A DNA stretch of 49,016 nucleotides, from NCBI GenBank assembly GCA_963738405.1, contig CAVTWJ010000003.1:1-49016 (forward strand). The letters run 5' to 3'. The notes beneath the pieces were generated by a model. That model ran no database searches. It had not been told where the DNA came from and saw only the letters and a program-made list of their open reading frames with translations. The position numbers and the translations under genes were made by a program. Each line of letters begins with the position of its first letter. Position 1 is the stretch's first letter. The stretch comes from a candidate division FCPU426 bacterium. GTDB taxonomy: Bacteria > Oederibacteriota > Muellerivitia > Muellerivitales > Muellerivitaceae. This document shows positions 1 to 49,016 of the stretch, piece after piece.

Positions 1-92
1 AGTTAGTTGATCAAACATGGTTGGTTGTTTTCAGAGGAATTTTATTTCTCAACAATAAGCAGTCGATTGACTAAAGAATTTTGGGGACAAAT

Positions 93-123
93 AAAAAAGG
101 CCGCCTGGAAGGGCGGCCTTTTT
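93..123. terminator. Intrinsic terminator, probably bidirectional
   Basis: AAAAAA-GGCCGCC-tggaag-GGCGGCC-TTTTT hairpin just downstream of the 137..442 stop. Confidence 0.85.
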
Positions 124-136
124 ACTTAAACGTTGT

Positions 137-442
137 TTATTTCAGGATGTCGGTTGTGGTCAACGACCCGCCAGCCGATTGGTTCAACAAATCAAAAGAT
201 GCTGATATGGAGGCTAAAGACTTGAATTCCATTTGGGAGTTGCTTTCATCCTTGGTGGCTTTAGGGGTGGCGGCAGGGGTCGAATCGGATGATCCGGTCA
301 GCCCGAGTCCAAGAGGATCAATTCCAGCCGAGGAAAAAACCCCGATCACAATAGCTGCTGCACCACCGGGAGTTGATTGCGCACTAGCTTGTACGCCTTG
401 TAACAACAAACCTAATGCCAAAGTGAAAAGCACTTTTTTCAT
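137..442 (-). CDS. Small secreted Ser/Gly/Ala-rich hypothetical protein (101 aa)
   Basis: ATG at 442 after a GAGGGGGG RBS; signal peptide MKKVLFTLALGLLLQGVQASA; the ORF-track extension to 697 overlaps the divergent gene. Confidence 0.75.
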   Translation of the reverse strand: MKKVLFTLALGLLLQGVQASAQSTPGGAAAIVIGVFSSAGIDPLGLGLTGSSDSTPAATPKATKDESNSQMEFKSLASISASFDLLNQSAGGSLTTTDILK

Positions 443-609
443 GTGAATTCCCCCCTCAGAGATTTCGAGCATTATATAAAAGGATTGAAAGATATCAATG
501 TTCCGAAGATAAATTGTCTGATAAGAAAGATTTACCCTTTGTTTGAAGGGCAATCCTAAAGCCTTGTATGATGCCTCGGCTTTTAAAGATGGATTAAAAA
601 GGAAATGGA

Positions 610-1236
610 ATGAATACTCGTTTTGCGGTTTTTTTAATGACTTTGGTTTGGGTAATGGGATTATCAACCCTACCTTGCGTGGCTCAGACTCCGACACCGA
701 CCCAAAACCTTCCTGAAATCAAGCTCGAAGTCGCTTGGACCAAGCAGGTCAGCCCCAACCTGTGCGGCTTGGCGGCCATTGAAATGATTGAGGGCTTTTA
801 CGGCCAAAAGCTGAATGATACTCAAAAAGACTGGCTAAGAACCGCTGCTGCGAGCGGATCAGGCCTTAAGGGAAGCGATTTGGTAACGGTTTTGCGGGCG
901 GAAGATGATGAGGCGGTAGTGTTCCCAGGAACCTTTTCAGCGGAAGGCCCAACGGGCCTTTACTACCAATTGAACATAGGCAGGCCCTTGGTAGTGATGA
1001 TTACCTCGAAAGACGGTCACAACAGCCATTACGATGTCGTTGTTGGCTATGATTTGAAGCAAGGCCAGTTATTGGTCATTGATCCGGCCATAGGGCCTTT
1101 AAGCGTCCCAATCAAAGATTTTGCCGCTGCATGGAACCGGGCGCGGAATTTCACCCTGCTGGCTGTTCCGGAGAGTTTGGTACACCTCCAAGAAACACCA
1201 GGTTCTGGAAATTCCGCGAGCCAGCCTAAAAAGTAA
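610..1236 (+). CDS. Secreted peptidase C39-like (papain-fold) cysteine protease
   Basis: Signal peptide; Q..NLCG, SHYDVVVGYD and VIDP motifs give a Cys-His-Asp triad. Confidence 0.8.
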   Translation: MNTRFAVFLMTLVWVMGLSTLPCVAQTPTPTQNLPEIKLEVAWTKQVSPNLCGLAAIEMIEGFYGQKLNDTQKDWLRTAAASGSGLKGSDLVTVLRAEDDEAVVFPGTFSAEGPTGLYYQLNIGRPLVVMITSKDGHNSHYDVVVGYDLKQGQLLVIDPAIGPLSVPIKDFAAAWNRARNFTLLAVPESLVHLQETPGSGNSASQPKK

Positions 1237-1242
1237 ATCCGG

Positions 1243-2220
1243 TTAGTAGATCAGGAATTGGGTTCCGATGGTATAGGTCGGATCCACCTCCTGGATCCCA
1301 TTCAGGCTTGTGTAAAAGGGAATCTGCACTTTGGCGTACAGTGTGGAGTCCCCGCTGATATTCCACCAAACGCCGGGGGTGAGATCGATCACCGTTCCAC
1401 CCGTGTTGGGCGTGTCCACGATTCCGGGCCCGAACGCGGAATTCGTGTAGGTATCCGAAGTCGCGTAGCGGCCCTCGGCGGCCAGGGAAATCGCCAGTGC
1501 ATCCACCACGTGCAATTGTCCTTGGAGGCCGGCAGTAAAAGCGTCCCCGAAGGCGTATTGGTACATCGGCGAAGTGGGGTCGGTTGTGAGCGCCCTTGTT
1601 CTTACAATGTAGTTGGCGTTGGCGCTCAACGTGAAGTCATCCCACACCCGGTTGTAAAGAAGCCCCCCATAAAAGGCCCAAGCGTTCGTGCCCAACTGCG
1701 CGTGGGTGTCGAGATTTTGGCCGGTAATCACGGAAGTGAAGTTGGTTTCTCCCGTGGGGAGGTAAAGGCCCCCTGAAACCGCCATGCCCGTGTGCTCTTT
1801 GGTTTTGAAATCGGTTTCGCTCAAGAAAAAGTACCTGGCCCCGAGCAACATGTCGCCGATCCCAAAAGGTGTCCCGTCATCCGGCCCAATGGGCGCTGAC
1901 ACCTGGAAATACTTTTCAACGACCGGAAACATCACCGACAGGCTCAAATCATCGGTTGGGCTATAGGTCAAGGTGGTATTGAGGTTGACTTGCCGGACCG
2001 ATTCCGTGCTCATGAAATCGTCGCTTTGGGCGCTGGCCGTCAGGTAGATGTTCTCAAAAGACACCCTCCAGGAGTCGGCTAGGGGATGCGCGGTGCCGGC
2101 TGACGCCAAAGGATCTCCGCATCCACAGACCGAACAGGCCCAAGATGCATTCGTCACAAAAATTAAAACCAAAGTGCATAAGAAAAGCGGGAGTCTGCAA
2201 CCTTGTATGAATTTAAACAT
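1243..2220 (-). CDS. Outer-membrane beta-barrel/transporter-like protein (COG4313/MetA-pathway-like) with N-terminal CxxCxC
   Basis: Signal peptide ending SWA then CSVCGCGDP; GIGDMLLGARY, LPTG and QLGT motifs; amphipathic strands; aromatic C-terminus. Confidence 0.65.
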   Translation of the reverse strand: MFKFIQGCRLPLFLCTLVLIFVTNASWACSVCGCGDPLASAGTAHPLADSWRVSFENIYLTASAQSDDFMSTESVRQVNLNTTLTYSPTDDLSLSVMFPVVEKYFQVSAPIGPDDGTPFGIGDMLLGARYFFLSETDFKTKEHTGMAVSGGLYLPTGETNFTSVITGQNLDTHAQLGTNAWAFYGGLLYNRVWDDFTLSANANYIVRTRALTTDPTSPMYQYAFGDAFTAGLQGQLHVVDALAISLAAEGRYATSDTYTNSAFGPGIVDTPNTGGTVIDLTPGVWWNISGDSTLYAKVQIPFYTSLNGIQEVDPTYTIGTQFLIY

Positions 2221-2312
2221 TTTATTTTCTCCTGGATGGTTGGAATGAATAATTGGAATAGCCCTAAAATTGGTTCGGGGCCAACCCGAATTTAGATTTG
2301 ATTTAAGTAGTT

Positions 2313-2696
2313 TTAGAACTGGGGAAAGGTTTCCGGAGGGGGAGAAAAGAACGTCAAACTTGGCTCGGGTAAGAACGCACCCGAAAAGCTAAATCGCGGT
2401 TGGTTTAAAAATAAATTGATAAGCATGATGAACGGAACGAGTAAAAATGGATTCTTAAGGAGTGCAGGAACAGTTTTGGCCGAATTTTGAGCGGCTTTTT
2501 CTTTTTGAATGTATCGGCAGAGGGGGCAGGGGTGGTTGCCGTCGAAAGTCTTTTTCAAAGCTTGCGAAAGGGATTGATTTTGGGAGTAATCCCGCACCAT
2601 GTTGACCCAAGCGACGGATTGAAGCATCAACCATTGGCCGCCCATGATCCAAAAGGCGAGGAATAAGAGTAAAAAACGAGTCGTGCGAAGGTGCAT
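2313..2696 (-). CDS. DUF2946-like membrane protein with HPCxxC and a Pro-rich C-terminus
   Basis: N-terminal hydrophobic helix, TFDGNHPCPLC, C-terminal FFSPPPE; lies upstream of the barrel gene. Confidence 0.65.
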   Translation of the reverse strand: MHLRTTRFLLLFLAFWIMGGQWLMLQSVAWVNMVRDYSQNQSLSQALKKTFDGNHPCPLCRYIQKEKAAQNSAKTVPALLKNPFLLVPFIMLINLFLNQPRFSFSGAFLPEPSLTFFSPPPETFPQF

Positions 2697-2746
2697 AGGG
2701 GTCTTATAAAACTCCTTGAGGAAAATATCAAGGGAAGGCGTCGATA

Positions 2747-5083
2747 TCAGCGAAAGAACAGAAGCTTTCCCACCGCTTGATGGTGATGGTCGCTGACCAC
2801 GATGTAGTAAAGACCGTTCGCCAGAGGGAGTCCCGCCGGGATGTTCAGCGGAAGCAGAATCTGGTTATAGCCGGAGGGAAGGTTTTCCAGGCTTTTTTGC
2901 CACACTTTTCGGAAGGCAGTAGTGAATAATTTGATATCCAGATTGGGAGTTTGGTTTTGGAGTAAGAAGGTAACGTAAACCGGTCCAGGACCTAAAACCG
3001 GGTTGGGAAATGGAATGGGCGTGGAAATAGGGCCTTGGGAAGTGGAGGAATAGGTAGAAGTGGGGTTGGGAGTGAGGGTGCTTGTGGGCGAAAGGGTAAC
3101 GGTAGGAGTGTAGGTCAGGGTGGCCGTCGCGGTATGAGAGGGGGTGGAGGTCAATGTCAATGAGAAGGTTGGAGTCGGGGTAAGGGTGCGAGTAGGGGTT
3201 GGGGTGGGTGTCAAGGTTGGGGTCGCCGAGAATGTGGAGGTGGGAGACAAGGTGTTGGTTGGAGTTGAAGTAATGGTGAATGTATTGGTGGGGGTGTAAC
3301 TGAAGATGGGTGTTAGGGTGGGTGTGAAGCTTTGAGTTGGAGTAGGTGAAGCCGTGGGGCTCGAGGTAGAAGTTGGGGTTTTAGTGTTGGTGGAGGTGCT
3401 CATCGGTGTGGCAGAGGAGGTGGGGGTTGGGGTGTAAGTCAGAAACCCCGTGCTTAGGCTTATTTCATAAAGTGTTCCCGAACGGCCCGGCACGTTGTCG
3501 GTAAAACTTGTGCCATTTAATGTGAAAGATGGAGCGGTCGGACTGTAAATAGTGGAGTTGTTCACGTCGAAACGGAAAGATCGGATGGCGGTGATTCCCT
3601 GGCCTCCAGTTAGGTTGGTGACATTAAAAGTGGCCGCGTCCGTTACGGCGGCCGAGGAATAGTTGCGGTCAACAGCCACGAGCCAGATCTTGTTCGGGGA
3701 GGAATTGCTTCGAGAGGCGTAGACTGAGGAAAAGGTCACGCTGTTAGTGGATGCGGACATGGAAAGATTACCAAAGGTGGAACCCGCACCATCGTAGTTT
3801 AGATAGAGGTTGTAGGCCGCCTTGATATAAGTGCCGCTGTCCCCGAACAGACAGGATAAAGTTCCATACTTTCCGAAGATGCCTAAAGCATCCGCCTCGG
3901 CTACACCACCCGAAACATCATTCATTCCGCCATAATAGTATTCAGAAAAGGCCAGCTTGGTCTGGGGGTAATGATTGGTGACTTCGTCCTGAAATCTTGG
4001 AATTAATGTTATTGGAAGGCCCCCAATAGCCCCGCAAATGTTGTCATTTGAATCAACGAATGTTGGATCCCATAGGGAACGGGGCGCCTGCATCCTTATG
4101 TTTCCGGTTCCACCATCACCGTTTGTAGCGGTGATCCTGGTCGTGACCCCTCCGTTGATGTAATAGACCTCGGGATACCAATGAACGTCCAAGTAATGAA
4201 GCAGCCGACGATTGGCCGAACTTGAGGCCAGTGACATCTGATCAAGGTAAGAACTCACGTTGTCAAGCGCCGTGGTCGAATAGTTGTAACCCAACCACCA
4301 CCAACCGGCTTCAACAGGGCCGAGAATCTGGGCGCCTGGATCCATGGATGTAATAATTGTCGCAAGACTTACCCCCTTGCTAGTAATCACGGTGTATGAG
4401 GGTTGAGTGGGACAAATCATAGGATGGGTGCCGTTCCAGATCCCTGGCTCATTATCCAAGCAGTAGTATTTGGCGCCGCCCGAGGCAGAATTGCCCACAT
4501 GGTTGAGGAGGTAATTCATTTCCTCATCCATATAGACCGTGTTGTCTGTCGTTATAGGCGGATCCGCGAAGGCGGAACCCTTCACGAAGGAAACAGCTTT
4601 CCAGTAAGTGCCTGGTGTGCCATAAGTGCCCGCAAGATCGTCTGCGCCTGTGATCGTAACGTCACAATTACAATCTCCGTCGGCTGATACATAACCTGCC
4701 ATTTGGAGGGTTACTAGTGATGCGGCTCCCTTGGCGTTATTGATGCCTATGTATTGGGCGAGGACTGTGGCTGGCTGTTGGTTAGCATTCTGTGGGGGTA
4801 CGGGATTCATGGTGCTTAGGAGATACCAGTCCTCGTGATTGGGACCGTAATCCGTGCCCGCGTTGGAAGAATTGTTTTCCCAGTTGTAACCGGTCAATCG
4901 ATTCCCACCCTGGCGGTAGAGGGGAACCTGTGGAACGCCAATATCCCAGTTCGCTCCATATGCGGTAGAGGGGATGACTGAAACTGGAGCGCTTGCATTA
5001 ATATTAAATGTAAGGGATGCGGCTTGAAGAGCGTTTCCGGCGCAGAACGCTATAAGAAATAGGGGAAGTGAAAAATTCCGAAT
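2747..5083 (-). CDS. Glycoside hydrolase family 44 (endoglucanase/xyloglucanase) with Thr/Pro linker and C-terminal sorting-like domain
   Basis: [28 protein letters not shown] and FSEY motifs. The frame stays open above 4897 up to a TGA at 5090-5092 and encodes a signal peptide; the start codon is uncertain (ATT at 5083). Confidence 0.85.
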
Positions 5084-5172
5084 GGGGGCTCACTCCGCTT
5101 CAAATGATTGTTGCGTTAAAATTGTATCAAAGATGGGTTAATTAGGGGGCACTGGAGCGGTAACTTAGAAAA

Positions 5173-7185
5173 TTATTTGCTGAATAAAGCTTTGAAAGGG
5201 GTTCGATCTTGGGAAAGAACCACTTGGTAGAAGGCCTGGAGGGCGGCGTAATTCTTGCCGAGTTCGATGACCCGCTGTTTGAGGTTTAAATCCCTTTCGA
5301 AGGTTAGGGTTCCAAACTGAAGTTTCGAGTCGGTCACAAACTCAGCCATATCATTTGAAAAGGTTATGTCTTTGGGCAGGTCATCCCAGAGAAACCCTGG
5401 AGGCAGTTGGATCAATTCCCTCGTGATGGAGTTGAAATTTTGCGGAGCGACCACGGGTGTGGTTCTTTTTTCTCTTAAGTTTGTGAAAAACTCCTCAACG
5501 TCATCAAAAACCAGCGGATAAATTTTCCAGCCCTTTTTGGGCAAGGGTTCGGCATAACCGGGTACGGTGAAGGAATAGTGAATGGTCAATGGCTGGGAAA
5601 GGTCATTAAAGTCTCCGGCCTGGTAATCCACCAAGGCGACGCCGGGATACCTTTTGGCCAGTCCCCGAAGCACCAGGGCCCGCCGGGTTTCCTGGCTGGC
5701 CTGCCGAAAAAATTGGCGCATGGCCAATTCGGTCGCGCCATAGGCCCGCAGGTCCACCGAGCAGTTAACCGACCCATCTTTTGTCAGTTGCGCCGTCACG
5801 TCCCTTTCTTTGCGGTGGTCTTTAGAAATAAAAGAAGGGGTGTTGGTCCAGGCCAAGGGGGAAAGCACCGCCAAGGCCTGCCGATCCAGGGCGTTCAGGG
5901 GCAATACATTAGGCGCGGCCAGGGATTCGGTGGGATCCATCCATATCATTTCCTTGGCGGGCCCCTCGACCCCCACCAGAACCCCATCCAATTGGGACAG
6001 GGCGGGCAAGTCGCCCACTAAATCCCCGGAGTCCGCCTTGCGGTAAAGATAAACCAGGGGATTCAGGTTCATAGCTTTCATGGCGGAAACGAACAAAACG
6101 GTCAGGTCATGGGAAGAACCTTTCCCGCTTTCAAAAATATCCGAAAGGGTTCGGTCAGGGTTCAGATAAACCGGCAATCCCGTATCCACGAACTCGACCT
6201 TTTGATGAATCAAGGCTTTTATTTTGGTGAGCCGGTCCGTCAGGGCCAGGGTGGTATTGCCCAAGGCGTCGGTCAAATTCTCATTGACCTGCTTCAGGTC
6301 CCCCGTCAGGTATTGCTGAATCCTTTTGCGGTAAGGCATGACAGCATCTTCCCAACTTTTGTTCAGGGTGAATCCCGTAAAGGGCGCCATGTCCCAACGG
6401 GGAGGTGAAAAGGTTTCGGGTGTGGGGGAGAAAGTCGTTGCGGGCATTGAAAAACCCAGGGTATGGGTGGAGCCGTCCTTCTGTTCCAGGGGCTGGTAAT
6501 CGGCGGGAAATCTTAAATTGACCGCGTAAAGCCTAAGGTCTTTAGGAAAGGATACGGTTAATCCCTGGTTCAGGGTCGGCATATTGTCGTTCCATGAAAA
6601 GGCGAAACTTCCCTCGGCCTGAACCGGATGTAATAGGGGAACTCCCTGCGAAACGGGTTTGCTGGCAGGCAGGGTGGAGGTTTTGGTTTCCAAGGTGTAG
6701 CGAATCTCCAGCGCCTCTCCCGCGTTTAAATCGGGCAATTGGACCACCGTCACGCAGGCTAGTCCCGGTGGAAGGTCGGGAGCCACAGGTGAAAATTTGC
6801 ATTCCCCCGGAAAGGGGGAGGGGGCGATGGTTCCATCCGAATTCAAATTGTAGCGTTTGATGGATTGGATTTTGAGTTCTTGTGAATCGGTGTTGAGGGT
6901 GGCCAGGGGCGGGAGGGGCTGGCTGGGTTTAACCCTTACCGCCCAAATTTCATGGGCGGAGATTTTCATGCTTTTGTCGATATTCCATTGGGCATTTGCT
7001 TCATCAGCGGCCCGCACCCATTCCGGGGCGTCGGGGGAAGATAATTGGGAAGCCGCGCGGGAAACGATCGCGAGAGAGGGATCGGTATCCGCCTTTTCTG
7101 TGGGAAGTGGTGGAGCCGTAGCACAGCCGGTCAAAAGCAAAAGGGATGCTAATAAAAGGAGGTGGAACGAACGATGCAATCTCAT
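5173..7185 (-). CDS. Lipoprotein, DUF3857/transglutaminase-like/DUF3858 architecture (catalytic residues degenerate)
   Basis: Lipobox LLTGC; LPDLNAGEALEIRY; GKGSSHDLTVLF; WMDPT; IQLPPGF..LPKD C-terminal domain. Confidence 0.75.
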   Translation of the reverse strand: MRLHRSFHLLLLASLLLLTGCATAPPLPTEKADTDPSLAIVSRAASQLSSPDAPEWVRAADEANAQWNIDKSMKISAHEIWAVRVKPSQPLPPLATLNTDSQELKIQSIKRYNLNSDGTIAPSPFPGECKFSPVAPDLPPGLACVTVVQLPDLNAGEALEIRYTLETKTSTLPASKPVSQGVPLLHPVQAEGSFAFSWNDNMPTLNQGLTVSFPKDLRLYAVNLRFPADYQPLEQKDGSTHTLGFSMPATTFSPTPETFSPPRWDMAPFTGFTLNKSWEDAVMPYRKRIQQYLTGDLKQVNENLTDALGNTTLALTDRLTKIKALIHQKVEFVDTGLPVYLNPDRTLSDIFESGKGSSHDLTVLFVSAMKAMNLNPLVYLYRKADSGDLVGDLPALSQLDGVLVGVEGPAKEMIWMDPTESLAAPNVLPLNALDRQALAVLSPLAWTNTPSFISKDHRKERDVTAQLTKDGSVNCSVDLRAYGATELAMRQFFRQASQETRRALVLRGLAKRYPGVALVDYQAGDFNDLSQPLTIHYSFTVPGYAEPLPKKGWKIYPLVFDDVEEFFTNLREKRTTPVVAPQNFNSITRELIQLPPGFLWDDLPKDITFSNDMAEFVTDSKLQFGTLTFERDLNLKQRVIELGKNYAALQAFYQVVLSQDRTPFKALFSK

Positions 7186-7841
7186 GCTCCGGCGTTTTTG
7201 AGTTCCCGGACGGCTTGGGCCATGTCGGGAGCTTTGAAAATCGCGGTCGCGGCGATCAACAAGTCGGCGCCCGCTTCCACGACTTGGGGGGCGGTTTTGG
7301 GGGAAATGCCGCCGTCCACAGCGATCAAAGGTTTCAGTCCCTCCTCACGGCACCACTTGGAGAAACGGGAAATCTTGGGAACCACCGAGGGGATGAAGGA
7401 CTGGCCGGCAAAACCCGGGAAAACCGACATGAAAAGAACATAGTCCAGGCAGGAGGCGAAGGGTTTTGCCGCTTCCTCGGTCGTGTCGGGATTCAGGACC
7501 ATTCCGGGCTTGCAGCCCAAGCCGCGGATTTGGTCAATCACCTTTTGGGGCTCCAGAACCGCTTCCGCGTGAAAGAGGATGTAGGTGGACCCGGCCTTGG
7601 CAAAGTCGGGAATGTATTTTTCAGCGTTCTCAATCATGAGGTGGCTGTCGATGGGGACCTGGACCTTTCCCTTGAGGGAAGCGATGACCGGTGCGCCGAA
7701 AGTGATGTTAGGGACAAAGTGCCCGTCCATCACGTCCATATGCAGCATATCCACCCCGGCTTCGACAGCCCGGAGTGAATTTTCCAATAAATTTCCGAAG
7801 TCCGCGGATAAGACCGAAGCGGAGACTTTGACAGGTTTCAT
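7182..7841 (-). CDS. rpe: Ribulose-phosphate 3-epimerase
   Basis: SVLSADF, HMDVMDGHFVPNITFG, MSVFPGFAGQSF and VDGGI motifs. Confidence 0.97.
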   Translation of the reverse strand: MKPVKVSASVLSADFGNLLENSLRAVEAGVDMLHMDVMDGHFVPNITFGAPVIASLKGKVQVPIDSHLMIENAEKYIPDFAKAGSTYILFHAEAVLEPQKVIDQIRGLGCKPGMVLNPDTTEEAAKPFASCLDYVLFMSVFPGFAGQSFIPSVVPKISRFSKWCREEGLKPLIAVDGGISPKTAPQVVEAGADLLIAATAIFKAPDMAQAVRELKNAGA

Positions 7842-7950
7842 GAGGTCCTCACATCAAGATGGGCCCTTACGTGTTGGGGCTTCAAAACATGCTCATGGTA
7901 ACAAAAGCGGGAACGTAATCCTATTGGGTGGGACAAGCTGGAAAGAGCGC

Positions 7951-9054
7951 TTAAGAGGCGGCTTTTTGATTTTGAGCCAGGGCTTGGGCGGTCAATTCTT
8001 TTTCCACGAGGGGCTGAAATTTTTTCTTCTCGATGGCCTTTAAATAGGCCTGCTCGGCGGTGATTTTGCCATCGTCCAAAAATTTCATCAAACAATTATC
8101 CATTGTCTGCATGCCTTGTTTTGAACCCAATTCAATATAGGAAACGAGGGCGGAAGTCTTGGCGGATCGGATGAGGTTGGGAAGACTCTTATTGTAAGTA
8201 AGGACTTCCACCGCGGCACAGCGGCCCTTGCCATCCTTGGTGGGGCAGAGCTGTTGGGCCACGATTCCCCTGATGGCGGCAGCCAGGGCGCCCCTGGCCT
8301 TTTCCCTTTCATTGGAAGGATAGGCGTTGATGATACGGTCGATGGTCTTGGCTGCTGAGTTGGTGTGCAAAGTCCCGAAAACCAGGACCCCCATCTCAGC
8401 CGCGGCGATCGCCAGGCTCATGGTTTCGTAATCGCGCATTTCACCCACCAAAATGATGTCCGGGTCCTGCCGCATGGCCGATCTCAGCGCGGCCTTGAAG
8501 GAATGGGTATCCCGGTGGACCTCTCTTTGCGTAATCTTGCACTTTTTAACGGGATGGACGAACTCGATGGGGTCTTCGATGGTCAAGATATTGGCTTCGC
8601 GCCTGGAATTGATATCGTCGATCATGGCGGCCAGGGTGGTCGATTTGCCGCTGCCTGTCGGGCCCGTCACCAGCACCAGTCCGCGGGTCAGCCGGGACAG
8701 GTCGCCCAAGATGGGGGGCATTCCTAAGTCCGCGAGGGTCAGGATTTTGCTGGGGATGGTTCGGAATACCGCGGCGATGCCTTGTTGGTTGAAGAAGACA
8801 TTGGAACGAAACCGGGCCAGGCCGGAAACCTCATAGGCGTAGTCGTAATCTTTCCGGCTCCAGCAAAGCCCCCATTGTTCCTGGCTCATGGTTTCAAATA
8901 GAAGTCCCTGAAGGGTTTCGGGGGTCAGGACCCAATCGGCCAAGGGGGTCAATTCGCCCCGGACACGAATCAGCGGGGGGTTTCCAATCGTGAGGTGCAG
9001 GTCGGAAGCCTTGCGCTCCACCATGGCTTGGAAGAGCTGGTCAATGGCGGCCAT
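7951..9054 (-). CDS. pilT: Type IV pilus retraction ATPase PilT
   Basis: ASDLHL, GPTGSGKSTT, TIEDPIE, ALRSAMRQDPDIILVGEMRD, TLHT. Confidence 0.93.
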   Translation of the reverse strand: MAAIDQLFQAMVERKASDLHLTIGNPPLIRVRGELTPLADWVLTPETLQGLLFETMSQEQWGLCWSRKDYDYAYEVSGLARFRSNVFFNQQGIAAVFRTIPSKILTLADLGMPPILGDLSRLTRGLVLVTGPTGSGKSTTLAAMIDDINSRREANILTIEDPIEFVHPVKKCKITQREVHRDTHSFKAALRSAMRQDPDIILVGEMRDYETMSLAIAAAEMGVLVFGTLHTNSAAKTIDRIINAYPSNEREKARGALAAAIRGIVAQQLCPTKDGKGRCAAVEVLTYNKSLPNLIRSAKTSALVSYIELGSKQGMQTMDNCLMKFLDDGKITAEQAYLKAIEKKKFQPLVEKELTAQALAQNQKAAS

Positions 9055-10088
9055 CAGGCGTCCTCCATCAATATCTCATCCGCCTGGGGCTGCGTGATGC
9101 GCTTGGCGGATACCAGGGAGCGGATGGCCGTTTCCATGCTTTGCATGCCCAACGATTGGCCGGTGGTGATCATGGAGGGGATCTTGTGGTACTCGCCCTC
9201 GCGAATCGTATTGGCCATGGCCAGGGAGTTCACCAGAATCTCAAAGGCGGGAACCAAAGCCTTTTCCTCGGCGTCCACCAACAGCCTTTGGGACATGATG
9301 CCCACCAGGCTTTCCGACAAGCTGGCGATGGTTTGGGCCTGTTCAGCCGCGGGAAAAAGATTCACGACCCTGGAAATGGTGGCGGCGGCTGAGCCCGTAT
9401 GGAGGGTCCCGATCACCAAATGTCCCGTCTCGGCGGCGGTCAAGGCCAGGCTCATGGTTTCGTGATCGCGCATTTCGCCGACCATGATGATATCCGGGTC
9501 CTCGCGAAGGGCGCTCCGCAACGCCGCGGAGAAACTGCCCGTATGGGGGCCGACGCTGCGCTGGTTGACCAGGGATTTTTTCCGCTGGTGGATGTATTCG
9601 ATGGGGTCCTCAATGGTGATGATATGGGCGTCGCTGGTTTGGTTGATGAAATCCACAAGCGCGGCGCAGGTGGTGGATTTGCCGCACCGGCCCGGGCCCG
9701 TAATCAGTACCAGGCCCTGATTGGAGTCCGCGAATTTTTTGAGGATCGGCGGGAGGCCCAGTTCATCGATGGAGCGGACCTTGGAATTGAAATGCCGTAA
9801 AACAGCGTCCCAGCCCTTGCGCTGGCGGTAGGCGTTGAGGCGGAAACGCTCCCCGTTGGGCATGGTATAGGCTGCGTCGATTTCCCATTCTTTGCGGAGC
9901 TTTTCGGCGTTTTCCGCGTCGAGGATCTCAAAGACCAATTCTTCGCAATCGGCGGCGGTGAGGGATTCTTCGGTGATTTGATTGAGCCGGCCCAGTCGGC
10001 GCATATAAACGGGGGATTCGGAAGCCAAATGGACATCCGAAGCCTCGGAATCCACACAGGTTTGAAGGTAAGTGTCCACTCTTGGCAA
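9054..10088 (-). CDS. pilT: Second PilT/PilU-family ATPase
   Basis: ASDVHL, GPGRCGKSTT, ALREDPDIIMVGEMRD, AETGHLVIGTLHT. The TTG at 10088 is inferred by alignment with the paralogue; the ORF extends to 10244. Confidence 0.88.
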   Translation of the reverse strand: MPRVDTYLQTCVDSEASDVHLASESPVYMRRLGRLNQITEESLTAADCEELVFEILDAENAEKLRKEWEIDAAYTMPNGERFRLNAYRQRKGWDAVLRHFNSKVRSIDELGLPPILKKFADSNQGLVLITGPGRCGKSTTCAALVDFINQTSDAHIITIEDPIEYIHQRKKSLVNQRSVGPHTGSFSAALRSALREDPDIIMVGEMRDHETMSLALTAAETGHLVIGTLHTGSAAATISRVVNLFPAAEQAQTIASLSESLVGIMSQRLLVDAEEKALVPAFEILVNSLAMANTIREGEYHKIPSMITTGQSLGMQSMETAIRSLVSAKRITQPQADEILMEDA

Positions 10089-10349
10089 TGGGGTACCCGG
10101 AAATGAAGTATTGCCTCCATCAGCGATAGGGGCTGGGTGAACATAAACGGCTTTAAATTTGAAGTCAAGATGAGGCGTGGGATAAACCCCTTTGATGATC
10201 GGTTTGGGGTGGGGAGTTGTATTGATGGTTAGGAGATATTCCATGGAAGGTGAATTGAGACATTAAGTGTTAGCCGGGCGGATGATTTATACTAAGGCCC
10301 ATGATGTCGGGTTGGGACGAAATACCTTTAAATAAGGATATTGCTTTTT

Positions 10350-13300
10350 ATGCCTAAATCTTCCAAGCGCATTCACCCTTCCGGGACAAAAAAAGAAGCT
10401 TTCCCCTATGTTTTTCCACCCGAGATTCTTCGGCAATTTTTAGGCAAATCGAACGTTATTTTTTGGGCCGTGGATCAAAAGGGAATCATGCTCATTTTGG
10501 AAGGAGATGAGCTGAAGACTTTGGGGTTTAATCCCAAGGATTGGATTGGTGAAAGTATTTTTAAGGGTATCGGCCGAAATCCCTTGGTCCAAAAGGCCGT
10601 TCGCAGGGCGCTCAAGGGAGAAACCCTCAGTACGGTGCTGCCCTGGAAAAAATCTTTTTTTGAGACCAAATACATCCCGTGGAAGGATGCCAGGGGAAGG
10701 ATGTTGGGGGCGTTTGGCTTTTCAATGGATGTGACCGAAGCCTTCGCCGCGAAGCAGGAATTGTGGCGCAGGGAAAAACGGGAGGAAATTCTCGCCCAAA
10801 CCTCCCAGGACTTGATTGTTTTTTTCTCCCAAAAGGGAGAGAGAATTTACGAAAGCCCCGGCATTGAAAAAATTCTGGGATTCAAGCCGGGCGAAAGGGA
10901 ATCGGCCGGTCCGGTGACCCACCTTCATCCGGAAGACCAAAAGCGCGCCGATGCCGCTTTTAAACGGGCGTTGAAAAATCCCGGCGTGCCCGTCCGGGTG
11001 GAAACCCGCGTCCGCCATAAGCATGGACACTGGATTTACGGCGACGTCATCATTACCAACTTTTTAGATAAGCCCGGGGTCGAGGCGGTCGTGGTTCAAA
11101 CGAGGGATATCTCCGAGAAAAAAGCCGCCGAAGAGGCCCTTCGGCTCTCCGAACAGAGGTTCCGGGGGATGGTTGAGAACTCCCAGGACATCATTACCCT
11201 CCTCGATGCGGAAGGCCGCCGGCTTTACGAGGCCCCCAGTATCCAAAAGGTTTTGGGGTTTGAGCCGGGCGAGAGGGGCGGGACCACCTTCGATAACCAT
11301 CCTCCCGAGGATGTTCCAAAGGCCCGGCGGGCCTTCCGGGAAGCTTTGAAAAACCCGGGAAAAGCCATACAGGCCCAATTGAAAGTCCGCCGCAAGGATG
11401 GAACCTTTATTGACGCTGAAATGAGCATTACCAATCTTTTAAAGGATCCCTCGGTCAGGGGTGTCGTCGTCAACGGGCGGGATGTGACAAAACGCAAAAA
11501 GGCCGAGGAAAATCTTAAAAATCAGGAACGCCATTACCGGGCACTGATCGATAACGCCCATGACGTGATTTATATCCTCGATCGGACAGGTAAAAGGATT
11601 TACGAAAGCCCCTCGGTTGAAAGGGTCCTTGGTTTTAAACCCGGCGAAAGGACCGGCTCTTCGGTTTTCGAATCCATGCACCCGGACGATTTGGAAAAAG
11701 CGCGCCAAACGTTTAAGAAAATTTTAAAAACTCCCGGGTGGGCCGAAACGATCGAACTTCGAACGAGGCATAAAAAGGGACATTGGGTCTATGCCGAGGT
11801 GAACATCGTGAACCTATTGGAGGACCCCTCGGTCAACGGGGTGATCGTGAATTTCCGGGATATCACTCAACGTAAGAATACCGAGATGGCTTTGAGGCAA
11901 TCGGAAGAAAGTTTCAGGGCCTTGATTGAAAAATCACCGGACGGCATCTTGGTTCACCGGAAGGATTTCATTTCCTACGCCAATCCCGCGTTCCTCGCCA
12001 TGGCGGGATACGAAAAACTGGACGAAGTGATCGGACTGCCGTGGAATTTTCATCTTCCCCCGGAGGAAATTGAAAAGGTGCAGAAACGAATCGAACGTTT
12101 GACGGACCCGGGAGCCTACAATCCCCCCGTGGAGCGTAATGTCAAGTGCAAGGATGGGACTTTACTTCCGGTGGAATCCTTGAGTTTCAGTGTTGTGCTG
12201 GAAAATGAAAAATTTCTCGTGGCCGTCATCCGCGACCTCTCCCAGAAAAAAGAAGCCCAACTGGCGCTGGAGAAAGCCGAGAAAAGCTTCCGCAATTTGA
12301 TCGAGCTATCACCCGACGCGATCATGATTCATACCCAAGAAAAAAATCTTTACACGAACAAGGCGTTTTTAAAGCTGTTTGGCTATGAAAGCCCGGAAGA
12401 ATTGCCCGAAAAGCCCTGGCAGGTCATGGTTGCCCCCGAAGAAATCCAGAGCGTCCTGAGCCGTATCAAAAGGGTCGGAGTGTCCAACGCTCCCAATCCC
12501 CCCATGGAGCGGCGAATCCTCAAGAAGAACCATGAACGCGTCCCAGTGGAAGTGGTGAGTTTTACCGTCCTCTTCGAGGGACAAACGGCCATGGCGGCCG
12601 TTTTCCGCGATCTGACGGAACGAAAAAACGCCGAAAAGATTCTGCTGAAATATACCCGTCTTGGGGTGATCGGAGAGATGGCGGCAGGGCTGGCGCACGA
12701 AATACGGAACCCCCTATCGGGTATCGGCCTTTCCGCCCAGTACCTGAGCCGCAAATACTCGCAGACACCGGAAGCCCAGGTACAAGTCCAAAATATTTTG
12801 GATCAAACCGAGCGGCTCAAGCAGCTCGTCAACGACACCCTTGATTTCTCCCGCGACACGCCCCTCCAGGATTTAACCCGCGTCGACGCATGGGAGTTGA
12901 TGCAAACCTCTTTAAGACTGGTCCAGGTGCAGTTTGGGCCCAAGAACACCCGCGTCGAAGTAAAATGGACCTTTGAAAAAGGTCGTTTTTTCGTGTGGGT
13001 GTCCCCCAACCGGATTCAGCAGGTTTTGGTCAATTTGATTTTGAACGCTTATCAAGCCATGGAAAGGGGCGGCATCCTGAGTCTGGGATGCTCCAACCTT
13101 GGGAATGGAGTGGTCTTTAGGGTGGAAGATAACGGCCCTGGGATTACTCCGGAGGCCCGGATAAGGCTTTTTGAGCCTTTTTTTACCAGCAAGAAAAATG
13201 GCTCGGGTTTGGGTCTATCCGTCAGCCAAAGGATCGTGGAGGCCCATGGGGGCCATCTGAGGGTGGAAAACCCGGCCCAGGGGGCGGCCTTCTTAGTTGA

Positions 13301-13355
13301 ACTGCCCGGTTATTCCGAGCAAAATGCATTACCACCCGAGGGCAGACACCCATGA
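10350..13355 (+). CDS. Cytoplasmic multi-PAS (six PAS/PAC) sensor histidine kinase
   Basis: Repeated PAS/PAC units; H-box AHEIRNPL; NLILNA, DNGPGI, FFTSK and GSGLGL boxes; no obvious TM helix. Confidence 0.93.
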   Translation: MPKSSKRIHPSGTKKEAFPYVFPPEILRQFLGKSNVIFWAVDQKGIMLILEGDELKTLGFNPKDWIGESIFKGIGRNPLVQKAVRRALKGETLSTVLPWKKSFFETKYIPWKDARGRMLGAFGFSMDVTEAFAAKQELWRREKREEILAQTSQDLIVFFSQKGERIYESPGIEKILGFKPGERESAGPVTHLHPEDQKRADAAFKRALKNPGVPVRVETRVRHKHGHWIYGDVIITNFLDKPGVEAVVVQTRDISEKKAAEEALRLSEQRFRGMVENSQDIITLLDAEGRRLYEAPSIQKVLGFEPGERGGTTFDNHPPEDVPKARRAFREALKNPGKAIQAQLKVRRKDGTFIDAEMSITNLLKDPSVRGVVVNGRDVTKRKKAEENLKNQERHYRALIDNAHDVIYILDRTGKRIYESPSVERVLGFKPGERTGSSVFESMHPDDLEKARQTFKKILKTPGWAETIELRTRHKKGHWVYAEVNIVNLLEDPSVNGVIVNFRDITQRKNTEMALRQSEESFRALIEKSPDGILVHRKDFISYANPAFLAMAGYEKLDEVIGLPWNFHLPPEEIEKVQKRIERLTDPGAYNPPVERNVKCKDGTLLPVESLSFSVVLENEKFLVAVIRDLSQKKEAQLALEKAEKSFRNLIELSPDAIMIHTQEKNLYTNKAFLKLFGYESPEELPEKPWQVMVAPEEIQSVLSRIKRVGVSNAPNPPMERRILKKNHERVPVEVVSFTVLFEGQTAMAAVFRDLTERKNAEKILLKYTRLGVIGEMAAGLAHEIRNPLSGIGLSAQYLSRKYSQTPEAQVQVQNILDQTERLKQLVNDTLDFSRDTPLQDLTRVDAWELMQTSLRLVQVQFGPKNTRVEVKWTFEKGRFFVWVSPNRIQQVLVNLILNAYQAMERGGILSLGCSNLGNGVVFRVEDNGPGITPEARIRLFEPFFTSKKNGSGLGLSVSQRIVEAHGGHLRVENPAQGAAFLVELPGYSEQNALPPEGRHP

Positions 13356-14701
13356 AAATTCTCCTGATCGATGATGAAAAGTCCATGCATGTTGCCCTGA
13401 CCCCCTTTCTGGTGGATTTGGGCCACGAGACCGCGTCGGCCTACACCGGAGCCGAAGGCCGGCAGGCGGCCCGGGATTTCAAACCGGATTTGATTTTGTT
13501 GGATCTTTATCTTCCCGACCTTAACGGCCTTGAACTCCTGGATAAATTCCGCGCCGACCATCCCAATGTGGGGGTCGTGATCATGACGGCGGCCGCGGCC
13601 ATTAAGACTGCCGTGGAAGCCATACGGTCGGGGGCCGAGGATTATCTCCAAAAACCCCTGAACCTGGACGATCTTCAGATCGTCCTGGGCCGCTTCACGG
13701 AGAAGCAGGGACTGCGCAAGGAAGTGGCGGTTTTAAAACGCTACCTTCAGGATCAGTTCGCCCACGAGTATCTTTTTCTTTCCGACCCCGCCATGGCCCA
13801 GGTTTACGAGAAGATCGAGCAATTGGCCAAATTGGACAAGGTCACCGCACTCATTTTGGGTGAAACGGGAACAGGAAAAGAACATGCCGCCAAGCTTATC
13901 CATTATCTCTCCCCCCGGTCCGCCAAGCCTTTCGTGGAACTGCATTGCGGGGCCCTGCCCGAGACCCTCATGGAATCGGAACTTTTCGGCTATGAGGCCG
14001 GGGCTTTTACCGATGCCCGAAAGCAGAAACCCGGCTTGTTCGAGTTGGCCCAGGGCGGAAGTTTGTTTTTGGATGAAGTGGGGGAAATGCCCCTTTCAAC
14101 CCAGACCAAGCTGTTGAAAGTCTTGGAAGACCACAAGCTCCGCCGTCTCGGCGGCATCAAGGAAATCGACTTGGATGTGCGCATCATCGCCGCCACCAAC
14201 CGGGATTTGGAGCGGGAAACCAAGGAAGGGAAGTTCCGGGCCGATCTTTATTACCGCCTCAATGTCATTCCCCTCAAGCTGCCTCCCTTAAGGAGCCGTC
14301 CGGATGACGTGGCGGAGTTGGCCCGCTTTTTTTGGCGCGAGGCCTGCCAAGCCTTTGATAAAAAATTGGATAACCTTTCACCCGAGGTCATCCATGAACT
14401 GCAGGCCTATCCCTGGCCGGGAAATGTTAGGGAACTCAAAAACGCGATCAACCGCATGGTCATCAACACCCGGGGGCCGAAGGTAACCGTCGGCGACATC
14501 CCCGATGAAATCATGATGCTGGAAGAAGACATCCTGCTTCAGCCCGCCGAGGCTGCGGATGCCAGTCCCTCAAGCCCCGATGAAAAGGCGAAAATTGAAA
14601 AGGCTCTTCAGGAAATGAAGTGGAATAAATCCAGGACCGCCGAATTGCTGGGGATTTCCCGAAAAACTTTGTTCAACAAAATGAAGAAATATTCCATTTA
14701 G
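13352..14701 (+). CDS. Sigma54-dependent NtrC/AtoC-family response regulator (REC-AAA+-Fis HTH)
   Basis: LLIDDE, LLDLYLP, GETGTGKE, ESELFGYEAGAFTDA, FLDEVGE, WPGNVREL, HTH; overlaps the kinase stop. Confidence 0.95.
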   Translation: MKILLIDDEKSMHVALTPFLVDLGHETASAYTGAEGRQAARDFKPDLILLDLYLPDLNGLELLDKFRADHPNVGVVIMTAAAAIKTAVEAIRSGAEDYLQKPLNLDDLQIVLGRFTEKQGLRKEVAVLKRYLQDQFAHEYLFLSDPAMAQVYEKIEQLAKLDKVTALILGETGTGKEHAAKLIHYLSPRSAKPFVELHCGALPETLMESELFGYEAGAFTDARKQKPGLFELAQGGSLFLDEVGEMPLSTQTKLLKVLEDHKLRRLGGIKEIDLDVRIIAATNRDLERETKEGKFRADLYYRLNVIPLKLPPLRSRPDDVAELARFFWREACQAFDKKLDNLSPEVIHELQAYPWPGNVRELKNAINRMVINTRGPKVTVGDIPDEIMMLEEDILLQPAEAADASPSSPDEKAKIEKALQEMKWNKSRTAELLGISRKTLFNKMKKYSI

Positions 14702-14866
14702 ACCCCTTTAACTTTTCCCTCCCATCGTTAGAAGGTTTTCCTTTCTTGAATCCCCCTCTTACCCAACTTGAGAATCCTATTTCCCCTTTTGGGTTACCCA
14801 GCAACCGATTTTCGTTACCCCCATCCAGTTACCACGTGCAATTACGGGTTGTTTTTCCTGCCTTTT

Positions 14867-14883
14867 TTGGCATGTGCATTGCC
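14867..14883 (+). promoter_or_regulatory. Sigma54 -24/-12 promoter
   Basis: TTGGCATGTGCATTGCC has exact GG-N10-GC spacing, about 55 bp before ATG 14938; GTTACC repeats upstream at 14793, 14814 and 14828. Confidence 0.75.
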
Positions 14884-14937
14884 TTTACATGCGCCATGGT
14901 TGTTTCAAAAACCCCTAAGCTCATCGCAAGGAAAACC

Positions 14938-15435
14938 ATGCCGGATACCTCCAACGATACCGGTTTTCCCCAAGAAACGAACGGAGACCGCTCCATGCCC
15001 ACAGGCGAGGATTTATTCCAGGTTTTCAAATCGGTGGCCCAGAATTGGCTTCAGCTTCCCTGTCATTCCTTAGGCCGCCCGGTGGAAGGGCCTTCGGTTA
15101 TGTCGCTGGAAAGAAGCGTTTATCTGGCCGGGCCGATCCGGGGCTTGGTGGCTTTAAGGGCCCATAGCCGCCTGGGCGGTGTACTGCTTGAAAAAACCGA
15201 GGTCTTGAACCATTCGCTGCAAACCAGCGATGAGGCTTTCCGGGAACTGGTTCAGCTCTTTTGCGGCCACTTACTTTCTTCTTTTTGGAAAATCGAAGGG
15301 GTTTCGGCCATTCCCTCCCAGCCGAGCAAACCCCAATCCTGGCCCAAGGGTAAACCCCAAGCGGCGGTGGCTCTCCTTCTGGATCAATGTCCCATTGAGA
15401 TTCGTTTTTGGGTCGAAACGGGCAAAGCCCTTTGA
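14938..15435 (+). CDS. CheX/CheC-like domain protein
   Basis: AAGGA RBS; VYLAGPIRGLVAL..DEAFRELVQLFCG resembles the CheX fold. Confidence 0.55.
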   Translation: MPDTSNDTGFPQETNGDRSMPTGEDLFQVFKSVAQNWLQLPCHSLGRPVEGPSVMSLERSVYLAGPIRGLVALRAHSRLGGVLLEKTEVLNHSLQTSDEAFRELVQLFCGHLLSSFWKIEGVSAIPSQPSKPQSWPKGKPQAAVALLLDQCPIEIRFWVETGKAL

Positions 15436-15455
15436 TGAGGACGGAAGGAACAAAA

Positions 15456-15824
15456 ATGCCGTTAAATATTTTATTCGTGGACCGCGGGGAGGCGAGGGAA
15501 ACCCTGCAAGATTCCCTGACCCAGGCGCTTGGCGAACTCGATTTTGGGCATGCCCGGAATGAAAGGGAAGCTCTTTTGGAAATGGACCGGAAGAAGCCGG
15601 GGTTGATTATCACGAACTTGGAAACTCAGGGTTCGGAAGGCAGGAATTTCCTTCGGAAAATTCTCGAACATCGCGGCGACCAACAGCCGGTGGTGGCCCT
15701 CTCGGAAAGGATTACCTCCGATTTGCTGGCGGAGTTTTTAAAGAATCCAATGGTTTGGTTTGTTCAAAACCCCGCGGCGCCCGGGGAAATCGCCGATCTG
15801 GCGGGCCAATTGTTAAAGGGCTGA
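15456..15824 (+). CDS. Single-domain atypical receiver protein
   Basis: NILFVD..EAL..KPGLIITNL..G..PVVALS..FVQNP; the phospho-Asp and conserved Lys positions are both Asn. Confidence 0.7.
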   Translation: MPLNILFVDRGEARETLQDSLTQALGELDFGHARNEREALLEMDRKKPGLIITNLETQGSEGRNFLRKILEHRGDQQPVVALSERITSDLLAEFLKNPMVWFVQNPAAPGEIADLAGQLLKG

Positions 15825-15837
15825 TCTTCTTTTTCCC

Positions 15838-16392
15838 TTAACCCTGATTTTCATTTCCAAGCCCCATTCGCTCCAGCCGGCCTTGAAAAGTTTCTTTTTC
15901 CACTCCCACATACAGTTCGCCTTCGTTGCGGGTCATTTCCCAATGGTTGTCCCTTTTAAGGGTGTTCCCCAAGGCATTCAAAAAACGTGCCTCCATCGCG
16001 TAAAGGCCTATCTCTTCAAGACGGTGGACCTTTTCTTCCGTTAATTCCTTCGCCAGCATCCGGGCGTCCTTATGGGTGTAAATCAGAAGTTCTTTGGATG
16101 ATTTGGCGGCCTTATGGATTCGTTTGGCCGTGGGGTTGCCGATGTCGATCCAAAGGTCGATCCCGCCCGTTGCTCCCATCGCCCGGATGGCCGGTTCGTC
16201 GGGGGAGCTGATACCGGCAGAGAATTCCAGGCCCTCCCGGACGTTCAGGCAATAGGCAAGGATTCGAATGATAAAGAAGGGAAGCGATTCGGAAGGGTGC
16301 ATGGCCGCGCGGAATTCAAGGGTTTGGTAGAGGTTTCGGTCCACATCGGAAAGGTCAACTTGGAAGCGGTAAAGGGTGGATGTCAAAGCCAA
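15838..16392 (-). CDS. yaeQ: YaeQ family protein
   Basis: MALTSTLYRF..SDVDRNLY..AMHPSE..RILAYCL..DEPAI..LWIDIGNP; TTG start at 16392. Confidence 0.9.
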   Translation of the reverse strand: MALTSTLYRFQVDLSDVDRNLYQTLEFRAAMHPSESLPFFIIRILAYCLNVREGLEFSAGISSPDEPAIRAMGATGGIDLWIDIGNPTAKRIHKAAKSSKELLIYTHKDARMLAKELTEEKVHRLEEIGLYAMEARFLNALGNTLKRDNHWEMTRNEGELYVGVEKETFQGRLERMGLGNENQG

Positions 16393-16425
16393 GGAATTCT
16401 CATTTCGAAAAACATTTAATGATTT

Positions 16426-16515
16426 ACCACCAAGGCACAAAGACACCAAGAACAACGTAAATCAATTTTTTGAGTTTTTGATCTGCTTTTCTTGGCGACT
16501 TGGTGTCTTGGTGGT
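16426..16515. repeat. REP/MITE-like palindromic element, copy 1
   Basis: Arm ACCACCAAGGCACAAAGACACCAAGAA and inverted arm TTCTTGGCGACTTGGTGTCTTGGTGGT around an AT-rich spacer. Confidence 0.85.
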
Positions 16516-16534
16516 TAAATTTTATTTTAGGGCG

Positions 16535-17527
16535 TTACTCAATCGGTATTTCCTTCACGAACTCCTGATTCAAATAGACCTGGGCCGAGGCCTTGCCGGT
16601 CACGGAAACTTCCACCTCCACATGGTCCGAGGGGCTTTGCATGCGGTTGTAAAGGGTCCGGGTGCCGGTGGAATCGAAAACGTCAATCTGAAGCCGGCGG
16701 GGGTTGCCCTCAGGCATATCAAAGGACACCTTGGCGAAGCGGGCCTTGAGGGAGGCGTCGGAACTTTTCGCGCTCACCACCAGTGAAACCATTCCACCGT
16801 GAAGCATGTGAGCGCCCGAGGGAGGGTCTTGGGAGAGGATGGTTTCCGAATCCAGGTCGTCATGCACCTCGATTTTAATTTTTTGAAGCGTGATGCCTGC
16901 GGGCCTCAAAAGTTTAAAGGCCTTTTCCAAGGGTTGTTGAATCAGGTTGGGCATCAGGTAACTGGCGTCCTGCGGACCGGTGGAGACCAAGAGGTCCACC
17001 GCACCGAAGGCCTCGGCTACCTCGCCCTGGGCGGGAACCTGGGCCAATACCGTGTCCTTGGGGTTCAGGGGATCGGAAACAAAAGATTCCCTGCCGATTC
17101 GAAGCCGGTTGGAGGCCAAAAGAATTTGGGCTTCCCGAACCGAAAGCTGGGCCACCGTTGGGATCTTCACCTTCGGGCTTCCCTTGCTGATCACCACACT
17201 CACTTCCTGGCCCCTTTTTAAATAGCTGTTGGCCCTGGGACTTTGCTCGCTCAAGAGGCCCTCGGGCACATGGTCGTCATATTGGGCACGCAGGATTTTG
17301 AGTTTCAGGTTTTTGGATTCAAGGGCATCGGTGGCCTGCTTCTCGTTCATTCCTACGATTTTAGGAACAATCATGGGCTGGTGAAGCTGGGTAAAGAAAA
17401 GGGAAACGCCGCCGCAGGTCAGCACCACCAAGGTGAAGAGGCCCAGAAGTTTCAAGGCTTTGAAGATGAGTGTTTGTTCAGCCTCGCTCAACCGTTCCCA
17501 TTTTGAGTTGAAGAATTCTCCTGTCAC
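16535..17527 (-). CDS. Membrane-anchored triple-PASTA-domain protein (no kinase domain)
   Basis: TM helix, then three PASTA repeats (VPKIVGM..EQSP; IPTV..AQVP; MPNLI..SQDP). Confidence 0.88.
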   Translation of the reverse strand: MTGEFFNSKWERLSEAEQTLIFKALKLLGLFTLVVLTCGGVSLFFTQLHQPMIVPKIVGMNEKQATDALESKNLKLKILRAQYDDHVPEGLLSEQSPRANSYLKRGQEVSVVISKGSPKVKIPTVAQLSVREAQILLASNRLRIGRESFVSDPLNPKDTVLAQVPAQGEVAEAFGAVDLLVSTGPQDASYLMPNLIQQPLEKAFKLLRPAGITLQKIKIEVHDDLDSETILSQDPPSGAHMLHGGMVSLVVSAKSSDASLKARFAKVSFDMPEGNPRRLQIDVFDSTGTRTLYNRMQSPSDHVEVEVSVTGKASAQVYLNQEFVKEIPIE

Positions 17528-18618
17528 GTGCGGGGTCCTGTTGGTCCGGGGGCCAGGGAGTCTTTGAAACCTAGTTGGCCGCAGGCCGCGTCGATATCTA
17601 CGCCCTTGCGTTCCCTTAAGAAAACCATCAATCCCTTTTCCCGAAGGGAGTTCTTGAAGTTCATGACGCCATCCTCATCCGGCGACTGGAAGGGAAGGGT
17701 GGGCACCGGGTTGTAGCGGATCAAGTTGACCTTACAAAGCAGATCCTTGCAGAAGACCGCCAACTTTTGGGCGTCCTCGGGCCGGTCGTTCACGCCCTTT
17801 AATAGAATGTATTCCAGGGTCACGGGCAAACGGCGGGTAAAGGTGAATTCCCTCAATAGTTTCTTGAGCTTTTCCAGGGGGTTGGATTTGTTAATGGGCA
17901 TGAGGCGGCTTCTTATTTCAGGGTCGGCGCTGTGAAGGGAAAGGGCCAGCGAAACGGGCCAATCGTCCTTGATGAATTTTTTCAAAGGGTCCAACAATCC
18001 AGAGGTAGAAACGGTCATTCGGCGCCGTCCCAAATTCAGTCCCTCAGGATCATGAAAGATTCTCATAGCCTTTTGGGTGGGTTCGTAATTATCCAGCGGC
18101 TCACCCATGCCCATTACCACAATATTGCTGAACTTTTTCCCCGAATCCCGCTCCATGCCTAAGATTTGGGCCACGATTTCGGCAGTGGTGAGGTGGCGCC
18201 CAAATTTAGGTACCCCTGTCGCGCAAAAGGTGCATTTCATCCGGCATCCGGCTTGGGTGGAAATACAGGCGGTATAAAAGCCCGCCTCGCCCTCTTCGTC
18301 CTTAGACATAGGAAGAAGAACACTTTCGACTTGCCCGGTGCGGCCTTCCTGATCAGGCGTTAAGCCCCAAAGGTATTTAATTGTTCCATCGGTAGAGGTT
18401 TGTTTGCCCGCAGGGCTTAAAGGTGTCAGGCGGGCCTTTTGGGATAGTTCATCCCGCAGGGTCTTGGAAAGGTCGGTCATATCCTGGAAGGACCCGGCCT
18501 TTTTTTGATGGAGCCATTGGTACACCTGGGCGCCGGTATGTTTAGGCGCGCCGGTCTCGGTCATGAATTGGGTGATTTCCTGGCGCGTTAAGTTGTAAAG
18601 GTCCACTGGGGCTTCCAC
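17524..18618 (-). CDS. rlmN: 23S rRNA m2A2503/tRNA methyltransferase RlmN
   Basis: CISTQAGCRMKCTFCATG, MGMGEPLDN, SLH, DIDAACGQL. Confidence 0.96.
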   Translation of the reverse strand: MEAPVDLYNLTRQEITQFMTETGAPKHTGAQVYQWLHQKKAGSFQDMTDLSKTLRDELSQKARLTPLSPAGKQTSTDGTIKYLWGLTPDQEGRTGQVESVLLPMSKDEEGEAGFYTACISTQAGCRMKCTFCATGVPKFGRHLTTAEIVAQILGMERDSGKKFSNIVVMGMGEPLDNYEPTQKAMRIFHDPEGLNLGRRRMTVSTSGLLDPLKKFIKDDWPVSLALSLHSADPEIRSRLMPINKSNPLEKLKKLLREFTFTRRLPVTLEYILLKGVNDRPEDAQKLAVFCKDLLCKVNLIRYNPVPTLPFQSPDEDGVMNFKNSLREKGLMVFLRERKGVDIDAACGQLGFKDSLAPGPTGPRT

Positions 18619-18698
18619 GGCTTGCCTTTCGCTTTCAAGTGAATGGCGGGTAGTCTATCAAAAGACCTGGGTTGATTTAAGAGAACCTCCAACAATTA

Positions 18699-18840
18699 AC
18701 CACCAAGGCACCAAGACACCAAGAAAGGCCGTTTTTGTTAAAAACAGAACCGAAAGGTTCCGATTTTTTTAAGAGATGTTCTTCTTAACAATGACCAAAA
18801 TATTGTCTTGCCTCACTTGGTGTCTTGGTGCCTTGGTGGT
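18699..18840. repeat. REP/MITE-like palindromic element, copy 2
   Basis: Perfect 25-bp inverted repeat, 18699-18723 and 18816-18840. Confidence 0.9.
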
Positions 18841-18927
18841 GGAATGAGATGTTGCCTTTAGGGTTGCCAAAGACTTGCGCCTTTTGTTAAATAAGCGGGC
18901 TTTACACCAAAATTGAGGAAACAAAAA

Positions 18928-19803
18928 ATGCCTAACCTATTAAAGCTGGGACTGCCCAAGGGAAGCCTCCAGGAATCGACCTTTCACCTTTTCGCCAAAG
19001 CCGGATACAAAATCTCATCCACCTCCCGTTCCTATTTTCCCAACATCGACGACCCTGAAATGAAAGCCATGCTGATCCGCGCGCAGGAAATGAGCCGTTA
19101 TGTTGAGGACGGCACCCTGGATGTGGGCATGACCGGCCGGGATTGGGTAATGGAAAACGGTTCTTCCGTTCATGAGGTCGCCGAGTTGATCTACGCCAAG
19201 GCAGGGTTGAGGCCTGTTCGTTGGGTGCTGGCCGCCCCCGCCAATTCTTCCATCAAGAGCGTCAAGGACCTGGAAGGCAAGAAGATCGCTACCGAATTGG
19301 TGAATGTTTCGAAAGCTTATTTGAAAAAGAACGGGGTCAACGCCCATGTCGAATTTTCATGGGGCGCTACCGAAGCCAAGCCGCCAGAACTGGCCGATGC
19401 CATTATCGAAGTGACCGAAACGGGCTCCTCCCTCCGGGCCAACAACCTGGTGATTTTGGAAACTCTCATGGAATCCAACACCCTGGTCATTGCGAACAAA
19501 GCGGCTTGGGCCGATCCTTGGAAGAAAAAGAAAATTGAAGATATGGTGCTTCTATTAAAAGGCGCTTTGGCGGCCGAGGAGAGGGTGGGATTGAAGATGA
19601 ATGTTCCCAGGGCCAAGTTGGATGCCGTCTTGAAGGTTCTTCCTTCCATGAATTCACCCACCATTTCAGACCTCCAGGATAAGAACTGGGTGGATGTGGA
19701 TACGGTGGTCGCCGAAAAGACCGTTCGGGAAATGATCCCTAAGCTGAAAGACCAGGGCGCCGAAGGCATCGTGGAATACCCCCTAAACAAAGTCATTCCC
19801 TGA
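18928..19803 (+). CDS. hisG: ATP phosphoribosyltransferase, long form
   Basis: [31 protein letters not shown] and C-terminal ACT-like domain. Confidence 0.96.
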
Positions 19804-19857
19804 TTAGTTGGTTCTGTAGGGTGTGAGATGGTTTTGTTGTAATAAATAAATATGGTT

Positions 19858-19884
19858 TTCTTGGTGCCTTGGTGCCTTGGTGGT
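19858..19884. repeat. Solo arm of the REP/MITE-like element (copy 3)
   Basis: TTCTTGGTGCCTTGGTGCCTTGGTGGT with no partner arm nearby. Confidence 0.8.
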
Positions 19885-19923
19885 AAATCGTAGGGAGTTG
19901 TAAGATTAACCCAGTGAGGACCT

Positions 19924-20424
19924 ATGCAGGACCCAGCTGAAATCAACAAACAAGCGGTTCTTCTATATAAGAACCAGGATTACAAAGGGGCCGAGGAACT
20001 TTATCACGAAGCCCTCAAGGCCAATCCGACCTATTTTCCCGCCCAGCTCAACCTTGGCATTCTCCTCTTCAAAACCGGCAACTACGACGAATCGATCAAA
20101 GAATGCACCAAGGCCGTCGCGCTTAACGCCGAACACCCATCCGCCCACTTTCATTTAGGCAACGCCTACTACGCCAAGATGTGGTGGGAAGAGGCCTTGG
20201 TGGAGTATGAAAGGGTTATGGCACTCGACCCCAAACACATTGATGTGCATTTTTCGCTGGGCGGCATCTACCTCAACCGGGGTCACAAGGATAAAGCGGT
20301 GGAATGCTGGAAAAAGTACTTGGAATTGGCTCCCGGGGATACGCCCAAGTGCAAGCTGGCGCTGGAATATGTCCATGGCGCCATGGCCAACCAGGTTCAT
20401 ATCGGGAAGTACATCGCGGAATAA
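19924..20424 (+). CDS. Tetratricopeptide repeat protein
   Basis: About four TPR units (AQLNLG, AHFHLGNAY, VHFSLGGIY); GAGGA RBS. Confidence 0.9.
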   Translation: MQDPAEINKQAVLLYKNQDYKGAEELYHEALKANPTYFPAQLNLGILLFKTGNYDESIKECTKAVALNAEHPSAHFHLGNAYYAKMWWEEALVEYERVMALDPKHIDVHFSLGGIYLNRGHKDKAVECWKKYLELAPGDTPKCKLALEYVHGAMANQVHIGKYIAE

Positions 20425-20454
20425 AAAAACTTAACATTTCAAATTGACACGACA

Positions 20455-20874
20455 TCAATTTTCTTTGGTGTTATGCCTGAAATAGGTCAGAAATTCCGAG
20501 GGCGAGAGAATTTTCACGTTTCGGGACCGTTCTTTGGGGAAATGTCTGGCATTTCCGGTGATCAACACGGCAGCCCCACCTGATAAAGCCACTTCCAGGA
20601 AGGCCTCATCATCAGGATCCGTTAAGGGGTGCGGGAGGGGTTCGGACGCGACGGGAGCCCCGCTCGACAGTATTTGAGCCAACAAGTCATCCACATCCTT
20701 CTTTCGAAAAGGGAATCCGTTCCGGGCTAATACGGACTGGTACTCGGTGAACATTCGCGCGTCGTGTAAGGGGCAGAGCGTGCCGGAGGCGATCATGCGG
20801 ATGATCTCCCCCGAGGGGCCCCAGGGGGTGAGCAAACCCGAAACCAGCACATTCGTGTCAACCACCACCCTCAA
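20455..20874 (-). CDS. PIN-family toxin (VapC-like)
   Basis: MRVVVDTNVLVSGL, DPDDEAFLEVA, LITGNARHF. Confidence 0.9.
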   Translation of the reverse strand: MRVVVDTNVLVSGLLTPWGPSGEIIRMIASGTLCPLHDARMFTEYQSVLARNGFPFRKKDVDDLLAQILSSGAPVASEPLPHPLTDPDDEAFLEVALSGGAAVLITGNARHFPKERSRNVKILSPSEFLTYFRHNTKEN

Positions 20875-21161
20875 CGAGAGCGGCCCTTGCGCGTCTTGTC
20901 GATGATCCGGTTGATGTCCTTCAGGGAAAGCTTGTCTAGTCCGGCCTCCACGGAGGCAGTTTGCATCCTTTCCACCGCCGCGACCGCGCGCGCGCGGCGG
21001 ACGGCCGCCACCGAGTTTTCCACATCGGCGTCCTTGAGGGAAGAAAGAAGCGCCATGGGCTTGCCGTTGTTGGTCAGGATCAAATCCCCTTCTTTCGCCA
21101 AATCTTTCCAGACCTGACCGGATTTTTCCCTAAAGTCCCTGACGGAAATGAATTTAAGCAT
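20871..21161 (-). CDS. Phd/YefM-like antitoxin
   Basis: MLKFISVRDFR..LILTNNGKPMALL; GGAGGG RBS; overlaps the toxin start. Confidence 0.85.
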   Translation of the reverse strand: MLKFISVRDFREKSGQVWKDLAKEGDLILTNNGKPMALLSSLKDADVENSVAAVRRARAVAAVERMQTASVEAGLDKLSLKDINRIIDKTRKGRSR

Positions 21162-21173
21162 GAGTTCCCTCCA

Positions 21174-21198
21174 ATTGTGTACCATTAGTGTACACAAT
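21174..21198. promoter_or_regulatory. TA operator palindrome overlapping the promoter
   Basis: ATTGTGTAC-N7-GTACACAAT, overlapping a TTGAAA..TACACT promoter-like pair on the minus strand. Confidence 0.7.
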
Positions 21199-21399
21199 AT
21201 TTCATCATTTTCAAGACGGCACTGCGTGACACCCCCAAGGTCTATCAGGTTCATATCGGGAAGTACATCGCTGAATAATAAGCAGAGATCAATTTCTTTT
21301 TTTAGTCCTTCACAAAGTGGAAAATGGTGGCCAGATACCTTTTTTTTATTTGCATATCGGGAAATACATCGCCGAATAAAGTCTAAGTCCAAACCGATT

Positions 21400-21509
21400 T
21401 TCACCACCAAGACACAAAGACACCAAGGTAGGCCAAAAAGTTTTGGATTTACGTCTTTTTTCATCCCTGTTTAACGAAGTTCTTGGTGACTTGGTGTCTT
21501 GGTGGTGAA
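21400..21509. repeat. REP/MITE-like palindromic element, copy 4
   Basis: TTCACCACCAAGACACAAAGACACCAAG ... CTTGGTGACTTGGTGTCTTGGTGGTGAA. Confidence 0.85.
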
Positions 21510-21700
21510 TTTTTTTCGCTGTGATTTTTTTAACGGTTCAAAGAAAAGTTTGATTTTTTCTCCGTTTTTGAAATAAGGATCTTTTCGCCAAAGATAAATC
21601 CGCGATTGGTTGCCTGTCACGAAAGTCTTTCCCATTCCTTCCACCTAAATACCCGTAAATGAACTAATCTCTCTCTAGTTGAAAACGAAAGAGGCAAACC

Positions 21701-22069
21701 ATGTCCATGTCGAAAGAAACGGTGAAGGAAAAGATGGAAGACAGGGACACGGTTGTTTTGAATGTCCTTTCCAAATCGGATTACGCGAAAGGCCACATCA
21801 AGGGATCAGATAATGTGCCCTGGAATGAAAGCAATATTGATTTCGTTCAAGCGGTCACGGAGAAATACGGCAAGAAAAAGTTTTTCATCACCTATTGTGC
21901 CGGTTTGACCTGCACCGCGGGTCCCAAAGCCGCCAAGGCTTTGCAGGAAAAGAATTTCAAGGCCACCGAATACGCCGGGGGCATGAAGGAATGGTCTGAA
22001 GCGGGTTACCCGACCGAGGGGACCGAAGAGAAGGACATAACCCCCGCCGTTGCCTCAGCCCTCAAATAG
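21701..22069 (+). CDS. Rhodanese-like domain protein
   Basis: YAKGHIKGS, YCAGLTC, YAGGMKEW. Confidence 0.9.
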   Translation: MSMSKETVKEKMEDRDTVVLNVLSKSDYAKGHIKGSDNVPWNESNIDFVQAVTEKYGKKKFFITYCAGLTCTAGPKAAKALQEKNFKATEYAGGMKEWSEAGYPTEGTEEKDITPAVASALK

Positions 22070-22122
22070 ACCGGTTCGTTTCTAACTGAAGAGGGAAATA
22101 TTGCGAAGGAAGGAGTTATCCC

Positions 22123-22179
22123 ATGGCAAAGAAAGCCAAGAAAACAGCAAAAGGCAAAAAAAGACACGGTTCTCATTAA
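22123..22179 (+). CDS. Putative 18-aa basic peptide MAKKAKKTAKGKKRHGSH
   Basis: Strong AAGGAG RBS 7 nt upstream; lies between the rhodanese stop and the terminator. Confidence 0.55.
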   Translation: MAKKAKKTAKGKKRHGSH

Positions 22180-22204
22180 TATAAGGACGTTAAGAGATTC
22201 AACG

Positions 22205-22234
22205 AAAACCTGAACATCCCGTTCAGGTTTTTTT
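22205..22234 (+). terminator. Intrinsic terminator
   Basis: AAAACCTGAAC-atccc-GTTCAGGTTTTTTT. Confidence 0.85.
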
Positions 22235-22349
22235 ATTTACAGGTATGGTGGATTGGCTCCCCAGCACGTACGACTTGTCCTCCGAAGCTTCTGCACAGGA
22301 GGATTTGCGAATCATCAAATTTCAGGTAATCGGATAATAAAGTTAGTAT

Positions 22350-23108
22350 TTAGTTGGGCTTTTCTAGCCTCTCCTTCAATTCTGTTAAGAGATTTTCATT
22401 TTTTATAAAAGTTTCATCTTTGAAAATCATTTCTTCTAAATCTGGATCATGCCCAATTGCCAAAATTAAATCCTCAATAGGTTGGCCCATACCCATTATT
22501 TCGCCCATCCAAGCTCTTAAATAATAGGAATATCCATAGGTGTTCTCACTTTGAATGGCTTCATTAATCCGATCCCAGCCCGCTTCTGGACTTTTCCTTC
22601 TCCATTCCAAGCGTGCCAACCCGACCAATGCTCGGCCAATTGGGACTTTATCAAACGATGTTGAATTACCATTTTTTGGACCGGGGTATTGTTCATAAAT
22701 ATTTTCCATTTTTTCTACGGTTCCAATTTTATTAATTTCCGCCGCACAATCACATGTTTGCTCAAATACAAAACACCACATCATTGGAGTAAAAGCTTTT
22801 CCGAAATCAAAAAAACTCTTTGGATTCTTTGGTACAAACTTTGATTTGGCTGATAAATAAGGGAGTTGCTCTAGCCCAAAAGAATAACCTTCTTCAAATT
22901 TTTTCAAACGAATCAATTTCCCTAAATGACCAATTGAACCACTACTAGTTTTTCTTAAAAATTTACGAAATGGAAAAGTGAAAACAAAAACCGAATAAAG
23001 AATGATTTTGTTTATCCAAGGCCATTTCTGACCTGTCACAATTAAGAAAAAGGAACTATTTTTAAAGTCTTCTTTAGCTTTTACAGGTTTTGTGTAAGGG
23101 GCAGGCAT
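22350..23108 (-). CDS. AT-rich hypothetical protein with TPR-like C-terminal helices
   Basis: Long AT-rich ORF; likely ATG at 23108; one hydrophobic segment; GYSYYLRAW. Confidence 0.65.
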   Translation of the reverse strand: MPAPYTKPVKAKEDFKNSSFFLIVTGQKWPWINKIILYSVFVFTFPFRKFLRKTSSGSIGHLGKLIRLKKFEEGYSFGLEQLPYLSAKSKFVPKNPKSFFDFGKAFTPMMWCFVFEQTCDCAAEINKIGTVEKMENIYEQYPGPKNGNSTSFDKVPIGRALVGLARLEWRRKSPEAGWDRINEAIQSENTYGYSYYLRAWMGEIMGMGQPIEDLILAIGHDPDLEEMIFKDETFIKNENLLTELKERLEKPN

Positions 23109-23181
23109 ATTAAAAAGGTTTTTCCTTTTAGTGCGAAATTTTACGATGCTCCCCGGGTTGGAATCGAACCTTAATCCCCGC

Positions 23182-24003
23182 TTAATTCCATTTTCCATCT
23201 TTTGGGTTTTCGTTTAGCCGGTAAACCGCGCCGCGGCCAGTTCCTTCTCTGATCAACTTGCCTTCTTCAAGCAGTTTGTTCAGGTTGCGGATCACGGTGC
23301 GCCGGGGACTTCCCAAAACTCCTATAAGCCCGCTGGTTTGAGCTTGGCCCTTTTGGCGGACATAGTCCAACATCTTTTCCGTTAAATCGGAATTGGTAGA
23401 AACCGGCTGATTTGGGGTACTCGGTGTCAGACTTAGCTGTGGGTTTGGGGTTTGAGCAGTGGGGAGGTCGGTATGGAGCCTGGGGGAGTTACCTAAAAAG
23501 GGTACTTTAAATTCTCCCGAATTATTGAGGAACTTCATCAACTTATGCTGAAAAAACCGAAGGCAAACACAGATTACAAATGTTTCATTAACCCAATTTG
23601 GGACCGGAAACCACCCTTGGTAATGTCCGAAGTGGGCTAACCCCCATAAAGCGACCCATAAAGTTATGGCAGATTGGCTATAAAGAGATTCTGGATTAGG
23701 GAAACTGGAGGGAACGTAGGTTTTAGGGCCTTTAAACCAACTTTCCCAAATAATATTTGCACTTAGGGACAAAATGTAAAACCAGAAAGTATTGGAGTTA
23801 GGACCCTGCCCAAGAAAATCCACCCAGCGAGGAGGAGTCTGATAGCCAGGAGGTAGTTGAGCGGTTGAAAGCATGGCCCAAGCTGTTAAACCGGCGTGAA
23901 AGAAGGTGGAAAAATAGATAACTAACCAAAGAAACATGGATATGTCTTCTGTTGTGCTATTGGTTAATTTTTTGTGATCCTCGTCTTGGGTTTCAAATGC
24001 CAT
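23182..24003 (-). CDS. Multi-pass membrane protein with C-terminal winged helix-turn-helix
   Basis: GGAGG RBS; about four hydrophobic helices, a Pro/Thr linker, then SPRRTVIRNLNKLLEEGKLIREGTGRGAVYRL. Confidence 0.8.
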   Translation of the reverse strand: MAFETQDEDHKKLTNSTTEDISMFLWLVIYFSTFFHAGLTAWAMLSTAQLPPGYQTPPRWVDFLGQGPNSNTFWFYILSLSANIIWESWFKGPKTYVPSSFPNPESLYSQSAITLWVALWGLAHFGHYQGWFPVPNWVNETFVICVCLRFFQHKLMKFLNNSGEFKVPFLGNSPRLHTDLPTAQTPNPQLSLTPSTPNQPVSTNSDLTEKMLDYVRQKGQAQTSGLIGVLGSPRRTVIRNLNKLLEEGKLIREGTGRGAVYRLNENPKDGKWN

Positions 24004-24177
24004 ATCAACCTCCCGATAATATCACCGGGTAATAGAACCTTCCCAATTGCCCTATGCAATTGGGACAACCAAGTCCCACCACTTGTTTACCGGACCTTTA
24101 TAACCTTTAGTCCGGTACAGCCAAGTCATGCGCCTCAGCTTGAGGCTTCGGCGCAGGCGTGAGCCTCGTGGTAGGTG

Positions 24178-24436
24178 ATTGTGCCACTATTGTGCCAACC
24201 CCGTTAATCGTGCCACACCGACTAATTGTGCCAGATGCTGACGGTGAAACGATGGCACATTTAAATGGCACAATACCGGTAGATTATTTAAAAAAACGAA
24301 TAATTCAAACGAAAAATAGCCAATTACCGGGGTGGTTAATTGTGCCACTATTGTGCCAAGTCGATGAATTGTGCCAACACCGTTAATTGTGCCGTATCGT
24401 CTAATTGTGCCACTTGGCACGATTAGGTGGCACAAT
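24178..24436. repeat. Array of ATTGTGCCA boxes in two modules
   Basis: Direct copies at 24178, 24189, 24207, 24225 and 24339, 24350, 24368, 24386, 24404; inverted copies at 24253, 24266 and 24415, 24428. Confidence 0.92.
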
Positions 24437-24458
24437 TAATTGACGGGTAAAAGGGCAC

Positions 24459-24490
24459 AAAAAAAGGGCGGGGAAGATTCCCCGCCCTTT
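24459..24490 (-). terminator. Intrinsic terminator
   Basis: AAAGGGCGGGGAA-ga-TTCCCCGCCCTTT with a T-run on the minus strand, downstream of 24513..24839. Confidence 0.85.
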
Positions 24491-24512
24491 AACTAACCAG
24501 CGAAATGTTGAA

Positions 24513-24839
24513 TTAATGTTTATCCTGGTGGATCTGCTCGGAACGAAGGTTTTCCTGGGATTCCAGATTCTTACGATCCGACTTGTCCAGCTTCCCGCCG
24601 TCCTTGGCTAAATCGGCTTTGCGTTCCTGGTTGATATCTTTGCCTTCTTGGGCCAATTGCTTGTGCTCGCCCTTGCTGATTTTGCCGCTCTTCACGCCAT
24701 TTTCAATGCGGCGATGCTGCCTTTTGAGACGGTGTTTGGGGCTCATGCCGGGGTTATGCCCGTTCGCGTCCTGGGCCATGGCCAATCCGGTGGCTCCGAC
24801 GAAAAACAAAGCGCAGAGAACGACTAGTATCTTTTTCAT
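24513..24839 (-). CDS. Small secreted charged helical protein
   Basis: AAGGAG RBS, signal peptide, RQHRRIENGVKSGKISKGE-type motif. Confidence 0.8.
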   Translation of the reverse strand: MKKILVVLCALFFVGATGLAMAQDANGHNPGMSPKHRLKRQHRRIENGVKSGKISKGEHKQLAQEGKDINQERKADLAKDGGKLDKSDRKNLESQENLRSEQIHQDKH

Positions 24840-25019
24840 GATCTTCTCCTTGGGTTTTTCTATCTTCAGTAAGTTGGACGGATGCCGGGTGAGATAAGTT
24901 GCAGGTGAAACTGAATGGGCTTTTGGCCGAAATTGGTGATTTGTGAGGTGAAAACTTGATATATCCGAAAGGCTAAGCCTATCTTCCCTTCAACACACCC
25001 TTGACCCCCGAGGCGCCTC

Positions 25020-26381
25020 ATGGCCCTGTTTGAAAAAACTACCGAAATCCCAGTTCCTGTTGAAGAGCTCTTTAAATGGTACAGCCAACCCGCTGTCTTT
25101 AAGCGGCTGACACCCCCCTTTGAAAAGGTACGGGTTATTGAAAAGACCGGGGGGATTGAAGATGGGGCAAGGGTGGTTTTAGAGGCAGGCCCTTTCCGCC
25201 AAAGGTGGGAGGCCCTGCATAGGGATTATGTGCCGAACCGGCAATTTCGGGATGAGCAGGTGAAGGGGCCTTTTGCTAAGTGGGTCCATACCCATGGGTT
25301 TGAGCCTATATCCCAGGGAACCAGCAAGTTGATTGACCAGTTGGATTATCAATTGCCCATGGGGTTTCTAGGTTCCATAGCGGCGGGCGGATGGATGCGG
25401 AAAAAGCTCAACCGCCTTTTCGCCTTCCGCCACCGTCGGACCCTGAATGATTTGAAAAGAATTTATCCCCATTCCAAACCCCTGCGCATCGTAATGGCTG
25501 GGGCTTCCGGTTTAGTGGGGAGCGAACTGAAAACCTTCCTGTCTTGCGCCGGGCACGATGTGCATAGCCTCGTGCGGCATTTGGCGAACATCGAAAAGGG
25601 TGAAATCTATTGGGACCCAATAAAAAGAGAGATTGATAAGAACCTATTAGAGGGCGCCGACGCAGTGATCCACTTGGGCGGCGAAAATATAGGGGCTTCC
25701 CGATGGACCAAAGAACGAAAGGAAGCTATCCGCCAAAGCCGTGTCCAAAGCACCCGCTTTCTGGCTGAAACCCTGGCTACCCTTAACAACAAACCCAAGG
25801 TCTTTATCGTTTCCTCGGCCATTGGCTTTTACGGCAACCGGGGCGAGGAAGTACTGACCGAAGAAAGCCAACCGGGGAAGGGCTTTTTACCCGAAGCCTG
25901 CGAAGAATGGGAAAGGGCGGCGGATCCGGCTAGGTGGGCGAACCTAAGGGTGGTTCATGTAAGAACAGGAATTGTGTTATCCCTTTCGGGTGGGGCACTG
26001 CCCAAAATGCTTCTGCCTTTCCTGATGGGCGCAGGGGGCATTATCGGTTCGGGTAAACAATGGATGAGCTGGATCGCACTGGAAGACCTGGTGGGTATTT
26101 TTCACGAGTTGCTTTATCGGGAAGACCTATCGGGCCCGGTCAACGCTACGGCCCCTGGAACGGTCACGAACAGGGAATTCACGAAGGTTTTAGGAAAGGT
26201 ACTGCATAGGCCGACCATCGCCCCCTTGCCTGGTTTTGTGGTGAAGCTTCTTTTTGGCGAAATGGGGGAAGCATTGTTACTGGAAGGACAGAATGTTCAA
26301 CCCGCCAAATTATCCAAAGCGGGGTTTGAGTTTTTTTACCCCGAATTGGAACAGGCTCTGCGCTGGCAGTTGGGGCGTTAA
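25020..26381 (+). CDS. TIGR01777-family NAD-dependent epimerase with N-terminal SRPBCC domain
   Basis: FRDEQVKGPFAKWVHTH; AGASGLVG; SSAIGFYG; GPVNATAP; DUF1731-like tail. Confidence 0.9.
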   Translation: MALFEKTTEIPVPVEELFKWYSQPAVFKRLTPPFEKVRVIEKTGGIEDGARVVLEAGPFRQRWEALHRDYVPNRQFRDEQVKGPFAKWVHTHGFEPISQGTSKLIDQLDYQLPMGFLGSIAAGGWMRKKLNRLFAFRHRRTLNDLKRIYPHSKPLRIVMAGASGLVGSELKTFLSCAGHDVHSLVRHLANIEKGEIYWDPIKREIDKNLLEGADAVIHLGGENIGASRWTKERKEAIRQSRVQSTRFLAETLATLNNKPKVFIVSSAIGFYGNRGEEVLTEESQPGKGFLPEACEEWERAADPARWANLRVVHVRTGIVLSLSGGALPKMLLPFLMGAGGIIGSGKQWMSWIALEDLVGIFHELLYREDLSGPVNATAPGTVTNREFTKVLGKVLHRPTIAPLPGFVVKLLFGEMGEALLLEGQNVQPAKLSKAGFEFFYPELEQALRWQLGR

Positions 26382-26481
26382 CGGCTAGTCTTAAGAATAT
26401 ATACAGATCGATGATTGACCCAATTAGTCCCCCGTGGTGAACTATTCAAGATTAAATATTAAGAAGTTCGTTTAGGAAATA

Positions 26482-28572
26482 ATGAAACTTACATTTCCGT
26501 ATCAACCCCGGCTTCTTTTCCTATTGGTATTCATTTCCCTTTCCCTTGCGGCCTATTCACCATTCGACATCATTGTCAAAATCTGGATCTTCGTTTTGGG
26601 AGTTCTTTTCCCGGTCGGCTTGGGTATTTGGGGGATGGTGCATGAAAATGCTCCCTTGGAAGGGGAAACGCCCCCTTGGCGGGAAGAATTTCTTCCTTCG
26701 GTTTCCGGATGGGTTTGGGTCACCGCCGGAATTTTTATCCTTTCGGTTTATCTATATCGAATCACGCAAATTCCCCTTTGGCCCTGCATGGACGATGGTT
26801 TAATCGCCTTTTATTCGATGGAATTAAGCAAGAAATGGGATTGGCGTTTGATTTACGGCTTCTCCCAAGGCGAGCCCCTTTTCTTTTGGCTTTCCGCCCT
26901 GTTTTTTAAATGTTTCGGAAGGTCCCTTGATTCCATGCGCGTTTTCCCGCTCTTACTTTCCTTTCTCACGATGGGTGCCGCTTATTTCGCGGCAAGAAAA
27001 TATCTTTCGCGCTCGGTGTCTTTTTTCATCCTGGTTTTATACGGCTTGAATTATTGGAATCTGCTTGAGTCGCGCCGTTTTGAACGGCCCGATCTTATTT
27101 GTTTTTTTGAATTTTCAGCGCTTTACGCTTTGGCCCAATACCGCGGACAAACTCCCGGGAGAAAATGGATTTTCGGGGTCATCCTCGGGCTTTTATTGGG
27201 ATCGGGCATGTATGTTTACACCGCTTGGCCCGTTTTCGTGGCGGTAATCTTGTTGGCGGTCTGGTTTTTAGATCGTTCGGACGGGGAAAAAACAGGAAAT
27301 GGATTCGCGGCCGCGGTTGGGACCGCTTTCGTTGTGACATTGCCCATGGTTTTTGCCCGTTTGAAAATGGGAGGGCTTACCTACGCGACGGATTTATTGA
27401 GCGACAAAGCTCTTTTTCGATATGTCGGCTCACTATTTTTCAACGGATTTGGGGGAATGCCCCCCGCCTGGGGAGGCGTTCTTAACAGCCTGCTGGGTTC
27501 CTTTTTTTGGATTGGACTTGTGGAAACCCTCAGGTGGCGGAAAAACAAAACGATCCAGTGGATTTATATCACCGGTCTTTTAACTTTTCTGCCGGGAGGG
27601 CTTACCAGCCATGTGGAAATCTTCCGCGTTGGACTTCTTATCCCGTTCCTCATCTTTTTATCCGGTTGGGGGGCGGTGCGATTAATCAAGGATTGCGGCC
27701 CCCAACCTTACCGCCGCTGGGCGGTTTTAACTGCCGTCATTGTTTGTTCCCTAAGCCTTGATCTTTACCATTATTACGGGCCAACCCAAGATCAATATTC
27801 CCTTTCCCCTATCCCGAGCCATTGGGCCTCCATTCAACATTACCGGGCCTATGGGCTTTTGGAATCCCAGGCCGCCCAGGGAAATGGGGTTGAGATCTTG
27901 AATTATTTTGACGGCGCCCAAGAGGATTGGGCCTTCGACCTATTCGCCCAAGACACCAACAGCAAAAAACCGACCCGCGAAGATAAAACCAATCCGCGTG
28001 AGATTGCCCTTATCACCAATAGCAATTACCTGCCGTTCCTTGAAAAAAGATTTCCCGGTTCCCGCTGGCGGGAATTGGGCTCGGACCTTCCGATACAGGA
28101 GGGGGGATTGGCACTGGGAGAGTTGGTTTTCTCCGGGCGGAATAGCGGGATATTGGAATTTTGGCGGGAGGCTGACGCCCAGCTTGAGGACTTGACGGCC
28201 CAGAGCGCTTTTTTAAAGCCGCATGAATCTCCCCAAGCGGTCATCAACCAGCTCTTGGACCGAGAGCACGATTGGAACCAAGACCCTTTCTTGCAGGCCC
28301 AATGCGCTGAAAAAATAGCTGGTTTCGTTCTTCGGGACCCAATGCTTGACCGCCATGCGGCGATCAACTCCCTGAAGAAGGCCCTGGAGCGTTGCCCCGC
28401 GGCGAATCTTTATAACCTTTTGGGACTGTTATGGCTGGAGGTGGATCAGCCCCTCAAGGCAAAGGAGGCTTTCCAATCAGCCCTAAAAGCCCCGGTCAAC
28501 ACCACTTTGGCCGAAACGAATTTACGGAAACTTCAAAATTGGGCCAGAAACAACCATTTCAAAGGGATTTGA
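26482..28572 (+). CDS. GT-C fold (ArnT/PMT-like) membrane glycosyltransferase with C-terminal TPR
   Basis: Many TM helices; DDG after TM3; EPLFFWL..FGRSLDSMR; GSGMYVYTAW. Confidence 0.7.
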   Translation: MKLTFPYQPRLLFLLVFISLSLAAYSPFDIIVKIWIFVLGVLFPVGLGIWGMVHENAPLEGETPPWREEFLPSVSGWVWVTAGIFILSVYLYRITQIPLWPCMDDGLIAFYSMELSKKWDWRLIYGFSQGEPLFFWLSALFFKCFGRSLDSMRVFPLLLSFLTMGAAYFAARKYLSRSVSFFILVLYGLNYWNLLESRRFERPDLICFFEFSALYALAQYRGQTPGRKWIFGVILGLLLGSGMYVYTAWPVFVAVILLAVWFLDRSDGEKTGNGFAAAVGTAFVVTLPMVFARLKMGGLTYATDLLSDKALFRYVGSLFFNGFGGMPPAWGGVLNSLLGSFFWIGLVETLRWRKNKTIQWIYITGLLTFLPGGLTSHVEIFRVGLLIPFLIFLSGWGAVRLIKDCGPQPYRRWAVLTAVIVCSLSLDLYHYYGPTQDQYSLSPIPSHWASIQHYRAYGLLESQAAQGNGVEILNYFDGAQEDWAFDLFAQDTNSKKPTREDKTNPREIALITNSNYLPFLEKRFPGSRWRELGSDLPIQEGGLALGELVFSGRNSGILEFWREADAQLEDLTAQSAFLKPHESPQAVINQLLDREHDWNQDPFLQAQCAEKIAGFVLRDPMLDRHAAINSLKKALERCPAANLYNLLGLLWLEVDQPLKAKEAFQSALKAPVNTTLAETNLRKLQNWARNNHFKGI

Positions 28573-29794
28573 TCTTTCCAACTTCGGGCCAGATTCGGGT
28601 CACGGCCAATACCACCAAGATACAACCCAAACCTCCCAACACCACCGACGGCACCAAGCCCACCAGGGCGGCCGCCGCGCCCGATTCAAACCCGCCCAGT
28701 TCGTTGGAAGAATGGATAAAGATATAGCTTACGGAATTTACCCTGCCCCTCATGGCATCGGGCGTCAAAACCTGCACCAGGGTGCCCCGCACTATCACGC
28801 TTACCAAATCCAACCCGCCGGTTAAAAGCATCATCAAGAACGAAAGCCAAAAAATATTGGAAAGGCCGAAGATGATCGTGGCGGCGCCAAACCCGGCCAC
28901 CGCCCAAAGCAGGGTTTGACCCGCTTTTTTCATGGGCGGGAGATGGGTGATGAAAAGGGTGACCAGGAATGCGCCGAGTGAGGGAGCGGCTTGGAGCCAG
29001 CCCAAACCCACCGGACCGCAATGAAGAACATCATCGGCAAAGGCGGGAAGCATGGCCACCGAGCCGCCCAAAAGCACGGCGAAAAGATCCATCGTGATGG
29101 TGGCGAGGATCAATTTGTTTTTACGGACGAATCGCAGGCCCGTCAAAAGGGATTGCAGGCTGATGGGCTCGCGCTTGAAATTCAAAGGCGCCTGGCGGAT
29201 GGCCAAAACCGACGCGAAAAAAATCAATTCCAAGACCCCTTCCAAGCCGCAAACCTTTGAATAGCCGATCAGGGCGTAAAGCATTCCGCCTAGGGCGGGC
29301 CCTGCCACCGAGGAAATCTGGAAAACACTGCTGTTCCAGGTGATGGCGTTGGGAAAATCCTTCTTGGGCACCAATTGGGGCAACAGCGCTTGCCGTGCGG
29401 GATCGCAAAAGGCCCTGTTGAGGCCGGTGAGAAATAAAAAGAAATACATGAGGGGCAGCGGGGCCGGGCTGAAGGGGGCCAGGGCCAAACCCGCCGCGCA
29501 AAGCGCGTAAAGCAGGTTGCAGGCCAGAACGATGGTTTTGCGGTTGAAACGGTCGGCCATGGCGCCGCCCGCCAGCATGAAGAAAAAGATCGGGAGCCAA
29601 ATGGTTAGTCCCACCAGCCCTAAGGCCAAAAAGGAATGGGTTTGCTGGTAAATTTTGTACCCCACCGCCATTCGCAGCATCTGCTGGCCGATCACGGAAA
29701 GGGCGTTGCCAAAAATATAGTAACGATAATTGGCGTACCGAAAAGCGGCGTAGGGATCGAGGGTTTGTTTATGCCGGCGGGGTTTAGTCTTCAT
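28559..29794 (-). CDS. MFS transporter (EntS/MFS_3-like)
   Basis: GGAMADRFNRK, GPALGG, DLFAVLLGG, MRGRVNSV..SNELG. Confidence 0.92.
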   Translation of the reverse strand: MKTKPRRHKQTLDPYAAFRYANYRYYIFGNALSVIGQQMLRMAVGYKIYQQTHSFLALGLVGLTIWLPIFFFMLAGGAMADRFNRKTIVLACNLLYALCAAGLALAPFSPAPLPLMYFFLFLTGLNRAFCDPARQALLPQLVPKKDFPNAITWNSSVFQISSVAGPALGGMLYALIGYSKVCGLEGVLELIFFASVLAIRQAPLNFKREPISLQSLLTGLRFVRKNKLILATITMDLFAVLLGGSVAMLPAFADDVLHCGPVGLGWLQAAPSLGAFLVTLFITHLPPMKKAGQTLLWAVAGFGAATIIFGLSNIFWLSFLMMLLTGGLDLVSVIVRGTLVQVLTPDAMRGRVNSVSYIFIHSSNELGGFESGAAAALVGLVPSVVLGGLGCILVVLAVTRIWPEVGKIKSL

Positions 29795-29855
29795 GGGGGC
29801 GCATTTTACGGGGCGGGATGGAAAATAAAAAGGGTTGGGCCTGTACAATGGTCAC

Positions 29856-30674
29856 ATGCCTTATATAAGTACAGAACGTGGAAAATTTTACGTTGAGGAT
29901 TGGGGCGGACAAGGACCCGTCGTCTGTCTTCTTCATGGCTTAACTTGCAAGCATACCGATTGGAATGAAACGGCGGCTAAGTTGATGGAGGCGGGTTATC
30001 GGGTTGTTGCCCCCGATATGAAGGGCCATGGAAAAAGTGATAAACCCGAAACCGGATATTCCCCCGAGGACTTGGCGAAAGATTTGGGGGCCATTCTTGA
30101 AACCTTGGCGATTCCTCAAGTTCATGTGGTGGGGCATTCGACCGGCGGGCGAAACGGACTGGTTTTTGCCGGGCTTTTTGCCGAGCGAACCCTTTCCCTC
30201 ACCATCGTTGACCAGACCTTGACGGAGGATCACGCGCGATGGGTCGAAGCCAAGAAAGAATATGAAGAGTACCCAACTCCTTTTGCCGATGAGGCTTCAC
30301 TTGATCAATTTCTTAAGAGCCTATATCCGGATCGGCCCAAAAGGGTTGCTTTTGAAAAGGCCCAATTTGAAAAGAAGGATTCGGGCGCCTGGGATTGGAT
30401 TTTCTCCGTTCCAGCCGTATTGGAAACCCATAGGCTTGGTCGGGCCCAGGAACTGCTTTCTCAACTTGAGAAACTGAAATGCCCCGTTCTCTTTATTAAA
30501 GGGGGAGAAAGCAAATATGTATCCCTGGAAGAGGCGGAAAAGATTCAAAAGTTGATACAAAGGGGCCGTTTTGTGACCGTGGAAAAGGCCAAGCACGCTG
30601 TATTTCGGGATAACCCGGATGCCTTCCTAAAGGTTCTACTAGAGTTTTTACAGGAAGGTAAATCAAAGCCATAA
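29856..30674 (+). CDS. Alpha/beta hydrolase (YbfF-like esterase)
   Basis: [23 protein letters not shown]. Confidence 0.9.
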
Positions 30675-30807
30675 TCCTTTAAATTCCAAACCCTTTTCTG
30701 TATACTCACGCCTCCCCAAAGGCAATTTTCGTTGTTTTTTGTGGTTGAGCCGGTCAAAGACCCGCCAATAACTAACCGTACATAGCCGGGACAAAGAGGA
30801 TTTGTTT

Positions 30808-32673
30808 ATGACACGCAGGGAAGACTTACGCAATATCGCCATCATCGCCCACGTTGACCATGGAAAAACCACGCTCGTGGATGCCTTGTTCAAACAGTCG
30901 GGTGTATTTCGCGCCAATGAGCACATGGAAGAACGGGTCATGGATTCCAACGACCTGGAAAAAGAACGCGGTATCACCATTTTCTCCAAGAACGCCTCGG
31001 TTATTTGGAATGGGATCCGTATCAACATCGTGGACACGCCGGGTCACGCCGACTTTGGCGGGGAAGTGGAACGTATTCTTTCGATGGTGGATGGTGTTCT
31101 CTTATTAGTAGACGCCGCCGAAGGCCCCCTGCCCCAGACCAAGTTCGTTCTTCGCAAGAGCCTGGAACAAAACCTGGACGCTATCGTTGTCATCAATAAG
31201 ATCGACCGAAAAGATGCCCGCCCCCACGAAGTGGTGGACGCGGTGTTGGACCTCTTTATTGCCTTGGGCGCCAATGAGCACCAAATCGGCTACCCGGTGG
31301 TTTATGCCGTTGCCCGTGAAGGCAAGGCATCGATGAGCCTTGAACAACCCGGTACGGACTTAAAGCCGCTTTTTGACACCATCGTGAACCATTTCAAACC
31401 TGTTGAAGTGGATTTGGAATCGCCTTTCCAAATGTTGGTCACCACGACCTCTTATAACGAATACCTGGGGCGTATGGCCGTGGGACGCGTCAAGCGCGGC
31501 AAGATCAAGCTGAACGATCCTATTACCCTCATCAAGCTGGATGGCCGCAAGGTCAACAGCAACGCCACCAAACTTTTTACCTACAACGGCATCAAGCAGG
31601 TCGAGTGCCCGGAAGCACAGGCGGGGGATATCATCCTCTTAGCCGGATTGGAAGACGTGCAAATCGGGGAAACAGTGGCTTCCACCGATGATCCAACCGC
31701 TTTGCCTTCTATCGCCATCGACGAACCCACCATGTCCATGGTTTTCTCGGTCAACAACAGCCCCTTCGCCGGTAAAGAAGGGAAGTTTGTGACTTCCCGC
31801 CACTTGCGGGACCGCTTATATAAAGAAGCTGAAGCCAACCCCACCTTGAAAATCAGCGATACCGAAAGCCCGGACGCCTATAAAGTGGCGGGCCGCGGTG
31901 AATTGCACTTGGGCATCTTGATTGAAACCATGCGCCGTGAAGGTTTCGAGTTCCAGGTTTCCAGGCCCCAGGTTATTTTCAAAATGGTGGATAAGAAACT
32001 GGAAGAGCCTTACGAAAACCTGATCGTGGACGTTCCCAACAATTGCGTGGGGATTGCCATGGAAAAATTGGGAGCCCGCAAAGGCGAAATGAAGAACATG
32101 GTGCCCTTATCTGAAGTGGCCACCCGTATTGAGTTTTTGATTCCTTCACGTTGTCTCTTGGGTTTCCGCACCGAATTCATGACTGACACAAAGGGTGAAG
32201 GCGTTTTGCACCATGTGTTTTCCGGATACGGCGAATACAAGGGCGATATCGGCGGAAGAAGCCGGGGCGTTCTGGTGGCTTTTGAAGCGGGCGTGACCGC
32301 AGCTTACGGCATGTTCCAGTTGGCCGACCGTGGAAAGTTTTTCATCAACCCCCGCTTGGAAGTTTATGAGGGCATGATTGTGGGCGAGCATACCCGCGAA
32401 AACGATATCGCGGTGAACCCCTGCAAAACCAAGCATTTGAGCAACATGCGAAGCAAGTCTTCTGATGAAGCCTTGACCATGGAACCACCCACCATTTTCT
32501 CATTGGAACAATGCCTGGAATACATTCAGGACGACGAGCTTTTGGAAGTGACACCCCAGAACCTGCGCATGCGTAAGAAGATTTTGAACAATAACGAGCG
32601 CATGAAGGCGGAGAAACAGACAGCCAAGTCTTCGATGAAGCAGATCATGGAACAGGTCAACCCAAGGGCTTAA
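30808..32673 (+). CDS. typA: Translational GTPase TypA/BipA
   Basis: [48 protein letters not shown]. Confidence 0.98.
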
Positions 32674-32779
32674 GTATTAAGGCAGGCGTTGGCTTGCCTA
32701 AGGTTTGCTGCCCTCTCATTGTTATCCCTGCAATTCCCAGTGAACATTTTATTTAGAATGGTTTTGATACAATAAAGCC

Positions 32780-33241
32780 ATGAAACCCCTTCGGATATAC
32801 CTGGATACCTCAGTGTTTGGCGGGTATTTCGACAAGGAATTTTCGAGAGATTCCGCTAGGATTTTTGGTGCGGTTCGTGAAGGACGATTGAAAATTGTTT
32901 TGGGTGGGTTGGTCGGATTGGAGTTGAGGGCGGCTCCCATAGAGGTCCGGGATTTGTTGAAATCCCTTCCGACGGAACAAGTGGAGGAAGTTGAATTCAG
33001 CCGGGAGGCCGAGGATTTGCAAACGGCCTATTTGGAAGCGGGCATCCTAACGCCTAACTCGGCCACAGACGCGGGCCACGTGGCAACGGCCACAGTTTAC
33101 CGGGCGGACGCTATTGTGTCGTGGAACTTCAAACACATCGTTCGGCTTGAAAAAATGAAGCTGTACAACCAGATTAACCTAAAGAATGGGTACGGGTTTT
33201 TGCAGATCGTTTCACCGAGGGAGGTGTTGAGCGATGAATGA
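32780..33241 (+). CDS. PIN-domain protein (toxin-like)
   Basis: IYLDTSVFGGYFD, DAGHVATA, IVSWNFKHIV. Confidence 0.88.
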   Translation: MKPLRIYLDTSVFGGYFDKEFSRDSARIFGAVREGRLKIVLGGLVGLELRAAPIEVRDLLKSLPTEQVEEVEFSREAEDLQTAYLEAGILTPNSATDAGHVATATVYRADAIVSWNFKHIVRLEKMKLYNQINLKNGYGFLQIVSPREVLSDE

Positions 33242-33431
33242 GGAAAAACCGAAGATTATAGAGGGGTTCGACTGCATCGCCTTCAAGCGCAAAGTGCAGG
33301 AACAAATCTATCAGGAAACGAAAGATATGACGCCGGAACAGTATTTAGAATATGTCCACCGGAGCGTTCAAGAAGGCGAGATGGGCGAGATATGGCGGAA
33401 GTTTCAGAAAAAACCGGCCGCCAGGGGTTAA
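33234..33431 (+). CDS. Small putative antitoxin
   Basis: GGAGG RBS; overlaps the PIN stop; FDCIAFKRKVQEQIYQETKDMT. Confidence 0.7.
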   Translation: MNEEKPKIIEGFDCIAFKRKVQEQIYQETKDMTPEQYLEYVHRSVQEGEMGEIWRKFQKKPAARG

Positions 33432-33442
33432 AGAAACCTAGT

Positions 33443-33655
33443 ATGAAATTAAATTATGATAAAAATACAGATTCTCTTTATATCGAACTATCCGAAAATC
33501 CGAGCGTGGATAGCAATGAGGTTTCGAACGGAGTCGTTTGGGATTTTGATAAAAGTGGAATATTGGTTGGAATTGACGTGCAACATGCCAGTCAAACCTT
33601 GGATTTGAAACACTTAGAAACGGGTTCTCTGCCTTTGGCAGCTTCTGGTAAATAA
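33443..33655 (+). CDS. DUF2283 family protein
   Basis: MKLNYDKNTDSLYIEL..DFDKSGILVGIDVQHAS. Confidence 0.85.
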   Translation: MKLNYDKNTDSLYIELSENPSVDSNEVSNGVVWDFDKSGILVGIDVQHASQTLDLKHLETGSLPLAASGK

Positions 33656-33758
33656 AACTCAACCTTTTAATAATTAACAACATGAAGTGCATGAAGGCGG
33701 AAAAGCAGACGGCCAAGTCTTCGCTGAAGTTGGCCATGGAACAGGTCAACCCAAGAGC

Positions 33759-34109
33759 TTAAGCGGGAAGGTCGCTTTTGGTAGTCTTTTCTTTGGCCTT
33801 AAAAAACTTTGCCGCTTCTGACAATAGAATCCATACCCAAAACGGAATAAATGTAAGCGCCATGGATATAAGGAATGCCATTGCATTTCCGCTGTCCTCT
33901 TTATATTTCAAGAATCTTAAAACGTATTGACTGCCGAAACAAAGAGATGAAATTGGAACGAGAATCCAACACCAATAGGCAAACGCAGCAACTATCACAA
34001 ACCTCATTTTCGTAATTTTGGTCAGAGGGAATATCTTTTTCACTGTCAAATACTCTAAAAATGCCCCCGTCAATCCAGTCAAAAAACCAAAAAAGATAGC
34101 TATTAACAA
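33759..34109 (-). CDS. Small AT-rich membrane protein (3 TM)
   Basis: GAGGAG RBS before TTG; three hydrophobic stretches. Confidence 0.65.
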   Translation of the reverse strand: MLIAIFFGFLTGLTGAFLEYLTVKKIFPLTKITKMRFVIVAAFAYWCWILVPISSLCFGSQYVLRFLKYKEDSGNAMAFLISMALTFIPFWVWILLSEAAKFFKAKEKTTKSDLPA

Positions 34110-34259
34110 TTTCTACTCCTCAACTTAACAAAACTGTTTTAGGAATTATTGGCGATTATGCGGAGATGAACAAGATGTGTTATTTTCAATCAAATTGAGA
34201 TTAAGGTTTTCAAAGCTTTCCCCCTTTTGATTACTCCAGACGACCATTACAATAGCCCA

Positions 34260-34751
34260 ATGTTTTCAAGGCTTTTTCCCTTACTTCTAATCGTGCTCCT
34301 TTTAGGCATATGCCTGCCCTCTCACGTTCATGCGGATGATTGGGGAACCACTACGACTACCGATGATGAGGATGAAAACATTAAAGGCGGCTTTGCCCCG
34401 CCTTATGAATATGAACGCCAGGCCTATGGTTACGATCCTGAGGGTGTGACTTATAAAGAGAATCAGGCGGAAGATTTTCAGGTTATTTTCATCACCTCCA
34501 CCCCCTTCACGGCGATGGCAAGTTTCGTTATTTATGGCACGGTTTCCCTTGTTAATGACGGCACTTTTGGCATTGGGGGAGATTTGTTTTTGCCCTTTGT
34601 GGGCACGGCCTTGGCGGGTTCAACCGCTATTGCCTGTATTTCCGTATTTTCCAATTCTTATCCACCCCCTAACCAAATTTCCCAATTGGGAAACCCGAAT
34701 CAGTCGATGGCCTTCGCTTTCCAAATTCCTTTGGTAACCGCTAAGTTTTGA
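34260..34751 (+). CDS. Hypothetical exported/membrane protein
   Basis: Signal peptide ending VHA, acidic segment, two hydrophobic segments, C-terminal Phe. Confidence 0.7.
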   Translation: MFSRLFPLLLIVLLLGICLPSHVHADDWGTTTTTDDEDENIKGGFAPPYEYERQAYGYDPEGVTYKENQAEDFQVIFITSTPFTAMASFVIYGTVSLVNDGTFGIGGDLFLPFVGTALAGSTAIACISVFSNSYPPPNQISQLGNPNQSMAFAFQIPLVTAKF

Positions 34752-34761
34752 ATCAAAGATT

Positions 34762-34931
34762 TTCACCACCAAGGCACATGCCGACCCTCCATAAGAATTT
34801 AACGAGGTCGGTATAGTCCTGATTCCCTTAGCCCTTTGGGCTAAGGAGGACAAAGACACCAAGAAAACCCTTACTTTTTAAACCTTCATCTGTGATTTGG
34901 CTTTCCTTGGTGACTTGGTGTCTTGGTGGTT
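34762..34931. repeat. REP/MITE-like element copy 5, left arm interrupted by a double-hairpin insert
   Basis: ..ACCACCAAGGCACA [insert] AAGACACCAAGAA ... CTTGGTGACTTGGTGTCTTGGTGGT. Confidence 0.8.
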
Positions 34932-35033
34932 AGGCTGGTTGGTTTAAAGCTTTTCAAACTTTTTTATCGGTTCGGGATGAAATTCAGATTAAAATAAACC
35001 ACTTTTTCGACTGATGGGCCAAGGAGCCGAGGA

Positions 35034-36020
35034 ATGTTAAAACGATTTTTAGTTTCGACGGTCTTTTTGATGTTCGCTGGATGGGTTCAGGGACAGGACA
35101 TGCCGCCCCTACCCGAAACCCCTGGAGGAACTCCGGCAGGCAACACAGCCCAAGCTACCACAGCGCCCGCATTACCCCCCTTGCCCGATAATGGAAGCAC
35201 CGCCTCTACTTCCTCTTCCTCTTCCGCTCCCACCCTTCCGCCTTTGCCGGGTGCGGCGGCCTCAACGGATAATTCCTCCCAACCTCCTCCTTTGCCAGGA
35301 ACAACATCCACCAGCGCAAGCCCTGCTTTGCCGCCCTTGCCTGATCAAGGAACGGCCCCGGTGCCGCCTGGCGGCGCTTCGACTTCCTCTTCCATGCCAC
35401 CCCTTCCCACAAACGGCTCGACGACCGCTTCACCTTCGATGCCGCCATTGCCCGATAACGGCTCGGCATCCACTGGTTCCACCCAACCTCCTGCCACGAC
35501 CGCACTGCCCGCCGCTTCGGATGCCTCCAAGGAAGCCAAAGTGAGCGGCCATCCTCGTTCAAGCTGGCCTGTCCCGCCCGTTCAACCCAACGTGATTTTC
35601 GGCGGGTGGGTTCGCGGCAAAGGCGGCAATCCCACCTCGCGGATCGCTTGGGCCTCCCAAGAAGTTATGAACGCCCTCATATTTAAAGGCTACAAGAACC
35701 TGGATGATCAAGAAAAAGGGAATTACCAGGGCCAACCCGGAGACCAATGGCGTTCGATGTTTTTCACAACTCCCAAATCGAAGATTACTGTTCAGGTTTA
35801 TGTGAAGCCCGAAGGCAAAAAGGTGTGGCTGAGGGTGGGGCCGGATGAGCCGCCCGCCGGCGAGAAAATGGCCAAGGTCGTTCAGTTGAAAGATGAGGAT
35901 TGGAAGGCGCTTCAGATTATTCGTCACCAATTAAAAGGTCGGATGCTTCCCCATGAAATTAGGGTGGTTCGTGACTGGTCTGCCCCTTTCCACAGGCCGC
36001 AAGAAACCGCGGATGAATAG
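35034..36020 (+). CDS. Secreted protein with Pro-rich (xPPLP) repeats and a globular C-terminal domain
   Basis: AAGGAG RBS, signal peptide, seven PPLP motifs in Ser/Thr/Ala linkers. Confidence 0.8.
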   Translation: MLKRFLVSTVFLMFAGWVQGQDMPPLPETPGGTPAGNTAQATTAPALPPLPDNGSTASTSSSSSAPTLPPLPGAAASTDNSSQPPPLPGTTSTSASPALPPLPDQGTAPVPPGGASTSSSMPPLPTNGSTTASPSMPPLPDNGSASTGSTQPPATTALPAASDASKEAKVSGHPRSSWPVPPVQPNVIFGGWVRGKGGNPTSRIAWASQEVMNALIFKGYKNLDDQEKGNYQGQPGDQWRSMFFTTPKSKITVQVYVKPEGKKVWLRVGPDEPPAGEKMAKVVQLKDEDWKALQIIRHQLKGRMLPHEIRVVRDWSAPFHRPQETADE

Positions 36021-36035
36021 GAAGAACCTTAAATA

Positions 36036-36206
36036 ATGGGCTCCTTCCGTCTTTCTTTTGTTTTTTATGGAATCGGAATCGCCGGATTACTTTTTTCCCT
36101 TATTCGAACCTACCATCTGGTTTGGAAACTCAAGAAAGAACGGGAATTGGCCCCCTCGCATGGAAGGCGGGGAAAGGACCTTAGCCCAACCCCTAAGAAA
36201 AATTAG
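36036..36206 (+). CDS. Putative 56-aa single-pass membrane protein (below the ORF-track cutoff)
   Basis: MGSFRLSFVFYGIGIAGLLFSLIRTYHLVWKLKKE.. fills the gap between co-directional genes. Confidence 0.45.
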   Translation: MGSFRLSFVFYGIGIAGLLFSLIRTYHLVWKLKKERELAPSHGRRGKDLSPTPKKN

Positions 36207-36261
36207 GTAAGGCGCAGTCAAACTTCACTTTTTATCACTGTCATCCCAATTCCACCTGGAG

Positions 36262-36747
36262 GTGGTTATGTCGACCCGTCAACAATCTATAACGAAAGAT
36301 TTCTTAAGGGATGTCAGCCTCTTTGACGGGTTAACCGACAAGAATTTGTCCCAGCTTTTCAAGATTGGGAAGGTACGGAACTTTAAAGTGGGTGAATTGA
36401 TCCTCAAAGAAGGCCAAGAGGGCGGGAATCTGCATATTATGATCGATGGCCGTGCGGAAGTTTTCAAATCCGGCAGGGAGCCCAATTCCAAACCCAAGTA
36501 CTTGGCTGAGCTGAACCGCGGGTCCATTTTTGGCGAGATGAGCGTGTTTGACGAGGCGCCCTATTCGGCCACCATCAAGGCCTGCGGGGATTGCTCGATT
36601 CACGTGATCAAGGGCGACGATTTTAAAAATTTCCTTAAGAAGAATCCTGAAATCGCCTATGAGGTTTTCACAACCCTGATCCTTCAGTTTTCCAGCCGTT
36701 TGCGCAGGACCAATTTGGCCCTCAGCCTTCTTGATTTCGGTTCCTAA
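36262..36747 (+). CDS. Stand-alone cyclic-nucleotide-binding domain protein
   Basis: LFDGL, ILKEGQEG, GSIFGEMS..PYSATIKA; no HTH; start at GTG 36262 or ATG 36268. Confidence 0.88.
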   Translation: MVMSTRQQSITKDFLRDVSLFDGLTDKNLSQLFKIGKVRNFKVGELILKEGQEGGNLHIMIDGRAEVFKSGREPNSKPKYLAELNRGSIFGEMSVFDEAPYSATIKACGDCSIHVIKGDDFKNFLKKNPEIAYEVFTTLILQFSSRLRRTNLALSLLDFGS

Positions 36748-36972
36748 ACCTTAAAACTCACTTTTGTCTCCCGGTTGAGCAAGCACGGGCCATTGTTTCG
36801 GTCTTGGCCGAAAACCTCAACATTTAGGGGTTTAAAAGGTTTTGACAACCACCTGTGGGAATGTTAAATTTTGGCAAATAGTGTTGGGCTTCTTCATTTC
36901 TTGGTTTCTTCGCCTTCGGATTCCATATCAACGCCCCCAGTAACACCCTAAGACACTCACGGAGAAATACGC

Positions 36973-39900
36973 TTGTTCCTAAAAAAACTCGAAATCCACG
37001 GATTCAAATCCTTCGCAGATAAAACCGAACTGATTCTTGAGACCGGAATCACGGCGGTAGTAGGGCCCAACGGCTGCGGCAAAACCAACGTGTCCGACAG
37101 CATCCGGTGGGTCATGGGAGAGCAATCCGCGAAGGGGTTGAGGGCTTCCGAAATGACGGATGTCATTTTCAACGGAACCGACGTTCGCAAACCCGCCAGC
37201 ATGGCGGAGGTGACCTTGACTCTTTCAAACGAGGACAAGGCCATTCCCCTGGAGTTCAATGAAATTTCCATTACCCGCAGGGTTTACCGATCCGGCGAAT
37301 CCGAGTACCTCATCAACAAAGCCACCGCCCGCCTGAAGGATGTCCGGGAACTCTTCATGGGAACGGGGCTGGGCATCAGCGCCTACTCCATTATGGAACA
37401 AGGCAAAATGGATCAGATCGTCACCTCCAAACCCACCGAGCGCCGGGCCTTGTTTGAGGAAGCCGCCGGAATTACCCGGTACAAAGCCCGCAAGGTAGAG
37501 GCTTTGCGCAAGTTGGAAGCCACCGAACAGAACCTGGTTCGGGTCGCCGATATCATCGCCGAAATCAAAAGGCAAATTTCGACCCTGGAACGGCAAGCCA
37601 AGCAGGCTGAGAAATACCGTAAATATAAAGAAGACCTCGGCAAGCTCCAGGTGCTTCTGCATTTAGATAAAACCGTCAAACTCAAGGAAAAGCTCAAGGA
37701 ATTGGAACATAAAACCGCCCAGGTGCGAGCCAAAATGGACGAGGCCCAAGGCGATACCCACAAGCTGGAGCAGGACGAAAAGCAGCAGCGTTCCCGGCTG
37801 GCCGAAATTGAGGAACAGTTATCCCAAACGAGGGAGCAGGCCTACAAGGTTCATAGCGAAGTTGAGCTGACCCAGGGCCGGATGGAAGGCACCAAACGCC
37901 ACAAGGATTTGTTGGCGGATCAAAGGGGAAGAAACGAACAGCAGGTGGCCGAGGCGGTGGCCCGCATTGAGAATTTGAAAATTTGGATCACCGAGCGCCG
38001 GCAGATGGTTTCCAACAAGGAAAGCCAGAAGTCGGAAAAGGAATCCCAAAAGCGCGGCTTGGTGGAAAAATTATCCGCCCTCGACGGCGACCTCAACGCG
38101 AAAAACCAGGATTTGGAAAATAAAAACAGCGCGGCGGTGGATTTGGTCACGAAAGCCGCCCAAATGCGGGCCGAGTTGGAATCCCTAAGGTCCCAGGACG
38201 CTGAAACCTCCAAGCGGGTCCAGGATGTGACCGATCAGCTGAACCGGGCGGAAGCGGGCCTTTCCGATTCCTCGCGGATGCTGGAAGAATTCAGACAAGC
38301 CAAGTCCAAGGCCCAGTCGGACGAGGCCCAAACCGTCGAGTCGATTGTCTCGACCCAGTCATCCCTTTCCCAGCAAGAAACAATGCTGGATGAAATTAAC
38401 GCCTCTCTGCGCCAGCTCAACAACCAGCATTCCGAGGTCCGTTCTCGATTCGGAGTGCTTGAGGAACTTCAAAACAAATTGACGGGCTACGATCCGGGCG
38501 TCAAGGCGGTCCTGCAGGCCAAGCAAAACGAGCCCTTGATGTGGCAGGAAGTGTTGGGAGTGGTGGCGGATCTTTTATCTGTCGATCAGTCTCTTGAAAG
38601 TGCGGTTGAAAATCTGCTGGGGAGCCAGCTTCAATCCCTGGTTGTCCAAAATCGTAAGACTGCCGCAAGGGTGGTTGAGTTTTTGAAAGCCGAGGGACAG
38701 GGAAAAGTTTCACTTTTGGTGCTGGAAGATCTGCTTTCCGGTTCCGGAACCTCGATCCCTTCGGGAGAGGGCCATGTGGGCCCCTTGCCTGAATCGGTGA
38801 AATTCCAACCCGCGTTGGAGCCAATGGTCCGCTTCCTATTGGGCGACGGGCATCTGGTGGAAGATTGGTCCGTGGCGGAAAGAATGAGTGAACAGTATCC
38901 CACCCGGCGTTTTGTGACCCGGGATGGGGACCGCCAGGGCCCGAAGGGCTCCTGGAAGGCAGGCTCCGCGGTTACGGGTTTTTCCCTTTTAGGGCGTCAC
39001 CGTGAAATGACCGAGTTGAACGACCGGATCAAGTCCCTGGAAGCCGATATCCAGGCGGGCGAGCAAAAATTAATCGATTCCAAGAAAACACGCAAAGAAA
39101 CCGAGGATGTGCTTTTGGCATCCGAATCCCGGCGCCAGCAATTGAAAATCCTTTTGGCGGAGACTGAAAAAGAACTCCACCGTTTGGATGAAACCAAAGC
39201 GAGACTGGAAGGCGAGAAGACGGAACTCGAAAAGGAAAGGCAGGGCCTGGAAGCCCATTGGCAGGCGGATAAGAACCGCGTGGACCAGCTTTCCGTGCTT
39301 TTGTCCCAGAGTGAGCAGGCCCAGAACCTGACCCAAGAGGAAATCGCCGAGGCGCGTAAATCCCTTCAAAACCTGCGGGACCGGAGGGAAGAATTGTCCC
39401 GGCTCGTGGTTCAGGCCGAATTGGAATTGGCGGCCATGGATGAGATGGCGCTTCGGGCCCAGGAAGAAGCCGACCGCTACCAGCTGGAGCAGGACCAGTT
39501 GACCCAATCCATCGCCCTGAAAAAAGACGAAAACCAGCAATTGGAGAACCAGGACCGGCAGTTATCGCTGGACCTGTCGGACTTGGAACAAAAGGCCGGG
39601 GGCCTGACGAATTCCAAAAAAGAGGCGGATGAAAAGGTCCAGGCCGTCTTGACCCAGAGGGAAGGCGTGGCTGCGGAGACCGAAGAGCGCATTGAGAAGG
39701 TGAAAAAGTCCCGCCTGAAGCTTGAAGAGGTCCAAAGGGAACTGCACGGTTTCGCCGTTCAAGAAGCCCAGATCGGCGTTGAGATCCGCAACTACGAGGA
39801 AAAATTGCAGGTGGAATACAAGGTCGACCTGGACAACCCGCCGGTCACTCCCCAGGAGGGTTTTGACTCGGCCGCCGCCGAAACCGAATCCATAGAACTG

Positions 39901-40542
39901 CGGGCCAAAATCGAGCGGCTGGGGCTGGTGAACATGGTGGCCATGGAAGAATATGACGAACTTTCCCAAAGGTTCAAGTTTCTCAGCGAACAACAGGAAG
40001 ATTTGTTGAAGGCCAAGGATGATCTTCAAAAGGCCATTAACAAGATCAATCTGACCTCCAAAGAACTTTTCACGTCCACCTTTTCCACCGTTCAAGAAAA
40101 TTTCAAAGATATCTTTCAACGACTTTTCGAAGGCGGCCGCGCGGAACTGATTTTGATCGATGAGGGGGATGTTTTGGAGTCGGGTATCGAAATTGTGGCC
40201 CGTCCTCCGGGAAAAAGGCTTCAATCCGTCTCGCTCTTGTCAGGCGGAGAAAAGGCCCTGACGGCTATCGCGCTTTTGTTCGCGCTCTTTATGGTGAAGC
40301 CCAGTCCCTTTTGCCTCTTGGATGAAATTGACGCGCCCCTGGATGACGTCAATGTGGGCCGTTTTACCCACTTGCTGAAGGAATTCAGCAAACGTACCCA
40401 GTTCATCATGATTACCCATAACAAGGTCAGCATGGAAACGGGGGACATCCTTTACGGAGTGACAATGCAGGAATCGGGTGTTTCCAAAATCATTTCGACC
40501 AAATTCAAAGAAAACAAGGCTGAGGAAACGGCGGTTAATTAA
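36973..40542 (+). CDS. smc: Chromosome segregation protein SMC
   Basis: GFKSFAD, GPNGCGKTN, coiled coils, hinge, LSGGEK, LLDEIDAPLD. Confidence 0.98.
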   Translation: MFLKKLEIHGFKSFADKTELILETGITAVVGPNGCGKTNVSDSIRWVMGEQSAKGLRASEMTDVIFNGTDVRKPASMAEVTLTLSNEDKAIPLEFNEISITRRVYRSGESEYLINKATARLKDVRELFMGTGLGISAYSIMEQGKMDQIVTSKPTERRALFEEAAGITRYKARKVEALRKLEATEQNLVRVADIIAEIKRQISTLERQAKQAEKYRKYKEDLGKLQVLLHLDKTVKLKEKLKELEHKTAQVRAKMDEAQGDTHKLEQDEKQQRSRLAEIEEQLSQTREQAYKVHSEVELTQGRMEGTKRHKDLLADQRGRNEQQVAEAVARIENLKIWITERRQMVSNKESQKSEKESQKRGLVEKLSALDGDLNAKNQDLENKNSAAVDLVTKAAQMRAELESLRSQDAETSKRVQDVTDQLNRAEAGLSDSSRMLEEFRQAKSKAQSDEAQTVESIVSTQSSLSQQETMLDEINASLRQLNNQHSEVRSRFGVLEELQNKLTGYDPGVKAVLQAKQNEPLMWQEVLGVVADLLSVDQSLESAVENLLGSQLQSLVVQNRKTAARVVEFLKAEGQGKVSLLVLEDLLSGSGTSIPSGEGHVGPLPESVKFQPALEPMVRFLLGDGHLVEDWSVAERMSEQYPTRRFVTRDGDRQGPKGSWKAGSAVTGFSLLGRHREMTELNDRIKSLEADIQAGEQKLIDSKKTRKETEDVLLASESRRQQLKILLAETEKELHRLDETKARLEGEKTELEKERQGLEAHWQADKNRVDQLSVLLSQSEQAQNLTQEEIAEARKSLQNLRDRREELSRLVVQAELELAAMDEMALRAQEEADRYQLEQDQLTQSIALKKDENQQLENQDRQLSLDLSDLEQKAGGLTNSKKEADEKVQAVLTQREGVAAETEERIEKVKKSRLKLEEVQRELHGFAVQEAQIGVEIRNYEEKLQVEYKVDLDNPPVTPQEGFDSAAAETESIELRAKIERLGLVNMVAMEEYDELSQRFKFLSEQQEDLLKAKDDLQKAINKINLTSKELFTSTFSTVQENFKDIFQRLFEGGRAELILIDEGDVLESGIEIVARPPGKRLQSVSLLSGGEKALTAIALLFALFMVKPSPFCLLDEIDAPLDDVNVGRFTHLLKEFSKRTQFIMITHNKVSMETGDILYGVTMQESGVSKIISTKFKENKAEETAVN

Positions 40543-40548
40543 TCCGCC

Positions 40549-41640
40549 ATGACCCAGTTGGAAAAAAAGGCAAAGAAAAGTTTTTGGTTTTTCCTTAAAC
40601 CCTTGATCGGCCTTATTCCCTCCACATCGCAATCCCTGCCCCCCCATCCGTCCCTGTTGGTGCTAAGACCTGACCGGCTGGGAGACTTCATACTTTCAGC
40701 CCCGGCGATCACAGCCCTTTTGAGAAAAGCTGGTCCCTCCGCCCGCGTGACCCTGGTGGCCGGGGTCCCAAACGAATTGCTGACCCGGCGCCTTTTTCCC
40801 TCGGCCCGAGTATGGGTTTTCCGAAAAAATATTTTTTCTCGAATGGATTTGTTAATTAAAATTCTTCTCAACCGGTTTGACGCGGTAGTGGATTTTCATT
40901 CCTATCCCTTTTCCACAACCTCGGCTTTGATGGCCTTGGTCTCGGGGAGTTCCCGAAGGGTGGGGTTCATAAATTCCCAAGGTCCTAACGAACTCCAAGA
41001 AGCCATTTTTAATTGGGGAGTCCCTGCGCCCTCCGAAAACACACACGAATCTCAAAAAAGCATGTTGTTATCCCGGAAACTTTATCCTGCGATCAAGTTT
41101 CCCGGCTTGAAAGCTGTTTTTAAGATGGACCTGGTACAAGACCAAAGACTAATTGAGAAGTTTCTAGCCCAAACAGGGATCAAGCCGGACGACCGATTGA
41201 TCGGTTTTCACCCCACCCTGGCGAAAGAGGACAACCGCTGGAATCCGGAATATTATCTGGAGTTATTGAGACTGGTCCCCCCCCGTAAGGGGATCAAGTG
41301 GGTTCTATTCCATGGTCGGGGGGAAGGGAACCAGTTGGAAAATTTCAAGAAAGCGGTTGAGGATCAGCCGGGAGTCGTTATCCTACCCTCCGATCATTTG
41401 TCTCAGGTCATGGCGGCGGCCGGCAGGTGCTCCCTCTTTGTGGGGGGGGATAGCGGACTCACACATGCCTGCGCCATTATGACCAGGGTTATCGCCCTGT
41501 TTGGGCCAAGCGACCCCAGGCGATGGGGACCCTTGAGCCTTCATCGGCCAGTGATCATCCGATCCGCCGATCAAAAGTGCGGCTCAATTCAACCAAAGAA
41601 GGTGGCGGCGGTAGTGAAAAAGGCTTTAATCAAGAAATAG
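40549..41640 (+). CDS. Glycosyltransferase family 9 (heptosyltransferase-like)
   Basis: RPDRLGDFILS, GDSGLTHA, LFGPSDPRRWGP. Confidence 0.88.
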   Translation: MTQLEKKAKKSFWFFLKPLIGLIPSTSQSLPPHPSLLVLRPDRLGDFILSAPAITALLRKAGPSARVTLVAGVPNELLTRRLFPSARVWVFRKNIFSRMDLLIKILLNRFDAVVDFHSYPFSTTSALMALVSGSSRRVGFINSQGPNELQEAIFNWGVPAPSENTHESQKSMLLSRKLYPAIKFPGLKAVFKMDLVQDQRLIEKFLAQTGIKPDDRLIGFHPTLAKEDNRWNPEYYLELLRLVPPRKGIKWVLFHGRGEGNQLENFKKAVEDQPGVVILPSDHLSQVMAAAGRCSLFVGGDSGLTHACAIMTRVIALFGPSDPRRWGPLSLHRPVIIRSADQKCGSIQPKKVAAVVKKALIKK

Positions 41641-41652
41641 GAATGGGCATCG

Positions 41653-42573
41653 ATGGGTTTATTTGACCAGATAAAGAATGGCCTAAAAAAAACCGCGCGA
41701 CAATTATCGACCGGATTGGGCCAAATCCTCCATTCCAACCAGCCCTTAAGCAGGGAAACCCTGGCCCTTCTGGAAGAACAATTGATCCTTTGCGACACCG
41801 GGGTTGAAACCGCCAAGGCGATCGTCAAAGAAATATCCGAAAAAACCGCTTCTTTACAGAATTCCAGCTTACCCCTTGCCAAGCAATTATTAAAAGAGGC
41901 GGTCGAACGCAGGCTTACCTTTCAAGGCTCGCCTTGGGAATTAACCCGGCCCGCGGTCATTCTGCTCGGGGGGGTCAATGGGGCCGGAAAGACGACCACG
42001 GCTGGCAAGTTGGCGGCTAAATATTCCACGGAGGGCCGAAAGGTTCTTCTAGTGGCGGGCGATACTTTTCGGGCAGCGGCGGAAGAACAGCTGACGCAGT
42101 GGTCTGATCGTGCTAAAGTAGAGTTTGTTCGGGGAGCCCACGGAGCTTCACCCTCTTCGGTAATTTTTGATGCGTTAAAATCAGGTCTTTCCCGTGGAAT
42201 GGATTGTTTGATCGTGGATACTGCAGGTCGACTCCACAACCGTTCCAATTTAATGGAAGAACTGGATAAAATTGCCCGGGTTACCCAGAAGGCCGCACCG
42301 GGAATCGCCGAGGAAAGATGGCTGGTTTTGGACGCCAATACGGGTCAAAATGCCATCCATCAGGCGAAAGAATTTAACCAGGGAATGGCCCTGACCGGTT
42401 TAGTGTTAACCAAATTAGATGGAACCGCGAAGGGCGGGGTGGTTCTGGCTTTGGCGGATCGATTATCACTTCCCATCCGTTTTTTGGGGGTGGGTGAAGG
42501 TCTAGAAGATTTGGTGCCGTTTGACGCGGGTTTATTCGCTGAGGCCCTGCTTTCTGAGGACGCCTTGGCTTAA
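41653..42573 (+). CDS. ftsY: Signal recognition particle receptor FtsY
   Basis: GVNGAGKTTT, DTFRAAA, DTAGR, TKLDGTAKGG. Confidence 0.96.
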   Translation: MGLFDQIKNGLKKTARQLSTGLGQILHSNQPLSRETLALLEEQLILCDTGVETAKAIVKEISEKTASLQNSSLPLAKQLLKEAVERRLTFQGSPWELTRPAVILLGGVNGAGKTTTAGKLAAKYSTEGRKVLLVAGDTFRAAAEEQLTQWSDRAKVEFVRGAHGASPSSVIFDALKSGLSRGMDCLIVDTAGRLHNRSNLMEELDKIARVTQKAAPGIAEERWLVLDANTGQNAIHQAKEFNQGMALTGLVLTKLDGTAKGGVVLALADRLSLPIRFLGVGEGLEDLVPFDAGLFAEALLSEDALA

Positions 42574-42644
42574 ATTTAATGCTGATTCCGGAATTTTCCG
42601 GTTCCCTTAGTTCCCAGGGATTAATCCTTTCGGGAGGGTTTTGT

Positions 42645-42995
42645 ATGGAGAGTTTGGTTCTTGCTACGCGGTCTGCCATGGCCAACACTTCGGTAACCGT
42701 GGTGGATATTGAAGGTGTGCTCGATATTAATACCGTGGGTGAATTTGAAACTGTGCTTCAGGATCTGTTCAAGAAAAAGCAGTATAAGATCGTATTGAAC
42801 ATGAAAAAACTTACTTATATCTCCAGCGCCGGATTCGGCGTGCTCATGAGCGTTATCAAGGATGTCCGCAAAAACCGCGGAGATATCAAAATCGCTAATG
42901 TCAGCCCCGACATCTACAAGGTTTTCGACTTGTTGGAGTTGCCGGGTCTTTTCCATATTCTTAAGACCGAGCAGGATGCTGTCGGCGAATTTTAG
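42645..42995 (+). CDS. STAS-domain anti-sigma-factor antagonist (RsbV/SpoIIAA-like)
   Basis: GGGAGG RBS; EGVLD, LTYISSAGFGVL. Confidence 0.9.
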   Translation: MESLVLATRSAMANTSVTVVDIEGVLDINTVGEFETVLQDLFKKKQYKIVLNMKKLTYISSAGFGVLMSVIKDVRKNRGDIKIANVSPDIYKVFDLLELPGLFHILKTEQDAVGEF

Positions 42996-42999
42996 CATC

Positions 43000-44517
43000 A
43001 TGTTTTTGATCCTCAGACCTATCCTCCTCCTATTGACCCTCGTTTTTTCCGTTCTTTCCAATCCGCTTTTCGCCGTGGAAGCCAAGTTGACCATCCTATT
43101 TACAGGCGATCAGGACGGACAAATCGACTCCCTTCCCCTGTCCGACCCCTCCCAACCTGTCGGCGGCATCGCCCGCCGGATGACCCTCATCAACCGGATT
43201 CGGAAGGAAGTGGGGGACTCCTCGGTCGTTTTGGTGGACAGCGGGAACCTTTTGACCGGTACCGCCTTCGCCGATATGACGCGCGGTCAAGTCATGTGCG
43301 CGGCCGTTCAAATGATGGGATACGACGCCCTGGCCGTGGGGGAAGGTGATTTTACCTACGGCAAAAAAACCCTTCTGGAATACCGCAAAAAATTCAAGAT
43401 CCCCTGGGTTTCGGCGAACGTCCACGCGGGCCTCCAGCCTTTCTTAAGGGATTATGAACTCAAGTATTGCGGAGTGCGGGTTGGCTTTATTGGAATCACC
43501 AATCCGGATGCACCCTCGCTTACCAACAAACAAAATGTTCAGGGACTGAATTTTATCCCCGGGGGAGCCGCCATCAAGGGATTGCATTCCATCTTCAAAA
43601 AAGACGCCGATCTTTTCATCGTTTTGAGCCGTTTGGGGTTGGATCAGGATAAAAAGCTGGCAAAAGACAATTCCTTCCTGCATGTCATCATCAGCGGGAA
43701 CAGCGACAAGGTTTTAAAGGACCCCCTCCTCAACCTGACCAAGGGGGGGGGGCTGGTCGGGCCCCTCTTGGTTCAATCGGGAAACCGGGGTCTTTACCTG
43801 GGACGGTTGGATTTGACGGTGGACGGAAAAAGGGACCGGAAAACAAAAAAATCCGAGTTTGCCGTCGTGGAATATCACTACCAAATGATTCCCATCACCA
43901 GCGATATTCCTGAAGATCCGCAAATGAAGGCCCTGGCGGATCAGTATAGGAAAACACTGGTCGATAAACCCCTGGATCAAGTCTTAGCGACCTTCACCGC
44001 TTCCATTTCCCCCAAAGCGGACTGCCTTCTGGGGCAAGTCGTGGCCGACGCGCTCAGGGATGCCACGGGTGCGGATATGGCCTTTGTTCCAACAGGGACG
44101 CTTTCCGGTACTCTGAAGGCCGGGCCCTTTACCCGGCAGGACCTCTATAACCTTTATCCTGAGGAAGATTCGGTTTATATGGTGCAAGCCACTGGGGCGG
44201 TTATTCGGGAGGCCATTAAAAGATCCATTGAAATGAAGGGACAACCCGGGTTTCTCCAAATCTCGGGGTTGGCGGTTCATTCCTCCAATGGGAAATTGCA
44301 ACTTACTCTGGGAAACGAGGCTCTTGGCGAAAGGATCCTTTACAAGATTGTTACGACGGATCGTCTGGTCATGGGGCAAGGAGGATACTGGCCCTTGAAA
44401 AGATTAAATTCCCGTCAAAAAATCGATGTGAGTTTTCGGGATCTTTTGGAAAAAGCGTTGTTAACCAAGCAAACCTTATCGCCCACTGATTTACAAACTC
44501 GTTGGGATATTCCCTGA
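43000..44517 (+). CDS. Secreted 5'-nucleotidase/metallophosphoesterase-fold protein with degenerate metal ligands
   Basis: Signal peptide; GGIARR, DSGN, MGYDA, SAN, LGRLDL; 5'-NT C-terminal domain (FLQISG). Confidence 0.8.
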   Translation: MFLILRPILLLLTLVFSVLSNPLFAVEAKLTILFTGDQDGQIDSLPLSDPSQPVGGIARRMTLINRIRKEVGDSSVVLVDSGNLLTGTAFADMTRGQVMCAAVQMMGYDALAVGEGDFTYGKKTLLEYRKKFKIPWVSANVHAGLQPFLRDYELKYCGVRVGFIGITNPDAPSLTNKQNVQGLNFIPGGAAIKGLHSIFKKDADLFIVLSRLGLDQDKKLAKDNSFLHVIISGNSDKVLKDPLLNLTKGGGLVGPLLVQSGNRGLYLGRLDLTVDGKRDRKTKKSEFAVVEYHYQMIPITSDIPEDPQMKALADQYRKTLVDKPLDQVLATFTASISPKADCLLGQVVADALRDATGADMAFVPTGTLSGTLKAGPFTRQDLYNLYPEEDSVYMVQATGAVIREAIKRSIEMKGQPGFLQISGLAVHSSNGKLQLTLGNEALGERILYKIVTTDRLVMGQGGYWPLKRLNSRQKIDVSFRDLLEKALLTKQTLSPTDLQTRWDIP

Positions 44518-44541
44518 AAAAATCTGAAAAACCGCCTCGCC

Positions 44542-44569
44542 TTGACAGCCCTTTGACGGGTCCTATAAT
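44542..44569 (+). promoter_or_regulatory. Sigma70-type promoter upstream of glgA
   Basis: TTGACA-N16-TATAAT. Confidence 0.75.
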
Positions 44570-44680
44570 GCCCAAGTTCAAAATAAGAAATATTCATTTT
44601 TATGAAGTGTTTAGATCAAACTGTTTTTTATTAAAAAACATAAATAATCGATCGGGTTTTACCCTCAAGGGCGGGCTTTC

Positions 44681-46183
44681 GTGAAAACGCAAAAATCAAA
44701 AAAAACGGTTAAATCAGCCGAATCTCCCAAACCCAAAATTCTATTCGTGGCTCCTGAAGTTGTTCCCTTCGCGAAAACCGGCGGATTGGCCGATGTGGTG
44801 GGGTCTCTTCCGGCGGCCTTGATGAAGCTCGGCTGTGAGGTGAACGTGGTTTTGCCCCGATACCGCGCGGTTTCCCCCGAAAAATATAAATTGAAGGCCG
44901 AGAAAAGAGGCCTTTCGGTGCCGATGGGGATGGGGGAAATGCAGGCGGATATCCTTTCCACCCGGTTGGGCGACACCCATGGAACAGTTTATTTCATCCA
45001 AAACGACCGTTACTTTGACCGCGATGGTTTTTATGGGACCGCCGAGGGTGATTTTCACGATAATGCCGAGCGGTTCGCTTTTTTTTCCAGGGCTGTTTTA
45101 GAAATGTTGAAGGCGCTTAACTGGTTTCCCCATGTACTTCATTTGAATGATTGGCAGACAGGGCTGGTGGCCGCCTATTTGAAAACCCTTTACGCCGATC
45201 TTCCTTCTTACGATGGGGTTAAAACCCTTTTTAGCATCCATAACATGGCCTATCAGGGACTATTCCCGAAATATGTTCTGCCCATGACTGGGATTCCATG
45301 GGAAGAATTCGGACCGGACCGCCTGGAGTTTTACGACCAGGTCAATTATCTGAAGGCGGGATTGGTTTATTCGGACGCCTTGAGTACCGTTTCTGAAACC
45401 TATGCCAGCGAGATCCAAACGGAAGAATATGGGCACGGCCTGCAGGGTGTTCTGGGTTCCCGATCCGCGGACCTTCATGGAATCGTCAACGGTATCGATT
45501 ATTCGGAATGGAATCCGGCGACCGATAAGGGCATACCCGCCCAGTACACGGTGAAGAACCATAGCAATAAAATAGAATCCAAACGCAAACTCCTGAAGGA
45601 GCAAAATCTGGATTTCAAACCCCAAACCCCGGTGGTGGGACTCATTTCCCGGCTGACGGATCAAAAGGGGTTTGATTTGATCGCGGAAATCCTGAAGGAA
45701 TTCCTTGAGATGGACGTCCAATTTATCGTTTTGGGCACGGGGGAGCCCCGTTACCACGCGCTGCTCGAGGAATGGAAAAACCGTTATCCCCAAAAGCTCG
45801 CGGTGAACCTCAAATTCGACAACCGATTGGCCAAGTTAATTTACGCTGGAAGCGACCTGTTTCTCATGCCTTCACGGTTCGAGCCCTGTGGGTTGGGACA
45901 GATGATCGCGATGAAATACGGAACCATTCCCCTGGTACGGAAAACAGGGGGGCTCTCGGACACGGTTGAAAACCTTTCCTTGGATGGACGCAAGGGAACA
46001 GGCTTTGTCTTTGAAAACTATAAAAGCGATGAGCTTCTGGATACCTTGAAAAGGGCGTTGGAAGCCTACCAACAGTCGAAATTGTGGTCCGGAATGGTCG
46101 AGCGCGTCATGAAACAGGATTTTTCCTGGGAATCCTCCGCCAAGAAATACCTTAAACTTTACGAAACTCTTATGCGGTCCTAG
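44681..46183 (+). CDS. glgA: Glycogen synthase
   Basis: KTGGLADV, HLNDWQTG, IHNMAYQG, PSRFEPCGL. Confidence 0.97.
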   Translation: MKTQKSKKTVKSAESPKPKILFVAPEVVPFAKTGGLADVVGSLPAALMKLGCEVNVVLPRYRAVSPEKYKLKAEKRGLSVPMGMGEMQADILSTRLGDTHGTVYFIQNDRYFDRDGFYGTAEGDFHDNAERFAFFSRAVLEMLKALNWFPHVLHLNDWQTGLVAAYLKTLYADLPSYDGVKTLFSIHNMAYQGLFPKYVLPMTGIPWEEFGPDRLEFYDQVNYLKAGLVYSDALSTVSETYASEIQTEEYGHGLQGVLGSRSADLHGIVNGIDYSEWNPATDKGIPAQYTVKNHSNKIESKRKLLKEQNLDFKPQTPVVGLISRLTDQKGFDLIAEILKEFLEMDVQFIVLGTGEPRYHALLEEWKNRYPQKLAVNLKFDNRLAKLIYAGSDLFLMPSRFEPCGLGQMIAMKYGTIPLVRKTGGLSDTVENLSLDGRKGTGFVFENYKSDELLDTLKRALEAYQQSKLWSGMVERVMKQDFSWESSAKKYLKLYETLMRS

Positions 46184-46241
46184 ACTTTCTTTCGTCCTTT
46201 CCCCCCTTTTTATTCTGATAAGGAAACCCGAAAATCAACCC

Positions 46242-47525
46242 ATGGCCTTGAACCAATTTTTTGATTCCAAAATGGACCGTTTGAAACACCACTGGCAATC
46301 CGCCAAGGAAAGTCTGGCGGGACGCTTGGCCCAAATGGGTGCGGAAACGGCGGTCTTTGGGGCCGTTGGGGTTTTGCTAAGGAACCTTGCCGCCATCGTT
46401 GAAAGAAAGGGGAGCGCCGAGCAGGCTGTGGACGCCGCCTTGAAGCCGATCGTCCAAAGCTTGAGGAACCTCCAGGCCGAGAATCAGCTTTCTTCCACCG
46501 ATATGGTATTTTTGTTATTCCTTCTCCGGGACAGCCTGAAAGAACTCTCGGGTGAAACGGTCAGAGAAGGGGCGGGGTTTGCCGAAGCAGGGACGGTTGA
46601 AAAGCTGGAACAAGTGACGCTGCTTTTGAACCGGCTGGGTCTCGTTTTTTTTGATAACGCCATGCGGCAGGACGGGCAGGAAAACGGGTTGGGCCAGGAT
46701 GTTTTGGCCATTGAATACGCCCTTTTGTATGAGCGGACCCGTCAGATGGCCATCACGGACCGGTTGACCGGGCTCTATAACTTCGGGTATTTCCTGGAAA
46801 GGCTGAAGGAAGAAAGAATCCGTGCCGAAAGATACCACCGTCTCCTTTCGCTGGTGATCATGGACCTGGATAACTTTAAAGTTTTTAACGATACCAACGG
46901 ACACCCCGCAGGAAATGAAGTGTTGAAGAAAGTGGCGCGGATTTTAAAAGAGGAATCCAGGGAGGTGGATGTGACGGCCCGCTATGGAGGGGAAGAATTA
47001 GTATTGATTCTTCCTGAAACCAGTCGGAAAAGGGCTTCCGAACTGGCCGAACGTATCCGCCATCGAATTGAAGCAACCTCCTTCGACCATATGGAATCAC
47101 AGCCTTCGGGGCGAGTCACTTTATCTGCCGGTGTGGCGACCTTTCCGGTGGATGCTTCCAATGAGGAAGCCTTGATCAAGGCGGCGGATGAGAGCCTATA
47201 CCAGGCTAAATCAAAAGGAAGAAACCGGGTCGAGTCCTATCAGCCGTCCCACAAAGTTACCCTTGCCTACCGGCCTTACCGGGAAGTTCAACGGGTTTCC
47301 CTGGTGGGAGACTTCAACAGTTGGGACAAGGATGTGGACCCGATGGAGCGTCAGCCCGATGGGACGTTTCGTTTTATCATCGCGCTCAATCCCGGGGTTT
47401 ATCACTACAAGTTTGTGCTTGATGACGTGGAGTGGATATCCGATCCCTTCTGCCATGAACGGGTTCACGACGGTCAGGGAGGCGACAACAGCGTCCTGCG
47501 CATTTCTCCGACGCCCGTTTCTTAA
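46242..47525 (+). CDS. Diguanylate cyclase: RsbRD_N-like helical domain + GGDEF + CBM48/AMPK-type glycogen-binding domain
   Basis: DRLTGLYN, DLDNFKVFNDTNGH, REVD..RYGGEEL; C-terminal VGDFNSW..PGVYHYKF..W..DP..NSV. Confidence 0.9.
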   Translation: MALNQFFDSKMDRLKHHWQSAKESLAGRLAQMGAETAVFGAVGVLLRNLAAIVERKGSAEQAVDAALKPIVQSLRNLQAENQLSSTDMVFLLFLLRDSLKELSGETVREGAGFAEAGTVEKLEQVTLLLNRLGLVFFDNAMRQDGQENGLGQDVLAIEYALLYERTRQMAITDRLTGLYNFGYFLERLKEERIRAERYHRLLSLVIMDLDNFKVFNDTNGHPAGNEVLKKVARILKEESREVDVTARYGGEELVLILPETSRKRASELAERIRHRIEATSFDHMESQPSGRVTLSAGVATFPVDASNEEALIKAADESLYQAKSKGRNRVESYQPSHKVTLAYRPYREVQRVSLVGDFNSWDKDVDPMERQPDGTFRFIIALNPGVYHYKFVLDDVEWISDPFCHERVHDGQGGDNSVLRISPTPVS

Positions 47526-47619
47526 ACCCTTTTGGCAGAAATCGATCAAGTTTCCCCTCAACTTTTCCAGGCCTTTTTGTTAAGCTTTCCCTCCTAAATT
47601 CAGCTTTTTGGAAGAAAAA

Positions 47620-49016
47620 ATGGCCGAATATAAGCATACTTTAAACATTACCCAAACTTCCTTTCCGATGAAAGCCAACCTACCCCAGACCGAACCGGAA
47701 AGGTTGAAGCTTTGGGAACAATTGGGCTTTTACCAACGAAACTTCGCTCGGCCTGGCGCTCCCCGGTATGTCCTTCATGACGGCCCGCCTTTCGCTAATG
47801 GCGACATCCATATGGGGCACGCGCTTAATAAAGTCTTAAAAGATATCATCGTTAAATACCGGGCCTTGCGGGGGAATGACACCCCCTATGTCCCTGGGTG
47901 GGATTGCCATGGCATGCCTATTGAGCACAAAGTGGTGGAGCAACTGGGTTCTAAAGCCAAGAACATGTCGAAAGTCGAAATTAGGGGCGAATGCCGTAAA
48001 TATGCCGAGAAGTTCCTGAACCGGCAGAGGGATGAATTTAAGCGGCTGGGTATTTTGGGCGACTTTAACCATCCCTATATGACCATGGACCCTTCCTATG
48101 AACTTTCCCTGGTAAAGGCTCTCACCCAAATGCTGTCGGAAGGTTATGTCAGCCGTCGTTTACGCCCGATCCATTGGTGCCCGGTATGCAAATCCGCCTT
48201 GGCCGAGGCCGAGGTGGAATACGCGGATCATGAATCCCTGTCGGTCACCGTGGCTTTTCCCGTCAAACAGCTTCCGGAAGGTGTTTTCCCAAACACCCCG
48301 CGCAAAAACCTTTCATTTCTTATTTGGACCACCACTCCCTGGACTCTTCCGGCGAATCTAGGTATTTCGGTTCATCCTGATTTTGAATATGTGACCGTTC
48401 AGGTTGGCGAGGCTTATTACATCGCCGCCAAGGTTCTTCTTTCTCAAGTGGCGGAAATCAGTGGGTGGAAATCAGGCGAGTACAAAGTGATCGACGAAAC
48501 TAAGGGGGAAAAGCTGGACCGGGCTGTTGGTCTTCACCCTTTTTTAGATCAGGAATCCTTGGTGATGGTCGGCACCCATGTGACGGCCGATACCGGAACC
48601 GGTTTGGTCCATACCGCTCCAGGCCATGGGCGGGAAGACTATGAGATCGGCTTGAAATATAACCTGCCGGTTTATTCCCCCGTTAATGAGGCGGGAAGAT
48701 ATGACGCCCGAGTTAAAGAATATGAGGGAATGTCCGTTTGGGAAGCTAACCCCAAGATCGTTGAAAAATTGAAGGGTCTTGGCCGTCTTCTTTCCCTACA
48801 AACACTTAAACACAGTTATCCCCACTGCTGGCGCTCAAAAAATCCCATTATTTTTAGGGCCACCGCTCAATGGTTTATCGAACTGGACCATAAGGATTTG
48901 CGTCAAAGATGCCTAGCTGAAATTGAGAAGGTTCAATGGATTCCCGGTTGGGGCAAGGACCGTATCCGGAACATGGTGCAGGGCCGCAGCGATTGGTGTA
49001 TTTCCAGGCAAAGGGC
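47620..49016 (+). CDS. ileS: Isoleucine--tRNA ligase, partial (runs off the window)
   Basis: TSFPMKANLP, LHDGPPFANGDIHMGH, PGWDCHGMPIE, IWTTTPWTLPAN, GTGLVHTAPGHG, DWCISRQR. Confidence 0.97.
   Translation, partial: MAEYKHTLNITQTSFPMKANLPQTEPERLKLWEQLGFYQRNFARPGAPRYVLHDGPPFANGDIHMGHALNKVLKDIIVKYRALRGNDTPYVPGWDCHGMPIEHKVVEQLGSKAKNMSKVEIRGECRKYAEKFLNRQRDEFKRLGILGDFNHPYMTMDPSYELSLVKALTQMLSEGYVSRRLRPIHWCPVCKSALAEAEVEYADHESLSVTVAFPVKQLPEGVFPNTPRKNLSFLIWTTTPWTLPANLGISVHPDFEYVTVQVGEAYYIAAKVLLSQVAEISGWKSGEYKVIDETKGEKLDRAVGLHPFLDQESLVMVGTHVTADTGTGLVHTAPGHGREDYEIGLKYNLPVYSPVNEAGRYDARVKEYEGMSVWEANPKIVEKLKGLGRLLSLQTLKHSYPHCWRSKNPIIFRATAQWFIELDHKDLRQRCLAEIEKVQWIPGWGKDRIRNMVQGRSDWCISRQR

Follow-up and report, generated by a model that had tools for sequence, protein, structure and literature searches.

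The window analysed here is a stretch of 49,016 nucleotides, and the host gene of interest in it encodes a TPR protein of 166 aa (19924-20424, plus strand). The gene was recognised as an open reading frame and by profile search, lies behind hisG and is conserved across the family. Its end is present in three copies of 33, 33 and 27 nt. Copy 1 (20392-20424, plus strand) is the working gene end, comprising the last 10 codons and the TAA stop. Copy 2 (21246-21278, plus strand, 33 nt) and copy 3 (21353-21379, plus strand, 27 nt) are orphan tails, spaced 854 nt from copy 1 and 101 nt from copy 2, respectively. Copy 2 differs from copy 1 by one silent mismatch (GCG to GCT), and copy 3 by two (AAG to AAA and GCG to GCC). 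The 27-mer occurs three times in the window at up to three mismatches, against 0.00 expected from 100 shuffles, and no fourth copy was found anywhere in the 3.18-Mb genome at up to five mismatches. Repeat alignment and shuffling thus confirm what the first-pass annotation had described, three copies of the gene end with silent differences only, and the observation is real and not an artefact as far as it can be tested.

Between copies 1 and 2 lies a complete operon on the minus strand, trimmed to about 30 nt on each side. It consists of a PIN_3-domain toxin gene of 139 aa (20455-20874; PF13470, E 3.5e-21), whose stop is 30 nt from copy 1, and a Phd/YefM-like antitoxin gene of 96 aa (20871-21161; PF02604, E 1.4e-5), which overlaps the toxin start and whose match of 25.2 bits is under the Pfam cut-off of 29.8. 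A promoter-like site on the same strand (21174-21214) has its -35 box at 21214-21209 and its -10 box at 21192-21187. Over this sigma70-like promoter, TTGAAA-16-TACACT, extends a 9-bp inverted repeat (21174-21182/21190-21198), which is likely to be an autoregulatory operator. The overlapping genes and the palindromic candidate operator give the pair the layout of a type II toxin-antitoxin (TA) system, and we treat it as a predicted one. The earlier claim of a complete Phd-PIN operon with its operator is hence upheld by the profiles and the palindrome, with the function of the operator inferred and the antitoxin below the Pfam cut-off.

The AT-rich spacer between copies 2 and 3 (21279-21352, 74 nt) has no ORF and no structure (z 0.6), and elsewhere only weak T-rich matches to it were seen. 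Its reading as the remnant of a cassette, proposed for a piece of about 75 bp, is not supported, and the spacer may be either a cargo-less insert or an eroded one. A REP-like hairpin pair (21400-21509; structure z -5.7) begins 20 nt beyond copy 3. It belongs to a repeat family with 84 core matches in the genome and with members at 18696-18844, 19858-19888 and 21400-21509 in the window. The pair is probably context, since such a repeat adjoins only one of the 11 orphan tails of the genome described below, and for the same reason the family was rejected as a driver in the source genome. No recombinase is encoded in the unit, as had been noted. Profile search gave no tyrosine recombinase on this contig, and all nine matches in the source genome lie on other contigs; no PF00239 resolvase was found in the assembly, which is 90.66% complete. 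None of the matched recombinases is near any duplication event of the source genome.

Orthologs of the TPR gene, 70-86% identical, are present in most genomes of the family, and hisG is upstream in 20 of 20 relative loci. A duplicate of the tail was found in one of these 20, in a genome of the same genus (G001), where the repeat is 189 nt long and runs 30 nt past the stop; the cargo there is different, 2.75 kb in size, and includes a PIN_3 pair and an AAA-DUF4143 gene. Another genome, G002, has a VapBC pair near the TPR gene with no duplicate of the tail, and a pattern scan of metagenomes gave no duplicate at 11 loci. In G003, of the same genus, the ortholog (C27:3-479) breaks off with its contig, seven codons short of the stop and at the duplicated tail. 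The gene downstream of the TPR gene is not conserved among the 20 relatives, so that no empty site could be aligned, and neither a donor, an empty site nor a circular form of the unit was found among the relative and metagenome loci compared. A DNA search with the Phd-PIN cassette in 99 genomes of the phylum gave only partial matches of 65-90%, in eight other genomes. The comparison with relatives has therefore provided one alternative cargo, in G001, but no empty site, and duplication in one of 20 relatives and none of 11 metagenome loci. The three copies taken alone show three silent changes in two codons. If an exact duplicate had been made, with the working copy drifting silently and the orphan decaying neutrally, 36-44% of the differences would be silent, and three of three would have a probability of 0.05-0.09 (0.36^3 to 0.44^3). 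Silent-only divergence at this locus is therefore weak evidence.

The same architecture is found genome-wide. Genes were called with a simple caller (2637 genes) and scanned for repeats; in the raw scan of 2444 genes there were 12 with downstream matches to their tail and 10 with upstream matches to their head, from which visual inspection eliminated false rows (an ORF abutting a CRISPR, ends of paralogous domains, repeats of a 28-bp site and tRNA repeats). At 11 host genes an orphan tail of about 27-154 nt lies behind a cargo of more than 600 nt, as the first-pass annotation had led one to expect for downstream duplicates of gene ends. The host genes are the TPR gene, typA, an MFS transporter, a ZIP transporter, a TonB receptor, a glyoxalase, prfC and four unnamed genes. 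The cargoes are Phd-PIN_3, PIN-like with DUF2283, MNT-HepT, Phd-ParE, MazE-PemK, BrnT-RHH, a zeta toxin, an HTH_3 pair (TA-like by layout), DUF4258, a glycosyltransferase and one unknown, so that 8 of the 11 units carry TA or TA-like cargo. The homology between the tail copies mostly stops within a few bases of the stop codon.

The second host gene in the window, which the first-pass annotation had overlooked and which was found by repeat scan and profile search, is typA/bipA (30802-32673, plus strand). It is followed on the same strand by its cargo (32780-33655), made up of a PIN-like ORF (153 aa, weak, PIN_3 E 0.0026), a 65-aa ORF and a DUF2283 ORF, and by an orphan tail (33689-33762, plus strand) of about 75 nt that is 88% identical to the working end. 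The orphan has four silent and five replacement differences, and the replacements resemble alleles of the same genus. In relatives the gene after the orphan directly follows the host gene at 9 of 28 loci for typA (within 400 nt), at 4 of 4 for the C21 gene and at 2 of 4 for the ZIP gene, which identifies these units as insertions. At the TPR, typA, ZIP, MFS, C21 and glyoxalase ends, the cargo of the source genome was found in none of the relatives examined. With two to five relatives per gene, typA and MFS lean towards the orphan being the resident-like copy, ZIP and glyoxalase lean the opposite way, and TPR and C21 gave no lean, so that polarity in the source genome is mixed overall.

Duplication is not particular to 3' ends, as had been supposed, since gene starts are duplicated in mirror image, for example that of a DUF4139 gene with a Phd and FitA-PIN cargo. 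The start of an epimerase gene (L062, C22:133733-134016) is present three times with no cargo gene; there the oldest copy has diverged at silent sites, and one unit of 122 nt is repeated without any change. A nested stack was seen at another locus (L065, C23:10525-15268), where a 143-aa gene has its end in four copies, with a zeta-toxin cargo first, and the TonB-receptor end with about 95 nt is duplicated around the HTH_3 pair.

Among TA genes of the source genome, 10 of 25 are bracketed by repeats, compared with 41 of 601 and 25 of 1213 in two controls that include TA partner genes. Five of the ten (four events) are bracketed by host-gene boundaries, three by a 28-bp site family, one by a TA-internal duplication and one by a bracket of unclear kind. 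The 28-bp palindromic site is a different, shared one that separates TA cassettes at L056 (C6:3236-5310), from C23:153718 onward and at L224, L230, L233 and L266; it also occurs in relatives. Gene-tail bracketing is rare in the source genome's own family, where outside the source genome it was seen at 1 of 22 PIN_3 loci and 0 of 22 ParE loci, i.e., 1 of 44 TA loci (cupin control, 0 of 25).

Homologs of the PIN toxin from other phyla were collected at 80 loci, of which 73 had enough flank for the bracket test. A direct repeat within 1.5 kb brackets 14 of the 73, against 2 of 372 control windows from the same loci. The bracketing host genes are mutually unrelated (recJ, an acyl-CoA dehydrogenase in two sister genomes, etfA, guaA, a XerC/D-like gene and an AAA-DUF4143 gene), and the end of ahcY brackets a further homolog at 1.8 kb; the other brackets are gene starts and some intergenic repeats. 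No shared motif above shuffles was found at 17 junctions, and one high-scoring motif was rejected since the identical TPR sequence had been entered twice. Around homologs from Burkholderiales no repeats were found (0 of 6). At two acyl-CoA dehydrogenase ends of that order (L316, L321), tail copies of 17-24 nt lie about 24 nt past the stop with no cargo.

A search of Anaerolineales with the etfA cassette gave three homologs at the DNA level, one unbracketed, one at the start of glyQ and one in a stack at the end of an aldehyde dehydrogenase (ALDH) gene. At glyQ (L345, 2386-3370) a TA operon lies inside a duplicated promoter and start, and the two copies encode different N-termini and differ in promoter spacing. 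The ALDH stack (L346, 861-3150) has four copies of the gene end, with PemK, PIN_3 and DUF4160/DUF2442 operons between them. In a survey of the best 41 loci in 40 genomes, among 63 matching of 251 searched, one to three orphan tails were present at 16 of the 41, and the ALDH end (L346, L379-L418) presents itself as a hotspot of stacked TA cassettes. The same cassettes are met again in other species and in other combinations, at 80-88% identity. In several of them a TATAAT-like box stands at the beginning, within about 10 nt of the stop codon of the host gene, and the tail may therefore supply part of the cassette promoter. In L396 and L404, DUF559 genes flanked by C-rich/G-rich palindromic repeats lie directly behind the ALDH stop. 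No integrase, resolvase or transposase family was matched by any of 51 ORFs in or beside the arrays (51 of the 58 listed, seven shadow frames being left out); a transposase-like HTH ORF lies just beyond the array of G464. Stacking at a gene end where no recombinase gene is present, as postulated from the TPR locus, thus has support in Anaerolineales, where it recurs between species at one gene end.

In the ALDH arrays, DNA after the last orphan in G648, G339, G637 and G630 corresponds to the DNA after the working stop in the cassette-free genomes G628, G640, G649, G616 and G684. A 264-nt orphan in G606 has 8 mismatches to G716 (96.4% identity) and 38 to its own gene, while the ALDH genes of the two genomes are 77.7% identical. 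Similarly, the PemK cassettes of G606 and G726 are 84.7% identical against 74.9% for ALDH, and the MNT-HepT cassettes of G606 and G654 are 84.0% identical against 78.4%. By these alignments, some cassettes are closer to each other between clades than the host genes are, and TA cassettes appear to move between species at the ALDH gene end. Of 21 cleanly aligned orphans, 19 are closer to a working tail of another genome than to their own, which for 27-mers is partly chance. The idea that the old end is pushed downstream fits by position in several ALDH cases, but the longest orphan tested, that of G606, is a foreign allele, and polarity in the source genome is mixed. Left boundaries of the orphans range from -265 to -28; about half have a recurrent boundary at -29, behind one REP-like motif. 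The last 10 ALDH codons are more uniform, with a majority-codon fraction of 0.90 against 0.77-0.78.

Pooled over 22 tail pairs, there are 100 silent and 51 replacement differences (66% silent; null 0.36-0.44, p 9.5e-14 to 4.6e-8, values that overstate the bias since orphans are not independent samples). In ALDH, 21 of 24 orphans, three having been dropped, show 89 silent and 33 replacement changes (73% silent). At a locus that two genomes share (L130/L131), a silent difference can be seen to arise in the working copy after insertion. Judged from the pooled comparison, and directly for G606, the tail copies behave as alleles of different lineages and not as decayed exact duplicates. The first-pass conclusion that each copy once served as the coding end consequently gains from the pooled tails, and little from the TPR locus itself.

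We regard it as probable that these structures arise by RecA-type, homology-anchored capture of DNA from a related lineage, gene tail together with cargo, with no need for a site-specific recombinase, and that the TPR locus is a small instance of this recurrent accretion process. The unit would be a piece of related-lineage DNA made up of the conserved host-gene end and the donor DNA that followed it, in this case a self-contained TA operon with its promoter. The piece would enter probably by natural transformation, and host recombination, presumably through RecA, would use the shared gene end as the sole homology. Either the piece would close into a circle and integrate through a single crossover within the tail, or one side would be anchored by the gene and the other joined illegitimately, likewise within the tail. 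In both cases the host gene would stay whole, a second allele of its end would be left behind the cargo, and repetition would stack units. A flanked unit could also excise and re-enter through the same tails, and toxin addiction would favour the survival of an otherwise unstable direct-repeat structure. Homology would stop at the stop codon since conservation between the two lineages is limited to coding sequence; the left boundary would vary as it is not a recombinase site, and polarity would be mixed as the crossover position decides which copy is foreign. Recombination with one anchor would account for allelic tails, the boundary at the stop codon, variable left ends and stacking, and for the mirror and cargo-less cases too. 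The route of uptake, the dependence on RecA, the circular or linear intermediate, the role of addiction and the first landing of a TA operon beside a new gene are parts of this account that we infer.

Several observations count against the model or its generality. A repeat of 27-33 nt, as at the TPR gene, is short for RecA. The rarity in the family (1 of 44), the absence of repeats at the Burkholderiales homologs (0 of 6) and the recurrent -29 boundary at ALDH weigh in the same direction, as does the lack of a ComEC match in the source genome itself; in favour of the model, ComEC was found in 15 of 15 genomes of the family. Cassette accretion at protein-coding gene ends, the mechanism first put forward for this locus, accordingly holds in that the pattern recurs at many unrelated genes and stacks in Anaerolineales, and needs amendment in that cargo can be absent, gene starts are involved, and neither donor nor empty site was found for the TPR unit among the loci compared.

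The main rival is a lost or trans-acting integrase. The units would then be non-autonomous or decayed integrative elements whose tyrosine integrase is lost or supplied in trans, with the gene end as attB and the TA operon as the last survivor. One of the bracketing genes, guaA, is a target used by integrases. The recurrent -29 boundary and the uniform last 10 codons of ALDH would equally fit a fixed att site, and both the nine tyrosine-recombinase matches in the source genome and the transposase-like ORF near the G464 array suit this explanation. A restored target with a displaced fragment is the textbook signature of an island (PMC4383910), and streamlining of TA systems from mobile elements has been proposed (PMC13617665). 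Nevertheless, the targets are unrelated and have no common motif, the boundaries at the single ALDH gene span -265 to -28, and gene starts are duplicated as well. Trimming an island to less than 1 kb should take time, yet the orphans are mostly undecayed; no family of mobility genes was matched in the ALDH arrays, and no source-genome recombinase is near the events. Taken together, we consider an integrase unlikely.

Less probable still is an exact long duplication of the target, produced when break repair captures foreign DNA, after which the working copy would drift at silent sites and the orphan would decay neutrally. It is known for restriction-modification genes (PMC2853133), the bracketing copies are in some cases identical or extend beyond the stop (L124, G001), the orphan of L131 decays non-silently, and the process could explain how a TA operon comes to lie beside a new gene in the first place. 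At the TPR locus, taken by itself, it is possible. It predicts, however, that 36-44% of the differences are silent, where 66% (22 pairs) and 73% (ALDH) were observed, and it cannot yield an orphan such as that of G606, with 96% identity to the allele of another clade. Vertical inheritance of an old ancestral array, with cassettes lost differentially by recombination between tails, is very improbable. The cassettes of G606, G464 and G653 stand in orders that are compatible with one another, and L130 and L131 have one cassette in common by vertical descent, at about 93-95% identity; but the resemblance of cassettes between clades exceeds that of the host gene, decay over all codon positions would be expected of old orphans, and the other examined species of the genus do not have the source-genome cargoes. 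An assembly artefact, in which strain haplotypes are concatenated through a short shared repeat, is conceivable for a 23-contig assembly but hardly credible for an architecture that occurs at 11 genes, is duplicated alike at one locus in two independent assemblies (L130, L131) and is present in megabase contigs of G648, G630, G629 and G654.

If homology-anchored capture is the process, our results suggest that one conserved gene end would suffice for the spread of chromosomal TA operons that have no mobility gene, and since one gene end is enough, a cassette could enter any genome with an ortholog, whatever lies downstream. The orphan tails would form a readable record, each a barcode of a donor or a former allele, and the signature is easy to scan for. 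More tentatively, tail-tagged TA cassettes may be widespread, unrecognised mobile units that use the end or start of a housekeeping gene as attachment site, form sub-kilobase circles, cross species and genera and build integron-like arrays by host recombination alone, a proposal to which we give somewhat less than even chances.

Our literature search, with most subscription papers outside its coverage, found no account of TA arrays whose units are separated by allelic gene tails. Furuta et al. 2010 (PMC2853133) described restriction-modification genes inserted with long target duplication, defined by a direct repeat of more than 30 bp, an insert of less than 20 kb and no mobility gene. The TPR unit falls within this definition with its 33-nt repeat, 854-nt length and lack of a mobility gene, while copy 3 (27 nt) is under the threshold. 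Both are addictive gene pairs between long variable direct repeats; that class is mostly from naturally competent species, and amplification and release through the repeats have been proposed for it. The cargo here, in contrast, is a TA operon with no restriction-modification pair or DNA-cutting restriction enzyme, the repeats, which reach no further than the stop codon, are coding ends with allele-like differences, and the units stack; the parts of that paper drawn on here do not treat allelic origin or stacking. In Escherichia coli, recircularised incoming DNA integrated by single crossover (PMC3240628), leaving a partial duplication of the gene end in 56 of 60 clones (109-950 bp in 14 sequenced clones), with a laboratory plasmid and at a frequency of about 6e-9. 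There too one homologous gene piece suffices, by single crossover or homology-facilitated illegitimate recombination; the present cases are natural, cross species, have repeats down to 27 nt and are repeated at one site.

Displacement arrays of T6SS effector-immunity and Rhs/CDI genes (PMC5361080) resemble the present arrays in entry at the front, an upstream homology anchor, older pieces shifting back and the lack of an integrase, and those arrays then spread by homologous recombination. In them the variable tip of the anchor gene is the cargo, whereas here the cargo is a separate operon and the end of the housekeeping anchor is unchanged. Minimal mobile elements (PMC3787668) and TA islets (PMC13617665) are likewise small, recombinase-free sets that recombine homologously at conserved genes, but they depend on a conserved gene at either side and leave nothing duplicated. 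For the islets, TA spread is attributed to recombination at two flanking core genes; that paper nowhere uses the term 'direct repeat' in its main text, and its one duplicated site is a 24-bp res-like palindrome. With integrase islands (PMC4383910) the units have in common the restored gene and displaced fragment, and they differ in having no integrase; their boundaries vary (33 against 27 nt at the TPR gene, 189 nt in G001, -265 to -28 at ALDH), although -29 recurs at ALDH. They stack TA cassettes as integron arrays do; unlike in integron and CALIN arrays, no shared attC-like site was found at the 17 junctions compared, and the repeats are host-gene ends. The units therefore depart in a defining feature from integrase islands, from integrons and from the restriction-modification class.

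Follow-up and report, generated by a model that had tools for sequence, protein, structure and literature searches.

A toxin-antitoxin-type cassette without a recombinase gene between two diverged copies of the typA 3' end in a candidate division FCPU426 bacterium

Insertion with long target duplication was reportedly described for restriction-modification (RM) gene units by Nobusato et al. in 2000. Integrative elements that use the 3' ends of genes leave attL and attR repeats of the gene end, the incoming copy replacing the resident end, and integrase-less derivatives, the cis-mobilisable elements, also exist, for example the CIMEs at fda in Streptococcus thermophilus. The minimal mobile elements of Neisseria are exchanged by double crossover in the flanking core genes, and no repeat is left. 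Incoming DNA can also recombine within the conserved region of a gene, as at rhs, cdiA and T6SS effector loci, where it gives a new C-terminus together with a protective gene, and the old end is pushed downstream as an orphan behind a gene fragment.

RM units have been found inserted between conserved genes and flanked by direct repeats of >30 bp and variable length, which match a single-copy target in a genome with an empty site (Furuta, Abe and Kobayashi 2010, PMC2853133). In the sections of that paper available to us, two H. influenzae cases overlap the 3' end of a gene, the two repeats of a pair share 95-100% identity and, in the H. pylori rows, resemble one another more than they resemble the empty site, and a virus-like cycle using the repeats is proposed, with DNA breakage by the restriction enzyme suggested as the driver. 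The available sections of a study of Photorhabdus (PMC13617665, 2026) describe toxin-antitoxin (TA)-only islets that are exchanged by double crossover, one exchange in each flank, with no repeat left behind; a 24-bp res-like palindrome is the sole duplication mentioned.

Here we describe a locus in a 49,016-nt stretch of DNA (the window) from a candidate division FCPU426 bacterium, in which the 3' end of the housekeeping gene typA occurs on both sides of a small cassette. The site is composed as follows:
30802..32673, + strand: typA/bipA, the host gene with the repeated end (623-aa ORF as listed; first ATG at 30808)
32587..32674, + strand: repeat copy 1, attached to typA (last 24 codons including the stop)
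32675..33675, + strand: inserted cassette of 1001 nt with three ORFs, none a recombinase
32780..33241, + strand: PIN-like putative toxin gene, 153 aa (weak PIN_3 match, E 0.0026, below the cut-off)
33234..33431, + strand: 65-aa partner, a putative antitoxin, overlapping the end of the PIN gene
33443..33655, + strand: orphan DUF2283 gene, 70 aa (Pfam PF10049, E 8.1e-16)
33676..33763, + strand: repeat copy 2, the displaced typA tail, with the frame intact and the stop at the same place
33759..34109, - strand: orphan 116-aa membrane-like ORF in DNA of 33-38% GC
34227..34751, + strand: conserved 174-aa downstream gene, marking the far side of the site

The host ORF matched the Pfam families GTP_EFTU (7e-53), BipA_C (3.4e-46) and EFG_C (1.3e-21), and typA orthologues with 73-90% nucleotide identity were present in 23 of the 24 other genomes of the family searched. 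The initial annotation had noted that the last 24 codons of typA recur 1089 bp downstream without gaps, and the repeat search confirmed this: the pair (32587-32674 and 33676-33763) was 88 nt long, 84% identical and gap-free, with a start-to-start spacing of 1089, and copy 1 also took in ~15 weakly matching bases upstream of the last 24 codons and ended 1 nt past the stop codon. In blastn, the copies were 87.2% identical over 78 nt (E 8.6e-23); thus, their similarity is not due to chance. Nine nucleotide differences (3/2/4 at the three codon positions) separated the two tails, and codon comparison agreed with the earlier count of seven changed codons, of which four were synonymous and three were not. 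The longest exact blocks common to the copies were 20 and 12 nt in the alignment.

An arrangement of this kind could arise in assembly or binning, if the typA ends of two strains were joined in one contig of a metagenome-assembled genome. The assembly consists of 23 contigs with 90.66% completeness, and the related genome G008 has a second typA tail, 94 nt or longer, at a contig end, where strain mixing could account for it. However, k-mer assemblers would not join typA copies that share exact blocks of 20 nt at most; a separate Logan contig of run X1 (309 nt, 0 differences) covers 33565-33873 and thereby the right junction, from the cassette end through copy 2 into the downstream ORF; and the same layout was observed inside long contigs and in the one-contig genome G029. 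Given the matching Logan contig and the short exact blocks, we consider such an artefact highly improbable.

The cassette is composite in base composition, with ~48-57% GC in the PIN/partner module and ~39-41% in the DUF2283 gene. In the family of the PIN-like protein, PF13470 was matched by 15 of 20 aligned members (best E 2.9e-8) and PF01850 by nine; Y7, T10, E48, D97, S114-W115-N116 and H119 were invariant in the 20 sequences, and D9 was conserved in at least 90% of them. A PDB sequence search with the PIN-like protein gave no match (best E 0.11, unrelated), and the 65-aa partner had none in Pfam, NCBIfam or PADLOC. A small ORF occupied the partner position in 20/20 homologous loci; in 17 of these, its start lay 4 nt short of where the PIN match ends. 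The predicted complex of the PIN-like protein and its partner scored 0.86, compared with 0.01 for the best control; 116 of 157 solved complexes attained the mark for this score, as did 2 of 215 mismatched pairs, counts that hold only roughly here, where the alignments were self-built. The prediction runs agreed in at least 93% of contacts, the partner was modelled with a pLDDT of at least 80, and it is predicted to cover the active-site face of the PIN protein. A passing complex score may reflect likeness to VapBC-like complexes, which have already been solved. By sequence and structure prediction, the PIN fold and putative partner fit a type II TA pair of the PIN (VapC-like) kind. As in VapBC-type PIN pairs, a PIN-like protein with conserved acidic residues is accompanied by a small overlapping partner; unlike in those pairs, the toxin comes first, the partner matches no recognised family or DNA-binding domain, and the PIN family carries no name in NCBIfam or PADLOC.

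The DUF2283 gene is likely a second module that PIN cassettes in other genomes lack: where such cassettes are tightly bracketed, 159-286 nt separate the PIN gene from the second repeat copy, enough for the small partner alone. Its assignment to a DUF4258/DUF2283 pair was rejected, as no DUF4258 neighbour lies beside 33443-33655. A DUF4258 cassette occurs elsewhere in the source genome (C14:273125-273445). The earlier description of the cargo as TA-type genes without an integrase held, with no recombinase in 32675-33675 or among the Pfam-scanned ORFs from 25020 to 40542. With regard to an integron gene cassette, which would end in an attC site, no family-wide inverted-repeat element was found at the cassette ends. 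A diversity-generating retroelement was also considered and rejected: at the nine differing sites copy 1 has A at five and copy 2 has A at two, and no reverse transcriptase was found among the ORFs scanned around the typA cassette.

Relatives showed what the site looks like when it is empty. The distance from the typA stop to the 174-aa gene was 48-280 nt in six other genera (tblastn), and no insert lay between the two genes in G005, G006, G012, G015, G016 and G022. Compared with the empty sites, the region of the 116-aa ORF is one more insert, without a repeat belonging to it, and this ORF had a match in 0/40 relatives and none in Pfam or NCBIfam. Both typA copies could be aligned to the ends of 18 typA orthologues. 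The displaced tail, SSLKLAMEQ, is similar to same-genus tails (SSLRMAMEQ and SSLRQAMEQ; shared residues L and A), and the attached tail (SSMKQIMEQ) resembles those of other genera, for example SSAKQIMEE. The C-terminal tail of TypA is thus affected, as had been stated, the two versions differing at three residues, and the sequences suggest that the last residues of the protein may have been exchanged by the insertion. The orthologue comparison suggested earlier for identifying the ancestral copy separated the two tails by the relatives that each resembles; it did not single out an ancestral copy, the nine differing sites forming a mosaic relative to two congeners (G003, 11x2x2221; G001, 112211221), and resident and donor copies are therefore not cleanly assignable. 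The typA repeat divergence equals species-level typA divergence. In G001, the interval between typA and the downstream gene holds a 50-nt remnant 92% identical to the partner gene of the cassette, and in G003 no cassette was present within the 1.2 kb of contig after typA.

The window contains another instance of the same layout, at the end of a TPR gene:
19924..21281, no strand assigned: TPR-gene site, with a repeat pair around a PIN_3 and a Phd-like gene
19924-20424: TPR gene, the last 44 coding nt of which are repeated
20455-20874, - strand: PIN_3 gene (E 3.5e-21)
20871 to ~21164, - strand: Phd-like gene (PhdYeFM, 1.1e-4)

The TPR repeat (20381-20427 and 21235-21281) is 47 nt long and 87% identical, with a spacing of 854, and in relatives the match stops where the TPR gene ends. 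The same TPR gene end in the congener G001 bears a 336-nt repeat, 93% identical, around a PIN_3 gene 29% identical to that of the window and an ATPase gene. The TPR gene end is thus reused with different repeat extents (47 versus 336 nt). No repeat family joins the typA and TPR sites, in keeping with the initial annotation, which had found the two repeats unrelated in sequence.

The layout recurred widely. Half of the short repeat pairs inspected in the source genome (12/24) bracket TA-type genes, so that at least 12 such cassettes with flanking repeats are present. Their cargo comprises PIN+VapB, Phd+PIN+RHH, Phd+ParE, RES+Xre-like, Zeta and HepT, and further DUF4258, a UPF0150 (HicB-like) gene, RHH and the PIN family of the typA cassette; the repeats are 39-171 nt long, 79-95% identical and unrelated to one another. 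Toxin genes of the PIN, PIN_3, ParE and typA-cassette PIN families in this genome were bracketed in 9/24 cases, compared with 11/240 random ORFs of 90-200 aa. Among public loci of the PIN family of the typA cassette with enough flank, 27/102 were bracketed, 23 of the 102 tightly; random windows drawn from these loci gave a mean of 4.4/98, with at most 9 across 200 trials. The bracketed loci were found across many phyla. The claim that the same process acts at unrelated targets is borne out by these counts. Overall, the bracketing repeats were 35 to 336 nt long, and the tight repeats of the 27 public loci were never more than 97.2% identical. Repeat spacing in 12 public loci was only 710-940 nt, the inserts being compact and free of junk DNA. 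Some repeats span 5' ends or intergenic DNA; boundaries were sharp at the cassettes examined, and in 10 of 18 coding cases, including a 94.7%-identical pair, the repeat ended -3 to +4 nt from the host stop. With integrase, resolvase or transposase family matches at E<=1e-5 taken as recombinases, none was found among the 70 ORFs with a length of 170 aa or more that flank the cassettes of the 27 bracketed loci. One of these 70 ORFs matched RVT_1.

We addressed the origin of the repeats through the divergence between their copies. In 17 coding blocks chosen by hand (522 codons; flanking ORF of 143 aa or more and in register), we counted 125 synonymous differences and 65 non-synonymous ones, corresponding to a pooled dS of 0.47, dN of 0.058 and dN/dS of 0.124 (bootstrap 0.074-0.204); the signal was weaker for all 20 automatically found blocks, doubtful ORFs included (0.204; 0.10-0.38). 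None of the 17 displaced copies had a premature stop, and of the 15 blocks extending to the final stop codon, 13 retained a stop there, in two cases a different one. At a ZIP-transporter gene, 11 of 13 changed codons were synonymous, and orthologues shared the state of the attached copy at most differing sites (13 versus 3, G001). As the differences were mostly synonymous, with a dN/dS of 0.12-0.20, both copies evolved as working gene ends.

These data bear on the possibility of an in-situ long target duplication, in which the fill-in of staggered breaks, spaced ~90 nt apart in the end of typA, enclosed an inserted fragment, and the initially identical copies diverged later. Long, variable target duplications of RM units without mobility genes are documented in the available sections of PMC2853133, and the sharp repeat boundaries would suit them; typA taken alone, with 5 synonymous and 5 non-synonymous differences, is compatible with an old event of this type, which the G001 remnant also allows. 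However, a copy drifting in situ is expected to give a dN/dS of at least 0.5, the displaced copies have kept frame and stop, and at typA and at the TPR repeat of G001 they carry residues of real relatives' alleles. Moreover, no tight public repeat exceeded 97.2% identity, and, despite species-level repeat divergence, G003 lacks the cassette in the 1.2 kb that follow typA on its contig and G001 holds the 50-nt remnant only. We therefore regard in-situ duplication as unlikely; the sequences fit better with repeat copies that are two functional alleles of the host gene end, brought together.

A remnant or hitch-hiker of an integrative element would also bring two alleles together: an attP may have mimicked the typA end on an island since eroded to its TA genes, or an att-flanked cassette may have moved in trans like a cis-mobilisable element. 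The repeated gene 3' end and the possible lack of an own integrase are shared with integrative elements and CIMEs; attL and attR at a protein gene would give the same geometry, coding-type divergence included, and the 20- and 12-nt identical blocks would suit an att core, as they equally would any two alleles. The closest cassette homologue (G002:C23, 76% nucleotide identity) lies ~400 nt from a 311-aa Phage_integrase gene (E 1.7e-44), the source genome has nine PF00589 matches, all on other contigs, and the Photorhabdus paper, in its available sections, derives TA islets from the loss of neighbouring mobile-element genes (PMC13617665). By contrast, site-specific integrative elements have a recombinase within or beside their repeats, and the 1001-nt typA insert contained neither a recombinase nor a fragment of one; no integrase lay nearby in 27/27 bracketed public loci. 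With at least 12 unrelated repeats in a single genome, an equal number of att specificities would be required; a single TA operon in a compact insert makes up the cargo, and repeat length varies from 35 to 336 nt overall and between 47 and 336 nt at one gene end, with some repeats on 5' ends or intergenic DNA. In addition, the 5.6-kb G002 contig contained no typA-like sequence. Thus, descent from an integrative element appears a poor explanation of this locus, and the initial preference for homology-driven capture over one integrase was supported by the unrelated, variable repeats, the 0/70 recombinases and the low dN/dS.

The closest known case is RM-unit insertion accompanied by long target duplication. 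Measured against the definition of Furuta et al. (2010), the typA cassette has an empty site with conserved flanks, repeats of >30 bp that align with the single-copy target, and an insert of <20 kb (1001 nt) without other mobile-element genes; R and M homologues were not found in the insert, and the cassette is therefore RM-like in its working, not a member as these authors define it. As far as the available sections of their paper describe, both are small addictive units without a mobility gene that have variable direct repeats and an empty-site target. The present cargo differs in being a putative type II TA pair instead of R and M genes, the repeats are 75-97% identical with mostly synonymous differences, and the restriction-enzyme breakage suggested in those sections has no counterpart here. 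We thus place TA cassettes with two-allele repeats as a variant of RM-unit insertion with a long duplication of the target.

Taken together, we proposed that an integrase-free TA cassette probably entered by recombination within the typA end, the apparent duplication being the resident and the incoming allele. The donor would be DNA of a related lineage in which a PIN/partner operon lay directly behind that lineage's typA tail. A single crossover with the resident tail, either Campbell-type integration of a circle or an ends-in event of a linear piece, would give typA with one tail (possibly chimeric), the cassette, the other tail as a dead copy and the old downstream DNA. The gene would be kept intact, its last residues possibly exchanged, because the repeated segment extends through the stop codon. 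Arms that start ~85% identical would recombine poorly and loss of a TA pair would be penalised; inserts would therefore persist. The number and form of the crossover (single, circular or ends-in), its dependence on RecA, the way in which the DNA entered and stabilisation by divergence and addiction are inferred. Several observations weigh against homologous capture: recombination over ~90 nt of 84-87% identity with a 20-nt exact block is expected to be very rare; the regular repeat end near the host stop codon is not predicted by its simple version; and the closest homologue, in G002, lies near a tyrosine recombinase gene. The 5 + 5 counts at typA alone are compatible with an old in-situ duplication, and the G001 remnant allows an old insertion. 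Sliding identity along typA gave no clear foreign tract upstream of the repeat, and the source organism itself yielded neither a circle junction nor a hybrid repeat nor an empty site. As to natural transformation as a possible way in, ComEC was not found in the 90.66%-complete source assembly, though it was present in 18/18 other family members searched. That insertions so often sit exactly at the host stop codon hints at an additional insertion rule.

Capture through one arm would also set the locus apart from other systems. Like the Photorhabdus TA islets, as the available sections describe them, these are tiny TA-only spots without mobile-element genes, with different cargo in the same intergenic spot and probable spread among relatives by host recombination; unlike in those islets, one homologous arm is present twice, as two alleles. 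Compared with the C-terminal displacement at rhs, cdiA and T6SS loci, the host here is a housekeeping gene that only has its tail exchanged for an allele, and toxin and partner are separate genes and not the host C-terminus.

The movement of TA genes without mobility genes is an old question, for which the current accounts are erosion of larger elements and double-crossover exchange. This locus and its pattern offer a concrete route that can be tested: homologous capture through a single arm, after which a host gene end is present as two alleles. Its signature, a TA operon between imperfect direct repeats of low dN/dS, is searchable in any genome. The long target duplication known from the insertion of RM units would thereby be extended to another addictive class, with a different origin of the repeats. 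More tentatively, small TA operons might be autonomous, recombinase-free mobile elements that carry a 35-340-nt "homing arm" copied from a conserved host gene end. Through the arm, host recombination would insert the element, probably in minicircle form, behind the orthologue in any related recipient; arm-arm recombination would regenerate the circle, and arm divergence and addiction would lock the element in. Such elements may occur in many phyla, and in at least one widespread PIN family they may account for a quarter of the loci or more. Each jump would exchange C-terminal residues of a housekeeping protein, and conserved proteins, TypA among them, would thus have their C-terminal tails rewritten by insertions of this kind.

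The duplication at the typA locus is real. A repeat search of the window aligned 32587-32674 with 33676-33763, ungapped, over 88 nt at 84% identity; as the initial annotation had claimed, the last 24 codons of typA, together with about 15 weakly matching bases 5' of them, recur at a spacing of 1089 nt. In a blastn comparison, the copy attached to typA (copy 1) and the displaced downstream copy (copy 2) matched over 78 nt at 87.2% (E 8.6e-23). The two tails showed 9 base differences spread over 7 codons, and a count on the aligned copies confirmed that four of the codon changes are synonymous. The features of the region are as follows.

Features of the typA site
30802-32673, + strand: complete typA/bipA gene (Pfam GTP_EFTU, 7e-53; BipA_C, 3.4e-46)
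Between the copies, 1001 nt: insert with three ORFs, all on the typA strand (ORF and Pfam scan)
32780-33241, + strand: PIN-like gene, 153 aa (weak PIN_3 match, E 0.0026)
33234-33431, + strand: 65-aa gene overlapping the end of the PIN gene (ORF)
33443-33655, + strand: DUF2283 gene (Pfam E 8e-16)
33759-34109, - strand: orphan membrane-like ORF, 116 aa, directly after copy 2 (DNA of 33-38% GC)
34227-34751: conserved downstream gene, 174 aa, marking the far side of the site

The insert thus carries only the PIN-like, 65-aa and DUF2283 ORFs, and a scan of its ORFs found no recombinase, in line with the earlier claim of toxin-antitoxin (TA)-type cargo with no integrase; every checked detail of that sequence-only description was correct. 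No terminal inverted repeats were present at the cassette ends in the window, and a promoter and terminator scan of 32500-34400 gave no more sites than shuffled sequence. A diversity-generating retroelement (DGR) was rejected as a source of the second copy, since the differences between the copies were not adenine-specific and no RT was present. Logan contigs were available from three soil-metagenome runs of one study, with coverage that excluded 32661-33264. One contig of 161 nt from run X3, about 86% identical, joined 32591 to 33691 with 10 other letters, its shorter side being 27 letters; the simplest reading is the typA tail of a relative with a better match to copy 2. That the arrangement is an assembly artefact is very unlikely.

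The nature of the cargo was addressed through its homologues. In an alignment of 20 homologues of the PIN-like protein, 15 matched PF13470 (best E 2.9e-8) and nine matched PF01850; E48 and D97 were invariant, and D9 was present in at least 90%. A small ORF followed the PIN gene in all 20 loci, and in 17 of them the last 4 nt of the PIN match overlapped its start. The predicted complex of the PIN and 65-aa proteins scored 0.86 (median of three runs) compared with 0.01 for the best control, with at least 93% of contacts agreeing between runs and a partner pLDDT of at least 80; this score was attained by 116 of 157 solved complexes and by 2 of 215 mismatched pairs, counts that are only rough, own alignments having been used. 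The score may reflect likeness to solved VapBC-type complexes. The predicted interface (residues 10-11, 46-53, 92-97, and 115-116) lies beside the conserved acidic residues. On the basis of the family matches, the conserved acidic residues, the partner ORF and the predicted complex, we read the pair as a putative toxin-first PIN toxin-antitoxin module. The family had no named match in NCBIfam or PADLOC, and its profile gave one unrelated match among PDB sequences (E 0.11). The protein matched three of 72,556 plasmid records, all from Leptospira (41-44% identity), and none of the phage records. The DUF2283 gene, which has a GC content of about 39-41% compared with about 48-57% for the rest of the cassette, is absent from other cassettes of the same PIN family and is probably a second, nested module; no DUF4258 partner adjoins it.

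The survey of typA downstream regions across the clade that the initial annotation had called for revealed empty sites in six other genera (G005, G006, G012, G015, G016, and G022), with 48-280 nt from the typA stop to the match of the downstream gene; in other genera, ordinary genes occupied a span of 1.1-8 kb between the two. In the same genus, G003 has unrelated DNA after typA up to the contig end, and the interval of G001 extends over 8.2 kb and contains transposase genes of the IS4, IS200, and IS110 types as well as another PIN gene; no tyrosine recombinase was found there. This interval retains, as a remnant, 50 nt (92% identical) from the 3' end of the 65-aa gene (9194-9243, typA-oriented, in the locus G001:C3:96000-108900), indicating that the same cassette lineage was once at the typA locus of the sister species. 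About 100 nt past the remnant and before a 162-aa ORF, the start region of the downstream gene recurs over 43 nt (9348-9390; 81%), which may mark another repeat-flanked insert. The 116-aa ORF in the window matched nothing in 40 relatives and lacks flanking repeats; because of this and its low GC, we regard it as a further, repeat-less insert. In G008, which belongs to another genus, two typA tails 83% identical over 94 nt were observed, at the C2 contig end and on C5: one is attached to typA, and the other lies at a contig end with the native 7 kb after it and is similar to that of the congener G023. This second tail reflects either a like event at typA in a second genus or a strain mix in the bin.

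To what extent the arrangement recurs was determined by self-comparison of the 3.18-Mb assembly, which listed 43 direct-repeat pairs (38-200 nt, at least 78% identity, spacing 0.4-3.5 kb). Twelve of the 24 inspected bracketed TA-type genes: PIN with VapB; Phd with PIN and RHH; Phd with ParE; RES with an Xre-like gene; Zeta; HepT; DUF4258; UPF0150 (HicB-like); RHH; a paralogue of the typA-cassette PIN family; and the two cases of the window, at typA and at a TPR gene. Their repeats (39-171 nt, 79-95% identity) have sharp ends and are mutually unrelated, which bears out the earlier proposal that one process acts at unrelated targets. Bracketing was found for 9 of 24 PIN, PIN_3, ParE, and PIN-family toxin genes; among random ORFs (90-200 aa), the count was 11 of 240.

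Other repeats and arrays were also observed in this genome. Three adjacent PIN cassettes at G000:C6:3747-5311 (PIN with VapB at 3788-4479) have a palindromic 30-nt element between them and no host-gene repeats, which sets this small array apart from the typA case. Palindromic elements roughly 110 nt long and based on CACCAAGGCACCAAGACACCAAGAA with its complement occupy intergenic positions at 16402-16523, 18675-18848, 19858-19892, and 21379-21514 of the window; the copy at 21397-21509 had dozens of matches at 71-100% identity in this assembly and other genomes of the family, which suggests a REP- or MITE-like element spread across the family. At G000:C12:144389-155823, a 37-nt repeat occurs in at least 10 copies (97-100% identical), spaced 1.1-3.6 kb with ORFs between and twice as pairs 67-75 nt apart, and in three more copies on the other strand at G000:C4:5-1230; it resembles a CRISPR repeat in form, with the wrong spacing for an array. 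The window also has an ordinary tandem pair of paralogous PilT/T2SSE-type ATPase genes (367 and 396 aa; 7951-10244, 8342-8682 vs. 9376-9716), about 67-72% identical over 150-345 nt.

Across the phylum, the typA-cassette PIN family was present in 14 of 41 genomes and was bracketed in G029, G027, G008, and G033, the repeat again being the 3' end of a long gene in the first three. Public metagenome and genome contigs yielded 160 loci (42-61% protein identity) from Cyanobacteria, Bdellovibrionota, Planctomycetota, Acidobacteriota, Verrucomicrobiota, Omnitrophota, Nitrospirota, Bacteroidota, and others. Among the 102 loci with enough flank, 27 had bracketing repeats, 35-257 nt long and 75-97% identical (maximum 97.2%); 23 were tightly bracketed (spacing of at most 1500 nt), compared with a mean of 4.4 of 98 for random windows of the same loci (maximum 9 in 200 trials). 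At 11 of the 102 loci, the only repeats were ones that did not bracket the gene. The neighbors in bracketed loci are housekeeping genes (encoding ketol-acid reductoisomerase, FtsW/RodA, RF3, GlmS, a Mur ligase, and tRNA methyltransferases) or other defense genes. The 27 bracketed loci have 70 flanking ORFs of 170 aa or longer, none of which matched an integrase, resolvase, or transposase family at E<=1e-5 (one matched RVT_1), and no conserved cassette termini or terminal inverted repeats were found among the 23 tightly bracketed loci. The lack of recombinase matches speaks against a recombinase-borne origin or mobilization in trans, to which we assign a low probability; in its favor, the nearest homologue of the cassette (76% nt identity, in G002) is on a 5.6-kb contig with a tyrosine recombinase gene some 400 nt away. 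No typA-like sequence was found on that contig, and a DNA search found no typA in that genome (86% complete).

We then asked whether the two gene ends represent two alleles or a drifted duplicate. After duplication in place, one copy drifts and the expected pairwise dN/dS is about (w+1)/2, that is, at least 0.5. In 17 hand-chosen repeat blocks (522 codons; located in register at the 3' ends of flanking genes encoding 143 aa or more; eight from G000 and nine from elsewhere), there were 125 synonymous and 65 non-synonymous differences (dS 0.47, dN 0.058), giving a dN/dS of 0.124 (bootstrap over blocks 0.074-0.204; 0.205 for the G000 blocks and 0.067 for other genomes). The unfiltered set of 20 automatic blocks, including four doubtful short ORFs and two gapped pairs, gave 0.204 (0.10-0.38). 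No displaced copy of the 17 had a premature stop; of the 15 blocks extending to the final stop, 13 retain it, two of these with another stop codon. For the ZIP transporter, orthologues mostly agree with the attached copy at the differing sites (13 vs. 3, G001), placing the changes on the lineage of the displaced copy; 11 of 13 changed codons are synonymous, and the displaced copy thus appears to have evolved inside a working gene elsewhere. The repeat at an MFS gene is 69-76% identical to orthologues and gives no polarity. At typA alone, five synonymous and five non-synonymous differences were counted, which would not decide between two alleles and a duplicate; the pooled data do so, in favor of two alleles. 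Comparison of the typA ends with orthologues, suggested earlier as a way to find the ancestral one, succeeded in part: the displaced tail has L and A, as in both congeners, and the attached tail shows M/K-Q-I, the pattern seen in other genera, but the nine differing sites form a mosaic relative to the congeners (11x2x2221 for G003, 112211221 for G001). Such a mosaic is as would be expected of a crossover inside the repeat, with numbers too small to place it. A foreign tract in typA upstream of the repeat was sought and rejected, as 90-nt identity windows against two congeners and three other genera gave no clear switch; the last 200 nt show a slight, non-significant excess of G005 over G003.

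A single crossover places two alleles of one gene end in tandem on either side of foreign DNA, and we consider this explanation fairly probable. The incoming molecule would carry the cassette beside the gene end of its former host and would undergo a single crossover with the chromosome, as a Campbell-type integration of a circle or as an ends-in linear piece; the host gene would survive, its stop codon being part of the repeated segment. If the two arms recombined, they would release a one-arm circle, ready for the next related host. Arms of about 85% identity would recombine rarely and loss of the TA pair would be penalized, which would explain why only diverged repeats are seen. The circle, crossover, release, and lock-in steps are all inferred. 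In G000 itself, neither a circle nor a hybrid repeat nor an empty site was observed. ComEC (PF03772) was not found in the G000 assembly, which is 90.66% complete, and occurs as one copy in 18 of 18 other family members searched; its absence is probably an assembly gap. Two points count against the single crossover. First, arms of about 90 nt that are 84-87% identical should recombine very rarely. Second, the repeat ends -3 to +4 nt from the host stop codon in 10 of 18 coding cases (32674 and 20427 of the window; other G000 contigs; L082, L093, L130, L221, L227, L233, L246, and other loci), including a pair 94.7% identical, and non-coding decay can explain only the more diverged pairs.

The closest known arrangement is the "insertion with long target duplication" of restriction-modification (RM) units (Furuta et al. 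2010, PMC2853133). As with those units, the typA case has an empty site, repeats longer than 30 bp that align with the target, and an insert below 20 kb without mobility genes; however, its cargo is not R and M genes. The RM repeats quoted in that paper are 95-100% identical, and restriction-enzyme breakage is suggested there as the driver (PMC2853133). An in-situ long target duplication of this kind would fit the sharp repeat boundaries but not the low dN/dS, and we hold it to be improbable. Where long target duplication is treated in the review of Mruk and Kobayashi (2013, PMC3874152), it is mentioned for RM systems only. A 2026 Photorhabdus study, in its account of TA-only islets, describes mobile-element erosion and double-crossover exchange, the sole duplication there being a 24-bp res-like palindrome around one TA operon (PMC13617665). 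Full-text literature searches gave no description of TA cassettes flanked by long target or allelic gene-end repeats.

The preference for homology-driven capture over a single integrase, expressed in the initial annotation, was essentially right, given the unrelated repeats, the lack of recombinases, and the low dN/dS. At the end of the TPR gene, where the window repeat is 47 nt, the repeat of G001 measures 336 nt (93%) and encloses a PIN_3 gene and an ATPase gene, and this PIN_3 gene is only 29% identical to that of the window; thus, one gene end can be used for insertion repeatedly. We concluded that the typA locus is a well-preserved example of a widespread, recombinase-free settling of TA operons behind conserved genes.
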